From: Mytilus californianus
Taxonomy: Eukaryota
DNA: 64,000 nt
Direction: 5' to 3'
Assembly: GCF_021869535.1 (NCBI RefSeq)
Contig: NW_026262669.1
Coordinates: 8,804,001-8,868,000, forward strand
Part shown: positions 1 through 64,000 of the stretch, piece by piece
Numbering within the stretch: position 1 is the stretch's first letter
How the letters are laid out: every line of letters starts with the position of its first letter
Notes under the pieces: generated by a model
Told to the model about the DNA's origin: nothing
The model's database searches: none
What the model saw: the letters and a program-made list of their open reading frames with translations, nothing else
Position numbers and translations under genes: made by a program

Positions 1-135
1 GTAGTATCTGATTCTGTTCCATGTCAATAAGAATGTCAGTATACCAAATAAAACATGTAGTATCTGATTCTGTTCCATGTCGATAAGAATGTCAGTGAAC
101 CAAGTAACACATGTAGTATCTGATTCTGTTTCAGG
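1..135. repeat. 56-bp tandem repeat (at least 2.3 units; runs off the window start)
   Basis: GTAGTATCTGATTCTGTT at 1, 57 and 113; a single copy occurs at ~39672. Confidence 0.85.
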
Positions 136-589
136 TCTTATATATTCTACATAAATAGCAAATACACAACATGGATGTTGATGGATTTGCTTCGTTAGAT
201 GGCGAAATCAACACTATACTAGTAAATATAACTTTATTTTTAAAATGTATAAACTTGTAGAACTGATTTTATCTGACCTCAAACTTTAAAACAACTCGTC
301 AACTTCTTATTAACAGGTAAAATCAAAGTTTTAAAAAATATTTCAGTGCAACAAGACAAATACAATGAGACCCCACTTTTTGATAATCTAACACATATTT
401 GCTGTTGATCAAACATGTCTGATTAACAGCATGATTGTGTGGTATTTCAGAATAAAGTGGAGTAAAATCGGATCTAAATAGTTTAATAAAATATGATTAT
501 GAAAGTAAGGGTGCAATGCAATTTTGTTTAGATAGATTTAAAATGTGTTTTATGAACATGAAGATTGTTTTATGTATGTTTTTTGTACA

Positions 590-1740
590 TGTAGGTAGTT
601 TCTGTTAGACAGCCTGCATAGTCATATTCATACCAGACAAAGAACCAAGACTTGTTATAATGGTTACAAATATTTATTTTCGCTGAAACTTTTCATTAAA
701 TTAAAAATAAAAAACATGAGACGAAAGGCATTTGATTTTTATATGATCAATTGTTGGATAAATGTCAACGTTTTCTGGTTCCAGAAAAGGTACAACATGT
801 ACATGTAAAATATAACTCAGCATGCTCATATTCTCATTTTGACCAAATTTTAGAGAAACATGTGCCTTGTTCATGTCCCTTGGTGTTGCCATTAAGAAAC
901 AATTAAGAAATATAGCACAATTTTACTATAGGAAATCAAGTCTAACAATGTCTAGGCTATACATGGAGATACTAGTGTGATAGTAAAACATGTTATCAGT
1001 GCATTACAAAAACATGCTCAGTAAGATAAACTTGTTAGAAAGCACAAGAGAATTGTTTAAAATTATGAGGATCAATTTTATTTTTGTCCGCAATTGTTTA
1101 TTAATACTTCAAGTACCTATGGCTTTTAAGAAAGCACATACATTGTCAATTATTGATATTTAGATTATCCATCCATTTCTTAGGGGAGTTCTTAAAGGAT
1201 AACAATTTTATCATACATCTTTCCTTTTGTTATCCATTTTAATTCTACTTTAAAAGAAATATGTGAATATCCAAAAGGTAGAAAAATTTAATATAAACAC
1301 TAAAACAGGAAAGATCGAAAGTCTATGAAAATGAATGATGCTCAAGGTTCATTGAATGAGTTATGCCCCTTCATTACCAATAGTTCTGAAGCGGGTCTTA
1401 ATCACTATTAATCAATCAATTTATTCACAGCTCTACAATCAGGCTTGAGGAACGTGTCGCTACAAGACCAAAATATTTCATAAAGACAAGTTATAAGTAA
1501 GGACAGTATAGAAGATCTGGACCATACAATAGATACATGTATTTAAAATAAAATGCATCAGTAAATTAAAATTGTAAATATATAATGTTTCTGTCATGTT
1601 TCACGAGATCTTGAGTTTAATAGTGAATGAACATGTAGTAAGATGATGGGTCATGGTATATATTTTCCATGTGTTCTGACGCTAAGAACATTTTGATATT
1701 TAGTTTTAAATGCTATGATTCAAACTAAAATTCGAAGACA
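590..1740 (+). repeat. Segmental module C (paralogs 8660-9810 and 48055-49110)
   Basis: Shared CCAGAAAAGGTACA, CATCCATTTCT, GTCGCTACAAGACCAA and AGTGAATGAACAT blocks. Confidence 0.85.
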
Positions 1741-2019
1741 AACTTATAACATTTTTTTTTTTTTTTTTTTTTTTTAACTAGTTGTTGATACATCAGATGA
1801 CACTGAGTAAGAGGAAGCTAACAGAGAAAGGTATCAATTTGAAGTTGAAGTTAATCTACTGAATATGAACAATTGATTTAGAATCTCCTAAAGGATCATT
1901 TACCGTAGCTGTATTTGGCAAAAGTTTTAGGATTTTTGGTCCTCTATGCTCTTAAACTTCGTACTTTATTTGGCCTTTTTAACTTTTTTGGATTCGAGCG
2001 TCACTGAAGAGTAATTAGC

Positions 2020-5000
2020 AGTGGTGTGTATATCATAGAACTTTACTGATAAAAGGTCAGTGAATTTAAATGGGCTTCACCTTGATGGTGTATAAATGTA
2101 TCAATTAATGATGTATGGATGGATCAGGATGCCTAAGCAATTGTGTATGAGTTAATGAGGATTAATAACTAGTGTAGTATAATTCATCACCAGTGGAGTT
2201 TGGATTTATGAGGATTGATATTCAAAAATACATTAATTTATCAGCCTACATAATCAGTTGCGTGTGAATTTAACATGATACATCAGTGGTGTAAGTTCAT
2301 TGAGGTTCACCATCAGCATGACCAATGGTGTGTTATATATGAGTACTTATTATAAGAGAAGTGTGAATTTACGAGGATTTTTCATCAGTGAAGTGTGAAT
2401 GTTAATTTCAATTTCAAATGTGTGTGAATTAAAATGACTTTACCATAGAAGTACTGTTAATTTTAATTTGACTCTGCCCTAAGTGGTGAGTGAATGTATG
2501 GGGCATTCATCCGCAGTGATGTTTGATTGTATGGGGATTCATACAGTGGTAAGTACATTTATAAAGATTTATTACCAGTTGTGTGTATATTTATGAGGAT
2601 TCTTCGTCAGTGAATTGGGAATTTATCAGGAGTCAGTGTCAGCGTAAAATTTATTCAGAACTGTCAGTTTTAAAAAAAAAGAAATGTAAATGAAAATGAT
2701 ATGTAATGGATTCAGAAGGACGACATGAACATATGTGATCCAATTTTATATAATTCTAAAATGTCCTTGATACTATTAACATACAATTGACATAAGATGT
2801 GTTGAATTAATATTATTTGCATTAAAATGTTAACACAACATTGCATCATCAAATTCTTAGTAGCAAGTAAAATCAGATGCTAACAAAATTATGTTTACGT
2901 CAGAAAGCTAAATAGGTATCTGAATAAGTACGATGAGATACGTAGAAATAAGATAAAACTTTACAACAATTGTTATTTATATCGGTTGTCCTCTAAACAA
3001 GCAAACTGAATGTTTACAAAATTATGTGTATGTCATAAACCCAAAGAGGTCATGCCAGGAAAAAACGTGCAGAATTTGAAAATCTTGTTCAACAAACATT
3101 TTTGAAAAAAATGTCTGATTGCATTGTTTACACTTTGTTTGAGGAAAATGTCATTTTTAATAGTCATCTTGGGTTATTATGGTTGGAAAATTGAGTTTTC
3201 GGTTAATTACCGAGATTATTTTCTCATGAAAAACAGTCAACAACCAAAAAATAATACATATTCTAAAAGATGACGATGAGTACATCATGAAATAATCATA
3301 ACATCTCATGTATATGTTTGTATGTAAATTATCGTATGCATTAAATCGTCTGAAAATGGTAGTTTGTTTTCAATTTTATTTAAGCATATTAAACATGATG
3401 CTCTTCAATTTGAAGACCGTTAAAGGTTGTCATGTGTTGATGTAAATATGGTAAAAATGAACTGATGTTGCACATTTTGATACATATTCAAACATCCTAA
3501 TATGATTAAACATTGTGTGTTGTTTTGAAACGTATTTCTAATGGTAACAAAGAAAAAAAAAAAAAAAAACATTTACTTATTTTTACAGTTATATATTCAT
3601 TTTTTATTCACAAGATATTGGAAATAATATCATATGAAAGATCAAATTAGTTCAACTTAAAATTTAAAAAAAAAAGTAAATTTCATATATTTCCTTATTA
3701 AATGAGAACAATTTTTATATAATATTTAGTGAAAAAACACATTTGAGTTGAGACTAATAATACTGAGAATAAAAATACTTTAAATGATACCGGTTTTATA
3801 TAATTTGATGCAAAGGAAATCGCTTTATGTCAAAACATGTCAATTTTGCATGTCTAAAAGTGTAGATCTTTGGCAAAAAAAGGGAAACGTTTAACTTTTG
3901 AGACTTCAGATTTAATTCATCATACATGTTTCATTCAAGAAACTTCAGAATTTCTGGGTATCTCTCTAGCCACGTGCAAAAACAGTAAAAATGATCTATA
4001 TATGACCTATGATTGAAGAATAGCAATCTAAAGTGATTTCTTCATGAACAAAATAATCTCTCTAACTTAAGGTTGACAATCTCTTTTCATAACTGTTCAT
4101 AACTATTTCCTTACTATCCCTAACATGAGTCCTGCAAAAATAGGATCGAATTTATAATACATGTGTATTGTAGTCATGTTTTACAAACAAACAAAAAATG
4201 ATCTTATTCAACATTCTTGAAAAGGTCTTTCAGCAAAATACTTTTGTTTATATTTATAGCTTTATCTTTTTTTTTATTTCAGATGACTGAACACGATGAA
4301 AAAAACACGAATAAAGCTGTTACCAATTTAGGTCTTTCAAAATGACCAACAACATTTCAATATGTTTCAAATTATGGTTTGCATAACTTGACTAGTGTTA
4401 ATATTTTTAAGGCAAAAACAAGTAGAAACGATCAAATATTATATTTACCGGTAATGTATTTGCAAATGGAACAATATATATTTAAAAACTAAGAACAAAA
4501 AAAAATAAATGAAAAACAATTTAAGGTTTTTACTAAAAAAAATGTCCAGCCAAAAAAAAATGACACACTGTGTGTCAATTTGGTGAGTCCATGGTAATTT
4601 TGTATTGTACTTTCTTATGTTTGTTCTAAATTCTATTGTTCAAATAAACAAATAGTTATAATATTCAGACTGTAACTAAGTATTTGTCATATTTTATGTT
4701 GCCCAGTTATCCATCTCATGAAAGTAGGAGTTGTGATATGTTTGCCAGTGATCTACCACAGTTCTCGTTGTGCCATTTTCACTTCAGTAACTTTTTAGAT
4801 TTTAGTTTGAATCAGGGTCATTGTGACTTAAGGCAACAATCAGCTGTAGCCACACTCTGATTTGTGTATGGTCCTAGTGTTGAAGATAAAACGTCCTTCT
4901 GGTTCCAAAGGTTTAGAAGAACCTGCTATCATGACAGATAATAAAAATAAGAAGATTTGGTATGATTACATTGAGAATATTATTCGCCATCAGAGACGTT

Positions 5001-5990
5001 AACAACTATATGTCACTGTTCGGCCATCAACAAAGCCAAAGACCCTTACGGCATAGACTGGTGTTGTCAAGGAGAGTCTTTTTTTTACAATTTGTCGCCA
5101 TTAACTACATCGTATATGACAAAATTGTAAAAAAAAATGTGTATACTTATGTATTTATATAGCAATTTTAATTTTTGCCCTCTGCATAGGCTTGAAATGT
5201 ACTATCCCACCCATGCACTTGAAAGAGGTAAAGTCACAGGAAATGATATTAATTTAGACCACATGTGAATGTTTTTAAAATCATTTATAAACAAATTAAT
5301 AAGTCTGTCATGAGTTAAACTAAAAGGATGCATTAAGCAATATTTTCTTGGGGAAAATCTGTGTTTCGACATGTATTTTTATTGGTCATAATTAATAACA
5401 ATACAGTACAAAGTTATATGGTGCTCGATGTGTATCAATCTATCAATATAATTAGGTAAACACTGGTTTATTAATGAACACAATGATGTCAGTGCTCTTA
5501 ACTAAAGTAGCCCTTGGTCAAACGTTTGACATTTCTCTCTCCGTCCCACAATGGACCACAGGGGCTCGATCATGTTAAGGGGAGGGGATCTTAACAAATT
5601 TTGATATAATTAATGAGATAAAGAGCAGGGGCAGGACTTCAAGCGAAAGAAATCATTTGCGTACTGAAACAAAATTGTCATGGCAATTGATAATATATAC
5701 AGTTTAGAGTTGAGGATGTGAATTGTTTTCAAGATCTTTTAAGTTATATATGATATAAATCGAGCAAGACATGTCACGGAAGGGACAAACTATGTTGAAC
5801 TAGACAGGTTTTATCAATCGAATGAGACTATGAATGGTTAAAGGAAGGAGATCTGTATCATTTTTGAAATATTTACTGACTTACTTTATTAGGGGGCGGG
5901 ACATGATCTGAAGGTACACATTTTTAGTTGCAATGAAACGGTCTATCATGCACATACTGTTAAATCAGAAATGTTTGTAGTTAAGTGATG
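2020..5990 (+). repeat. Segmental duplication B, copy 1 (paralog 41390-46700; partial paralogs 25025-27590, 14930-16380 and 50090-51600)
   Basis: Shared blocks such as GTATCAATTAATGATGTATGGATGGATCAGGATGCC (2098, 41470), TTTCAGATGACTGAAC and AGAAGAACCTGCTATCATG occur in the same order. Confidence 0.85.
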
Positions 5991-6009
5991 TGTTATTTTA
6001 ACAGGGTTT

Positions 6010-7200
6010 ATCTTCAGGGTTGTTTGAATTTATATGGGGTTCATCATTGTCGGTATGGGAATCTATGATGATTCGTAATCAGTTCTGAAATGATACAGTT
6101 TTATAAGTATTGTTGTTGGAAGTAACAAAGATTCATCTGTTTGATGTGTAAATTAGTAAGGATTCACTGTCGGGGATGTGTGAATTAAAAAGGAAATATA
6201 ATCAGTGGTGTGTGAACTAATGAGGTTCGCAATCAATGAAGTATAAATTTATTAGGATTCACAATCAGTGAAGTGTAAATTTATCAAAGTTTATCATCTG
6301 CGGCGTTTGAATTTATAATGATGCACAATCTGTAAAAATGTTACTATATCTCCATTCATAATCAGTGTTGTGTGAATTTATCAGGATTCATCAATGGATT
6401 AAGGATTTATCAGGATTCATAATTAGTGATGAAATTCCTTGAATTTGAAGGGATTCACCTTCGGTAGTCTGTGAAATAAAAAAGGCCTCACAATCAGTGG
6501 TGCGTGAATTTAAGACGGATCATCAGTATTGGTGTGTTAAACGGATTGAATATCAGTGGTGTGTATATCATAGTACTTTAACAATAGAGTGTCAGTAAAT
6601 TCCACTGATGGTTTGAGAATGTATCAGGATTCACCGCTAATTGTGTGTCAATTAATGAGGATTCATTTTCAGTGAAGTAGAAATTTGATATAATTCATCT
6701 TTAGTGCAGTTTGAATGTATGATGAAAGATAATCTAAAGTTTATTAATTTATCAGGATGCGTGTGAATTTAACATGATACATCAATGGTACTTGTTTATT
6801 GAGGTTCACCATCAGTGCACCGACCCCCCCCCCCCCCCCCCTTCGCCATCAGCATGACCAATAGTGTGTTGGTCTATGAAGATTTGTCATACATGATTTT
6901 GAGTTGCCGAGGATGCATCACTAGGATGTGTATTTATTATAACTGAAGTGTGAATTAACGATGATTGTTAATCAGTGAAGTGTGAATGTTAATTTCAATG
7001 TCAGTTGTGTGTGAATTAGGATTTACCCTGAGTGGTGTGTGAATATATGGGGGATTCATAAGCAGTAAGATGTGATTTGATGAAGATTCATGTAGTGGTA
7101 TGCACATGTATGAAGGTTCATTATCAGTTGTGTGTATATTTATGAGGATTCATCATTATTGAATTGGGAATTTATAAGGAGTTAGTATCAGTGTAAACTT
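6010..7200. repeat. Degenerate 31-32-bp satellite-like array (consensus ~ATCAGTGGTGTGTGAATTTATGAGGATTCATC)
   Basis: Periodic CAGTG..GTGAATTTAT..GGATTCA. Further tracts occur at 2020-2660, 11620-11870, 22920-23960, 41250-42030, 51640-51960 and 61030-62080. Confidence 0.8.
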
Positions 7201-10200
7201 CCTTCAGAACTGTTAGTTTTTAAAAAAAAACAAGTGTTACAAAAAAAAACATAAAGAAAAAAAACAAAAATTTATATGGAATCAGAACTGTCCGTTTTTA
7301 ATAGAATTAAGAAATAAAAAAAAAACATATCTGAATTAACATGTCATCATCAAATTCTTTTTAGCAAGTAAATGGCTTACACAATTATGTTCATGTCATA
7401 AATCGTTAGAAGCCATGCTAGAGAAAACCAGGCATAACTTGAAAATCTTGTTCAACAAGAATTTACGGGAAAAAAATCTGTTTGCATTAAGTGCACTCTG
7501 TTTTGTAGGGAAATGTCATTGTTAACACTCATCTTGGGTTATTGTGGTTAGATATTTGATTTTAATTTTTCAGTAGATTTGACTGCCTATATAGCGAATT
7601 ACGGGTCTTATTTTCTTAACACAAACAGTCTACTATAACAGAAAATAATACTTATTCTAAATACTGACGATAAGTACATCAGAAAATGATAATAATATCT
7701 CTGGTATTTGTTGATATGTAAATTAACTTATGCATTAAGTTGTCTGGAAGTAGTACTTTGTTTTTATCTTTTTGGTATTACTTAACAGTACTAAACACGA
7801 TGCTTTGAAATGTTGTGATGTTTTGATGTAAACATGGTAAAAATGAATTTTTGTTGCACATTTTGATATATATTTAAACATCCTAATATGATTACACATT
7901 GTGTGCTGTTTGGAAACGTATGTCCTCACAAGGAGATCTTAGACGGAGATTGTAGCATGTCTACATGTGATAATGAAATCTTAGAAACTTAGACACATTC
8001 TGTACATGATTATAGATAAAGGTATAGCATTTATTACACATGGATTAATAGTCATACGTTTATTTGTTTTTGATGATAAAGTGGGAAATCTTACAGTCCA
8101 CACAACCATACAACAATACTTGGGTCCATCACCGACTATGGACACCAAAGAAAGATGTAAATGCCATAATCCTAGGCATTTGGAAAAAGGAAGGAGAATC
8201 ACTTTGAATCAGTTAAAACAGGTACATATAGTTCTAATTTATTATCGGCTGTAAAGAGAGTTCCGTTCCTGCAAACAAGAAATTAAAAAAAAAAATTGAA
8301 ATTATTACTGACATAAATTGATCCAAATAGGAATCATACATTTGCATTTTGGGCTCACTGACCAGGTTCAGTTTTCACTATGATCCTGAAAGATATTTTA
8401 CAATGCAATTATGTTTAGATAGCTAAAACAAATGCATTGCCGCCTGCAAAGAAGCTATAAAACCAGGTTTAATCCACCATTTTCTACACAAGAAAACGTC
8501 TGTACCAAATCAGGAATACTACAGTTGTTTTCCATTCGTTTGATGTGTTTAAGCTTTTGATTTTGCCAATTGTTCAGGGACTTTCCGCTTTGAATTTTCC
8601 TTGGTGGTCGGTTTTTTTGTTGATTTACTTTTTATGAACATCAAGATTGTTTTTTGTATGTTTGTTATGGATAGTTTCTGCTTGACAGCCTGTATTTTCA
8701 TATCCATACCAGAGATAGGATCAAAATTTATTGCAATGGTAACAAACGTTTCTCTTCCCACGAACGTTTCCATTTAATTTGATATGAAGAATGAGTTGAA
8801 AAGCATCTGATTTTCATTTAATTTGATTGATGGATAAATGTCAAAGTTTTCAGATTCCAGAAAAGGTACACAATGTACATGTACACTATACCTTATCATG
8901 TTCATGTTCTAATGTTGACCAAATTTTAGGGAATCATGTGTCATTTTCATGTCCCTTTGTGTTGCCATTGATAAACATTAAAGTAATATAGCACTTGTTT
9001 AACTATCGGAAATCCAATCTAGCAATGTCTAAGCTATGCATGAATATACTGGTATGATAGTCGAACTTTTCCACACAGTATGACACAAACATGTACTGTA
9101 AGCTTAATTTGTTAAAAAGCACAACAAGAGAATTGTTTAAAATTATGAGGGTAAATTCTTTTTTTGTCCACAATTGTAAAATGCTACATGTACCTATAGC
9201 TTCTTCGAAAGCACAACTATTGGACTGTAATTGATATTTAGATTATCCATCCATTTCTGATGGGAGGTCTTAAAGGATGGCAATCTTATCATACACTTTT
9301 TTTCTTTTTTCTATGTCAGTCTTACTTTAAACATGTTAAAAGAAATATGTGAAAAATTTCATATACAAATATTGAAACAGGAAAGATTTAAATCCTATGA
9401 AAATGAATGATGCTCAGTGTTCATTGAATGAGTTATACCCCTTCATGACCAATAGTGCTGACACGGGACTTAATCATTACCAATCAATCAGTCCCTTCAG
9501 AGCTCTACAATAAGGCTTGTATAATTTGTCGCTACAAGACCAACATATCTCAAAAGACAAATTATAAGTAAGGACAGTATAGAAGATCTGGATCATACAA
9601 TAGATACATGTATTTAAAATGGATGCATACGTACATCAAAATTGTAAATCTCTAACAAGATCTTCAGTTTAATAGTAAATGAACATGTAGTAAGATGATA
9701 GGTCATGGTATATATTTTCCATGTGTTCTGACGCTAACAAAATTATGATATTTAATTGTAAATGCAAAGTTCCAAATTCAAATTCCAAAAAAACTTATAA
9801 CATTTTATGATTATTTTTTAAACTGGTTGATGACACTGACTAAGAGGAAGCTATAATAGAGAGAAAGATATCAATTTGAAGTTGAAATTAATCTACTGAA
9901 TATAAAAAAAAAATAATTTAGAATCTCCTAAAGGTGCATTTACATTCATTAAGACGGAGTCTACACCATGTAAGAAAAAGTATGTGGATTGATCCGAATC
10001 TAAAATCCCTGCATAATGCACATCAAAATTAAAATGAGCACATGATACGCCCATCGCCCTTTTTGCTCATCTTTATGCTTTAAGGATGTACTCAGGTGAC
10101 AAAATCTGGAATTTAAAATTGATACTTTAAATCAGAAGTGCATTAGTTAAGGAACAAAATAAAAGCAATACAGTACAAAGTTATAATGTTCCACGATGTG

Positions 10201-10792
10201 TATCAATCTGTTTAAGAATTAAGTAAAAACTGGTTTATAAATAAACACATTGGAAATCTATGCCAGTCGACTGGTATGCGTTCTACATTGTGTTTATAGC
10301 GGACAATGTAGAACACATATCTGTCGACTAGCATATATTACCGCCCAAAAAAATCTATGATACGAGCCAATGTGCACGGTCAAGATCTATCGTCATGGCA
10401 CATGTCAGTTCAAAATATATCAGGTTAAGGTGTGGGGATCTAAACAATTGTTGATATAATAAATGAGAAGAGGTCAGGGGCATGACCCAAGCAAAAGAAA
10501 TATATTGTGTACTGAAACAGAATAGTCATGGCAATTAAGAATGTATATATACAAATAAGAGTTGAGGATGTGAATAGTTTTCAAGATCTTTTTAGTTTCA
10601 CAATTATGATATAAATGGAGCAAGGCATGTACTTTTCAAAATAATAAATATTTTTTGTGTATCGATTGGTTCTTTTATATGAAACTAACATAAACACAGC
10701 TTGTTCTTGTCATCTTCTTCTTAATACATTTGATCACATATTAACAATAAGAAACGAATTGCAGTAAACCAAATAAAACATGTATAATGTGA

Positions 10793-11017
10793 TTCCATAG
10801 CTTTTATATTCTACATAAACAACAAATACACAACATGTTCCATAGCTTGTATATTCTACATAAACAACAAATACACAACATGTTCCATAGCGTGTATATT
10901 CTACATAAACAACAAATACACAACATATTCCATAGCTTGTATATTCTACATAAACAACAAATACACAACATGTTCCATAGCTTGTTTATTCTACATAAAC
11001 AACAAATACACCACATG
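10793..11017. repeat. 45-bp tandem repeat, ~5 units
   Basis: TTCCATAGCTTGTATATTCTACATAAACAACAAATACACAACATG starts at 10793, 10838, 10883, 10928 and 10973. Confidence 0.92.
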
Positions 11018-11358
11018 TTTGTTGAAGGCTTTTTTTCGTTAAATGGCGAAAACAGCACTATCCTAGTAAACACAACTTTATTTTAGAAATGTACACATTT
11101 GTAGAACTGATAGAATCTGACCGTAAACTTTTAAACAACTCGTTAACTTCTTATTTACAAGTGAAATCAAAGTTTAAGAAATATTTGTGTTGTCAGAAAA
11201 CAAAATATTTAGTCAATGCAATTAGACAAGTACAATTTGAACCCATTTTTGTTATAATCCAAAACATATTTGTTGTTGATAAATCTATTTGATTAACGAC
11301 ATGATAGTGTAATGATTCAGAATAAAGCGTATTAGACTAAGGAAATCAAATATATCAG

Positions 11359-11456
11359 TGCATTGCCCTTGCTTCTTTACCACAGCCGATTGTGACCAGG
11401 AAACTGACAATCTGCTGGTATCCTCAAGGGAGCAATTGATAATGTGGCCATCCAAT
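11359..11456 (-). pseudogene. Decayed ankyrin-repeat exon
   Basis: The reverse strand reads IGW-P-LSIA---GYQQIVSFLVTIGCGKEARAM with small deletions. The acceptor is AA instead of AG and the donor CTGATA instead of GTGATA; the flanking intron sequence is homologous to that of the 59147 exon. Confidence 0.75.
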
Positions 11457-12247
11457 TTGTAATATTAACATATAACACAAATCAAATATTGTGTTTAAAA
11501 GTGGACAATGTGGTGTACAAATGTAACTGCAATATATATATCACATGTATCAATAGTTAAACTGAATAAGATGATCAGTTACTCTTCAAATTTAGGTCTA
11601 CATAAACTACAAGGTGTCATTTTATAAGGATTCATACAGCGGAATGTACATTTATAAAGATTCATTATCAGATGTGTGTATATTTATGAGGATTCATACA
11701 GTGGAATGCACATGTATAAAGATTCATTATCAGATGTGTGTATATTTATGAGTATTCATACAATGGAATGTACTTTATAAAGATTCTTCATCAGTTGTGT
11801 GTATATTTATGAGATTTCATCATTAGTAAACTGGGAATTTATGAGGAGTCAGTGTCAGTGTGAACTTTCTTCAGATCTGTCCGTTTAAAAAAAGAAAGAA
11901 TGTAAAAAAATATGATTCATTCAATTGAATGAGAAGGACGACAGGACAAAAAGATATGATCCAACTTGATATAATTCTAAAATGTCTTTGATATCATTAA
12001 CATATAATTGACATAAGATCTGTTTAATTAATATTATCTGAATTAAGATGTAAACACAACATGTTTTCATCAAATTCTTATTAGCAAGTAAAATCAGATG
12101 CTTACAAAATTATGTTTATGTCAGAAACCTTAATAAGCCATGCCAGAGAAAACCAGACAGAACATGAAAAACTTGTTCAGCAAGCATATTTGGAAAAATA
12201 TCTGTTTGCATTCTAAGCACTCTGTTGTGTAGTGAAATGTAAGATTA

Positions 12248-14164
12248 TAAAATCAAATTTATTGCACTATTTGCTGTTATAATAAGTACTATGTCTCCAG
12301 TATTTGATAGGGCACCCCTGTAAGGTTAGTTTTAAATCCTACTATGAAATTTTTGAAGGTTAGGATATGATGACTAATTTTAACTGTATCTAACAGTGTT
12401 TTGACTTTTTCCCAAAAGGCTTTAAACTATTGACATTCCAAAAGAAACTGTTTATAATCTTCTGTTTCATTACATATGTTACATTTACTGTCTTCTTTTA
12501 TCTTCCATTGACAAAAGCAGTTGTGTACAAGGACTGATATGATGCAGCAATGTCCATCTAAATATTTTTAATCTGTTTACAGTAAAAACAAATTGTATCA
12601 TTGATTTAATTAAAATTTAAGAGTCTAAATTTAGTACACTTTTCCATTTTAAGAAACCTGGAGGCATGTCTTCAGTTCTAGTATTATTAACGCGTGTATA
12701 TATCTGTTTTGTTTCTATTACTTGTAAACATGTTATCTTATGTTTTTCCTTTGTCGTAATGCATAGTTTAAGTTTATTTTTTACTTAAGATTTTATCGAT
12801 GTTTCTGATTTGAGTATCTTTAACCAATCATTTGGTTTAGATAATTTTGTTTTTGATGAATGTTCAAAATTTAGATTGGATTTTGAGGATACTTTATTAG
12901 ATATTATATCTTGAGAGATGTTACCATTCTAGTCAATAATATCATTAATATATATAATACCATCTTTTATCCATTGTATACAAACTAAACACTTTCCTTG
13001 AAACTTTATCATTGTGTTTCCCCATCAGATTTGCTGTCTAATGTTTTTAAAATTCAAAGTGAATTTGACATTATTTAAAATTTGTACTTTGAACAAGGAC
13101 TTTACAATTTCTAAGTAACAGTTTGGTAAAGTTTTATGTAGGTTTTGTATGGAATAAAAATTGACCGGATCCATGTAAAGTAACATAAAATCAGCACCAA
13201 ATTTATTAAAGTAAAAACATTCCAGTTGGCAAAATTATTTGCTGTTAGTCTTTTGACCCATTCTATTTATAGTGCAGTTATATAATTGTCTGTATCTGTC
13301 ATCTCAAGACCTCCATCAGTAGTATATTTGCTTAGTATCGTTCGTTTTACTTTTTTGTTTTCCCTTCCCAAAATACCTTCGTCAGATTTAAGACATAATA
13401 GACCATGCAGAAAAGTTTAATATTGAAGGATCAGTGTTCTTCATAGATTTTTCCAAAGTCTTTGACTCATTGGAATGGCCATTTATGTATGAAGCACTAA
13501 CGAAATTTGGACTTCCAAATCCTTTTCAAAAAATGGGTTAAAACTCTGTATAAAGATATAAAAGGTTGTATGTTGAACAATGGGTGGGTCTCATCATCCT
13601 ACCACATTAAACGCGGTATTAGGCAAGTCTGAACGTTAAGTTCCCTGATGTTTGTTATTGCTGTAGAAATTGTGTAATGCAGGAACGGACAAAATTCCAA
13701 CATCAAAGGTTTTCAGATTAAACTTGATACTAAAATTCATTGTTTAAATATCTCACTTTTAGCCGACGACACAACACTTGTTTTCTAAAATCGAAAAATG
13801 AAGTACGTCACACTCTTAATATCATTGAAATCTTTGGAACACTATCAAGTTAAAAACTAAACAGATAGAAAACAGAGGGCATTTGACTGTAAAAATTAAA
13901 ACATTTGAACTATAAGTTCATAAATATAATATGGAATACAGGACCAATTAAAAGTCTAGAAGTTTCTTTTGGAACAAATCGAGCTGAATGCAATAAGCTT
14001 AATACTGAAAAAATAATACAAAAATGTGACAAATTAATAAGCAATTTGAAAAAGAGAAATCTTACAATGATAGGTAAAAAAACAATTGCAAAATCTCCTA
14101 TTATACCAAACCTTACATATATAGCTACAGTCACAAACCTACCACATGCATTTATTCAAAATAT
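12248..14164 (-). mobile_element. 5'-truncated, 5'-inverted L1/Tx1-like LINE with 8-bp TSD (TAAGATTA)
   Basis: The minus-strand part 13374-12248 encodes a decayed post-RT ORF2 (WEGKTKKVKRTIL..DGGLEMTD..WVKRL..WGNTMIKFQG..QWIKDGIIYINDII) and ends AATAAATTTGATTTTA. The plus-strand part 13375-14164 encodes a decayed RT (IDFSKVFDSLEWPFM..KRGIRQ..LLADDTT..RNLTMIGKKTIAKS). TAAGATTA occurs at 12240-12247 and 14165-14172, and the host module resumes on both sides. Confidence 0.85.
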
Positions 14165-17100
14165 TAAGATTAAGTCATATTGGGTTATTATAATTAGAAA
14201 ATTTATTCTGATTTTCAGTAAATTCGACTGATTATGTAGTGAATGCGGTATTATTTCTTGAACAATAAAAAAGAAAAATACATATTCTCAAAGATGACGA
14301 TGAGTAAATCAGGAAATAATAATAACGTCTCTGATATCTGTTCATATGTAAATAACTTATGAATTGAATTGTCTGGAAAAAAATAAAACAAAAACAAAAA
14401 ATACCGAACTTTGAGAAAAATTCTAAACGGAAAGTAACTTATCAAATGATAGTTTGTTTTCAACGTTTTGATATTTAAAAATGATGCTCTTTAATTTGAA
14501 GACGGTTAAAGGTTGTGATGTTCTGATGTAAACATGGTAAACATGAACGTGTATTACACATGTTAATACATATTTAAACATCCTAATATGATTAAACATT
14601 ATGTGCTGTTGGAAAACGTATTTCCTCACAAGGAGATTGTAGAAGGAGATTGTAGCATGTCTACAGGTGATAATGAAATTATAAAAACTTTGACACATTC
14701 TGTACAGGATTATTTACAAAAGTCTAGAATGTATTACTAAGGGATTAATAATAATACGTGTTCGTAATGATCAATTGGGGAATCTTACAGTCCGCAAAAT
14801 CGTAAAACAGTACTTGGGGCTATCATGAACGGTGGACACCAAAGTAAGATGTACATGCCATGATCCTGGGCATTAGGAAAACTATAAAGGATATCTTTAA
14901 TTAATCAAAATCGAAAGGGATCTTTCTTCAATAGATATACACAATTCACCAAATGTCATGAACATTGGAGAAAGCGTCTTTGAGTTTTTTTTCGAAGGAT
15001 TGACGACGACAGACAGACGGTTGAACAATGGTATGCCATATTAGGTTCAGTAAAGGGGCGTTAACAAATCATAAATAGCACACAATATTACAACATGCAT
15101 AAGAATGTGTATTCAGGACATGGCAGAAGGATTTCAATCTCCTCCGATACGAGTTCTGTAAAAAAAGATCGAATTAGAAATACATATGTATGGTAGACGT
15201 GTTTTACATAAATTTAAATTGATCTTATTAAAAATTCTTGAAAACGTATTTCAGCAAAATACGTGCGTATACATTAATAGCTTAACATTACTTGTATTTC
15301 AGATGACTGAACGAGATGGAAAAAAGGCATTAAAATGTAACAAATTTAGGACCGTCAAGGTGACCAATGGAACATTTTAATATCTTTCTTCAAGTTATGT
15401 TTTGTATCACTGGACTTGTGTTATAATTTTTATGTACATGTACCTATGCAAGTTTTTCATGTTAATTTTGTACATGTTTGTACCTTATAGTAATAAGTTA
15501 TGTTAAGGAAAAAAAAGTAGGAACGATCAAATATCATATTTACCGGTAATTATTTTTATCTGTTTCCCTAGAAACTTTTTTTTTGGAGCAATTAAAATGC
15601 AAATTTTTGAAGCAAGGTTTATATTTTATATTTTATAATTTATGAAATGTTGAATATTTGCTGTTCAAATTTTAACATTTTAAATTGTTAAAATGTATTA
15701 AAAGAAACAAAAAATTGACAAAAAAATCCAGCAAAACAAATGACAAACTATATTTATCAATGTGTTATATCCTTGGTAAATGTGCATAGTACTTTCTTTT
15801 GTTTTATTTAAATTTTATTGATCATAATAAGGAGATGTAATTAGATTGTCGGTGAGACAGCTATCTATCTCAGTTCTCTGTGTGCCATTTTACAACAGTA
15901 ACTTTTCACACATCATCAGATTCATGGTGACATATGGTAACAATCTGCTGAAGTGACCTTCTGATTTTTATTTGGTCCAAGTGTTGAAGATGAAAAGGTT
16001 TAGAAGAACCTGCTATCATGACAGATAATAACAATAGAATGTGGTAAGATTGGAAAGAGAATATATGACTAAACTGTAACAACATTGTATATATTTATGT
16101 ATTAGTATGGCAGTTTTAATGTTTGCCTGCTGCATAGGATGTATATGTACTATCCCACCTATGCACTCAAATGAAGTAAAGGTCCTGGAAATGATTTTAA
16201 TTTCGACCATATGCAATGTCATTAAAATCAGTTATAAAAAAAAAATTTCAACTCTGTCAAGAGTTAAACAAAAAATATGCATTTGTCCTTATTGGGCCTA
16301 TTTCATAAGAATACAGTACAAAGTTACACTGTTCTACGATGGGTATCATTCTGTCTAATAATTACGAAAACATCTGGTTTACCTAATTATTAGACCGATT
16401 GATACATACGGCTCCTTGTAGAAGGCCGTACTTTGACCTATTATTGTTAACTTTGTATACATGGTGACTTGGATGGAGAGTTGTCTCATTGGCACTCATA
16501 CCACATCTTCTTATTTATATTATGATTTAACACATTGGTGTCAGTGCTCATAACTAAAGGGTCTGACATTTCCATTTTCTCCCCACAATTGACCATAAGG
16601 GTTCGTATCATAGATGTTTTTGGGAGTTGAAATATATGCCAGTCGACTATATATACAGTTTAGGGTTGATGATGTGAATAGTTTTCAAGATCTTTTAAGT
16701 ATAACGATATATGATATAAATGGAGCGAGGCATGTCGCTGAGGGACAATACTATAGTAAACTAGATAGGTTTATCAAGGCAAATAAAACTATGAATGTTT
16801 AAAGGAAGGAGATTTGTATCATTTTTGAGATATTTACTAATTTATTTGTTTTGAAGGCAGGGGATAATCTGAAGGTACACATTTTTACTTGCATTGGAAT
16901 GGTCTTGTCATGGCAAGAAAGAACATGCTGTTCAGAAATGTTTGCAATATTTTCATTATTGGGAAAATTTCGAAGAGATACAGTTATTGCAACCTTATGC
17001 GTTACTATTTGACGGGAACTTGACTGATTGGTGACGGAAGTTTGACTGATCGGTGACGGAAGTTTGACTGATCGATGAATGAGCGGTGATCGATGACACA

Positions 17101-17349
17101 TAGACTCCGTCAGATACGTCAAACAAGCTTTGTGAGAGTAACCGTAACAACGGTCAGCGATCAATCAGCAAATTATTAAATGCACAGATCGGACGGATAC
17201 GTATATAATTAAAACTCTTATGTAAAACGAACTCTTTGTTCAAAAGTCATCAATCAATTAAGAGAAAACACATCCGGATTAAAAACTAAAACCGAGGGAA
17301 ACACATCAACTATTAGAGGAAAGCAACGGAACAAAATAAACACGAAACT

Positions 17350-18700
17350 GTTGATTTTGGTACTTTTTCTACATCAAGATCGTTTGTTTTTTGCTGAAAT
17401 TTTGGGAAAAGATACTAAATTTTTGTTCGCATTGCTGAAACATGCAAACATATCTTCTTTTATATCAGAAATAATGCAACGTCATTTCCAATCAGTCATT
17501 ATACATGCCTTTAGATTAGTAATCGTGTATAAGATGTGAATTATTTTATGCATAAACTTATGTTTGATTCAGAATGGAAATTATTAACCGCTCATGGGAT
17601 TTTTGTACTTCTTGAACACCAGAATGGGTTGTTTCTTTTCTTTCACAAAATTAAATGAATATCAAAGGAAAGATATTAAAATGTTGTTTGCATTGTTTAA
17701 AATTACCTATATTTCTTGTTTCATATCAGAAATAATGCCACACCATCTGCAGTAAGTTTTTATAAATGCCTTTAGATAAGTAATGTTGTATAAGATGTGA
17801 ATAAAATAAGGATTAATATGCATAAACTTTGGTTTTTGTTGATTAAGAATGCAATAATTTCTTGGTTGTAATGGAAATTATTAACCGCTCATGGGATTTT
17901 TGTCATTTTTGTACATCAGGATGGGTTAGTTTTATTTTCACAAAATAAATGAATATCAGAGGAAAGATATTAAAATGTTGTTTGCATTGTTTAAAATTAC
18001 CTATATTTCTTATTTTATAACAGAAATAATGCAACACCATTTGCAGTAAGTTTGTATAAGATGTGATGAATACTATAAGGATAAAGATACCTAAACTTTT
18101 GTTTGAGTTGCATACGAATGCATTTATTTCTTTGGTTTAATAGAAATCATGAACCTTCATTGGATTTTAGTATTTTTTGTACATCAGGATGGCTTGTTTT
18201 TCAAAAAAAAATAAATGACAATCAAAGAAAAAATACTAAAATGTTGTTCGAATTGTTTGACATTGCCAATATTTCTTCGTGTTATCAAAAATAATGCAAT
18301 GCTATTTGTAATTAGTTATTTCAAAGCCCTCATAATCACTTTTTTCTATAATTTCTTAATGATATAAGGAGAAAAATACTTAAACTTTTGTTTGTGTTGG
18401 ATAAGAATAAGATAATTTCTTTATTCCAATAGAAATTACGAACTGCCATTTGATTTTGGTATTTTTCTACATCAGGATCGTTAATTTTCATAAAATATGC
18501 TTATTTTCAAGGAAAAGATAATAAATGTCTGTTCGCATTGCTTAAGCATGGAAATATATCTTCTTTTATTTCAGAAATAATAAATGCCTTTAGATAAGTA
18601 ATTTTGTATAAGATGTGATTAATTTAAGGATTAATATGCATAAACTTTGTTTTTGTTGATTACGAATGCAAGAATTTCTTTATTTTAATGATTGACAGCT
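17350..18700. repeat. Internal degenerate ~250-300-bp tandem array inside non-autonomous element copy 1
   Basis: The marker ACATCA(A/G)GAT(C/G)G recurs at ~17381, 17617, 17912, 18181 and 18468, each time with TGCCTTTAGATAAGTAAT and similar blocks. Confidence 0.75.
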
Positions 18701-19170
18701 CATGGAAAAAAATATTCACCTCTTTTTTGCCTGTGTACAAGCTTGAGTAACCATGTCACCTCAATTTTCCAAAATATTCTATAGAAACACCAAACAAAAA
18801 AATAATGGTGCTTTGAAACATCCAAGTTATATGATTATGACCAAGACATTTTTTTCTGCAATTACATGTAGGATTAATTTCCTACAACTGTCAAAATCAA
18901 GGGAATATGTTTTTTCGATCCTTTTTCGTATGCAACCGGATGTGACGTACTATGATTTGGTGGTATTACACCTTTATTGAAAATGAAATTTGCAATAAAT
19001 GATCATTTCATTTCATTTTTCAGAGCATTTTCGGATTATTGTTCACAGTCGGGATTAACACTGTTTTAGCAATTTTCGTGTTTGAAAAAAGAATAAGCTA
19101 AACTTAAACGAAAATCACAATTTCTTAATAACATTTTAATTTAGTTGTATCTAACATTGAGAATGGAAAT

Positions 19171-20430
19171 GATTTAACACATTGGTGTCAGTGCTCATAA
19201 CTAAAGGGTCTGACATTTTCATTTTCTCCCCACAATTGACCATAAGGGTTCGTATCATAGATGTTTTTGGGAGTTGAAATATATGCCAGTCGACTATATG
19301 TACAGTTTAGGGTTGATGATGTGAATAGTTTTCAAGATCTTTTAAGTATAACGATATATGATATAAATGGAGCGAGGCATGTCGCTGAAGGACAATACTA
19401 TGGTAAACTAGATTGGTTTATCAAGGCAAATAAAACTATGAATGTTTAAAGGAAGGAGATTTGTATCATTTTTGAGATATTTACTAATTTATTTGTTTTG
19501 AAGGCAGGGGATAATCTGAAGGTACACATTTTTACTTGCATTGGAATGGTCTTGTCATGGCAAGAAAGAACATGCTGTTCAGAAGTGTTTGCAATATTTT
19601 CATTATTGGGAAAATTTCGAAGAGATACAGTACTTGCAACCTTATGCGTTACTATTTGACGGGAACTTGACTGATTGGTGACGGAAGTTTGACTGAAGTT
19701 CGAACTGCCATTTGATTTTGATATTTTTCTACATCAGGATCGTTAATTTTCATAAAATATGCTGATTTTCAAGGAAAAGATACTAAATGTTTGTTCGCAT
19801 TGCTTAAGCATGGAAATATATCTTCTTTTATTTCAGAAATAATAAATGCCTTTAGATAAGTAATTTTGTATAAGATGTGATTAATTTAAGGATTAATATG
19901 CATAAACTTTGTTTTTGTTGATTACGAATGCAAGAATTTCTTTATTTTAATGATTGACCGCTCATGGAAAAAAAAATATTCACCTCTTTTTTGCCTGTGT
20001 ACGAACTTGAGTAACCATGTCACCTCAATTTTCCAAAATATTCTATAGAAACACCAAACAAAAAAATAATGGTGCTTTGAAACATCCAAGTTATATGATT
20101 ATGACCAAGACATTTTTTTCTGCAATTACATGTAGGATTAATTTCCTACAACTGTCAAAATCAAGGGAATATGTTTTTTCGATCCTTTTTCGTATGCAAC
20201 CGGATATGACGTAATATGATTTGGTGGTATTACACCTTTATTGAAAATGAAATTTGCAATAAATGATCATTTCATTTCATTTTTCAGAGCATTTTCGGAT
20301 TATTGTTCACAGTCGGGATTAACACCGTTTTAGCAATCTTCGTGTTTGAAAAAAGAATAAGCTAAACTTAAACGAAAATCACAATTTCTTAATAATATTT
20401 TAATTTAGTTGTATCTAACATTGAGAATGG
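19171..20430 (+). repeat. Recent near-identical tandem re-duplication of 16523-19170 with an internal ~1.4-kb deletion
   Basis: 19171-19695 is near-identical to 16523-17050, and 19696-20430 to 18440-19170; ORFs 16614/19261 and 18753/20017 translate almost identically. Confidence 0.88.
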
Positions 20431-21931
20431 AAATGGGGAATATGTCAAAAAGACAACAATCCGACCAAACAGCAGAAAACATCCGAACTCTGAATGATTA
20501 ATAATAAAATGTTGAGATTCTGTACTTGAACTATTCGTATTTTTCCACGGCGCCATTTTAATCGAATGAAACGCAAATAGGATTCCGTAATTTGTATGAG
20601 TGTGACGTAGTAGAGTTCAGTCCGTCGGAAAGATCAATCTTTCAGATCAGTCCGATCCGTCCGATCAGTCAAATATTTTTACTATAAGTCTGACGGATTG
20701 ATGACCCGAGTTAGACGTGAACTTGATTAATCGGTGACTGATCGATAACTGCTGATTAATCGCTAAAATAGTTACGTCTAAGGTTGCAAGTACTGTAGGC
20801 GTCGCAATAAAAAAATAGTATTAATTGTGATATCAATATTTGCCTGCAGCATGTCCTGAAATGGCAATAAAGAAAGTATATTTGTGGATTGTTTAACAAT
20901 CGCGATGATAAGTGCACGCAATAATTTCTGAATTGGAAGTTGACCTGGAAGGGTAAAGGTCAAAGTCAGAGGTTATATTCTACGGTACCCAACACACTAT
21001 CTTAAGGTGCTGCATCCATATGCCAAATATTAAAAGGTTATTTCAAAGGGTGAAAAGGCTGTTTCCAACATAACAACATGTAGGACTAATGACCTACTGA
21101 CCCATTAATTGAGAATCTTCGTCTTTTTTCTAATTAACATGATTAAGTACTATTATGGTGAAGATATATACAACAGAAACAAACTGTTTTTTGAAAAATA
21201 CACCGAGTAATGGTTGGTATGGTAACCGAACATAAAATAGGGGAGAAGGGACTACATTTCTTTATTATGATCGATTACTTGTATCATGTGTATACAATAA
21301 ACATTCTAAATAAATGGCATTTTGCAATTTGATTCATGTAATATAATTTCAATTTGCCAAAGCATAGTTTTTCTCATATCATATAATGTTCACGACATTT
21401 TGCATTGTTTTTTTTTACTTTTTTTATGCAAAAATTAAAAGAGATACCCAACATTTTTTGTTTTTAACGCTAACATAGTACTAGACTGCCATATAGGTAG
21501 TAAAGCCGTGAGTGTTGGTTTCTTCAGGTGATAAATAGTTAAAAACTGATAAAAAAAAATTGCTCTATTTCTTATACATTTCAGTGATAATTCGTCGTTT
21601 AAGCTCTTATATTGAATTTCATAAGAACAATGTCAAATTCACTAACGATTGTAAAAAATATCAAATATTCACGGTCAGTATGCTATACTGATTTGGTAAA
21701 AGATATTTTTTTAACGAATTATTTGTGTTTCAATGAACACTCCTGCCTTGTGCCCTCTGGCACTGCCTCTTAATAGGTCCTTTTAACCTGACTAAGTACG
21801 ATGATATACGTAAAAATAAGATCCAAGTTTATGTAATTCTAATACATATCGGTTGTCATTTATACAATATGATTCTGTGTTAATTCAGTATAAAGAGTAG
21901 TAGAATAAGACTGAGAAGATATAAAACATCA

Positions 21932-21975
21932 CCTTGTATTCTTTTGCTTCTTTGTCACAGTCGGCTGTGTCAGTA
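21932..21975 (-). pseudogene. 3' remnant of the paralog of the intact ankyrin exon
   Basis: Reads ..TADCDKEAKEYK|GTGATG; the 5' two-thirds is deleted relative to 59147-59248. Confidence 0.7.
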
Positions 21976-22493
21976 TAGTCAGTCGGTTTTTTTCTGTTAA
22001 ATGTCACTGTATTTTTTTTTTTTTTTTTTGGTAAACTAATGTATCCAATATATGTATAAGTTAAGACAAATTAAAAAATAAATACAATTTAACAAGTATT
22101 TGTTGTTTTCAAAATTGTTTGACATCAGATCTGTTTAGTTTAAATATTAATATCTAACTAAGAATATAAACATATCTTGATTTTATCAACAAGTACTATG
22201 AGATGTGTATCCACAAAAGGAATCAGAATCCAAATTCACCATAAAGTATTTGATTCAGATCCATATTGTGAAATGTAAAAACTTCAATCAGAACTGTCAT
22301 TTAAACATTGTTTTATTGATGCCTTTCGATGAGTTACATTAAACCTGTAAAATTACTGTTATCTGACAAAGGAGTTTAAAGTGAAACAACAAAAATATCG
22401 AACTCCGAGGAAAATTCAAAACGGTAAGTCCGTAATCATACACAATCAATCGCTCAAACACATTAAACGAATGGATAGCAACTGTCATATTGT

Positions 22494-22544
22494 CATATGT
22501 ATTTATCCTTCATGGGCAGTAGTACGAAACGGTGTCCTTCCAAT
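22494..22544 (-). pseudogene. 5' half of a decayed ankyrin exon with a premature stop
   Basis: Reads IGRTPFRTTAHEG*, truncated by a host repeat; paralog of 60601-60653. Confidence 0.65.
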
Positions 22545-22919
22545 TTATAATATTAACATATAACACACATCAAATACTGGAACTGGACAGTTTTGTGTAC
22601 ATTAAAGGCAAATTATTACACATGCATTAGTGGTCAAACTGAATAAAATGTCCAGTTCTTCAATAAATCTTGGTTTACATAGACTACAAATACATGTTTT
22701 GGTGTGAGATATCATGACTGTCATTGTATAAAAACATATTTTGAAACACATGAATAAAATATTCTTATCAATGGATTGAGCACTTTATACAATTGTATTT
22801 GTATTGTTATTTTTTGGTTAAACTTGTCTGATTAACACCAAGATAAACTGTCTTTTTATTATAAGTACTGATTTTGATACAAACAAAACGTTTTTCACAG
22901 AATCATACACACCATTGCA

Positions 22920-23960
22920 TAAGTTTTGTGTGAATTTCAGAGATCTTATCAATAAGTTTTGCTTGAATTCAATGTGGTTCAGCTTCAGTGTGTGTATAAC
23001 TATAGGGATTCATCATCATATTGTGTGAGTTCTTAAGGGTTACCCACCAGAGTTAAAAAAATCAGGATGTTAAAAATCACATAGACTACAAATAAATATG
23101 TTTTGTCATTAGACATCAACACTGTTATTATATAAAAAAAACATATTTTGAAAGAATTGGTTGAGCATTTTATATAATAGGTTTTGTTTTGTAGTTAGTT
23201 AAACTTGTCTGATTGACATCAGTATAATGATTATTTAGTATAAGCATTGACGTTTATGGAAGAAAACACAGAATCATACACACCATTGCATAAGTTTTGT
23301 GTGAATTTAAGAGATATTCATTGTAAGGTTTGCTTTAATTCAAGCAATATGTTTATTCATAGGGGTTCATCATCATAAGAAGTGAATTCGTAAAGTTTCA
23401 CCACCAAAAGTTAGAAAATTTGAAGATTCAATCAGTGCTGTGTGAATAAATGAAGTGACATCATACTCGAAGTGTGAATTCATGAGGAGTTATAATCAAT
23501 ACTGTGTAAACTAATGAGGTTCAAGATCAATAATGTGTAAATTTATTGGGATCCACCATCAGTGAAATGTGAATTTATAAAATTCATCATCAGTGGTATT
23601 TGAATTTATATTGATTCGTACTCAGTAACATGTAATAATAAATGCATTCATAATCCGTGCTGTGTGAACTTCTCGTGGTCATTGTTAGTGGTCTGTGAAT
23701 TGGTGAGGATTTATTATCAGAGAAGTGTGAGTGCATCATCAGAGAAGTGATCATTTATGTTGATTCATCATAAGTAAAGTGTGAAAAAATGAAGATTCAT
23801 ATCAGTAAAGTGTGAATGTATGAGGATTCATCATCACTGATGTGTTAATTCATCAAGTAGTGTATCAATGTTTTATGAATTTATCAGGATTCGTAGTGAA
23901 TGATGACATTCCTTGAATTTGATCGGGATTCACTTTCTGTGGTCTGTAAAATCAAAAAGA
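22920..23960. repeat. Degenerate 31-32-bp satellite-like array (paralog of 61030-62080)
   Basis: CAGT(G) recurs at 23560, 23591 and 23623; the tract is unit-for-unit similar to 61030-62080. Confidence 0.8.
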
Positions 23961-24472
23961 CTCAACATTCATATAACCAGGCAGAACTTCAAATCTTGTT
24001 AACAAGCATATTTAGAAAAACATGTCTGTCTGCAATGTTTGCACTCTGTTTTGTAAGGACATGTCATTTTTAACGTTCATCTTGAGTTATTATTGTTCGA
24101 CAATTGATTTTGGTTCTTCAGTAAATTTGACTGTATATGAAGTAAAATACGATATAATTTTCTTTCAAATACAGTCTTGAATAAAAAAGAAATACACATA
24201 TTCTAATAGAAGACGATCAGTACATCAGGAAATGATTATAACATTTCTAGTATCTGTAGATGTAGATTAATGAATTAAATTGTCTAGAAAATGTAGATTG
24301 TTTTCAACTTTTTGGTAATTCGACATACTTAAATGATGCTTTTCAATTTGAAGACCGACAAAGGTTGCGATGTTTGGACAAAAACATGCTAGAAAAGAAC
24401 CTCCATTTTGATATATATTTAAACTTCCAAATATGATTAAACATCGTGTGCTGCAGAGAAACGTTTTTTTAC

Positions 24473-24977
24473 AAGGAGATTACAGAAGGAGATTGTAGAA
24501 AGAGATTGTAGAAGAAGATTGTAGAAGGAGATTGTAGAAGACGATTGTAGAAGGAGATTGTAGAAGGCGATTGTAGAAGGAGATAGTAGAAGGAGATTGT
24601 AGAAGACGATTGTAGAAGGCGATTATAAAAGTAAATTGTAGAAGGCGATTGTAGGAGGCGATTGTAGAAGGAGATTGTAGAAGTATATTGTTGAAGGCGA
24701 TTATAGAATGAGATTGTAGAAAGTGATTTTAGAAGGCGATTGTAACAGGAGATAGTATAAGGAGATTGTAGCAGGAGATGTTAGAAAGAGATTGTAGAAG
24801 GAGATTGTGGAAGACGATTGTAGAAGGAAATTGTAATAGGAGATTGTAGGAGATAGTAGAAGGAGATTGTAGAGGAGATTGTAAAAGGAGATTGTAGAAG
24901 GAAAGTGTACAGGGAGATTGTAGAAGGAGATTGTAGTAGGCGATTGTAGAAGGAGATTGTAGGAGGAGATTGTAGAA
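24473..24977. repeat. 13-bp minisatellite (GAAGG[A/C]GATTGTA)n, ~39 units
   Basis: Directly visible tandem array. Confidence 0.95.
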
Positions 24978-26170
24978 TATTTACAGGTGATAATGAAATC
25001 CTAGAAACTTTGACACATTCTGTACAGGATTATTTACAAAAGTAAATCATTCTGTAATGAGGGATTTTAAATCATAAAAACAATTTGTTGTTGGCTTGTA
25101 ATGACGACAATGAACAAGTATCAAATAAAAGAAGAAACCAGTTGCTTAAACAAAAGCAAGGCAATCTGCTTTCTAATCAAAATCAATCTGTTGAAATTGT
25201 TGTTTAAGAATAATATTTATTTCAATGCCTTAATGTCTCGGGTTAATATTTAAGCTGTTATTTCTGTAATCTACAAAATAAGGAGATGTGGTATTATTCC
25301 CAACGAGAAACCATACAAGAGACCAAAGGAGCATGTCAGATTATCATAGATGTTATCAACACTCATAGAATTCGACTGATTATGCCATAACTTTTTTATT
25401 TATTGGTATCAACATTCATTTGTGGCATTTTTCCACTGGTATTTCTGTCTTGTCTAATAAGTTGTTATTGGCTTGTTAAAAGACAATTGTATTCACTACC
25501 ACTAATAGAAACCTTTGAAGCCTAGTTTTCTTTATTTCTGATTTTGAAGCACCCGATACAATCAAGTCAACGTGTCATACGTATCTTAAAACTTGTAGAA
25601 TATTAATATATGCATATTGCCGTCCAGGAAAAATATAAATTTTTAATTATTACTTTTTACTTTTACATTAAATTGGCGGCCAGTGTAACAAAGGAAAACA
25701 TTTACTTATTTTTCACAGTTATATATTCATTTTGTATTCACAAGATATTCGAAATAATATCATATGAAAGATCAAATTAGTTCAACTCACAAAGTTTCAA
25801 AAAAAGTAATATTTCATAGATTTCCCTATAAAATGAGATCAATTTTTATACAATATTAAGTGAAAAAAACAACAAAAAATTATTTTTAATAAACATATTT
25901 GAATTGAGACTTTAAATATTTAATTAGAATACTTTAAATGATAACGGTTTTATAAAATTTTATGCAAAGGAAATCATGTAAAAGATGGCTTTAAGTAAAA
26001 AAATGTCTAAAAGTGTAGATTTGTGGCAAAAAAAGGGAAACGTTTAACTTTTGAGACTTCAGATTTAAATTTTTCATCCGAGAAACTTCATTATTTTAGT
26101 ATCTATCTAGACACGTGCAAACACATTAAACATTTTCCATATATGACCTATGATTGAAGAATAGTATACT

Positions 26171-26500
26171 AAAATTCTATTGTCGACTGAAGAGTCATGC
26201 TATCAGTATCAAAGATCAATACATCATCAATTTCGCGGTCCAGTGAAGCTTTGATAAAAAAATATCATATACAGTATAGGTTAGGAAACGTACCGTATTC
26301 CGGTAAAAAAACAAAAAATATGTAGAATTGTTCTAATGTATTGATCTGTATTAATATTACTTACTTTATAGATATAGTTTATTGAATATCTTTCCCTAGA
26401 TATTCAATAACTAATTTAAAGGGATACTTAATTGAAGCTGTAGATTGAGTAAATTGTTAACAGCAAAGGTGCAATAAAATTGATTAATTAAAAAAAGAAA
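26171..26500 (+). mobile_element. 330-bp retroposed insert (LINE 3' end or retrocopied 3' UTR) with 15-bp TSD
   Basis: GAAGAATAGTATACT occurs at 26156-26170 and 26501-26515; the paralogous empty site at ~44214 has one copy. The insert ends with AATAAA (26473) and an A-rich tail. Confidence 0.85.
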
Positions 26501-28301
26501 GAAGAATAGTATACTTGTAAATTATCTAACAATTGGACATCTGTCAAATCGACAAAATAATCCCAAAATGCCTTTAGTTTTACGTCTCAAAATTGCTCTG
26601 TACTTTTCTATTTTTGTCCAAATTAAACAATCTCAAGTGATTTTTTCGGGGAAAAATAATTTTTCTAACATAATGCAACTGTTTATAATTATTTCCTTAC
26701 TATCCCTAACAGGGGTCCTGCAAAAATAGGATCAAATTTGAAAAATATGTGTAATGTAGTCATGTTTTACAAACAAACACAATAATGATCTTTTTCAAAA
26801 TTCTTGAAAAAGTCTTTCAGCAAAATACGTTCGTATACATTTATAGCTTAATTTGTTTGTATTTCAGATGACTGAACACGATGAAAAAACCCGAATAAAA
26901 TTGTAACAATTTAGGACTATTAAAATGACCAATAACATTTCAATATCTTTCAAATTATGGTTTGTATAACTTGACTTTTGTTTTTATTCTTAAGGCAAAA
27001 AAAGTAGGAACGATCAAATATCATATTTACCGGTAATTATTTGAAAATGGAACAATATATATTCAAAAACTAATAAAAGAAAAAAAAATGAAAAATAAAA
27101 TATGATTAGCCAAAAAAAAAAAAAAAACACACTATATGTCAATTTGGTGTGTCTTTGGTAATGTTGTATAGTACTTTATTTTGCTTGTTCTCAATTCTAT
27201 TGATCAAATAAACAAACAGTTATAATATTCATACTTAAACCAAGCATTTGTCATATTGTATGTTGCCCAGTTATCCATCTTATGACATAAGGAGTTGTGA
27301 TATGTTTGCCAGTGATACAGCTATCTACCACAAATTTCGTTGTGCTATTTTCAGATCAGTAATTTTTTAGATTTTAGAGTGAATCAGGGTCGTTGTGACT
27401 TAATGCAACAATCTGCTGTAGCCACACTCTGATTTGTATATGGTACAAGTGTTGAAGATAAAAAGTGCTTCTGGTTCCAAAAGTTTAGAAGAACCTGCTT
27501 CTATGGCAGATTATAAATCTAAGCATATGTGGTATATTTGCAATGAGGATACTATTCACCACCAGAGACGTTAACAACTATATTTCACCGTCCTGCTTTC
27601 ACAACGTCACAAACCCATGAAAAGTCACGTAACGTTATCAGCCACCTGTTATTCAATGTCCAATTATATCATGCGGTAAAATAAAGTATAATATTTGTTC
27701 ATAACTGGTGGAAATTCAGTTGTATATTATGATATATAAAACATGTAGATTTGTTTGCGTAAAATGTATTATTTAGGTAAAATCCCGTTTAGAATTGCGT
27801 TCTTTCTTCACACAATTTTCTTTTCATTGCATTGATCTCAATTGAAATTAATGCTCTAAGAGGCCTGAAAAACATTAGATCATAATACGCATTTCAGATT
27901 GCAGAGTTTATATTTCGTCTTATTAATGAACAATACTGACTGCAGTATGAACATTATGTTATTTGATTAAATCTTATTGTTTCACATTGAAAGGGAAAAT
28001 ATGAACATGCAAAGCAAGCATATTTCTGCCCATTAGAACACAGATAGTGTCTCATCCCATGTTCGTTACTAGGTTTTATTTCATATATGCCTGTCTCAGA
28101 ATGTATGTGTTGTCGAAAGTTTTCCTACATCCCTTTTACCTACATGCCCTGCTGTAGTTTTCCTTTACAGAAAGAAAATGTTTAAAGATTCCGGTACATT
28201 GTAGTCATGGCAACCGAATAATCAATGTAAAAACAAACATAAATTAGTTATTTAGAGTTATCTTAGCTACAATTACATACTGATTAATTAAAACAAATAT
28301 A

Positions 28302-28325
28302 CAGTACTCGCAAGGACATACTGAG
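28302..28325 (+). repeat. Left terminal inverted repeat of the Tc1-like element
   Basis: CAGTACTCGCAAGGACATACTGAG, preceded by TA; reverse complement of 34161-34184 with 2 mismatches. Confidence 0.92.
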
Positions 28326-28333
28326 AGACATGA

Positions 28334-28394
28334 CCGACACAGTCTTCGCCCGACATGGGGTTACCGACACAGTGGCCGACACAGTGACCGACAT
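28334..28394 (+). repeat. Subterminal cluster of five CCGACA(CAG/T) motifs in the left arm
   Basis: CCGACACAG at 28334, 28364 and 28376; CCGACAT at 28350 and 28388. Confidence 0.8.
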
Positions 28395-29683
28395 GTCAGG
28401 TTAATTAATCTACCTAACACCTGCGGTGTTTGACCTCTTCACACAACTATTCAAAGTCATAAACGACACCTGATTTTACGTATGGACAGTGATCAGGTCT
28501 TATCAGTTATTTTACCTGTAGCTGTATCTCGATAAGATATTTATAGAAATGTATTCATGGTGTATTTTTGATTTGTAATAATTTATTTTTCAGGTTGAAT
28601 GACAGATTTTACAATCAGCTTCTTTTTTTGTTGATTACCTTTAAAATTTCGTCATAATTATGAAAAGCCTTCGATTACGCTATTCAAAACAGACGAATTA
28701 CTCTCGTGTAAAACCACGTGTCGTGTGATTTAATGGGAATAATATTTAAGTAAATATTTCTTTTCGATTTTAAACTTTTCCCGATTACCTTTTTTTTTTT
28801 CTTTTGAATGAAGATTGCGATGTTCTAAAATATAGCTGACCGATGTTTTTCATTGGTGTTTGTTGTTTTGTTTATCAATTATTATAGAGCAATGTATGGT
28901 GCATGTCCATTTGTTTGATTTACTGTTAATCAATACGCATGTACGTAAAGGCAGCAGACGATTTGTGTACGACCACGTGTCGTGTGATTTTAAAATGGGA
29001 AGTTATTTCTTGTGTTTTTATTTGCCACAAAAAAAAACTAAAGTAGACAGTTCAAGTAGCATATTTGTTGATTTAAAAAATCTGATTTTATGTGTACACC
29101 AAGTTTTTGTAAGAAGGCTACTTTTAAATGACATTTATAACCCGAAAGACGAGATCGTGTGTCTGTTTGGTTTATTATGTAATGAACCACAGGTACTCTG
29201 GTGGGCAGTTGATATAATTATTTTTATCTTTCTTGTTCATTCGTTAAATAAAAAGTATCACAAAAATCGATATTTTATTCATTACTAGAAAAAAAAATGC
29301 AATTAACTATGACCCCCTTTATAGCTATTCATGCCCGTAGATTGAAAAGTCCTTATACGGACATGGATATTAAATTGCTGATAGCTTGATTATTATTGAT
29401 ACCGAAGTTAATATTTTAATACAAATGTACAGGAAATAAAAAAAAAACAAACAAATACCATTTTCGTGTTCTCATCTTACCCCATTCAAAAGAGGATAAA
29501 CTTGATAAAGATAAGTGTTTTTTGTTTTGTTATCAAACTTTCAAGATCAGTTTGTACACTCGAAAATAAATATAAATAATATCCGGACAAATTTAATGAC
29601 AGAAATATGTGATATTTAATTGTACATTGTACATAACATATATTTATCAAGCAGTTTTGTCAATAATCTTCTTTCTATCCTGA

Positions 29684-31460
29684 TTACTTTCGATGAACCG
29701 GTCTTCTTAAAAGCTGATTCACTTTAGAGAGCACTCTTTCATTGAAGGCTTTATCACACATGACTTCTGGGAATACCGTAACTACGTATCTTCTGAGAAA
29801 CTCTCTTTTCTGTCTGTTTAGGGGATTCTTATTTAGTAAAACGTATACATCGTTCTTAGATTGTCGGACGTAAATAGTTCTGGGAACAGAATCGGCATAA
29901 TGTGGCATGCAAAATTTCCTGGTCCTTTAGAGGAGTGGATAGCTCTTGAGAGATCGTTCTCGGAGATCAAAAATTGTTCTGGAATGTCCGAAAATAAACT
30001 GTACGGCACAGTAAGGCTTTGTCTCATCGGCGGGGTTGACATGTTAAATCCAAATGTTGGCGAAAATGTATTTCTTTGCTCAAGTGTTGTAATGTGAGAC
30101 GTTTTAGGAGTTAAAGGTATATCCGGCAAACGTGATGAATGTGATGGTAACGGAGACGGTACGTCACTTTCATTTTCAACAGCATCTATGAGTGACCGAC
30201 GAGCTGTAGAAATTCTTTGTGTATTCTCCGACTCTTGGGGTTGAAGATGCCTAGTCACGAAAGCAAATAACTTTTCGATGGTCTCCTGCTGTTTGAGTAG
30301 CATGCGTTCTAATAGAGATGAACGAGATTGTTAATTTCCACTTGCTTTAAAATTTCTACCAAGTCATTGTCTGATGAAAAGGCTTGTCTTGTCTTTAGAA
30401 CTGGGGATTTGTCCTTTCCATTACACTCCGGCTCAGGTTCGGGTTCCACTTCCTCAATTGGCGATGTTGGTGCTATAAAATGAGGAGGAAGCTCAGGGGA
30501 TGGTGTCGGTGATCTAAATAAATATGGGTCGTTATTCCCATCTCTAATATCTACAAGTGATGCTTCTGGTTTCTGAAAAAAAAATTAAAATATAAATATA
30601 TTATATTAACTGACAACTTACAGATGCAGTTGCATGGGGTATAACTAAAAAAAACTACTTCTAGTGTGGTGACGAAAGTTATTTTGTTACTGTCGTGTGA
30701 CAAATATTACAAAACAGATTCTATTAAATACGTTAAAAAAATACTTTATATTAACTTTTTTTTAAAGAATAAAAATTGTCAATTACTGAGTGTAGAATAT
30801 GAAGTGAACGTTGTTTATTTAAACCAACTAATCAATCGAACTACATGCATGTATTCATAAACAAGTTTTATTTTCTATTTATATTTGATAACATTTGATC
30901 ATATTAAATATGAAGAAGAAAAAAATAATCATATGCAAAATAAACCGAGACAGATTTTAAAATAAAATATATCTAAAAAAATACTTACACTCCGTTCAAC
31001 ATCTTTAGGTTTTGTATTCCGTTTTCTTTTTAATGGCTTTGTCAAAGCAATGGGACTTGGTAAAAAGTAAAATCACAAAAATACTGAACTCCGAGGAAAA
31101 TTCAATCGGAAAGTCCCTAATCACATGGCAAAATCAAATGGCATCACTGACTGGACTTGAAGGTGGTGTCTCAACTGATTCTGTAGATACGTTTGGCGAG
31201 TCCGTTGTTTGCTCTAACTTCTTTTTGCATTCTTGCTCTTTTCTCCTCATGTCAAGCCATTCACCACTTTTTAAAACTGTTGCCTCATCTTTGTCTCCAT
31301 CTTTGTCACCCCAATGAACAAGATATTTCTCACCAATGCGAATACGTCCATCTATGATAATTTTGAATCTTGGACATACATAAAATCTCAAATTTGCATT
31401 TTCATCATCAAACTCGACCAGGAAATGACTTGCTTCTCGAGTCTGAAGTCTTGAAGACAT
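29684..31460 (-). pseudogene. Two-exon BEN-domain (BEND3-like) gene inside the transposon, ~425 aa when reconstructed, disrupted by three lesions
   Basis: Exon 1 is 31460-30989 (MSSRLQTREASHFLVEFDDE...KPKDVERS|GTAAGT) and exon 2 is 30572-29684 (TTTCAG|KPEASLV...RRPVHRK*). The GT-AG intron at 30988-30573 is phase 0/0 and frame-consistent. The C-terminus reads KGPGNFACHIMPILFPELFTSDNLRTMY..KNPLNRQKREFLRRYVVTVFPEV..RVLSKVNQLLRRP, matching the BEN consensus (GNFA..L...LFPELFT.ENLR..Y..K..LD......IR.YV...YP......I....RRP). Lesions: ~79-bp repeat insertion at 31061-31139, frameshift near 30325, frameshift near 29840. Confidence 0.85.
31061..31139 (-). mobile_element. ~79-bp fragment of an abundant host interspersed repeat inserted in exon 1 of the BEN gene
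   Basis: The sequence (ACTCCGAGGAAAATTCAATCGGAAAGTCCCTAATCACATGGCAAAATCAAA) matches the repeat found at 22400, 40095, 60505 and, inverted, 8560. It introduces TGA at 31134-31136; removing it restores the frame SSPVSDA-PSPIALTK. Confidence 0.85.
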
Positions 31461-32261
31461 TTTTCTTAACTGGCGATGTTGTGCGATGGTATAAGTTTTT
31501 TTAATGCGTATATTTTGACACAAACAATTGTCATGGGAATAACTAAAATATTGAATTGACACTTCCGTATAATTGTTTGCACCTTATTACAATGTACAAA
31601 CGTAAATTGTCAAAAGGTTTATTGCCATTTTGATAATCTTGTATCAAAAGCGGAAGGTATTGCATTTGCACTGACACCTTAGGCCATATGTGTGCCATCT
31701 TCGATGTGAGAAAACAACTAGATTAAGAATACACATCAAAAAAATCATCATTTTAATACATTAATCATAATATCTTGTAATGGGAGTAAATTAAATAAAC
31801 CTTAATGAACTTACTAATGCATACAATTGATACATATTTGTCCATAAATATTTTTTTTTATCAGTTTATATTGACCTTAGAATACCTGACCAGCTGTCGT
31901 CACGGTCTATGGATGCACTCAGTATTTATCGTGATCATAAATGGGATAAAACGAGGAAATTGCAATTTTATATTTTCTAAGGGAGGTTTAAAAATAGTTT
32001 TTTTTTCTGAAAAGTCTAGTGCACTTTTTATATAAATGTTAAAAAAAGTTGCATTTTAAAATTTTAAATCAGTAATATGACATTTAAAATTTATTTATTA
32101 GTGTACACATTTGAAGTTTGTTAAATGTCTCGTGTCAGATGATACATTTCCGGTACCCTAAAAATCACGCTGACAATAAATGATCACACAATTATGTCAT
32201 TCAATTTTATTATTTCTATAAAAAACAAATATTTTTTTCTAAAAATTAAATCATTCCGAAA

Positions 32262-33398
32262 ATGCCGAAATTCAAACTAACACATCATGACAATATGAAA
32301 ATTTATTCTCTGTACCAACAAGGATGGCCCGTGCATGCCATATTACGAAAGTTGTCCGCTGATGGTATAGATATTTCTTGGGGATCTGTTAAAAATGTGA
32401 TTATCAAGTACCAACATGGTCGTACTGGATATGAACATTTGTCAAGAAAGAAAATCCCGACATTTAAAAGTATTACAGATGCAGATATTGATTTTGTAAA
32501 ATCTACACTTGATGAAAATCCAACTCAAACATGCAATGACATTATGCGTCGTTTATCAGACAAGGGCACAATTACAAAAAAATCTACCGTTCGAAAAATG
32601 ATAGATTCAGCCGGATACACTGCATCAACACCTCGTTATGGACAAATGACTCGTGAGGCAAATAAATTAAAGAGAGTTGAGTTTTGTAAGCAACTTATAA
32701 CAGTCAATGAACAATTTGACGATATCATATTCACAGATGAGGCAACCGTTCAACTTCACGATAACAAAGTTGTTATATACAGAAGAAAGGATTGCGTTGC
32801 TCCTGTACTGCCGAAGCCAAAGCATCCACTAAAAGTCCACGTTTGGGGAGGCATTAGCCGACGTGGTACCCCTCAAATTTTGATCTTTGAAGGTATTCTA
32901 AAATCCGATTTCTTTGTGAATACTATACTACGACTTGGACTTTTGCCATTTATTAGACAAACTTATCCAGATCAGCACAGATTTCAACAAGACAATGACC
33001 CAAAACATCGTTCCAATCTTAGTAAGAGGTTTATGCAGGAAAACCAAATTAACTGGTGGGATATTTGGCCTTCTGAAAGCCCAGACTTTAATCCAATTGA
33101 AATGGTTTGGAGTATGATGAAGCAGCGGTTAAATAAGAAAAAACTTTCAACTAAGAATGATCTAACCAGTGGAATTAAGGATTTTTGGAAAAATGATTTA
33201 ACTGTTGAACGATGCAACACTTTTATTGACCACAATTTCAAGGTATTACCAGTGGCTGTGTTTATTGGTGGACGTGCAACAGGGGATTTACCGCAAAAGA
33301 TTTTCCCAGAGAGATCAAGGTCGAGGTCATTAAGTTATTTTAATGATCAGTTTGATTTAGAAGAGGTGAAAGAGAGACTTGCAGCAGTGAAATACTGA
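32262..33398 (+). CDS. Tc1-like DDE transposase, 378 aa, DD35E catalytic spacing, apparently intact
   Basis: Uninterrupted ORF with an N-terminal helix-rich (paired/HTH-like) region and Tc1 motifs IIFTDEA (D159), KHPLKVHVWGGIS, FQQDNDPKH (D244) and WPSESPDFNPIEMVW (E280). There are 35 residues between the second D and the E. AATAAA lies at 33422. Confidence 0.95.
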   Translation: MPKFKLTHHDNMKIYSLYQQGWPVHAILRKLSADGIDISWGSVKNVIIKYQHGRTGYEHLSRKKIPTFKSITDADIDFVKSTLDENPTQTCNDIMRRLSDKGTITKKSTVRKMIDSAGYTASTPRYGQMTREANKLKRVEFCKQLITVNEQFDDIIFTDEATVQLHDNKVVIYRRKDCVAPVLPKPKHPLKVHVWGGISRRGTPQILIFEGILKSDFFVNTILRLGLLPFIRQTYPDQHRFQQDNDPKHRSNLSKRFMQENQINWWDIWPSESPDFNPIEMVWSMMKQRLNKKKLSTKNDLTSGIKDFWKNDLTVERCNTFIDHNFKVLPVAVFIGGRATGDLPQKIFPERSRSRSLSYFNDQFDLEEVKERLAAVKY

Positions 33399-34160
33399 TT
33401 TAACAGAAAAACAGAGTCATAAATAAACAGTCCTTTTAAGGACTACCAAATTATTCAAAAAGAGTCTAAAATGTTGTAGTTTGTATGATGAGTGTCTTCA
33501 GATATATATTACTGTAATTCATTCTTTAAGTCATTCTTCTCTATTCCATAACTTTAATTTGTCTTTTCTTTATAACTGAACACCTTACAATATTTGTTTG
33601 GCCCATGTTTCAATATTCTTAATTTCCCCATCTAAACCTATATTTTAGTTCACCAATATTCTCTATTCTTTGTTTTTTGCTAGAACGATTTTCTCTATAC
33701 TTCATTTTTTTTTTGCCTATTATTCTATATTCTGAATATGATATAATTAAATGTGAGCACCCTTCTTCTGTAAAACAATATTAGGTAAAAAAAACAAATA
33801 AACAAAATAGAAATAAAAAGAAATAAAAAGAAATAAAATGAATAGAATTAAACTGAAAAAGCATATATCATGTTAAAAAGCTCAGTTTCTTTATTGAAAT
33901 AATTGAATCATTTATTTTCTTCTTCCCCTTTGGATAATATTTTTAGTACCTGTAAAAGAAGCAAAATTTGAAATTATCAGCTGATAACATATTTGTAAAC
34001 AAGGTTTTATAGTTATCATGGTTATGTAATCTAACAGATTATCATTCATGCTCCTTGATTCAGGTAACCTTAATTATTAAACAGCATGAGATCACACCTG
34101 GTTTTTGTGTCTGTCCTTAAGACTGTCATGTCAGACACAATGTCTCTCAAAGTTATCAAT

Positions 34161-34184
34161 CTCAGTATGTCCTTAAGAGTACTG
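34161..34184 (-). repeat. Right terminal inverted repeat of the Tc1-like element
   Basis: CTCAGTATGTCCTTAAGAGTACTG, followed by TA. Confidence 0.92.
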
Positions 34185-34745
34185 TATATCCCCCAACCCC
34201 TCCCCCCTCACCACAAAAATTAAAAAAAAATACAACATTATGTCAAATTTTAAAACTACAATAGATGAACATACATGTGTAAAATTGAAAAAAAAAGTTT
34301 TAAGAAAAGCCGAAAATAACAAAAATAATCATAGTTCTGTTCTTCTGCAGAATCTAGCAAAATAACTTGTCTGGGTGTTTTGAATTGATGTATACTTCGC
34401 AAAAATGCAAAAAAAAAACTCATTTTGACCCTCGTACCTCAATAGCCTCGAAAACCTCATTAATGGTCAACTAATTCCGCTCCACAATCATCTACGAGCC
34501 CCTCTGCATAGACATGCTCTATCTTCATGGCACATATCAGTTCAAAATATATCCGGTTAAGCGGTGGGAATCTCAGTAAAGTTTGACATAATTAACGAGT
34601 TGAAGGGCAGGGGCATGACCCCAAGCAAAAAAAAAAAAAAACAATTGCGTACGGAAACAGAATTGTTTATAAACGTAAATTATTCATTATTGAGGGATTC
34701 GAAACACTTGCATTTATATTCTACACTAGCAATAACTAAAAAAAT

Positions 34746-34955
34746 GTTTGTTGTGACAGGTATAAACTTCAATCATAACTGTCATTTAAAAAAAAAATGT
34801 TTTGTTGTGACAGGTATAAACTTCAATCATAACTGTCAGTTTAAAAAAAAATATTTTGTTGTGACTGGTATAAACTTCAATCATAACTGTCATTTAAAAA
34901 AAAAAGTTTTGTTGTGACAGGTATAAACTTCAATCATAACTGTCGTTAAAAAAAA
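34746..34955. repeat. ~54-bp tandem repeat, 4 units
   Basis: TTGTGACAGGTATAAACTTCAATCATAACTGTC starts at 34751, 34805, 34859 and 34912. Confidence 0.92.
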
Positions 34956-35264
34956 ATATGTTCAGAAGGACGTCAGGAAAACATGTGATCCAACTTTATA
35001 TAATTCTATAATGTCTTTGATATTATTAACATATAGTTGGCATACGATCTGTTGAATGAATATTATCTGAATTATTTGGAAAATTTAGATACAATCCAGG
35101 TAAACTTATCAATCCTTTAAATAAAATGATTCTAAAAGGTTACTTATTCAGCACTATATTTAAATCTTTGAATATTGTTTTGGTATTATTGGTATAAATA
35201 TTGATTTTGTTGTCATTAAACTAAAACCATAATAAATATAACACATATGTACTTTCACGGTACT

Positions 35265-35730
35265 ACAATCTGTTGATACCTTATAGTTTGGCATTGTGCA
35301 AGTCCATGTTTTTATCTGACTATTACTAACGTCTTTACACTAAATTCATTAGGTGTTGGATGTGTAATGATTGATATTTTAGTCTTAGATATATGACTTT
35401 TGTATTACTTGTTATTTTCTTTGCACTAGCTGTCAGTAACTGCGAGTACTATCAGAAATGTACTTGGTGTCTTTTTGTTGTGGGGATGTATAAGTCCCGT
35501 CCACGTCCACTCTGTATTTCTATTTGTATCCTTCTGATGAGTTAAGCCTTTTTCAACGGATTTTTCAATATTTTTCATGTCGGGGCTTTTTATAGCTGAC
35601 CATTTGGTATGGGTTTTTCTCATTGTCTAAGTCCGTACGGTTGCCTATAATTGCTTACATGCACTTTATTTGAACTTTAGTGGATGATTGTCTCATTGGC
35701 AAACGTTCCATATCTTCTTATTTTTAAATA
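35265..35730. mobile_element. Composite fragment of abundant Mytilus-type interspersed repeats
   Basis: GCACTAGCTGTCAGTAACTGCGAGTACT..CTTCTGATGAGTTAAGCCTTTT..GTCTCATTGGCA..CATATCTTCTTATTTT. The last part recurs at 16395-16522 and, inverted and degenerate, at 4945-5060 and 45365-45480. Confidence 0.55.
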
Positions 35731-38244
35731 GAAAGGTTTTATCAAGACAAATAAGACTATGAATGGTAAAAGTAAGGAGATCTGTGCCATCTTTGAGATA
35801 TTTACTGATTTGCTTTATAAGGGCATGATCTGAAGGTACAAATCTTTAGTTGCATTGAAATGGTCTTGCTATGGCAAACAAGAATATACAGTTAATTCAG
35901 AAATGTTTTCATTATTGAGAAAATTGCGACGAGATAGGTGTCAAAATGAAATAAGAAATATATAAATTATGATAGCATTATTTGTATGCAACATTTCCTG
36001 AATAATTAAATTGTACATTTGTGGATTGTTCAACAATCAAAAAAATAAATGCACTGAATAATTTCTCAATTTAAAATTGACCTTGAAAAGTAAGTGTCAA
36101 GGTCAAATGTTTATTCTATGGGACCCAACACATTATCTTGAGGTGCTGCATCCATATGCCAAATATTAAAAGTTTATGTCAAAGGATGAACAGGCTGCCT
36201 TCAAGATACAAAAATGTAGGACTAATAACCTACTTGCCCATTAAATGAGAATCTTCGTCCATTTTCTAATTAAAATGATGAAGTCCTATTGTGGTGAAGA
36301 ACGTACAACAGAAACAAACTGTTTTTTTAACAATAAACATAGTAATGGTTGATATGGCAACCAAATAAAATAGTGGAGAAGGAACTACATTTTTGTTTTA
36401 TTAGGATATATCACTTATATACAATGAAAACTAAAAATAAATGGTATTTTGTAATTTAATTCATTTAATATCATTTCAGTTTACCGAAGCACAGTTTTTC
36501 TCAGGTTTTAAAATTTGAAGATTTTCCGCATTGTTTTTCCTTCGTTTATGCGTAAATTAAAAAAAAAGACAACAATTTTATTTTTAATTGATTGAACATA
36601 TAGGAAGTATAGTCATAAGTGTTGTTTTCTTCCGGTGATAGATTATTAAAAAAACTGATATAAACTGGCCTTTGTACCAGACATTTCATTGAAAATTCGA
36701 CGTTTGATCTTTTACATTGAATTTCATAGAACACCAATTCAAAAAATATAATATATTCCCGGTCAGTATGTTATACCGATTTGGTAAAAAATATTTTTAA
36801 CCAAATTATGATTTTTGTTGTTGAACACTCCTGCCTAGAGCACTATGGCATTGCCTCTTAATGGGTTCTTTCAACCAAATTAATGATCATCAGGGAAGTG
36901 TGCACGAATGAGGATTAATCATCAGCGAAGTGTGAACTCATCATCAGAGAAGGAAGAATGTATCTAACTTAGAATATGAACACATCTTGATCTGATCAAC
37001 TTCTTATAAACAAGTTAAATCAAATGTTTATAAAAAAAATAAAAACAGAAACAAAATATAACACGTAACATTTGGTTCAGACCCATGTTGTGAACGATAA
37101 AACGAGTAAAAACAGATCCTATTTTATATAATGTGTACACGTATATATATATAGATGATTTACATTAAATCTTTATAATTGCTATTATCTGACTATGGAG
37201 TTAACACACCATGTTCTCATCCACTTCTTATTAATAAGTTAAACAGATTTTAATCAAATTATTTTGTTGGTCAGAAAACAAACTTGGTCGTGTATCATAT
37301 TTGTTATCTGATAAAGTTTCTTGCAGCAAGTAAAATGTGACTTTATATATACTAAGAAGTATGTGTTGTCCACTACACCTGTATGATTAACACAATGATT
37401 TAGTGTTGATTCAGTATCAAGAGCATAGGAATTAATAAAACAAGTAAAGAAAATGACCAGTCACATTTGTATTTATATTCTACATCAACAACAAATAAAC
37501 AGCCTGATTTGATGTAAGATGTCAACATTTCCATCAACCTGTTTTGTTGTAAGATATCAGACGTGTCATAATCAAAAATATATTTGTTTTCAAACAAATG
37601 TATAAAATATACGTATCACTTGAGACAAATCCAAATACAAATACAACATAACAAACATTTGTTCTCAAATTGTTTGACATCAGATCTGTTTAAAAATTAA
37701 TATTTAACTTAGAATATAAACACAACTTGATCTCATCAACCTCTTATCAACAAATAAAATCAGATGTTTAAAATAAGATCAGAAAACAAAGATAAAACGA
37801 TCAAAATTAAGATATAATTTGATATAATTCTTAAAAGTATTTTCTATTATTAAAACAAGATGAACTTTATCAGAACTGACTGTCGAATTTTAAATTCGAC
37901 ATATATTGTATGACTATGGAGTTAACACATAATGTTCTCACCAAATTCTTATGAGCAAGTTAAATCATATCTTAATAAAATATTTTTTTGTCATAAAAGA
38001 CACTTGGTCCTTTATCATGTTTATTATCTGATACAGTTTGATTAGACAAGTCAAATGATTATCCAACATAAATAAGTAAAAAATCAATTTATAACATGTA
38101 TCATTTGATTCAGACCCATATTATGAACTGTCAAAACTTCAAACGGAACTGTCATTTGAAAAATTTTTTGTAAGAAATGTATTAAATTCCAATATTGATA
38201 TATATAATCCGACTGAGAAGTTAACACAGCACGCTCTTGTCAAA

Positions 38245-38695
38245 CCCTTTTGATTTTATTGGTTTATCTGATTTAAGTACCTTTAATCATTTATTTGGTA
38301 CAGCATATTTTAGTTTTGAAATTTCAAACATAAGATTGGATTTTGAGGATACTTTATAGATATCATATCTTGAGAAATGTTACCATTCTGGTCAATAATA
38401 TCATTCATATGAATAATACCCTCATTTATCCATTCTCTAAAAACTAAACATAGTCCTTGAAACTTTACCAGTTTGTTTCCCCATAAGATTTGTTTTTCAT
38501 CAGTCTTATCTTCGCTTCGTTTTACCTTTACTTGGTTACCTTCCCATATAGAATATACTTTAGACTTTTAAACTCTTGAAGGTTTGGTTTGAGAAGATAT
38601 TTTACAATTGCTATTTTACCTATCATTGTAAGATTTCTCGTTTTCCAGTAACTTATTATTTTTCACATTTTTGTATTATTTTTCAGCTTATCGAA
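38245..38695 (-). mobile_element. Internally deleted fragment of a related L1/Tx1-like LINE (collinear, not inverted)
   Basis: The reverse strand reads RNLTMIGKIAIVK..WEG..KVKR..QILWGNKLVKFQGLCLVFREWINEGIIHMNDIIDQNGNISQD; it is homologous to 12870-13030 and 14050-14110. Confidence 0.8.
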
Positions 38696-38699
38696 CTCG

Positions 38700-39630
38700 T
38701 ATTCAATCATATTTCAATAAAATATTTTCTGTCAGAAAAGACAGTTGGTCCTTTATCATGTTTGTTATCTGATAAAGTTTGATGAGACAAGTAAAATGAG
38801 ACTTGCATAGACAAATGCATAGAGTATTTGTAGACCTTGATTTCTTTTGTGGAGGCAAATCATAATACAAATATTTTTATCAGAGAACAGATTTGGTCCT
38901 TTATCATGTTTATTATCTGATAAAGTATGATGAAACAAGTAAAATAAGACTTGCATAGACAAATGCATAGAATATTTGTAGACCTTGATTGCTTTCGAGC
39001 AGACAAATTTTAATACAAATATAATATAACAAGTATTTGGTTTTATTTAAAACATTTTTAAACAGAGGATTTGTTTAAATAATAGTATCTGACTTAAGAT
39101 ATAAACACAACTTGTTCTTGTCAACTTCTTATCAACAATATCAATGAGATGAATGTTCAGCTTATAGAAATCGTATTCAGACAAGTTCAATCATATTTCA
39201 ATAAAATATTTTTTGACAGAAAACAAAGTTGGTCCTCTATGATGTTTATTATCTGTCATAGTTTGATGATACAAGTAAAATGAGACTTGCATAGACAAAT
39301 CCATGGAATATTAGTATACCTTGATTTCCTTCGAAGAGACAAATCCTAATACAAATATTTTTATCAGAGAACAAAATTGTTCCTTGATGATGTTTATTAT
39401 CTGATAAAGTTTGATGAGACAAGTAAATTAAGACTTGCATAGACAAATGCATAGAATATGTGTAGAACTTGATTCCTGTCAAATCCTAATATATATATAT
39501 ATAGTATAACAAGTATTTGGTTTTATGTAAAACATTGTTAAACAGAGGATCTGTTTAAATAATAGTATCTGACTTAAGATATAAACACAACTTGTTCTTG
39601 TCAACTTCTTATTAACAAATTCAATGAGAT
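38700..39630. repeat. Nested tandem duplication: ~490-bp unit x2, each containing a ~120-bp unit x2
   Basis: AATCATATTTCAATAAAATATTTT at ~38704 and ~39190; the block GAC/AACAAGTAAAATGAGACTTGCATAGACAAAT occurs four times. Confidence 0.75.
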
Positions 39631-39724
39631 GTTAACAATCAAAAAGAATGTCAGTAAACCAAAAGTAAACATGTAGTATCTGATTCTGTTCCATGTCTAG
39701 TATATACTAATTTAATAGCAAATA

Positions 39725-40900
39725 CACAACATTTGGAACTATTAAGTCTACCTCAAGTTCAACTAAGTTTGTGGCCTCGATTTGTAAACGAATGAAATTC
39801 TATAACCGTCCAAAGTATGAAAATGGAGTTTTCAACGATTTTTCAAAGAATAAAGTTTCATAACTTTGCAATGTCTTATCAAAAATTTATAAAAAAAGAA
39901 ATTATTTCAATAGATATAGTCACCAAAGTTTCATGGAAACTGCTCAAAGCGTTTTATAGTTATTGTCCGAAAACGGGAAAATCCCACCCTTTTATGAATA
40001 AATTCCTAATGCTCAAAAAAGTGATATCAGAATTTGTTTTTCAAATGAAAAGGAACGTATGTCAATAAACATATATAAAAATTAAACTACAAAATTCCGA
40101 ACTCCAAGGAAAATTCAAAACGGAAAGGCCCTTATCAATTGGCAAAATCAAAACCTCAAACACATCAAACGAACTGAAAAAAAAACTGTCATATTCCTGA
40201 TTTGGTACAGGCATTTTCTTATGTAGAAAATAGTGAATTAAACTTTGTTTTATAGCTAGCTAAACCTATCACTCGTATGATAGTCGCATAACATTTCATT
40301 ATATTGACAAACATGTGTGACCAAAACAAACAGACATAATAGGTGAAAAATGTCAAAAAATCGGGGTACAGCAGTCAACATTGTGTTATAATCTCAATCA
40401 CTATAGAAACAAACAAATATGTAAATAAAGAAAAACAGAATGCCATATAGACAAGGCATATACGCAACATTGAATCACAAGATTACAACAAATGACAACA
40501 GCACAACAACACAATGGCGGGATGTACAAATACCAATCCACGTCTAAAGGAGATTACCAAAAATGGACCAAACAGTCAACGTTAATAATTTACAAAGACA
40601 AATAAACAAACACTATAACACGTAATTAAGATGATAAACAACGTCCGTACCTAGAATCTATATATCAAGACCATCGTGTATTATTTGTGAAGTTGATACG
40701 GAATATTTATCAACAAGGTCTTGGTATCTTCCGATGAACTTTTTTAGAAAAAGGACGAGACAATTCAACAAAGTCTCATGCAAATTGGAGAACGCGTCTT
40801 TGAATTATTGTCTGAAGTGTGGACGACAGACGGACATACGGTCGGACAATGGTATACCATAATACGTTATGTAAAAGGGCGTATACAAATCACAGATAGC
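39725..40900 (+). mobile_element. Degenerate bivalve HINE/DINE-1-like (non-autonomous Helentron-type) element with a nested host repeat (40080-40745)
   Basis: CCAAAGTTTCATG..GTTATTGTCCG core, a short GACGGAC-type tract and an ATACCATAATACG..GGGCGTATA terminus. Paralogs lie at 49600-50215 and 14935-15075. The classification is from recalled family architecture only. Confidence 0.45.
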
Positions 40901-43693
40901 TCACAAAAAATATGAATGAGAATGTGTATGCCAGACATGCAAGAAGGGTTTCAATCTTCCCCAATATGAGTCCTGCAAAAAAAAAAGATCGAACTTGAAT
41001 TACATGTGTATTGTAGTTATGTTTTACATACAATTCAAATTGATCTTATTCAAAATTCTTGAAAACGTCTTTCATCAAAATACGTGTGTATACATTTATG
41101 GTTTAAAATTTCTTTTATTTCAGATGACTGAACAAGATGAAAAAACCCATCAAACTGTATTCAGTTTAGGACCCTCAAAGTGACCAATGATGCATTTCAA
41201 TATCTTTCAAGTTTTTGTATAACTGGATTGATATTTGTTATTTAATAAATTGAGCAGGGTTCATAATTAGGGATGAAACTCCTTGAAGTTGATCGGGATC
41301 CACCATCGGTGGCCAAATAGGCTCCATAATCAGTTGTGCGTGAATTAAGGAGGAATCATCGGTATTGGTGTGTTTAGAAGATTGATTATCAGTGGTGTGT
41401 ATATCATAGGACTCTACTGATAAAGGGTCAGTGAATCAAAATGAGCTTCATCCTGATGGTTTATAAATGTATCAATTAATGATGTATGGATGGATCAGGA
41501 TGCCTCAGCATTTGTGTATGAATTAACGATGATTAGTCATCAGTGAAGTAGAAATTTATTATATTTCATCACCAGTGGAGTTTGAATTTATGAGGATTGA
41601 TAATCAAAAATACATTAATTTATCAGCATGCATCATCAGTTGCGTGGGAATTTAACATGATACATCAGTGGTATTATTTTATTAAGGTTCACCATCAGCA
41701 TGACCAATGGTGTGTTATATATGAGGATTTATTATAAGAGAAGTGTGAATTTACGAGGATTTTTCATCAGTGAAGTGTGCATGTTAATTTCAATTTCTGT
41801 TGTGTGTGAATTAAATTGACTTTACCATAGGAGTATTGTTAATTTCAATTTGATTTTACCCTGAGTAGTGATTGAATGTACGTGGCATTCCTCAGCAGTG
41901 ATGTTTGATGTTATGGGGATTCATACAGTGGTAGTACATTGATAAAGATTCATTAACGGTTGCGTGTATATTTATGAGGATTCTTCATCAGTGAATTGGG
42001 AATTTATCAGAAGTCAGTGTCAGCGTAAACGTTTTTTCAGAATTGTCAGTTAAAAAAAAAAAAGAAATATAAATAAAAGTGATATCAATAAATTCAGAAG
42101 GACGACATGAAAAAAATATATATAATTCTAAAATGTCTTTGATATTATTAAAATGTAACTGACATAAGATGTGTTGAATTAATACTATGTGCATTAAAAT
42201 GTAACACAACATGTCATCATCAATTTCTTAGTAGCAAGTAAAATCAGATGCTTACAAAATTATGTTTACGTCAGAAAGCTAAATAGGTATCTGATTAAGT
42301 ACAATTAGAAACGTAGAAATAAGATCAAACTTTATATAATTGTTATTCGTATCGGTTGCTCTCTAAACACGCAAATGAAATGTTTATAAACCTAAAGAGG
42401 TCATACTTGGAAAACCAGACAGAAAATCTTGTCCCACAAACATATTTTGTAAAATGTCTTATTGTATTGTTTACTTTTTGTTTGAGGAAAATGTCATGTT
42501 TAATAGTCATCTTGGGTTATTATGGTTGGAAAATTGAGTTTTCGGTTAATTTCCGATATTATTTTCTCATCAAAAACAGTCTACTATAAAAAAAAAAAAA
42601 ATAATACATATTCTAAAAGAAGACGATGAGTACATCATGAAATGATCATAACATCTCAGGTATCTGTGCATATGTAAATTATCGTCTGAAAATAGTAGTT
42701 TGTTTTCAATGTTATTTAGGCCTACTAAACATGATGCTCTTCCATTTGAAGGCCGTTAAAGGTTGTCATGTTTTGATGTAAACATGGTAAAAATGAGCAT
42801 ATGTTGCACAGTTTGATATATATTTAAACATCCTTATATGATTAAACATTGTGTGCTGTTTAGAAACGCATTTCCGCACAAGGAGATTATAGCATGTCTA
42901 CAGGTGATAATGAAATTCTAGAAACTTTGACACATTCTGTACAGAATTATTTATGAACGTAAATCATTCATTATTGAGGGATCCTAAATCATAAAAACAA
43001 TTTGTTGTTGGCTTGTAATGACGACAATAAACTAATGTCCAATGAAAGAAGGAAACAGTTGCTTAAACAGAAGCAAGACAATCTGCTTTCTAATCAAAAC
43101 AAATCTGTTGAAAGTGTTGTTGAAGAATAATATTTATTTCAATGCCTTAATGTCTCGAGTTAATATTTAAGCTGTTATTTCTGTAATCTATAAAATAAGG
43201 AGATGTGGTGTTATTCCCAATAAGAAAACTTACAAGAGACCAAGGGAGCATGTCAGATTATCATAGATGTTATCAATATTCATATATATCGACTGATTAT
43301 GCCATAACTTCTTTATTTATTGGTATCAACATTCAATTCTGGCATTTTTTCACTGGTATTTCTGTTTTATTTAATATGTTTGTATTGGCTTATTAAAAGA
43401 CAATTGTATTCACTACCATTGATAGATACCTTTAAAGCCTGGTTTTCTGGCTTTCTGATTTTGAAGCACTCAATACAATCGAGTCAACGTGTCATTCGTA
43501 TCTTAAAACTTGTAGAATATTAATGAATAAATATTGCTGTTCAGGAAAAATATGAATTTTCAATTATGACTTTTTACTTTTACATTAAATTGGTGGCCAT
43601 GGTAACAAAGAAAAAAAAACATTTTACTTATTTTTACAGTTATATATTCATTTTGTATTCACAAGATATTCGAAATAATATATGAAAGATCAA

Positions 43694-43806
43694 TAGTTAT
43701 CAAAGGTACCATGATTATAATTCAATACGCCAGACGCGCGTTTCGTCTACATAAGACTAATCAGTGACGCTCAGATCAAAACAGTTATCAAGCCAAACAA
43801 GTACAA
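43694..43806. mobile_element. Short insertion of an abundant Mytilus-type interspersed repeat
   Basis: CAAAGGTACC..ATACGCCAGACGCGCGTTTCGTCTAC..CAGTGACGCTC interrupts host GATCAA|ATTAGTTC, which is intact at ~3645 and ~25775. A related end occurs at 1896-2015. Confidence 0.65.
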
Positions 43807-45620
43807 ATTAGTTCAACTCAAAAAAAATTGAAAAAGGAAAAACTTCATAGATTCCCCTATAAAATGAGAACAATTTTTATACATTTTTTAGTGAAAAAAC
43901 AACAACAAATTATTTTTAATAAAAATATTTGAATTGAGACTTTGAATGTTTCACATTTTATAAAACATTCTTTAAATGATACCGGTTTTATATAATTTGA
44001 TGCAAAGAAAATCATGTTTAAGATGGCTTTATGTCAAAAAATGTCAATTTTGCATGTCTAAAAGTGTAGAGTTTTGGCAAGAAAAGGGAAAAGATTATCT
44101 TTTGAGACTTAGTTCAACCTTAAATGTTTTATCCGTGAAACTTCAGAATTTGGTGTATCTATCTAGCCACGTCCAAAAACAGTAAAAATGTTCTATATAT
44201 GTCCTATGATTGAAGAATAGTATACTTGTAAAATATCCTACAATTGGACATCTGTCAAATCGACACAATAATTCCAAAATGCCTTTAATTTTATCATCTC
44301 AAAATTGCGCTGTACTTTTCATTGTTTGTCCAAATTAAACAATCTAAAGTGATATTTTCATGGAATAATATTCTCTCTAACTTAATGCTGACAATTTTTT
44401 TTTATAACTGTTTATGATTATTTCCTTACTATTCCTAATATGAGTCCTGCAAATATAGGATCGAATTTGAAAAACATGTGTATTGTAGTCATGTTTTACA
44501 AAAAAAAAGAAAATTATCTTATTCAAAATTCTTGAAAAGGTCTTTCAGCAAAATACTTTTGTATACATTTATAGCTTTTTTTTCAGATGACTGAACACGA
44601 TGAAAAAAAAAACCGAATAAAACTGTAACCAATTTAGTACTATCAAAGTGACCTATAACATTTCAATAACTATGGATTGTATAACTTGACTTGTATTGTT
44701 ATTTTTAAGGTAAAAAAAAGTAGGAACGATCAAATATCATATTTATCAGTAATCATTCGTTTCCTTAAACAATAGTTTTTTGGAGCAATTAAAATGCCAA
44801 AGTTTGAAACAAGATTTATATTTTATAATTCATAAAATGATGTATATTTGGTGTTAAAAGTTAAAAGTTTTCAAAATGTATATGAAAATGGAACAATTCA
44901 TATTTAAAAACTACTAAAATAAAAAAAAAATAAAAAACAATTTAAGATTATTCCTTAAAAATATATCCAGCCAAAAAAAAATAAAAAAAGACACACTATA
45001 TGTCAATTTAGTGTGTCCTTGGTAGTTTTGTATAGTACGTTCTTTTGTTTGTTCTAAATTCTACTGATCAAATAAACAAATAGGTATAATATTCCGACTT
45101 AAACCAAGTATTTGTCATTTTGTTTGTTGCTCAGTTATCCATCTTAAGAAATAAGGAATGTGATATGTTTGCCAGTGATTCAGCTATCTACCACAGTTTT
45201 CGTTGTGCCATTTTCACATCAGTAACTTTTTAGATTTTAGAGTGAATCAGGGTCATTGTGACATAAGGCAACAATCTGCTGTCTGCTGGACAATGGTCCA
45301 AGTGTTGAAGATAAAAAGTGCTTCTGGTTCCAAAGGTTTAGAAAAACCTGCTATCATGGCAGATAATAAAAATAAGAAGATGTGGTATGATTACAATGAG
45401 AATACTATCCGCCGTTAGAGACGTTAACAACTATATGTCACTGTTCGACCTTCAACAAAGTCAAAGACCCTTACGGCAAAGAATGGTGTTGTGGTGAAAG
45501 TATTTTTTTTTCAATTTGTCGCCATTGAGTACATCATATATGACTATATTGTAAAACAAAATGTGTATACTTATGTATTAATATGGCAATTTTAATTTTT
45601 GCCCTCTGCATAGGTTTGAA

Positions 45621-45781
45621 AAAGAGGGACGAAAGATACCAGAGGGACAGTCAAACTCATAGATTGAAAACAAACTGACAACGTCATGGCCAAAAATAAA
45701 AAGACAAACAGACAAATAATAGTACAGATGACACAACATAGAAAACTAAAGACTAAGCAACACGAACCCCACCAAAAACTG
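45621..45781. mobile_element. Short insertion of an abundant Mytilus-type interspersed repeat
   Basis: AAAGAGGGACGAAAGATACCAGAGGGACAGTCAAACTCAT..GAACCCCACCAAAAACT interrupts host CTGCATAGG(C/T)TTGAA..ACTATCCCACCCA, which is intact at 5180-5220. Confidence 0.65.
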
Positions 45782-46142
45782 CATACACTATCCCACCCAA
45801 GCACTTGAATGAGGTAAAGTCACAGAAATGTTATTGATTTATACCACATGTGAATGTTTTTAAAATAATTTATAAACAAATTAACAAGTCTGTCGAGTTA
45901 AACAAATAGTATGCATATTACATATCTTTGGGAAAATCTGTGTTTCAACATGTGTCCAAATAAGCCTAATTCATAGCAAAACAGTACAACGTTATAATGT
46001 TCCACGATGTGTATCAATCTGTCTAATAATTAGGTAAAAACTGGCTTTTAACTGAACGCAGCGGTGTCAGTGTTCTTAACTAAAGTTGTCCTTGGTCAAA
46101 GGATCTAAAATTTTTATGTCCGTCCCACAATGAACCACAAGC

Positions 46143-46271
46143 GCTCGTATCATAGATGTTTTTGGGGTGAACATATATGGCATTTTGCATTGTGTTTATA
46201 GCGAACAATGTAGAATGCATTATAGTCGACCGGCACATATTCCCTCCCCAAACACATCTATGATACGAGCC
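46143..46271. repeat. ~130-bp imperfect palindrome (perfect 17-bp outer arms)
   Basis: GCTCGTATCATAGATGT (46143-46159) pairs with ACATCTATGATACGAGC (46255-46271). The paralog at 10259-10335 has 33-bp inner arms (29/33) around an 11-nt loop. Confidence 0.85.
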
Positions 46272-49200
46272 CCTGTACATGGACAATATCTATTGTCATA
46301 TATATCAGATTAAGGGGTGGGGATCTACACAAGTTTAAATATGAGTAACGAGATGAAAGGCAGGGGCATGACCCCAAGCGAAAGAAATCAATTGCGTACT
46401 GAAACAGAATTGTCATGGCAATTAAGAATATATACAGTTTAGGGTTGAGTATGTGAATAGTTTTCAAGATCTTTTAAGATTAACAATATAAGATATACAT
46501 GGAGCGAAGCATGTTACTGATGGACAAAACTCTGGTGAACTAGACAGGTGTTATAAAGGCAAAAAAGACTATGAATGGTTAAAGGAGGAAGATCTGTACC
46601 ATGTTTTCAGATATTTAATGAATAACTTTATTAGAGGGCGGGGCATGATCTGAAGGTACAAACTTTTAGTTGCATTGAAATTGTCTTGTCATCACAAGCA
46701 GGAACATACTTTATAAGCATAAATGAGATTATTCGTCCATTTTCTAATTCACTTGACTAAGTACTATCATGGTAGAGATAAATACAACATAAACAAACCG
46801 TTTTTTGAACAATATACATGGTAATTGCATCCAAATGAAAATAGTGGATAAGGGACTACAATTATCGTTAATAGAATCTAGCACTTAACTACAATAGCAA
46901 TTCAAAATAAATGGTATTTTGTAATTGAATTCATGTAATATCATTTCAGTTGGAAAAGCATAGTTTTTCTCATATCTTACTATTTTTACAATTTTTTGGA
47001 TTTTTTTACCTTCTTTTATGCAAAAACTAAAAGAGATATCAAGAATTTAATTTTTAATTTTTGAACACTTTTTGCGTTGTTTGCACTCTGTTTTGTAGGG
47101 AAATGTCATTTAAACACACGAATCATTTTGGGTTATTTTGGTTACAAAATTAATTTTGTTTCTTCAGTCAATTTGACTGCTTATATAGTGAATTACTGTA
47201 TTGTTTTCTCAACAGTCTAAATTAAAAAAAAAGTAATACATGTTCTAAAAGATGACGATGAGTACATCAGGAAACGATAATAACATCTGAGGTATTTGTT
47301 AATATGTAAATTAAATTGTCTGGAAATGGTAGTTTGTTTTCAACTTAATGGTATTTAGATATACTAAAAATGATGTTCTTCAATTTGAAGACCGTTAAAG
47401 TTGTGATGTTTTCATGTAAACATGGTAACAATGAACGTCTGTTGCACATTTGTATACATATTTGAACATCATAATATGATTAAACATTGTGTGCTGTTGG
47501 GAAACGTATTTCCTCACAAGGAGATTGTAGCATGTTTACAGGTGATAATGAAATCCTAGAAACTTTGATAAATTCTGTACAGGATTATTTACAAAAGAAA
47601 ATCATTTATTACTGAGGGATTAATAGTAATACGTGTTTTTGATGATCAAGTGGGAAATCTTACAGTCCGCACAACCGTAAAACAGTACTTGGTTATATCA
47701 TGGACTGCGGACACCAAAGAAAGATGTAAATGCCATAATCCTGGGCATCAGAAAAACTAGAAAGGAGAATCACTTTGAATCGGTTAGAACAGGTACATAT
47801 AGATGTAATTGATAATCGCAGTAAAAAGAGTATCGTTCCTATAAACAAGATATTCTAAAGTTTGAAATTATTTCTGAGATAAGTTAATCCAAATAGGAAT
47901 TATACATTTGCATTTCGGCCTCACTGACCAGGTTAAGTTTCCAATATGATCATGAAAGTTACTGTGCAATGCAGTTATGTTTAGATAGCTAACATAATAT
48001 ACATTGCTGCCTTAGAGATGTGTTTTATGAACATCAAGATTGTTTTATGTATGTTTACTATAGGAAGTTTCTGTTTGAAAACCTGTATTTTTATATCCAT
48101 ACCAGAAACACATTTCTTTTCGCACATTTCCATTAAATGTTATATACAAAATAAGTTGAAAAGGATCTGATTTTTAATTGATGACTTGATAGATAAATGT
48201 CAAAGTTTTCTGGTTCTAAAAAAGGTACAAAATGTACATGTACAGTATAACTCATCATGCTCATATTTTAATGTTGACCACATTGTAGAGAAACATGCGC
48301 CATTTTCATGTCCCTTTGTGTTGCCATTAACATGATTAACAAACAAAAAAGAAATATAGCACCATTTTTACAATCGGGAATCAAATCTAACAATTTCTAG
48401 GCTATACATGAAGATACTGGTGTGATAGTGAAACATGTTAACAGTGCATTACACAAACAAGTACAGTAAGCTAAACTTGTAAAAAAGGGACTTATGGCTT
48501 TTAAGAAAGCACATACATTGTACATTTATTGATATTAAGATTTTTCATCCATTTCTGAGGGGAGGTCTTAGCGGATGGCAATCTTATCAAACCTTTTTCC
48601 TTTTCATCCATTTTAATCCTACTTTAAAAGAAAATGTGAATATCCAAAAGGTAGAAACATTTCATATAAACACTTTGACACAGAAAGCTTAAAATGACAA
48701 TGAATGATGCTTGTAGTTCATTGAATTAGTTATGCCTCTTCGTGACAAATAGTGCTGACGCGGGTCTTAGTCACAATTAATCAACCAATTCATTCACAGT
48801 TTTACATTTAGGCTTGAGGAACGTGTCGCTACAAGACCAAAATATCTTATAAAGACAAGATATAAGTAAAAACAGTTCAGGAGATCATATAATATATACA
48901 TGAATTAAATAAAAATTCATCAGTACATTCAAATTGTAAATCTATAATGTTTCTGTCATGTTCCACAAGATCTTAGGTTTAATAGTGAATGAACATATTT
49001 ATTGGCAGTAAGATGCCAATTTATCATGATATATGTTTTCCATGTATTCCTACGATAAGAACATTTTAGTATTACATTTTAAATGCAATGTTCTAAATTC
49101 AAATTCAAATAAAAAACGTATAACATTTTAAATTCATACTATAAACAGAAGTTTATTAGTTAAGAAACAAAATAAGCTAACATATTTATAGGTTATGGAA

Positions 49201-52200
49201 CTCCTTTTCGATATATTTGATTTTAAAAAAAAGGTCGAGAAAAGGCTGACTCGGACCTTTACCGTATATTAAGCATAGGCATTATTTGGGTCTCAAATCG
49301 TAGGAAAAGAAATCTAGAATCTGCTGAAATTTTGGTAATGACCTTTAATGACCTATTGAACTCTTCTATGAACAGAAAAGTGGGTGATACGATGCAAAAT
49401 AATTTTCCCTATATGTTAGGAAAATAAAAACCACGGAGTCCGAACATCTGACAAATCTTACTAAATGTTACCTCACTTCATCCTTAAATGAATTTTATAT
49501 TCAACTAATAATACTTTGAGCTCTGTTCAAATAGACCACCCCACGTGTCAACCAAAAAAAAACCTAACATGCACACACAGTGGTACCCATCGACACAAGA
49601 CACGAATAATTTGGAACTATTAAGGCTACCTTAAGTTCAACTAAGCTTGTGGTCTCGATTGTTGAACGAATGAAATTATATAACCGTCTGTAGTGCGAAC
49701 AATGGAAAGTCTTCAACGATTTTTTAAAGTTCCATAACTCGCAATGTCATATCAGAAAAAAAAAACAAAAGGGAGCTTGTTTCAATAGATATAGTCATTA
49801 AAGTGTCATGAAAACTACTCAAACTATATTTTAGTTATTGTGAGAAAACTGGAAAATCCCACTTTTTTATGAATAAATTCCCAATACTCCAAAAAGTAAA
49901 ATTTTAAATAGGGAAATGGAACGTTTGTCAATATCTATTAACAATTTATAAAAGTTCCATAAAAATTGCTCAAAGCATTTTTGGGTTGTAGTCAGAAAGC
50001 TGGAAAATCCCTCATATTTTATTAATAAATCTCAAAACTAAAAAAAAAAAAAAATCTTAAATTTCTCAAAATCGAATGGGAGCTACGTCAATAGAGATAA
50101 CCAATTCATCAAACTTTTGGAAAAAGCGTGTTTGAGTTATTGTCCAAAGTGTGGTCGACGGACGGACAATGGTATACCATAAAACATTCTGTAAAGGGGC
50201 GTATAAAAACACAGATAACAGACACACAAAACTTGAATGATAATGTGTATGTCAGACATGACAGAAGGGTGTCAATCTCCTCCGATTTGAGTCCTGCATG
50301 TTGGTTGTTGTAATGTTTTACATAAAATATAAATTGATCTTATTCAAAATTCTTGAAAAGGTTTTTCAGCAAAACACGTGTGAAAACATTTACAGCTTAT
50401 CATTTCTGTTATTTCAGGTGACTGAACCAGATGAAAAAAACTCACACAACTGTATCCTATTTAGGACCCTCAATGAAACATTTCAATATCTTTGAAGTTA
50501 TGTTTTGTATAACTGGACTTGATTTTTATGTACATGTACCTATGATAATTGTTCATGTGGACTTTGTACATGTGTGTACCTTATAGTAATAAGTTGTTTA
50601 AGGTAAACACAAAGTAGGAACGATTAAATTATTTTTGTAGAAAATAAAATACCACAGTTTGAAGCAGGGTTTTATAATTTTATAATTTATAAAATGTTGT
50701 ATATTTGATGTTAAAATTTCAAAGTTCCAAATCGTTAAAGGTTATTGCAAAATGGAACCATTTATGTTTAAAATAAAAAAAAAAAACAAACATTTAGGGT
50801 TGTTCTTTAGAAATATGTCCTGCAAACAAAATGACAGACTATATACCATTTTGGTGTGTCCTTGGTAATTTGTTTATAGTACTTTCTTGTCTTTGTTCTA
50901 AATTTTATTGATCAAATAAACAAATAGTTAAAATAATATTCAGACTGAAACCAAGTATTTGTCACATTTTATGTTGGCCAGTTATTCCTCTTAGACTTAG
51001 ACAGCAATCTTCCATAGTTCGCTTTATGCCAATTTCACAACAACAGTTACTTTTTATAGTGAATCAGGGTCATTTTGACATATGGCAACAATCTGCTGTA
51101 GTCACACTCTGAATTTTATATTGTCCAAGTGTTGAAGATAAAATGTGCTTCTGGTTCCAAAGGTTTAGAAGAAATTGCTACCATGGCAGATAACAACAAT
51201 AGGAATATGTGGTATGATTGCAATGGGAATAATCTCCATCACCAGAGACGTTAACAACTATATGTGATCGTACGCCCTTCAACAGTGCCAAAGACCCATA
51301 TGGCATAGAATGGTGTTGTCAAGGAGAGCAATGCCTAGATATTTTTTAGAATCTGTCGCCATCAAGTACATCATATATGACTTAATTAAACAAAAATGTA
51401 TATACTTATGTATAAATATGTCAGTTTCAATGTTTGCCCTCTGCATAGGCTTGAGATCGTTGTCCCAGCCGTGCACTTGAATGAAGTAAAGACACAGGAA
51501 ATGATATTGATTTAGACCACATGTGAATGTCATTAAAATCATTTTTTTTTAATTAACAAATCTGTTAGAGTAAAACAAAAAGCATAGACGGGTTTATAAA
51601 TGAACACATTGATGTCAGTGCTCTTCCCTAAAGTTCAGGGATGTTTGGATTGACAGGGGTTAATCATTGTCGGTGTGTGAATCTATGATGGTTCGTAATC
51701 AGTTCTGAAATGATACAGTTTCATAATTAATGTTGTGTGAAGTTACGAGGATTCATAATCTGTGATGTGTAAATTAGTAAGGATTCACCATCTGTGGTGG
51801 TTGAATTAAAAAAGGTTTCAAGATCCGTATTGTGAATTAATAAGGAATTATAATCAGTGGTGTGTACACTAATGAAGTCCGTCATCAATGAAGTGTAAAT
51901 TTATTAGGATTCACCATCACTGAAATGTGAATTTATCAAAATTCATCATCTGCGGTTAATATACAACTTAGAATATAAACCCAACTTGATATCATCAACT
52001 TCTTATTAACAAGTTAAATCACACGTTTATCCATAATTAATTACAAAACAAAATACGAAATGTATCATATGATTCAGATCCATGTTGTTAACTCCTCCAT
52101 CAACCTGTTTTGATGTAAGATGTCAACACTTCCCTCAACCTGTTTTGTTGTGAGATGTCAACACTTCTGAGATATCAGAAGTGTCACCATCAACAATATT

Positions 52201-53689
52201 TTTCCTCAAACTAATGTATATAATTAACGTATCATTTGAGACAAATCCAAATATAAATGCAATTTAACAATATTTGATGTTTTCACAAACTGTTTGACAT
52301 CAGATCTGTTTAAAAAATAATATCTAATTAGAATATAAACACAACTTGATCTCATCAACTTCTTATAAACAAATAAAACTAGATGTTTACCAAAATATCC
52401 GAAAACAAAATACAGCATGTATCATTTGATTCAGATCCATGTGGTGAGATGTCAGAACGTCCATCAGAACTGTCCTTTGAAACATATGTTTAGTAAGAAA
52501 TGTGTAAAATATCAATATCATATGTTTCTTTTTGATAAAACGATTAAATTAAGATCCAATTTGAGATACTTCTTACAAGTATTTGCTATTATTAAAAGAT
52601 GATTAACTTTAGAGCCGACTATCGAATTTATATTATATGACTAAGGTATTAACACATAATGTTCTTTCCAAATTCTTAAGAGGAAGTTAAATCATATCTT
52701 AATAACATAATATTTTTCATAAAAAACTTGGTCCTTTATCATGTTTATTATCTGATACAGTTTGACCAGACAAGTCAAATGATTATCCAACATAAATAGG
52801 TAAAAATCAATTCATAACATGTATCAGACACATATTGTGAACTGTCAAAACTTCAATCAGAACTGTCATTTGAAACATTTTTGTAATAAATGTATAAAAT
52901 TATTTAACACATTGGTGTCAGTGCTCATAACTAAAAGGTCTGACCTTTCCATCTTCTCCCCACAATTGACTACAAGGGTTCGTATCATAGATGTTTTTGG
53001 GAGTTGAAATATTTGCCAGTTGACTATATATATATAGTTTAGGGTTGATGGTGTGAATAGTTTTCAAGATCTTTGAAGTATAACGATATATGATATAAAT
53101 GGAGCGAGGCATGTCACTGAGGGACAATACTATGGTAAACTAGATTGGTTTATCAAGGCAAATAAAACTATGAATGGTTAAAGGAAGGAGATTTGTATCA
53201 TTTTTGAGATATTTACTTATTTTTTTTGTTTTGAAGGTACACATTTTTACTTGCATTTGAATGGTCTTGTCATGGCAAGAAAGAACATGCTGTTCAGAAA
53301 TGTTTGCAATATTTTCATTATTGGGAAAATTGCGAAGAGATACAGTACTTGTAACCTTATGCGTTACTGTTTGACGGGAACTTGAATGATCGGTCACGGA
53401 AGTTTGACTGATCGATGAATGATCGGTGATCGATGACACATAGTTTCCGTCAGATACGTCAAACAAGCTTTGTGAGAGTAACCGTGACAACGGTCAGCGA
53501 TCGATCAGCAAATTATTAAATGCACAGATCGGACGGATACGTATATAATTAAAACTCTTATGTCAAACGAACTCTTTGTTCAAAAGTCATAAATCAATTA
53601 AAAGAATACACATCCGGATTACAAACTAAAACCGAGGGAAACACATCAACTATAAGAGGAAAGCAACGGAACAAAATAAACATGAAATT

Positions 53690-56000
53690 GTTGATTTTGG
53701 TACTTTTTCTACATCAAGGTCGTTTGTTTTCATAAAATATGCTGATGAAATTTTGGGAAAAGATACTAAATTTTTGTTCGCATTGCTTAAACATGCAAAC
53801 ATATCTACTTTTAAATCAGAAATAATGCAACATCTTGCAATCAGTAATTATACATGCCTTTAGATAAGTAATCGTGTATAAGATATGAATAATTTAAGGA
53901 TTTATATGCATAATCTTATGTTTGATTAAGAATGGAAATTATTAACCGCTCATGGGATTTTTATACTATTTGGACACCAGGATGGGTTGTTTTTTTTCTT
54001 CGCAAAATTAAATGAATATCAAAGGAAAGATATTAAAATGTTGTTTGCATTGTTTAAAATTACCTATATTTCTTGTTTTATATCAGAAATAATGCAACAC
54101 CATTTGCAGTAAGTTATTATAAATGCCTTTAGATAAGTAATTTTGTATAAGATGTGAATAAAATAAGGATTGATATGCATAAACTTTTGCATTGTTTAAA
54201 ATTACCTATATTTCTTATTTTATAACAGAAATGATGCAACACCATTTGCAGTAATTTTGTATAAGATGTGATGAATACTATAAGGATAAAGATACCTAAA
54301 CTTTTGTTTGAGTAGCATACGAATGCATTTATTTCTTTGGTTTAATAGAAATCATGAACCTCCATTGGATTTTAGTATTTTTTGTACATCAAGCTGGGTT
54401 GTTTTTTCACAAAATTAAATGAACATCAAAGAAAAGATACTAAAATGTTGTTCGAATTGTTTGAAATTTCCAATATTTCTTCATGTTATCAAAAATAATG
54501 CAATGCTATTTGTAATTAGTTATTTCAAAGCCCTCATGATCACATTTTTTCTAGAATTTCTTAATGATATAAGGAGAAAAATACTTAAACTTTTGTTTGT
54601 GGTTGATAGGAACAAAATAATTTCTTTATTTCATTAGAAATTACGAACTGCCATTTGATTTTGGTATTTCTGCTACATCAGGATCGTTAATTTTCATAAA
54701 ATATGCTGAATTTCAAGGAAAAGATACTCAATTTTTGTTCGCATTGCTTAAGCATGGAAATATATCTTCTTTTATATCAGAAATAATAGATGCCTTTAGA
54801 TAAGTAATTTTGTATAAGATGTGATTAATTTAAGGATTAATATGCATATACTTTGTTTTTGTTGATTATGAATGCAAGAATTTCTTTATTTTAATGATTG
54901 ACCGCTCATGGAATTTTTGATTCTTTTTGTACATCAGGATGGGTTGTTTTTTTTTCACAAAATAAGAATATCAGAAGAAGGATATTAAAATGTTGTTTGC
55001 ATTGTTTAAAATTATTTATATTTCTTCTTTTATAACAGAAATAATGCAACACCATTTGCAGTCAGTTATTATAAATGCCTTTAGATAATTAATTTTGCAT
55101 AAGATGTGATGTATACCATAATTATAAAGATACCTATACTTTTGTTTGAGTTGAATATGAATGCATTTATTTTTTTTGGTTTAATAGAAATCATGAACCT
55201 CCACTGGATTTTAGTAGTTTTTGTACATCAGAATGGGTTGTTTTTCACAAAACTAAATGAACATTAAGGATTAGTTATTTCAAAGGCCTCATTATCATTT
55301 TTTTAATATCTTTATGATATAAAGAGAACAAATACTTAAACTTTTCATTGTGTTGAATAGGAATGAAATAATTTTGTATTTTAATATAACTTATTAACCG
55401 CCATTTGATTTTGGTACTTTTTCTACATCAGGATCGGTAATTTTCATAAAATATGCTGAATTTCAAGGAAAAGATACTAACTTTTTGTTCACATTGCTTA
55501 AAATGGCAAATATATCTTCTTTTATATCAGAAATAATGCAACGTCATTTGCAATCAGTCATTATAAATGCCTTTAGATAAATGATTGTGTTTAGGATGTG
55601 AATAATAAAAGGATAAATATACTTAAACTTTTGTTTGTGTTGAATAAGAATGCATTTATTTCTTTAATTTAATGGAAATCATGAAACCGCCATATGATTT
55701 TAGTACATTTTGTACATCAGGATTGGTTGTTTTTCATTAAATTAAATGAATGTCAGAGAAAAGATACTAACATGTTGTTCGCATTGTTTAAAATTACTTA
55801 TATGTTTTCTTTTTATAAAAAATAATGCAATGCTATTTATTATAAGTTAATTAAAGGTTCTTAAACTTTCGTGTGCGTTGAATAAAAATTGAATTATATC
55901 TGTATTCCAATGGTTAAATTGTTTAAAAATACCAATATTTTTTCGTTTTATAAAAAATATTCACTGTTGTTAGCAATCAGTTATCTAAATTGCCTTTTGA
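53690..56000. repeat. Internal degenerate ~250-300-bp tandem array inside non-autonomous element copy 2 (more units than copy 1)
   Basis: The same marker recurs at ~53711, 53975, 54387, 54676, 54931, 55225, 55425 and 55713. Confidence 0.75.
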
Positions 56001-56324
56001 TAAGTAACTTTTTATAAAATATGAATAATATAATGATTAAAATATTAAACCTCTTCTTTCTGTTGAATAAGAGTCCATTTTTTTTTCTTCTCATTAAGAT
56101 TTAATTACACGAAGACTGTCATTGGATATATTGCACCTTTATTGAAAATGAAATTTGCAATAAATGATCATTTCATTTCATTTTTCAGAGCATTTTCGGA
56201 TTATTTTTAACAGTCGGGATTAACACCGTTTTAGCAATCTTCGTGTTTGAAAAAAGAGTAAGCTAAACTAAAACGAAAATCACAATTTTTTAATAATATT
56301 TTAATTTAGTTGTATCTAAAATTG

Positions 56325-57700
56325 AGAATGGAAATGGGGAATATGTCAAAGAGACAACAACCCGACCAAAGAGCAGAAAATATCCGAAGGCCACCATAGG
56401 GTCTTCAACACAGCGAGAAAATCCCGCACCCGAAGGAGGTCCTCAGCTGGCCCCTTAACTAAATTGTGTACTAGTTCAGTGAAAATGGACGTCATACTAA
56501 ACTCCAAATATATATATGAACTAAAATATAAAAAAACATACAAGACTAACAAAGGCCAGAGACTCCTGACGTGGGACAGGTGCAAAAATGCGGCGGGGTT
56601 AACAATGTTTTGTGACATCTCAACCCTGCCCCTATACCTTTAGCCAATTTAGAATAAACAAACACACAGCAACACGCACAGTAAAAATCAGTTCAAAAGA
56701 AGTCCGAGTCCGATGTCAGAATAGGTAACAAAAGAAACTAAGCAAAATGACAATGATACATACATGAACAAAGGACTACTAGCAGTTACTGACATGCCAG
56801 CTCCAGACCTCAATTAAACTAATTGAAAGATTGTGTCTTCATTATATGAAAATCAAGCACAATCCCTCCCGTTAGGGGTTTAGTATCATGCCATCATAAC
56901 ATATATGAGAAGAACATAACTTGTACCATGCCAACAACTGGTTAAAGAACAAATGTGTTTATTTCTGATGCAAACACCCTAAGAGTGAATCAATATTAAT
57001 ACCAAAATATGCCATCTTTAATAACCTGATAACAGTCTCTTAACTATATCCCTTCTGAATACGTCTGTTTAAAGGTTTGGTTTGCTTTTGAGGTGAATGC
57101 CGACATTTTTGTACTTTGTAAAGAATATTACAATAAAAGATTGGATGTGAAATACCTGAACATATAACATGTCTGCATGTTGATTTATATTTACGAATGA
57201 TGTTCTTGTACCAATGATAAATTTTAGTAAATGTTTTGTCTAGTTTGTGATATCGAAGACCCTAGTGTAATAATTCAGTAATACAGAGATTTATTTCGTT
57301 AAAATCAAATACGTCGTTACATACACGAGCGAATCGAACAAGTTAAAATATATAAACACCATCAGATGGTGACAAGGGAACGTCACCATCTAAAAATGGA
57401 TAATTTACAATAGAAAATGAAAAATCATCTCTTTTATCATAAATTTTGGTATTAAGCTTCCCGTTAAATATATAAATATCAAGATCTAGGAAAGGACAGT
57501 GTTCATTGTTAGTATAAGCATTATTTAAAGTCAGTTCAGCAGGATTGATCTCTTTAGTGTACATACTGAAATCGTCATTATTGAGAGCCAATATATCATC
57601 AAAATATTTAAAAGTGTTATTATATTTTTGGATCAGATGTTGTTTCGATTGGTTTTTGCATATTTCTCTTCATATGGATCTCTGCATATTTCTCTTCTCT
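56325..57700 (-). mobile_element. Penelope-like retroelement fragment (RT C-terminal part plus 3' region)
   Basis: Reverse strand 57660-57343 reads TFKYFDDILALNNDDF..EINPAELTLN..CPFLDLDIYIFNGKLNTKIYDKRDDFSFSIVNYPFLDGDVPLSPSDGVY, with a YxDD motif and a Penelope-type C-terminal signature. Only its first ~70 bp remain in the paralog at 20420-20490. Confidence 0.75.
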
Positions 57701-59146
57701 TTTAATTCTGAATGATTTATAATAAAATGTCGAGCTTCTGTACTTCAACTATTCGTATTTTTCCACGGCGCCATTTTAATCGAATGAAACGCAAATAAGA
57801 TTCCGTAATTTGTATGACGTAGTAGAGTTCAGTCCGTCAGAAAGGTTAATCCGTCCGATCAGTCCGATCCATCCGATCAATCAAATATTTTTACTATAAG
57901 TCTGACGGATTGGTGACGCGAGTTTGACGTGAACTTGAGTAATCGGTGACTGATCGATAACTGCTGATTAATAGCTAAAATGGGTACGCCTAAGGTTGCA
58001 AGTACTGTAGGTGTCGCAATAAAAAAAGGTATATATTGTGATATCAATATTTGTCTGCAGCATGTCCTGAAATGGCAATAAAGAAACTTGTATATGTGTG
58101 GATTGTTTAACAATCGCAATGATAAGTGCACGCAATAATTTCTGAATTGGAAGTTGACCTGGAAGGGTAAATGTCAAGGTCAGAGGTTATATTCTATGGT
58201 ACCCAAAACACTACCTTAAGTTGCTGCATACATATGCCAAATATTAAAAGTGTATTTCAAAGGGTGAAAAGGCTGTGTTCAATATAACAACCTGTAGGAC
58301 TAATGACCTACTGACCCATTCATTGAGAATCTTCGTCTTTTTTCTAATTAACATGATTAAGTAGTATCATGGTGAAGATATGTACAACAGAAACAAACTG
58401 TTTTTTTTTAAATATACCGAGTAATGGTTGGTATGGTAACCAAAAATAAAATAGGGGAGAAGGGACTACATTTCTTTATTATGATCGATTTATTATATCA
58501 TGTATATACAATAAAAATTCAAAATAAATGGCATTTTGCAATTTGATTCATGTACTATAATTTCAGTTTGCCAAAGCATAGTTTTTCTCATATCATATAA
58601 TGTTCACGATATTTTGCAATGTTTTTACTTTTTTATGCAAAAGTAAAAGAGATACCAAACATTTGAATTTGTTTATTGTTTTTTTAAGACTAACATAGTA
58701 CTAGACTGCCATATAGGTAGTATAGCCGTTAGTGTTGGTTTCTTCAGGTGATAGATAGTTAAAAACTGATAAAAAAATGGCTCTATTTCTTATACATTTC
58801 AGTAAAAATTCGCCGTTTGAGCTCTTATATTGAATTTTATAAGAACAATGTCAAATTCACTAAAGATTGTAAAAAATATCATATATTCCCAGACAGTATG
58901 CTATACTGATTTGGTAAAAGATATCTTTTAACGAATTATTTGTGTTTCAATGAACACTCCTGCCTGGTGCTCTCTGGCACTGCCTCTTAATAGGTCCTTT
59001 TAAGCTGATTAAGTACGATGATGTACGTAAAACTAAGATCCAACTTTATGTAATTGTAATACATATCGGGTGTCATTTAAACAATATGATTCTGTGTTAA
59101 TTCAGTATAAATAGTAGAATAAGACTGAGAAGATATAAAATATCAC

Positions 59147-59248
59147 CTTGTAATCTTTTGCTTCTTTGTCACAGCCGACTGTGACAAGGTATTGGACGAT
59201 CTCCAGGTGTCCATTAAAAACCGCAAGCAATAATGGTGTAGCTCCATC
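59147..59248 (-). CDS. Single ankyrin-repeat exon (102 bp, phase 0/0): DGATPLLLAVFNGHLEIVQYLVTVGCDKEAKDYK
   Basis: Open frame with the canonical ANK consensus (G.TPL..A...GH.EIV.YL...G.D..AKD), flanked by TATTACAG| and |GTGATA on the minus strand. It is too short for the ORF track. The rest of the gene is not intact within this window. Confidence 0.85.
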
Positions 59249-60600
59249 CTGTAATATAAACATAAAACAGCAATTAAAACTTGTGTCATTAACTAAACAA
59301 TGTGTTCAATAAAAATAAATGAAATGTATATTACATGCACCATTGATATAAACTGAATAAGATGATCAGTCGAACTTTAAATTCTACATAAACAACAAAT
59401 CCACAACAACTTCCGTCAGAATTGTCATCTACAATAATTAATTTCTTTAGAAAAAATATCAACTATGTATTGACAATTGATTCCTTTGGATGCGACAAAA
59501 ACAAAACAACAAGTATCGCTTATCAATATAATAAGATAATCAGCCATACTGGTTTTTTGTTTGGCATAAAAAAAACCAATATAACACGTATTGGTAGATT
59601 AAAAAAAACTATTTTATGTCAAATCTTTTAAATGATAGTTTCGAATTTAGAACGTAAACACGACTGTTTTTCATAAACTTTTTATAAACAACTATAATAA
59701 GATGTATATCAAAACAAAAAAATATCAGAAAACAAAATACAACATACACACTTTGATGAAGATCAATATTGTGAAATGTCAAAAATTTCATTTGAAACAT
59801 TTTGTTTTTAAGAAATGTATGAAATATACATTATTATCAGTGAGGTTTTTCGATGATTTACGTTAGACCTGTAAATTAAATATTTTCTGACTAAGGATTT
59901 AGCACAACATGCTCTTCTCAAATTCTTATTCAGACAAGTTCAACATATTTTGATAAATATTTTTTTTGACAAAAAGCAAACTTATTCCTTTATAATGTGT
60001 ATAATCTAATAAAGTTTGATGAGACAATATCTGTTAAAACAAAAGTTTATGACTTAGAATATAAACACAACTTGATTCTATCAACTTCTTATAAACAAGT
60101 TAAATCAGATGCTTATCAATTAGAAAAATAGAAAACAAAACACAACATTTATCAAATGGTTCTGTCCTCTTTTCTTTTAGTATTAACATCAAAGAAAACG
60201 AAGAAAATCTACCGTCATTATACTGGATATCAAAACTTCACAAAACTCCGTATAAAGAACGGTACATAGCTGGGTCATCAAGATGTTCGACAAAACATCT
60301 TTCTAAACCAAACTACTAAACAACCTTGCATTCTGTAAGATCAATATATAATTGAGATAGCTGTAGAGTTTAATTGAAATGCCAAAACTTCAATCAGAAC
60401 TGTCATTTAAACATTTTTTATTGATGCCTGTCGATGAGTTACATTAAACCTGTGTAAATACTGTTATCTGACAAAGGAGTTAAAAGTGAAATAACAAAAA
60501 TACCGAACTCCGAGGAAATTTCAAAACGGAAAGTCCGTAATCATACACAATCAATAGCTCAAACACATTAAACGAATCGATAACAACTGTCATATTCCTG

Positions 60601-60653
60601 ACGATATGCATGTATCCTTCACGGGCAGTAGTACGAACTGGTGTCATTCCAAT
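60601..60653 (-). pseudogene. 5' half of a decayed ankyrin exon
   Basis: Reads IGMTPVRTTAREGYMHIV and then runs into a host repeat (60482-60600); the acceptor is mutated to AA. Confidence 0.7.
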
Positions 60654-62605
60654 TTGTAATATTAACATATAACACACATCAAATACTGGAACTGGACAAT
60701 TTTGTGTACATTAAAGTCAATTTATTACACATGCTTAAGGAGTCAAACTGAATATGATGTCCAGTTCCTCAATAAATCTTGGTCTACATAGACTACAAAT
60801 AAACAACATGTGTTGGTGTGAGATATAATGACTGTCATTGTATAAAAAACATATTTTGAAAAACATGAATAAAATATTCTTATCAATGAATTGGGCACTT
60901 TATACAATTGTTTTTTGTTTTTGTTTTTTGTTTAGTTTAAACTTGTCTGATTAACACCAAGATGAACTGTCTATTTATTATAAGTATGGATGTTAATACA
61001 AACAAAACGTTTTTCACAGAATCATACACACCATTGCATAAGTTTTGTGTGAATTTCAGAGATCTTTACAATAAGTTTTGCTTGAATTCAAAGTGGTTCA
61101 GCTTCAATGTGTGTATAACTATAGGGATTCATTCTCATATTGTGTGAGTTCTCAAGGGTTAACCACCAGCAGTTATAAATTCAGGATGTTAAAAATCACA
61201 TAGACTTCAAATAAATGATATGTTTTGTTATTAGACATCAAAACTGTTATTATATAAAAAAAACATATTTTGAAAAAATTGATTGAGCATTTTATATTAT
61301 AGGTTTTGTTTTGTAGTTAGTTAAACTTGTCTGATTGACAAAAGTATAATGTTTATTTTGTATAAGCATTGACGTTTATGGAAGAAAGTAAACAACACAG
61401 AATCATACACACCATTGCATAATTTTTGTGTGAATTTAAGAGATATTCATTGTAAGGTTTGCTTTAATTTAAGCGATATGTTTATTTATATGGATTCATC
61501 ATCATAATAAGTGAATTCTTAAAGTTTCACCACCAAAAGTTAGAAAATATGAGGATTCAATCAGTGCTGTGTGAATAAATGAAGTGACATCATAACTGAA
61601 GTGTGAATTCATTAGGAATTATAATCAATAGTGTGTAAACTAATGAGGTTCAAGATCAATAAAGTGTAAATTGACTGGGATTCACCATCAGTGAAATGTG
61701 AATTTATAAAATTCATCATCAGTGGTATTTGAATTTATATTGATTCGTACTCAGTGAAATGTAATAATAAATGCATTCATAATCAGTGCTGTGTGAACTT
61801 CTCCTGGTCATTGTTAGTGGTTAGTGAATTGGTGAGGATTTATCATCAGAGAAGTGTGAGTGCATCATCAGAGAAGTGATAATTTATGTTGATTCATCAT
61901 TAGTGAAGTGTACAAAAAATGAAGATTCAAATCAGTAAAGTGTGAATGTATGAAGATTCATCATCACTGATGTGTTAATTCATCAAGTAGTGTATCAATG
62001 TTTTATGAGTTTATCAGGATTCATAGTGAATGATGACATTCCTTGAATTTGATCGGGATTCACTTTCTGTGGTCTATGAAATCAAAAAGACTCACAATTT
62101 ATATAACCAGGCAGAATTTCAAATCTTGTTAACAAGCATATTTAGAAAAAAATGTCTGTTTGCAATGTTTGCACTCTGTTTTGTAAGGAACTGTATTTGT
62201 TAACGTTCATCTTGGGTTATTATGGTTCGACAATTGATTTTGATTCTTCAGTAAATTTGACTGCTTACGAAGTGAATTACGATATAATTTTCTTAACCAA
62301 TACAGTCTTGAATAAACAAAATACACATATTCTACAAGAAGACGATGAGTACATCAGGAAATGATAATAACATTTCTAGCATCTGTTCAAATGTAGATTA
62401 ATGAATTGAATTGTCTAGAAATGGCAGTTTATTTTTAACTTTTTGGTAATCAGAAATACTAAAATGATGCTTTTCAATTTGAAGACCGACAAAGGTTGTG
62501 ATGTTTGGATAACAACAAGCTAGAAAAGAACTTCCATTTTGATATATATTTAAACATCCAAATATGATTAAACATCGTCTGCTGCAGGGAAACGTATTTC
62601 CTTAC

Positions 62606-63776
62606 AAGGAGATTGCAGAAAGAGCTTGAAGAAGGAAATTGTAGAAGGAGATTGTAGAAGGCGATTGTAGAAGGAGATTGTAGAAGGAGATTGTAGAAGG
62701 AAATTGTAGAAGGCGATTGTAGAAGGAGATAGTAGAAGGAGATTGTTGAAGGCGATTGTAAAAGGAGATTGTAGAAGTAGATTGTAGACGGCGATTGTAG
62801 AAGGCGATTGTAGAAGGCGATTGTAGAATGCGATTGCAGAAAGAGATTGTTGAAGGCGATTGTAGATGGAGATTGTAGAAGGAGATTGTAGAAGGAGATT
62901 GTAGAAGGCGATTGTAGAAGGAGATTGTAGAAGGAGTTTGTAGAAGGAGATTGTAGAAGGAGATTATAGAAAGCGAATGTAGAAGAAGATTGTAAAAGGA
63001 GATTGTAAAAGGCGATTAAAAAATGAGATTGTGAAAGGCGATTGTAGAAGGAGATTGTAGAAGGAAATTGCAGAAGGAAATTGTAGAAGGAGATTGTGGA
63101 AAGCGATTGTAAAAGGAGATTGAAGAAGTAGATTGTAGAAGGTGATTGTGGAATGAGACTGTAAAGGCGATTGTAGAAGGCGATTGTAGAAGGAGATTGT
63201 AGAAGGAGATTTTAGAAAAAGACTGTAGAAGGAGATTGTAAAAGGAGATTGTAGCAGGAGATTGTAGAAGGAGATTGTAGAAGGCGATTGTAGAAGGAGA
63301 TTGTAGAAGAAGATTGTAGAAGACGATTGTAGAAGGAGATTGTAGGAGGAATTTGTAGAATGAGATTGTAGAAGGAGATTGTAGAAGGCGATTGTAGAAA
63401 GCAATTGTAGAAGAAGATTGTAGAAGGCGATTGTAGAAGGAGATTGTAGAATGAGATTGTAGAAGGCGATTGTAGAAGGCGATTGTAGACGGAGATTGTA
63501 GAAGGAGATTTTAGAAGGATATTATAGAAGGAGATTGTAGAAAGAGATTGTAGAAGGAGATTGTAAAAGGAGATTGTAGCAGGAGATTGTAGAAGGAGAT
63601 TGTAGAAGGCGATTGTAGAAAGAGATTGTAGAAGGAGATTGTAGGTAGAGATTGTAGAAAGATATTGTAGAAGGAGATTGTAGAAGGCGATTGTAGAGGG
63701 AGATTGTAGAAGGCGATTGTAGAAGGAGATTGTAGAAGGAGATTGAAGAAGGAGATTGTAGAATGATATTGTAGAA
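62606..63776. repeat. 13-bp minisatellite (GAAGG[A/C]GATTGTA)n, ~90 units
   Basis: Directly visible tandem array with the same flanks as 24473-24977. Confidence 0.95.
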
Positions 63777-64000
63777 TATTTACAGGTGATAATGAAATTC
63801 TAGAAACTTTGACAAATTCTGTACAGGATCATTCACGAAAGTATAACAGTTAATACTGAAAAATTAATAGTCATACGTGTTGTTGATGTCAAAGAGGGAA
63901 ATCTTACAGTCCTAACAATCGAAAAACAGTACTTGTGTGTATTATGTAATGTGGACACCAAAGGAAGATGTGAATGCTTTATTCCTGGGCATAAGGAAAA

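Follow-up and report, generated by a model that had tools for sequence, protein, structure and literature searches.

Tc1/mariner is the textbook minimal transposon, a single gene between short inverted repeats, and because of this simplicity Sleeping Beauty, Mos1 and Himar1 are used as vectors. The question raised by positions 28302-34184 of the 64-kb stretch of Mytilus californianus DNA analysed here (GCF_021869535.1 NW_026262669.1:8804001-8868000; the window) is whether a 5.9-kb Tc1/mariner element of the DD35E type has a second gene of its own, and what that gene would do. A previous sequence-only reading had placed a transposase gene and a divergently oriented, spliced BEN-domain gene within one pair of terminal inverted repeats (TIRs) bounded by a TA target-site duplication.

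The ends of the element support this arrangement. The inverted repeat between 28297-28326 and 34160-34189 is 30 nt long and 93% complementary, within which the TIRs of the element proper are 25 nt, rather than the 24 bp first claimed, start with CAGTAC and match at 23 of 25 positions, the other 2 being different. The TIR pattern occurs at two places in the 64 kb, both of them element ends, where shuffled sequences give an expectation of 0, and TA is present on both sides. Across the Mytilus element family (7 loci) TA precedes 10 of 10 termini, in flanks that are otherwise unrelated. A duplicated TA together with short TIRs that begin with CAGT is typical of Tc1/mariner, and no second TIR pair was found in the window around either gene alone. 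Two other elements of the window, at 19628-20795 and 53343-58007, were considered as derivatives and rejected; they share the terminal 12-13 nt, the rest of their sequence being without a match. The features of the element, with the evidence for each in brackets, are:

28300..28301, TA target-site duplication, left (TA at termini)
28302..28326, + strand, left TIR, 25 nt, CAGTAC start (pattern confined to the two ends)
28331..28395, + strand, CCGACA subterminal array, five motifs at 12-16 nt spacing on one strand (motif count)
28396..29683, - strand, non-coding left arm, probable 3' UTR of the BEN gene (conserved among other copies)
29684..30572, - strand, exon 2 of the BEN-partner gene, stop at 29684-29686 (reading frame, BEND3 BD4 match of same-family sequence, dN/dS)
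30573..30988, - strand, intron of the BEN-partner gene, GTAAGT ... CAG, 416 nt (sequence and in-frame splice)
30989..31460, - strand, exon 1 of the BEN-partner gene, with Tudor-like beta-barrel, helix and basic NLS-like stretch (homologous N-terminal domains in full-length partners)
31067..31138, copy-specific dispersed-repeat insertion of ~72 nt in exon 1 (absent in all other element copies)
31461..32261, divergent intergenic region of ~800 nt, presumed bidirectional promoter (position between the two genes)
32262..33398, + strand, transposase gene, intact, 378 aa, DD35E (uninterrupted ORF, Pfam)
33399..34159, non-coding right arm (conserved among other copies)
34160..34184, - strand, right TIR (pattern confined to the two ends)
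34185..34186, TA target-site duplication, right (TA at termini)

Within the left arm, CCACGTGTCG is present twice, at 28714 and 28973.

The transposase was correctly read as intact, on the plus strand and of the DD35E type, with an ORF of 378 aa at 32262-33398 that has no interruption. It has Pfam matches to DDE_3 (5.3e-14) and HTH_Tnp_Tc3_2 (8.9e-10), both over the curated cut-offs, and a match at 1.5e-16 to the catalytic domain of Sleeping Beauty (5cr4). The spacing from D244 to E280 is 35, equal to that in the related loci L008, L011 and L012 discussed below. The paired-like HTH followed by a DDE_3 core places it within the Tc1/mariner superfamily. Of the described DD35E families, Traveler (TR) is ~1.5 kb with a single ORF of ~340 aa and TIR ends of CAGTC or CAGCC, and is found in vertebrates only (PMC7093834). 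It shares the DD35E spacing, TA duplication and short TIRs, whereas the mussel and other bivalve elements, compared with it by description only, are 5.9-7.9 kb, carry two genes and have CAGTAC ends; Traveler is therefore unsupported on structure as the home family of the 5.9-kb window element.

The BEN gene lies on the minus strand, with its ATG at 31460, exon 1 at 31460-30989, an intron at 30988-30573 and exon 2 at 30572-29684, the splice joining ...ERS to KPEAS... in frame. In locus L009 an intron at the equivalent place parts the homologues of exons 1 and 2, and the RefSeq models in L012 and L013 likewise have this intron. The proposed splicing stands, its limits falling exactly at 30988/30573, as does the ~800 bp intergenic region at 31461-32261; the ATG is one base off the 31461 given for it. 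What had been overlooked is that the reading frame is broken by three lesions. The first, at ~31067-31138, is an insertion of ~72 nt that puts a stop codon into the frame and derives from a short dispersed repeat with four further copies within the window; the second is a 1-nt deletion at ~30327, in exon 2; and the third is a 13-nt deletion at ~29838, within the BEN domain. An interpretation of 31067-31138 as a small intron is ruled out, this being a dispersed repeat lacking in every other copy. In the window copy the transposase ORF is still open and the partner gene is dead.

From its sequence, the partner is predicted to be a protein of ~430 aa that has a Tudor-like barrel at its N-terminus and a BEN domain at its C-terminus, with a basic nuclear localisation signal and a probable coiled coil between them. 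Exon 2 encodes a proline-rich region, the coiled-coil segment and the BEN domain, which is of the BEND3-BD4 type, and full-length partners of 385-449 aa contain homologous N-terminal domains. The broken fragment from the window scores 17.7 bits against Pfam BEN (PF10523), under the 23.2 cut-off, and the BEN assignment is based on intact same-family copies, for which a library of 1.8 billion proteins was searched with phmmer and the PDB sequences with a profile, and on Pfam matches in relatives. Pfam gave no BEN match for the intact same-family C-terminal piece L003:9140-9832; relatives exceed the Pfam BEN cut-off. A protein homologue search with the BEN alignment found 6 proteins, among them P0339, an intact sequence of the window's family, of which residues 177-410 match BEND3 BD4 (7v9i) with an E-value of 1.7e-14. 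The family profile matches BEND3 BD4 at 2e-32 in the search of PDB sequences, which bears out an earlier remark that the domain is of the BEND3 type.

The target motif of BEND3 BEN domain 4 (PDB 7v9i, 7w27), YCCACGC, contains a CpG (PMC8887127). Among solved structures this domain matches the partner's C-terminus best, and the counterparts of its base-contact residues are kept: an arginine at the position of BEND3 R810 hardly varies across the family, and at the position of E807 glutamate is the family consensus, with glutamine in the window's own family. Sequence-specific DNA binding is predicted for the partner. BEND3 differs in being a vertebrate host repressor with four BEN domains, without a Tudor-like domain or any transposase link. 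At the partner's N-terminus, where Pfam gave no match, an AF2 model with a pLDDT of 77 has four strands called and a helix, against the five strands of a Tudor barrel. Its top 14 structural matches are all Tudor domains (KDM4A/B/C, ARID4A/B) at VIA Z of 4.9-6.2 (<8), a weak match with at most 32% identity over ~53 residues and Foldseek E-values of at least 0.1.

The TIRs or the left arm recur in seven further copies of the family, which come from M. coruscus, M. galloprovincialis and M. edulis. BEN sequence is present in 6 of the 7, and the seventh, in M. edulis, has lost it through an internal deletion, so that the pairing is not a one-off capture; comparable internal deletions remove the transposase from other copies. 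L002, from M. coruscus, is full-length, 96-97% identical and at a different TA site, and L003-L007 are partial or internally deleted and still hold BEN sequence. Wherever the BEN region of an examined Mytilus copy can be read through, its ORF is broken, and two transposase ORFs are intact. This pattern may be an artefact of how the loci were found, or it could mean that the partner is dispensable. The BEN lesions differ between copies, and the majority sequence of seven copies, which was built solely for fixing the codon frame, has an open exon 2 of 304 codons.

Between copies, dN/dS is 0.13-0.32 for BEN exon 2 and 0.12-0.28 for the transposase, with differences at codon positions 1/2/3 in an example pair of 19/17/67 and 13/10/31, respectively. 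The non-coding left arm, divided into pseudo-codons as a control, has a dN/dS of 0.56-0.84 and differences of 24/27/24, there being no third-position excess. These estimates are restricted to copies within the family, the deeply divergent families having been left out because their synonymous sites are saturated. Purifying selection acts on the BEN ORF no less strongly than on the transposase. The copies are dispersed and dead, yet dN/dS is about 0.2, and the selection must therefore have operated in the active element lineage.

More distant elements have the same organization. L008, L011 (M. coruscus) and L014, the last being one locus from a metagenome scan with a 5-sequence BEN alignment, encode transposases that are ~56-69% identical and BEN partners that are ~40-45% identical, and the transposase gene of L008 and L011 is the one part of the three loci that aligns as DNA, at 64-67% identity. 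The head-to-head layout is kept in all three, with a gap of ~655-1270 nt in the position equivalent to the intergenic region of the window. L008 and L011 are enclosed by their own CAGTAC... TIRs, flanked by TA; the contig of L014 is short and its ends are not visible. The transposase tree (100/100) and the BEN tree (99/98) both unite the head-to-head set as a clade, and L008 and L011 are sisters in each. The BEN gene belongs to the element lineage and co-diverges with the transposase. That both genes lie inside one TIR pair across many copies and lineages, and that the second gene is selected and tree-congruent with the transposase, is what characterizes a two-component element.

It is scarcely credible that two unrelated elements became nested here by chance, or that the arrangement is an artefact of assembly. 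Nested insertions are common in mussel genomes, which gives this explanation a prior and nothing further, and against it the arrangement and its ends are the same in several assemblies and species while the TA sites differ, neither gene has a second TIR pair around it, and the layout is repeated in divergent families.

A different layout is found in two other bivalves. In Ruditapes (L012) and Saccostrea (L013) the genes of related pairs are interleaved, exons of each lying within introns of the other, and since this differs from the layout of the Mytilus clade the association of transposase and BEN gene may have arisen more than once. The Ruditapes element has perfect TIRs, a spliced and intact 375-aa DD35E transposase and an intact BEN model, and this copy looks intact. 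Elements of the two-gene group span 5.9-7.9 kb. The TLEWI genes of pteriomorph bivalves are Tc1-like, DD36E, TIR-less and low-copy, and have been read as domesticated, in a paper in which a BEN gene is unmentioned (bioRxiv 10.1101/656579). They are similar in their bivalve hosts and in the presence of spliceosomal introns in a Tc1-like transposase, as in Ruditapes, and different in being DD36E without TIRs, versus DD35E with perfect TIRs in L012. TLEWI was rejected as the home family on its DD36E spacing, lack of TIRs and low copy number.

The two distinct layouts, the broken BEN ORFs of the examined Mytilus copies and the richness of bivalve genomes in BEN genes annotated as ordinary loci, for instance in M. 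californianus, Dreissena and Sinanodonta, would suit a host gene that an ancestral element captured and that is carried as a passenger, with no role in the element and with any selection coming from host benefit. This is nevertheless improbable. A dN/dS of about 0.2 between dispersed dead copies places the selection on the active lineage, the trees are congruent, and the pairing and its layout have outlasted the divergence of the transposases to <60% identity, when a cut-and-paste element nearly tripled in size by cargo would be expected to lose it quickly. No TIR-less single-copy host BEN locus of this family was found, each of the loci reached with the BEN protein lying inside an element.

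The subterminal regions of the elements hold clusters of short motifs that contain CpG. In the window 5 of 16 CCGACA matches are within 60 nt inside the left TIR, and in Ruditapes L012 all 7 matches to CMCSGCG are within ~150 nt of the ends, enrichment figures that are inflated in both cases because the motifs were picked after inspection. At its right end the window's family has TG/CA variants of CCGACA and no exact match. A YCCGAC core was fixed beforehand from the window and then tested in L008 and L011, where 4 of 7 and 3 of 8 matches in the locus, respectively, are within 90 nt of the ends. One TCCACGCG in L012 fits the BEND3-BD4 motif YCCACGC. The subterminal motifs could equally be extra transposase sites, by analogy with the IR/DR-type Tc1 elements.

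Taken together, the locus is a decayed copy of a two-gene DD35E Tc1/mariner family of Mytilus whose partner is probably, with a probability of about 0.6, an end-binding accessory factor. The most likely role for the partner is that of an element-encoded end-binding accessory or regulatory factor. It would enter the nucleus and oligomerise, and its BEN domain would bind the CpG-containing motif arrays just inside the TIRs; the end-bound protein might then help to bring in the transposase or set its position, or help the ends to pair, and perhaps, as the motifs contain CpG, tie activity to the element's methylation state. TnpA of En/Spm and the Myb-like protein of PIF/Harbinger work as end-binding partners of this kind.

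Transcriptional repression is what most BEN proteins examined to date carry out, and a regulatory role therefore fits as well as one in the transpososome. The partner could be a regulator outside the transposition machinery, either a repressor that holds down transposase expression or transposition or an anti-silencing factor that acts on unmethylated CpG motifs and keeps the chromatin of the element open, and this is regarded as possible, although rather unlikely. BEND3, the nearest solved relative, is a sequence-specific and autoregulatory repressor with a CpG-containing site, the Tudor-like module is of a type that reads chromatin marks, and purifying selection and co-divergence suit any function that benefits the element. 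It is, however, the ends of the element that carry the repeated motifs, whereas the divergent promoter region at 31461-32261 has zero CCGACA motifs, and in other superfamilies, such as En/Spm, hAT and P elements, a subterminal array usually marks the ends as bound by an accessory protein or the transposase.

The end-binding reading has its closest parallels outside Tc1/mariner. PIF/Harbinger elements also have two genes within one TIR pair and a partner of the nuclear, sequence-specific DNA-binding type that co-evolves with the transposase. They differ in a 3-nt duplication, against TA here, and in a Myb/SANT partner, against Tudor-like plus BEN here. The need for the partner has been demonstrated for Harbinger3, whereas for the mussel element it is inferred. 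The TnpA of En/Spm (CACTA) is likewise an element-encoded accessory DNA-binding protein, with short CpG motif arrays inside the TIRs. This is, however, an unrelated plant superfamily in which TnpA is one of the alternatively spliced products of a single transcription unit, and binding is demonstrated for TnpA and predicted for the mussel partner. Among Tc1/mariner-related elements, the ciliate TBE/Tec have more than one ORF, the extra ones encoding a zinc-finger protein, a protein of unknown function or a site-specific recombinase (PMC7325037); they differ in their ciliate hosts, their very long TIRs and their lack of a BEN or Tudor partner. In the published literature, with Repbase and Dfam outside the search, no paper was found that describes a Tc1/mariner element with a BEN partner.

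A second conserved gene beside the transposase is unusual for Tc1/mariner and makes these elements a candidate two-protein system. More tentatively, the bivalve DD35E clade may be a true two-component system in which the Tudor-BEN partner binds methylation-sensitive CpG arrays at the ends, and in which transposition needs this partner or is gated by it; the pairing would then be old enough to have produced two layouts, one with mutually nested exons, and the elements would perhaps be a source of BEND3-type BEN genes in animals. If a lineage has kept, through long divergence, a second selected gene whose product is of the DNA-binding and chromatin type, Tc1/mariner elements can evolve dependence on an accessory factor, or self-regulation, and the BEN domain would gain a natural function beyond host transcription, with BEND3-type BEN domains tied to mobile DNA. 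Many of the bivalve gene models annotated as 'BEN domain-containing', and chimeric models, are probably transposon genes. The apparently intact element of Ruditapes would offer a tractable system for the control of transposition by an accessory protein and by CpG methylation.

The element at 28302-34184 has a TA at both ends and carries two genes whose start codons face one another, 801 nt apart.

Features of the element and lesions in its second gene (window positions)
28302-34184: whole element, bounded by the left TIR CAGTACTCGCAAGGACATACTGAGA (25 nt) and a right-end counterpart with 2 differences
32262-33398, + strand: transposase, uninterrupted ORF of 378 aa
31460 (start) to 30989 (end), - strand: BEN gene exon 1, followed by GTAAGT
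Intron of 416 nt, - strand: GTAAGT ... CAG, ending at 30573
Exon 2, - strand: in-frame splice, down to the stop at 29684-29686
~31067-31138: insertion of ~72 nt that brings a stop codon, from a short repeat found four more times in the window
~30327: 1-nt deletion in the BEN gene
~29838: 13-nt deletion within the BEN domain

The TIR pattern is found at only 2 places in the window, the two ends of the element, where chance would be expected to give none. The transposase matches the Pfam families HTH_Tnp_Tc3_2 and DDE_3, both above threshold, and the Sleeping Beauty catalytic core, with 35 residues from the second D to the E. The sequence-only reading had described TIR/TA ends, a transposase on the + strand and a spliced gene on the - strand with facing starts, and this anatomy is correct, as is its BEN splice junction (30988/30573). 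Close to the element on its right, an ORF at 34564-34917 with a segment of ~18 aa repeated three times (…FVVTGINFNHNC…) reflects a tandem DNA repeat and is not an obvious gene.

Comparison with the other family copies shows that the second gene is dead in the window copy, where the three lesions are private. Because the gene is broken by them, Pfam BEN scores only 17.7 bits on the window's own fragment, which is sub-threshold. The repeat copy at 31060-31138, which is the insertion disrupting exon 1, belongs to a dispersed repeat of ~75-80 nt, perhaps a MITE or SINE fragment, that is also present at 8556-8634, 22378-22449, 40076-40152 and 60479-60554 (copies 78-95% identical) and in loci L001, L002, L003 and L011.

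Mytilus edulis, M. coruscus and M. galloprovincialis supply the nearest transposases, with 90-97% identity. Alignment onto the window element covered seven further loci of this family.

Further copies of the family
L001, M. edulis: internal deletion removed the BEN gene
L002, M. coruscus: complete copy at another TA site, 96-97% identical, the match breaking off precisely at the TIRs
L003, M. galloprovincialis: internal deletion across parts of both genes
L004, M. coruscus: internal deletion across parts of both genes
L005, M. coruscus: BEN gene whole and both ends present, most of the transposase gene removed by internal deletion
L006, M. coruscus: both genes, a more divergent copy
L007, M. 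galloprovincialis: from the left end to the transposase start

A TA precedes 10/10 of the termini seen, and the flanks are unrelated. Frameshifts are particular to each copy; in the majority sequence of seven copies exon 2 is open over 304 codons, and an uninterrupted 234-aa stretch of it is present in P0339, a chimeric M. coruscus gene model. One-off capture, named beforehand as a refutation, is not borne out, with BEN sequence in 6/7 of the further copies and its loss from L001 by deletion; on these alignments the pairing of transposase and BEN gene is that of a family. That the two genes are nested by chance, or joined by an assembly artefact, is highly improbable, being ruled out by the repeated architecture.

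In the M. coruscus and M. galloprovincialis annotations, models P0339, P0129 and P0002 fuse genes of the element to neighbouring host exons. Among such fused models are a 564-aa 'transposase' stretched over 43 kb and a 'microsomal prostaglandin-E synthase 2' with a BEN domain. Of the mussel genes annotated as having a BEN domain, some are likely to belong to transposons.

The comparison of the cargo across copies suggested by the sequence-only reading gave dN/dS values of 0.13-0.32 for BEN exon 2, against 0.56-0.84, without third-position excess, for a control in which the non-coding left arm was treated as pseudo-codons. The third-position excess in exon 2 is strong (L006 and L003 differ at 19/17/67 sites at codon positions 1/2/3), and by the same measure the transposase gives 0.12-0.28. 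As the present copies are dead, these ratios indicate that they must have diverged for the most part while active elements had a BEN ORF under selection.

A search of 1.8 billion proteins with an intact C-terminal piece of the partner found 160 relatives; those checked by name are mostly bivalve (Mytilus spp., Saccostrea, Ruditapes, Dreissena, Sinanodonta) and many others are metagenome contigs. Three more lineages have the head-to-head layout: L008 (5.85 kb) and L011 (6.5 kb), both from M. coruscus with TA flanks and their own TIRs starting CAGTAC, and L014, on a 4.2-kb contig. Compared with the window their transposases are ~56-69% identical and their partners ~40-45%, with all three parts of the partner recognisable, and DNA-level alignment is limited to the transposase gene of L008 and L011 (64-67%). 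The head-to-head set is a clade in maximum likelihood trees of both the transposase (100/100) and the BEN domain (99/98, including the TARA contig L009), and L008 and L011 are sisters in both. This agreement is what a stable linkage of the two genes predicts, in what is a small test of four pairs only. It has to be considered whether the BEN gene is passenger cargo, which would fit the selection and the co-divergence poorly and is unlikely.

The layout is interleaved in Ruditapes philippinarum, where a 7.9 kb element (L012:7562-15426, JAKTTH010010557.1) is flanked by TA and has perfect TIRs (CAGTACAGC...). A canonical GT-AG intron of ~2.9 kb splits its DD35E transposase at WPS|ESPDLNPIE and holds BEN exon 2 (a 306-aa open ORF) on the opposite strand; the last transposase exon is in turn located in the BEN intron (RefSeq model XP_060557367). 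The BEN ORF is open after splicing, and since the spliced transposase is also an open ORF, of 375 aa, this copy may be active, a candidate active two-gene element. Saccostrea echinata has a Tudor-like + BEN gene of 391 aa (L013:10001-12146, RefSeq LOC133204293); pieces coding for the transposase C-terminus, on the opposite strand, sit within its intron and overlap the beginning of exon 2, an interleaving that matches L012. The N-terminal part of the transposase and TIRs were not found near this locus, a possible derivative that has decayed or been domesticated. The two trees each place L012 and L013 outside the head-to-head clade: either the association predates the Mytilus clade and was then rearranged, or it arose more than once.

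The partner's full-length relatives (385-449 aa) are built alike, with ~70 aa of N-terminal domain, a KRKR-type basic stretch, linkers rich in proline, a helical region of heptad-like character and a C-terminal domain. The C-terminal domain is, from its matches, a BEND3-BD4-type BEN domain: against the sequences of the BD4 crystal structures the profile of the partner family has an E-value of 2e-32, and one sequence from the window's own family matches BEND3 BD4 at 1.7e-14. Of the BEN domains in BEND3, BD4 is the one that binds DNA, and it reads YCCACGC via E807, R810, R814 and K815 (PMC8887127). In the partner family an arginine at the R810 position is nearly invariant, glutamate is the consensus at the position aligned to E807, where the window's own family has glutamine, and basic residues come next. 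The N-terminal domain is modelled as a small beta-barrel plus helix with moderate confidence (pLDDT 77), and the structures that match it best are without exception Tudor domains (KDM4A/B/C, ARID4A/B); as the match scores are middling (VIA Z 4.9-6.2), 'Tudor-like' is an unsettled assignment and only a lead.

Directly inside the left TIR of the window element there are five copies of CCGACA in 60 nt, a motif picked after inspection. The core YCCGAC was fixed from the window before counting in L008 and L011, whose TIRs are unlike the window's past CAGTAC; 4/7 occurrences in the L008 locus (binomial estimate roughly 1e-6) and 3/8 in L011 (roughly 1e-4 to 1e-5) are <=90 nt from the ends. The right end of the window family has degenerate versions only, and no such motif was found in the divergent intergenic region of the window element. 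In L012 a different CpG motif, CMCSGCG, also picked after inspection, has 7/7 of its hits in 21.8 kb within ~150 nt of the ends, and one TCCACGCG there fits the BD4 consensus. Short subterminal repeat arrays typify superfamilies in which the ends are bound by accessory factors or at multiple sites; they are not known to be typical of Tc1/mariner.

The sequence CCACGTGTCG is present twice in the left arm (28714-28723 and 28973-28982), each time within a duplicated block of ~35 nt; it is kept in all family copies holding this region and includes CCACG, the core of the BEND3-BD4 site. Elsewhere in the window, 19628-20795 (1.17 kb) and 53343-58007 (4.67 kb) are non-autonomous elements with CAGTACTTGCAAC at both ends, sharing their first 12-13 nt and nothing else with the BEN element. 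The two are relatives, 91-96% identical in parts, and, because their flanks are almost identical (AAGAGATA ... TAGG[C/T]GTC), look like a single insertion copied via segmental duplication. The larger has internal repeats of ~550 nt with 76-81% identity.

By analogy with TnpA and the Harbinger Myb protein, which act on the ends of their own elements, the partner would be an element-encoded nuclear DNA-binding factor acting in the same way, possibly sensitive to methylation (probability about 0.6). A self-encoded repressor or anti-silencing factor is a distinctly less probable role. In full-text searches of the literature (Repbase and Dfam catalogue entries apart), no paper was found that connects a BEN gene to a Tc1/mariner element. 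Among described elements, the DD35E family Traveler (PMC7093834) is vertebrate, 1.5 kb, with a single ORF and TIR ends unlike those of the window element, and TLEWI (bioRxiv 10.1101/656579) is DD36E, without TIRs and presumed domesticated; the ciliate TBE/Tec elements (PMC7325037) are known multi-ORF relatives. On structural and evolutionary grounds there is good support for seeing these bivalve elements as a Tc1/mariner clade in which an accessory gene has been conserved.

What the first reader, a model, noticed from the sequence alone, without database searches (positions are those of the whole stretch)
29684..29960. The cargo BEN domain is of the BEND3 type
The reconstructed C-terminus KGPGNFACHIMPILFPELFTSDNLRTMY[gap]NKNPLNRQKREFLRRYVVTVFPEV..RVLSKVNQLLRRP closely follows my recollection of the last BEN repeat of vertebrate BEND3 (GNFA..LFPELFT.ENLR..Y..NK..LD..R..IR.YV..VYP..RRP). 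It sits after a long Ser/Pro/Glu-rich linker and a short predicted coiled stretch (SLLERMLLKQQETIEKLF), the usual layout of invertebrate single-BEN proteins. A transposon-borne BEND3-like domain would bear on where lineage-specific BEN expansions come from.
Basis: partly seen in the sequence, partly recalled or inferred. Interest (0 to 1): 0.7.

Follow-up and report, generated by a model that had tools for sequence, protein, structure and literature searches.

The report
Transposon-borne BEND3-type BEN gene, decayed copy
The stretch is the broken end of a DNA-binding (BEN) gene that travels inside a mussel Tc1-like transposon; its closest relatives outside bivalves are the BEN repeats of vertebrate BEND3, and the same gene sits beside the same kind of transposase in mussels, oysters and clams.

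Summary
Observation confirmed. The quoted peptides lie in two minus-strand ORFs (29833-30303 and 29684-29908). The "gap" between them is a 13-nt deletion inside the BEN domain.

An intact sister copy in Mytilus coruscus, identical apart from that deletion:
- passes Pfam BEN (28.5 bits, cut-off 23.2);
- hits only BEND3 chains in the PDB (BEN4 6.6e-14);
- folds at pLDDT 92 onto BEND3 BEN4 and BEN3 (TM 0.71-0.81).

Among 1.84 billion proteins only 181 match. They are vertebrate BEND3, molluscipoxvirus MC036R-type proteins, and a large single-BEN clade whose named members are all bivalves. "BEND3 type" is therefore supported. The domain is not a BEND3 orthologue and is not resolved as sister to the last repeat. 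It also ends where BEND3's helix alpha6 begins.

"Cargo" undersells the gene. Seven of nine sampled BEN subfamilies (Mytilus, Ostrea, Saccostrea, Ruditapes, one unnamed assembly) have the BEN gene head-to-head with a Tc1-like transposase. The two genes co-diverge, and the BEN ORF shows dN/dS 0.22.

The window copy is dead: a 73-nt insertion, a 1-nt deletion and the 13-nt deletion. No expression was seen. The scan noted the same two-gene arrangement on another piece of this genome.

The parts
28302..34184 (.). Two-gene Tc1-like DNA transposon (5883 bp), flanked by TA on both sides
   Evidence: 30-nt inverted repeat arms 28297-28326 / 34160-34189, 93% complementary. Four M. coruscus copies lose similarity to the window exactly at these ends.
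28302..28326 (+). Left terminal inverted repeat (CAGTACTCGCAAGG...)
34160..34184 (-). Right terminal inverted repeat (CAGTACTCTTAAGG...)
29684..31460 (-). BEN gene, here a pseudogene. ATG at 31460, stop codon 29684-29686, two exons.
   Evidence: ORFs. Gene structure matches the M. coruscus gene models P0002 and P0004.
30989..31460 (-). Exon 1: N-terminal domain plus a basic KRKR stretch. It ends ...AGT followed by a GTAAGT donor.
   Evidence: Sequence. P0002 reads ...KRS|KPEASLV across the splice.
31206..31460 (-). N-terminal beta-barrel plus helix domain, Tudor-like
   Evidence: AF2 pLDDT 82. The three best VIA matches are Tudor domains: ARID4B Z 6.4, JMJD2C Z 5.8 (rmsd 2.1), RBBP1 Z 5.6; the next match is Z 4.3. 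Foldseek is weak, E 0.2-0.4. The domain is conserved in L005, L006, L008, L009 and L011.
31065..31138 (.). Insertion of a short high-copy repeat that disrupts exon 1 (net 73 nt)
   Evidence: Absent from L002 and L004. Contigs of three runs skip 31064->31139. Other copies in the window at 8556, 22378, 40076 and 60479.
30573..30988 (-). Intron (GT..AG, 416 nt)
   Evidence: Sequence and gene model P0002. No spliced read was recovered.
29684..30572 (-). Exon 2: acidic/Pro-rich linker, helix, Ser/Thr/Pro linker, BEN domain. It is read in three frames because of two deletions.
30326..30327 (-). Site of a 1-nt deletion (first frameshift; intact copies read ...EINNARSS...)
   Evidence: Reads have one extra base here.
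30265..30318 (-). Short conserved helix SLLERMLLKQQETIEKLF, a possible coiled coil
   Evidence: Sequence. Similar helix in L005, P0079 and P0186. Coiled-coil propensity was not computed.
29687..30018 (-). BEND3-type BEN domain, split at 29835/29836
   Evidence: tblastn with the intact domain: residues 1-61 at 30018-29836 (100% identity) and 55-115 at 29881-29687. PDB and Pfam hits.
29835..29836 (-). Site of the 13-nt deletion (second frameshift). It removes the family-conserved GGGK(L) loop just before the invariant Lys.
   Evidence: All three runs with contigs here carry the 13 bases.
32262..33398 (+). Tc1-type transposase ORF, 378 aa, uninterrupted, divergent from the BEN gene
   Evidence: Pfam DDE_3 52.7 bits and HTH_Tnp_Tc3_2 39.1 bits. 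D..D(35)E spacing read directly from the sequence.
28331..28385 (+). Three subterminal copies of TGACCGACACAGT next to the left TIR. Candidate protein-binding sites, untested.
   Evidence: conserved in copy L002
28706..28990 (+). Two 26-nt repeats (28706-28731, 28965-28990) that contain CCACGTG. Candidate binding sites, untested.
   Evidence: conserved in L002, absent from other element families

Best explanation
The stretch is the C-terminal BEN domain of the second gene of a two-gene Tc1-like transposon (28302-34184) in a Mytilus-type mussel genome. The gene runs divergently from the transposase. It encodes a Tudor-like N-terminal barrel, a basic stretch, a linker, a short helix, a second linker and a single C-terminal BEN domain. 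The BEN domain belongs to the BEND3-like subfamily: its nearest relatives outside bivalves are BEND3 BEN4, BEN3 and BD1 and the molluscipoxvirus MC036R-type proteins. It sits in a large clade of single-BEN proteins whose named members are all bivalves. It is not a BEND3 orthologue and lacks helix alpha6. The gene is an inherited component of the element lineage, not a recent passenger. The window copy is dead, with a 73-nt insertion, a 1-nt deletion and a 13-nt deletion in the BEN loop. How it works is inferred, not shown. I think the protein binds DNA sequence-specifically through alpha5 and the conserved RRP loop, most likely at repeats inside its own element. There it would serve the transposon by recruiting or positioning the transposase, or by regulating the shared divergent promoter, much as the Myb-like partner protein does in PIF/Harbinger elements. 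I put about 0.35-0.4 on that mechanistic part.
For: Identity of the domain:
- The window halves hit BEND3 BEN4 collinearly, at 1.1e-7 and 0.02.
- The intact sister domain P0003:296-410 is identical to the window apart from the deletion. It scores 28.5 bits on Pfam BEN and 6.6e-14 on BEN4, with no non-BEND3 BEN structure at E<=10.
- A profile built from bivalve sequences only gives BEN4 8.6e-31, BEN3 1.3e-25 and BD1 4.3e-17, with no other BEN structure at E<=10.
- The AF2 model has pLDDT 92.3. Foldseek gives BEN4 TM 0.74/0.81 and BEN3 0.71/0.79. BANP and BEND6 come at E>0.02, and Insv, NACC1 and Bsg25A at E>1.
- The exhaustive phmmer search finds 181 hits. Anchovy BEND3 ranks third, with per-repeat scores BD4 50.5, BD3 41.9, BD1 21.3 and BD2 17.7 bits.
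- Named hits are BEND3 or BEND3-like fish proteins, MC036R, EMCLV039R and 17 bivalve proteins.

Part of the element:
- Four M. coruscus copies share the window's TIR boundaries. One is full length and three carry internal deletions.
- A Tc1-like transposase lies head-to-head with a diverged BEN gene in L005, L006, L008, L009, L011/L012 and L013.
- L005 has its own TA|CAGTAC... TIR pair around both genes.
- The transposase and BEN trees share the supported clades, and pairwise identities correlate at r 0.92.
- dN/dS is 0.22 over 187 codons between two sublineages (Fisher p 2e-5), while dS of 0.16 is about the same as the non-coding divergence.

DNA-binding residues, mapped on Zheng et al. 2022 (PMC8887127): Asn738, Lys769, Arg810, Arg811, Pro812 and Lys816 equivalents are kept, and the family consensus is NExLRRP.
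Against: - No DNA-binding or transposition data exist.
- Three of the four base-contacting residues of BEND3 BD4 differ in this family (Glu807->Gln, Arg814->His, Lys815->Arg), and alpha6 is absent.
- The candidate binding repeats are conserved only within this element family.
- RNA raw reads gave no coverage of either gene, and no spliced contig was found.
- All five copies of this family that were examined are damaged somewhere, so the family may be extinct.
- Two sampled BEN genes (Sinanodonta L007, Dreissena L010) have no transposase within 8 kb.
- The tree has no type I BEN outgroup, so its root and the direction of descent are unknown.
Confidence: 0.8

Rival explanations
1. Recent passenger. 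A host BEND3-like gene was captured once by a Tc1 element and is carried along without any role for the element.
For: The gene has an intron and a host-like multidomain layout. Solo BEN genes with no transposase within 8 kb exist in Sinanodonta and Dreissena, so host copies could have been a source.
Against: The same head-to-head pair occurs in element families only 34-49% identical in BEN and 45-60% identical in transposase, across Mytilida, Ostreida and Venerida. The two genes share the supported clades. dN/dS is 0.22. A capture would have to be ancient, and that makes the gene a component of the lineage anyway.
Confidence: 0.1
2. Host gene family with transposase debris nearby by chance. 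Bivalve genomes are full of Tc1 relics, so the adjacency may mean nothing.
For: Bivalve genomes are repeat-rich. Several loci hold only transposase fragments (L006, L008, L009).
Against: Orientation and spacing recur: divergent genes, starts about 0.8-2 kb apart. The copies are bounded by shared TIR ends. L011 and L012 are two loci with a 99.7% identical 7.9-kb unit holding both genes. The fragment patterns fit internal deletions joining the transposase C-terminal part to BEN exon 2.
Confidence: 0.04
3. The gene is intact in the animal, and the frameshifts are assembly errors.
For: Contigs from DNA and RNA runs carry the undeleted forms at 29835 and 30326 and lack the insertion at 31065-31138.
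Against: Those contigs are 1-5% different from the window elsewhere, and the family has several copies, so they probably come from other copies. A 73-nt repeat insertion and a 13-nt deletion are not typical consensus errors. Every other copy examined carries its own, different lesions.
Confidence: 0.05

Closest known systems
BEND3 BEN4 (BD4) and BEN3, the 'type II' BEN domains of Zheng et al. 2022 (PMC8887127); PDB 7W27, 7V9F-I, 7V9H
   Same: About 31-34% identity over the whole domain. The signature GNFA...LFPELFT..NLR..Y....NK..L......YV...YP......RRP is shared. There is a short loop before the Lys769 equivalent. Arg810, Arg811 and Pro812 are conserved. Fold match TM 0.71-0.81.
   Different: One BEN domain, not four. 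The protein ends at the Lys816 equivalent, so there is no alpha6. Glu807, Arg814 and Lys815 are replaced in this family. It lies in a separate clade (100/98) and is not nested among the BEND3 repeats.
Molluscipoxvirus MC036R / EMCLV039R multi-BEN proteins
   Same: They fall in the same restricted set of 181 hits, and Zheng et al. class MC036R as type II.
   Different: Their repeats pair with BEND3 BD1, BD3 and BD4 individually, so they look like relatives of BEND3 itself. The bivalve domains stand outside that group.
BEN-solo factors (Drosophila Insv, Elba1/2; mammalian BEND5/6)
   Same: Layout: one C-terminal BEN domain preceded by linkers and a helix.
   Different: No sequence hit at E<=10, and Foldseek E>0.06 (BEND6) or >1 (Insv, Bsg25A). 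These are type I domains, with a long alpha3-alpha4 loop that is used for DNA contacts.
PIF/Harbinger two-gene DNA transposons (transposase plus Myb-like DNA-binding partner)
   Same: A DNA transposon with a second gene for a DNA-binding protein that is inherited with the transposase. This is the working analogy for function.
   Different: Unrelated transposase superfamily and unrelated DNA-binding fold. A partner role for the BEN protein has not been tested.
Canonical Tc1/mariner elements (Tc1, Sleeping Beauty, DD35E groups)
   Same: DDE_3 plus HTH_Tnp_Tc3_2 transposase, TA target duplication, CAGT... termini, and internally deleted derivatives.
   Different: Canonical elements carry one gene (my own knowledge). 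This lineage is about 5.9 kb and carries a conserved second gene.

Membership tests
BEN domain (Pfam PF10523) | Score above the curated Pfam cut-off (23.2 bits) | tested here: met
   The intact sister domain, identical to the window apart from the 13-nt deletion, scores 28.5 bits. 45 of 48 clade members match. The window's own pieces do not pass alone: the C-terminal half scores 17.9 bits and the N-terminal half gets no hit.
BEN domain (Pfam PF10523) | All-alpha BEN fold | tested here: met
   AF2 pLDDT 92.3. The 17 best Foldseek PDB matches are all BEN domains: BEND3, BANP and BEND6.
BEND3-like / type II BEN (Zheng et al. 2022) | Closer in sequence and fold to BEND3 BD4/BD3 than to type I BEN domains | tested here: met
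   Only BEND3 chains hit by sequence. BEND3 chains lead by fold. BEND3 is the top non-bivalve hit among 1.84 billion proteins.
BEND3-like / type II BEN (Zheng et al. 2022) | C-terminal alpha5-loop-alpha6 DNA-reading unit | tested here: not met
   Alpha5 and the RRP loop are present, but the ORF stops at the Lys816 equivalent. The model has no helix after residue 109. Many clade members also end within a few residues.
BEND3-like / type II BEN (Zheng et al. 2022) | Base-contacting residues Glu807, Arg810, Arg814, Lys815 | tested here: inconclusive
   Arg810 is kept. In this family Glu807->Gln, though Glu is the clade consensus. Arg814->His and Lys815->Arg.
BEND3 orthologue | Four tandem BEN domains | tested here: not met
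   There is a single C-terminal BEN domain.
BEND3 orthologue | Nested among BEND3 repeats, specifically with BD4 | tested here: inconclusive
   The bivalve clade is split from all BEND3 and poxvirus repeats at 100/98 support. Forcing it together with BD4 costs 4.95 lnL, AU p 0.10.
Tc1/mariner transposon (context) | DDE transposase with HTH, TIRs, TA target duplication, several copies with shared ends | tested here: met
Tc1/mariner transposon (context) | Single gene | tested here: not met
   A second, conserved gene lies inside the TIRs.
Tudor / Royal-family barrel (N-terminal domain) | Five-stranded barrel with a significant structural match, and an aromatic cage | tested here: inconclusive
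   The three best VIA matches are Tudor domains at Z 5.6-6.4, below the tool's caution level of 8. Foldseek E 0.2-0.4. No Pfam hit apart from a sub-threshold NTR match. The aromatic cage was not examined.

The most novel reading that the evidence does not exclude
This is a two-component Tc1-like transposon. The Tudor-like/BEND3-type BEN protein would be a required or strongly helpful cofactor that reads the element's own subterminal repeats, and perhaps chromatin, for the transposase. Amplification of such elements would then have produced the large bivalve expansion of BEND3-like BEN genes. A further, weaker possibility is that the BEND3-type domain of vertebrates, and through them of molluscipoxviruses, shares an origin with such a mobile gene.
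Probability: 0.3. Interest if true: 0.8.

Novelty: new variant of a known kind. Interest (0 to 1): 0.62.

Why it matters
As far as I know, Tc1/mariner elements are the textbook one-gene DNA transposons. A lineage that has kept a second, selected gene for a chromatin-type DNA-binding protein across bivalve orders would be a new architecture for the superfamily. It would also give a concrete source for lineage-specific BEN expansions, because every amplification of the element makes new BEN genes and chimeric gene models.

The work also shows that BEND3-like BEN domains are not confined to vertebrates and their poxviruses. That gives BEND3 biology an invertebrate, mobile relative for comparing DNA recognition without helix alpha6.

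I found no paper on Tc1-linked BEN genes in the held library. That is not proof that none exists.

Tried and rejected
- ESM Atlas look-ups of the two larger pieces gave only sub-0.9 leads (BEN clusters at 0.86-0.87; unnamed clusters for the N-terminus) and were not used as evidence. One call failed on a frame slip.
- The Pfam NTR match of exon 1 (21.3 bits, below cut-off) is treated as chance.
- Word-index searches reach only close Mytilus copies because of the length filter. The third returned only the query's own cluster.
- Profile A1 contained BEND3 rows, so its PDB hits are circular. I replaced it with the bivalve-only profile A2.
- I looked for a BEND3-like CCACGYG site or the window's subterminal repeats in other element families and found none shared. 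The repeats remain candidates for this family only.
- RNA evidence: raw reads cover nothing but the short high-copy repeat. RNA-library contigs also cover non-coding parts and show no splice, so expression is not shown.
- I considered that the ORF might continue into a downstream exon supplying alpha6, since a GTAAT overlaps the stop codon. No coding ORF lies between the stop and the TIR, no read supports it, and most relatives also stop here, so I dropped the idea.
- The tools take no read-through of stops by reference. I therefore searched the pieces apart and used natural intact sister copies.
Full report
**What is in the sequence**

On the minus strand, a 156-aa ORF (29833-30303) ends ...KGPGNFACHIMPILFPELFTSDNLRTMYTFY. 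A 74-aa ORF in another frame (29684-29908) holds ...NKNPLNRQKREFLRRYVVTVFPEV...RVLSKVNQLLRRPVHRK.

Each half on its own points to the same protein:
- The N-terminal half hits BEND3 BEN4 chains at E 1.1e-7, over chain residues 1-48.
- The C-terminal half hits the same chains over residues 53-101 (E 0.02) and Pfam BEN at E 0.0036, below the cut-off.

**The intact form**

A word search with the 156-aa piece found Mytilus coruscus gene models at 85-99% identity. A second search found P0003, whose last 115 residues equal the window's two pieces joined by five extra residues, GGGKL.

DNA alignment with four M. coruscus copies, together with contigs of three public runs, shows three lesions in the window copy:
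- a 13-nt deletion after 29835;
- a 1-nt deletion after 30326;
- a 73-nt insertion of a short high-copy repeat at 31065-31138, in exon 1.

The gene model is ATG 31460, exon 1 to 30989, a GT..AG intron 30988-30573, exon 2 to the stop at 29684-29686. This agrees with P0002 and P0004. The window copy is a pseudogene. Because the tools take no read-through of stops, I searched the pieces apart and used the natural intact sister copies.

**Is it a BEN domain, and of which kind?**

The intact domain:
- passes Pfam BEN at 28.5 bits against a cut-off of 23.2, and 45 of 48 relatives match;
- by phmmer against all PDB sequences, hits BEND3 BEN4 at 6.6e-14 over the whole chain, BEN3 (7V9H) at 3.3e-10 and BD1 (5JNO) at 2e-3, with no other solved BEN domain at E<=10.

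A profile built only from bivalve sequences, so that it is not circular, gives BEN4 8.6e-31, BEN3 1.3e-25 and BD1 4.3e-17, and again no other BEN structure.

An AlphaFold2 model (pLDDT 92.3) matches as follows in Foldseek:

| Structure | Result |
|---|---|
| BEND3 BEN4 | TM 0.74/0.81 and 0.76/0.78 |
| BEND3 BEN3 | TM 0.71/0.79 |
| BEND3 BD1 | next in rank |
| BANP, BEND6 | E > 0.02 |
| Bsg25A, NACC1, Insv | E > 1 |

An exhaustive phmmer search of 1.84 billion representatives found only 181 proteins at E<=1e-3. After the query's own copies, the best hit is BEND3 of the anchovy, with per-repeat scores BD4 50.5, BD3 41.9, BD1 21.3 and BD2 17.7 bits. Other multi-BEN hits are fish BEND3-like proteins, MC036R of molluscum contagiosum virus and EMCLV039R. 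These poxvirus proteins are the ones Zheng et al. 2022 (PMC8887127) class with BEND3-BD4 as 'type II' BEN domains.

**Limits of the BEND3 label**

In a careful tree of 41 domains, the 24 single-BEN rows form one side of a 100/98 split. All BEND3 and poxvirus repeats form the other side. Within that second side, BD1, BD3 and BD4 each pair with a poxvirus repeat (the 143-row tree agrees). Forcing the bivalve clade together with BD4 costs 4.95 log-likelihood units (AU p 0.10). A special tie to the last repeat is therefore neither supported nor excluded. No type I BEN domain entered the tree because none was hit, so the root is unknown.

I mapped the alignment onto the contacts described by Zheng et al.:
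- Kept: Asn738, Lys769 (the one invariant column of the family), Arg810, Arg811, Pro812 and Lys816.
- Changed in this family: Arg742 becomes His, Glu807 becomes Gln (Glu is the clade consensus, NExLRRP), Arg814 becomes His and Lys815 becomes Arg.
- The protein stops at the Lys816 equivalent, so helix alpha6 (816-828 in BEND3) is absent. The model ends in a coil after alpha5. Many relatives also end within a few residues.

The 13-nt deletion in the window removes the GGGK(L) loop. That loop corresponds to the phosphate-contacting 763-767 region of BD4. The deletion also puts everything after it out of frame.

**Context: cargo or component?**

The gene lies inside a 5883-bp element (28302-34184). 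The element has 25-30-nt TIRs that begin CAGTAC and a TA on each flank. It carries an uninterrupted 378-aa Tc1-type transposase ORF (32262-33398; DDE_3 and HTH_Tnp_Tc3_2) that is divergent from the BEN gene.

Four M. coruscus loci lose similarity to the window exactly at the TIR ends. One is full length at 96-97% identity. Three have internal deletions that remove parts of one or both genes.

More telling are the BEN genes that are only 34-49% identical to this one. They sit in the same head-to-head arrangement with a transposase that is 45-60% identical:
- a second M. coruscus family (L005, with its own TA|CAGTAC TIR pair);
- M. galloprovincialis (L006);
- Ruditapes philippinarum (L008);
- Saccostrea echinata (L009);
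- Ostrea edulis (L013);
- an unnamed ENA assembly, where a 7.9-kb unit with both genes is 99.7% identical at two loci (L011, L012).

Two sampled genes (Sinanodonta L007, Dreissena L010) have no transposase within 8 kb. That makes seven of nine sampled subfamilies linked to a transposase.

The transposase and BEN trees share the supported clades, and pairwise identities correlate at Pearson r 0.92, although the pairs are not independent. Between two sublineages of the window's family, exon 2 has dN/dS 0.22 (BEN 0.17; Fisher p 2e-5). Its dS of 0.16 matches the roughly 15% divergence of the non-coding flank. The BEN gene is thus an inherited, selected component of the element lineage.

All 17 named single-BEN hits come from bivalves: Mytilus (four species), Ostrea, Saccostrea, Pinctada, Ruditapes, Dreissena and Sinanodonta.

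**The rest of the protein**

Exon 1 encodes an approximately 70-aa domain that is conserved across element families. AlphaFold2 folds it as a beta-barrel followed by a helix (pLDDT 82). Its three best structural matches are Tudor domains (ARID4B, JMJD2C, RBBP1; Z 5.6-6.4, the next match Z 4.3). These values are below the tool's caution level, and Foldseek is weak. I call it Tudor-like with moderate confidence.

After it come a KRKR-type basic stretch, an acidic/Pro-rich linker, the helix SLLERMLLKQQETIEKLF and a Ser/Thr/Pro linker. Relatives have a comparable helix. Its coiled-coil nature was not tested.

**How it most likely works**

Shown: this is a BEND3-like BEN fold with the RRP loop and several phosphate contacts conserved. 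It is encoded by a transposon, under purifying selection, and co-inherited with the transposase.

Inferred: it binds DNA sequence-specifically and acts for the element. It may help the transposase find or assemble on the ends, as the Myb-like partner does in PIF/Harbinger elements. Alternatively it may regulate the approximately 0.8-kb divergent promoter, given that BEND3 is a repressor. The Tudor-like domain may add a chromatin contact.

Candidate sites are three TGACCGACACAGT copies next to the left TIR and two 26-nt repeats containing CCACGTG. Both sets are conserved in the full-length sister copy but not in other families. That pattern is what family-specific recognition would give, but it is also what chance within one family would give.

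No expression was detected. RNA raw reads cover only the short high-copy repeat, and RNA-library contigs cover non-coding parts without the splice.

**Literature and earlier notes**

Searches of the held library for BEN with Tc1, transposase, bivalve or DD35E found nothing relevant. The scan's own notes list this element (s1-345111) and a similar two-gene element on another piece of the same genome (s1-312199). I verified the first and did not examine the second.

**Verdict**

The more interesting result is that this subfamily in bivalves is the partner gene of a Tc1-like transposon lineage. The window's own copy is a dead one.

Noticed in passing
window 31065-31138; also 8556-8634, 22378-22449, 40076-40152, 60479-60554: A ~75-79-bp repeat (81-84% identical copies) is inserted in exon 1 of the BEN gene. 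In reads its depth is thousands of times that of the surrounding element (212,720 against about 30 in a DNA run), and it is abundant in RNA raw reads. It is probably part of a very high-copy SINE or MITE.
   Followed up: partly
window 28331-28385, 28706-28731 and 28965-28990: Three subterminal TGACCGACACAGT copies lie beside the left TIR. Two 26-nt repeats containing CCACGTG lie in the 1.4 kb between the BEN stop codon and the TIR. Both sets are conserved in the full-length M. coruscus copy but not in other element families.
   Followed up: partly
window 31206-31460 (-): The BEN protein starts with a conserved ~70-aa beta-barrel whose best structural matches are Tudor domains (Z 5.6-6.4). It has no Pfam family.
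   Followed up: partly
L011:5211-13073 and L012:5212-13071 (ENA ERZ26273219): A 7.9-kb unit with a Tc1-like transposase and an intronless 493-aa BEN ORF is 99.7% identical at two loci, so this family looks recently active. The BEN linker holds tandem repeats of about 47 aa. Polinton-type DNA_pol_B_2 genes lie nearby. An ORF resembling the N-terminal domain sits apart, on the far side of the transposase.
   Followed up: no
L001, L003, L009; proteins P0003, P0010, P0038: Public gene models built on deleted element copies are chimeric. P0003 fuses unrelated coiled-coil exons to BEN exon 2. P0010 is named microsomal prostaglandin-E synthase 2 but carries this BEN domain. Transposon copies thus feed BEN exons into annotated 'genes'.
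   Followed up: no
window 5402, 10169, 16312, 19626, 53341 (+) and 9093, 20790, 58002 (-): Further TACAGTAC termini of the same TIR stem occur in the window. They may be ends of related non-autonomous elements (compare scan note s1-345144).
   Followed up: no
tree; P0034, P0085: The repeats of the molluscipoxvirus MC036R and EMCLV039R proteins pair one-to-one with BEND3 BD1, BD3 and BD4. This suggests that the viral proteins are relatives of a whole BEND3-like gene and not independent BEN arrays.
   Followed up: no
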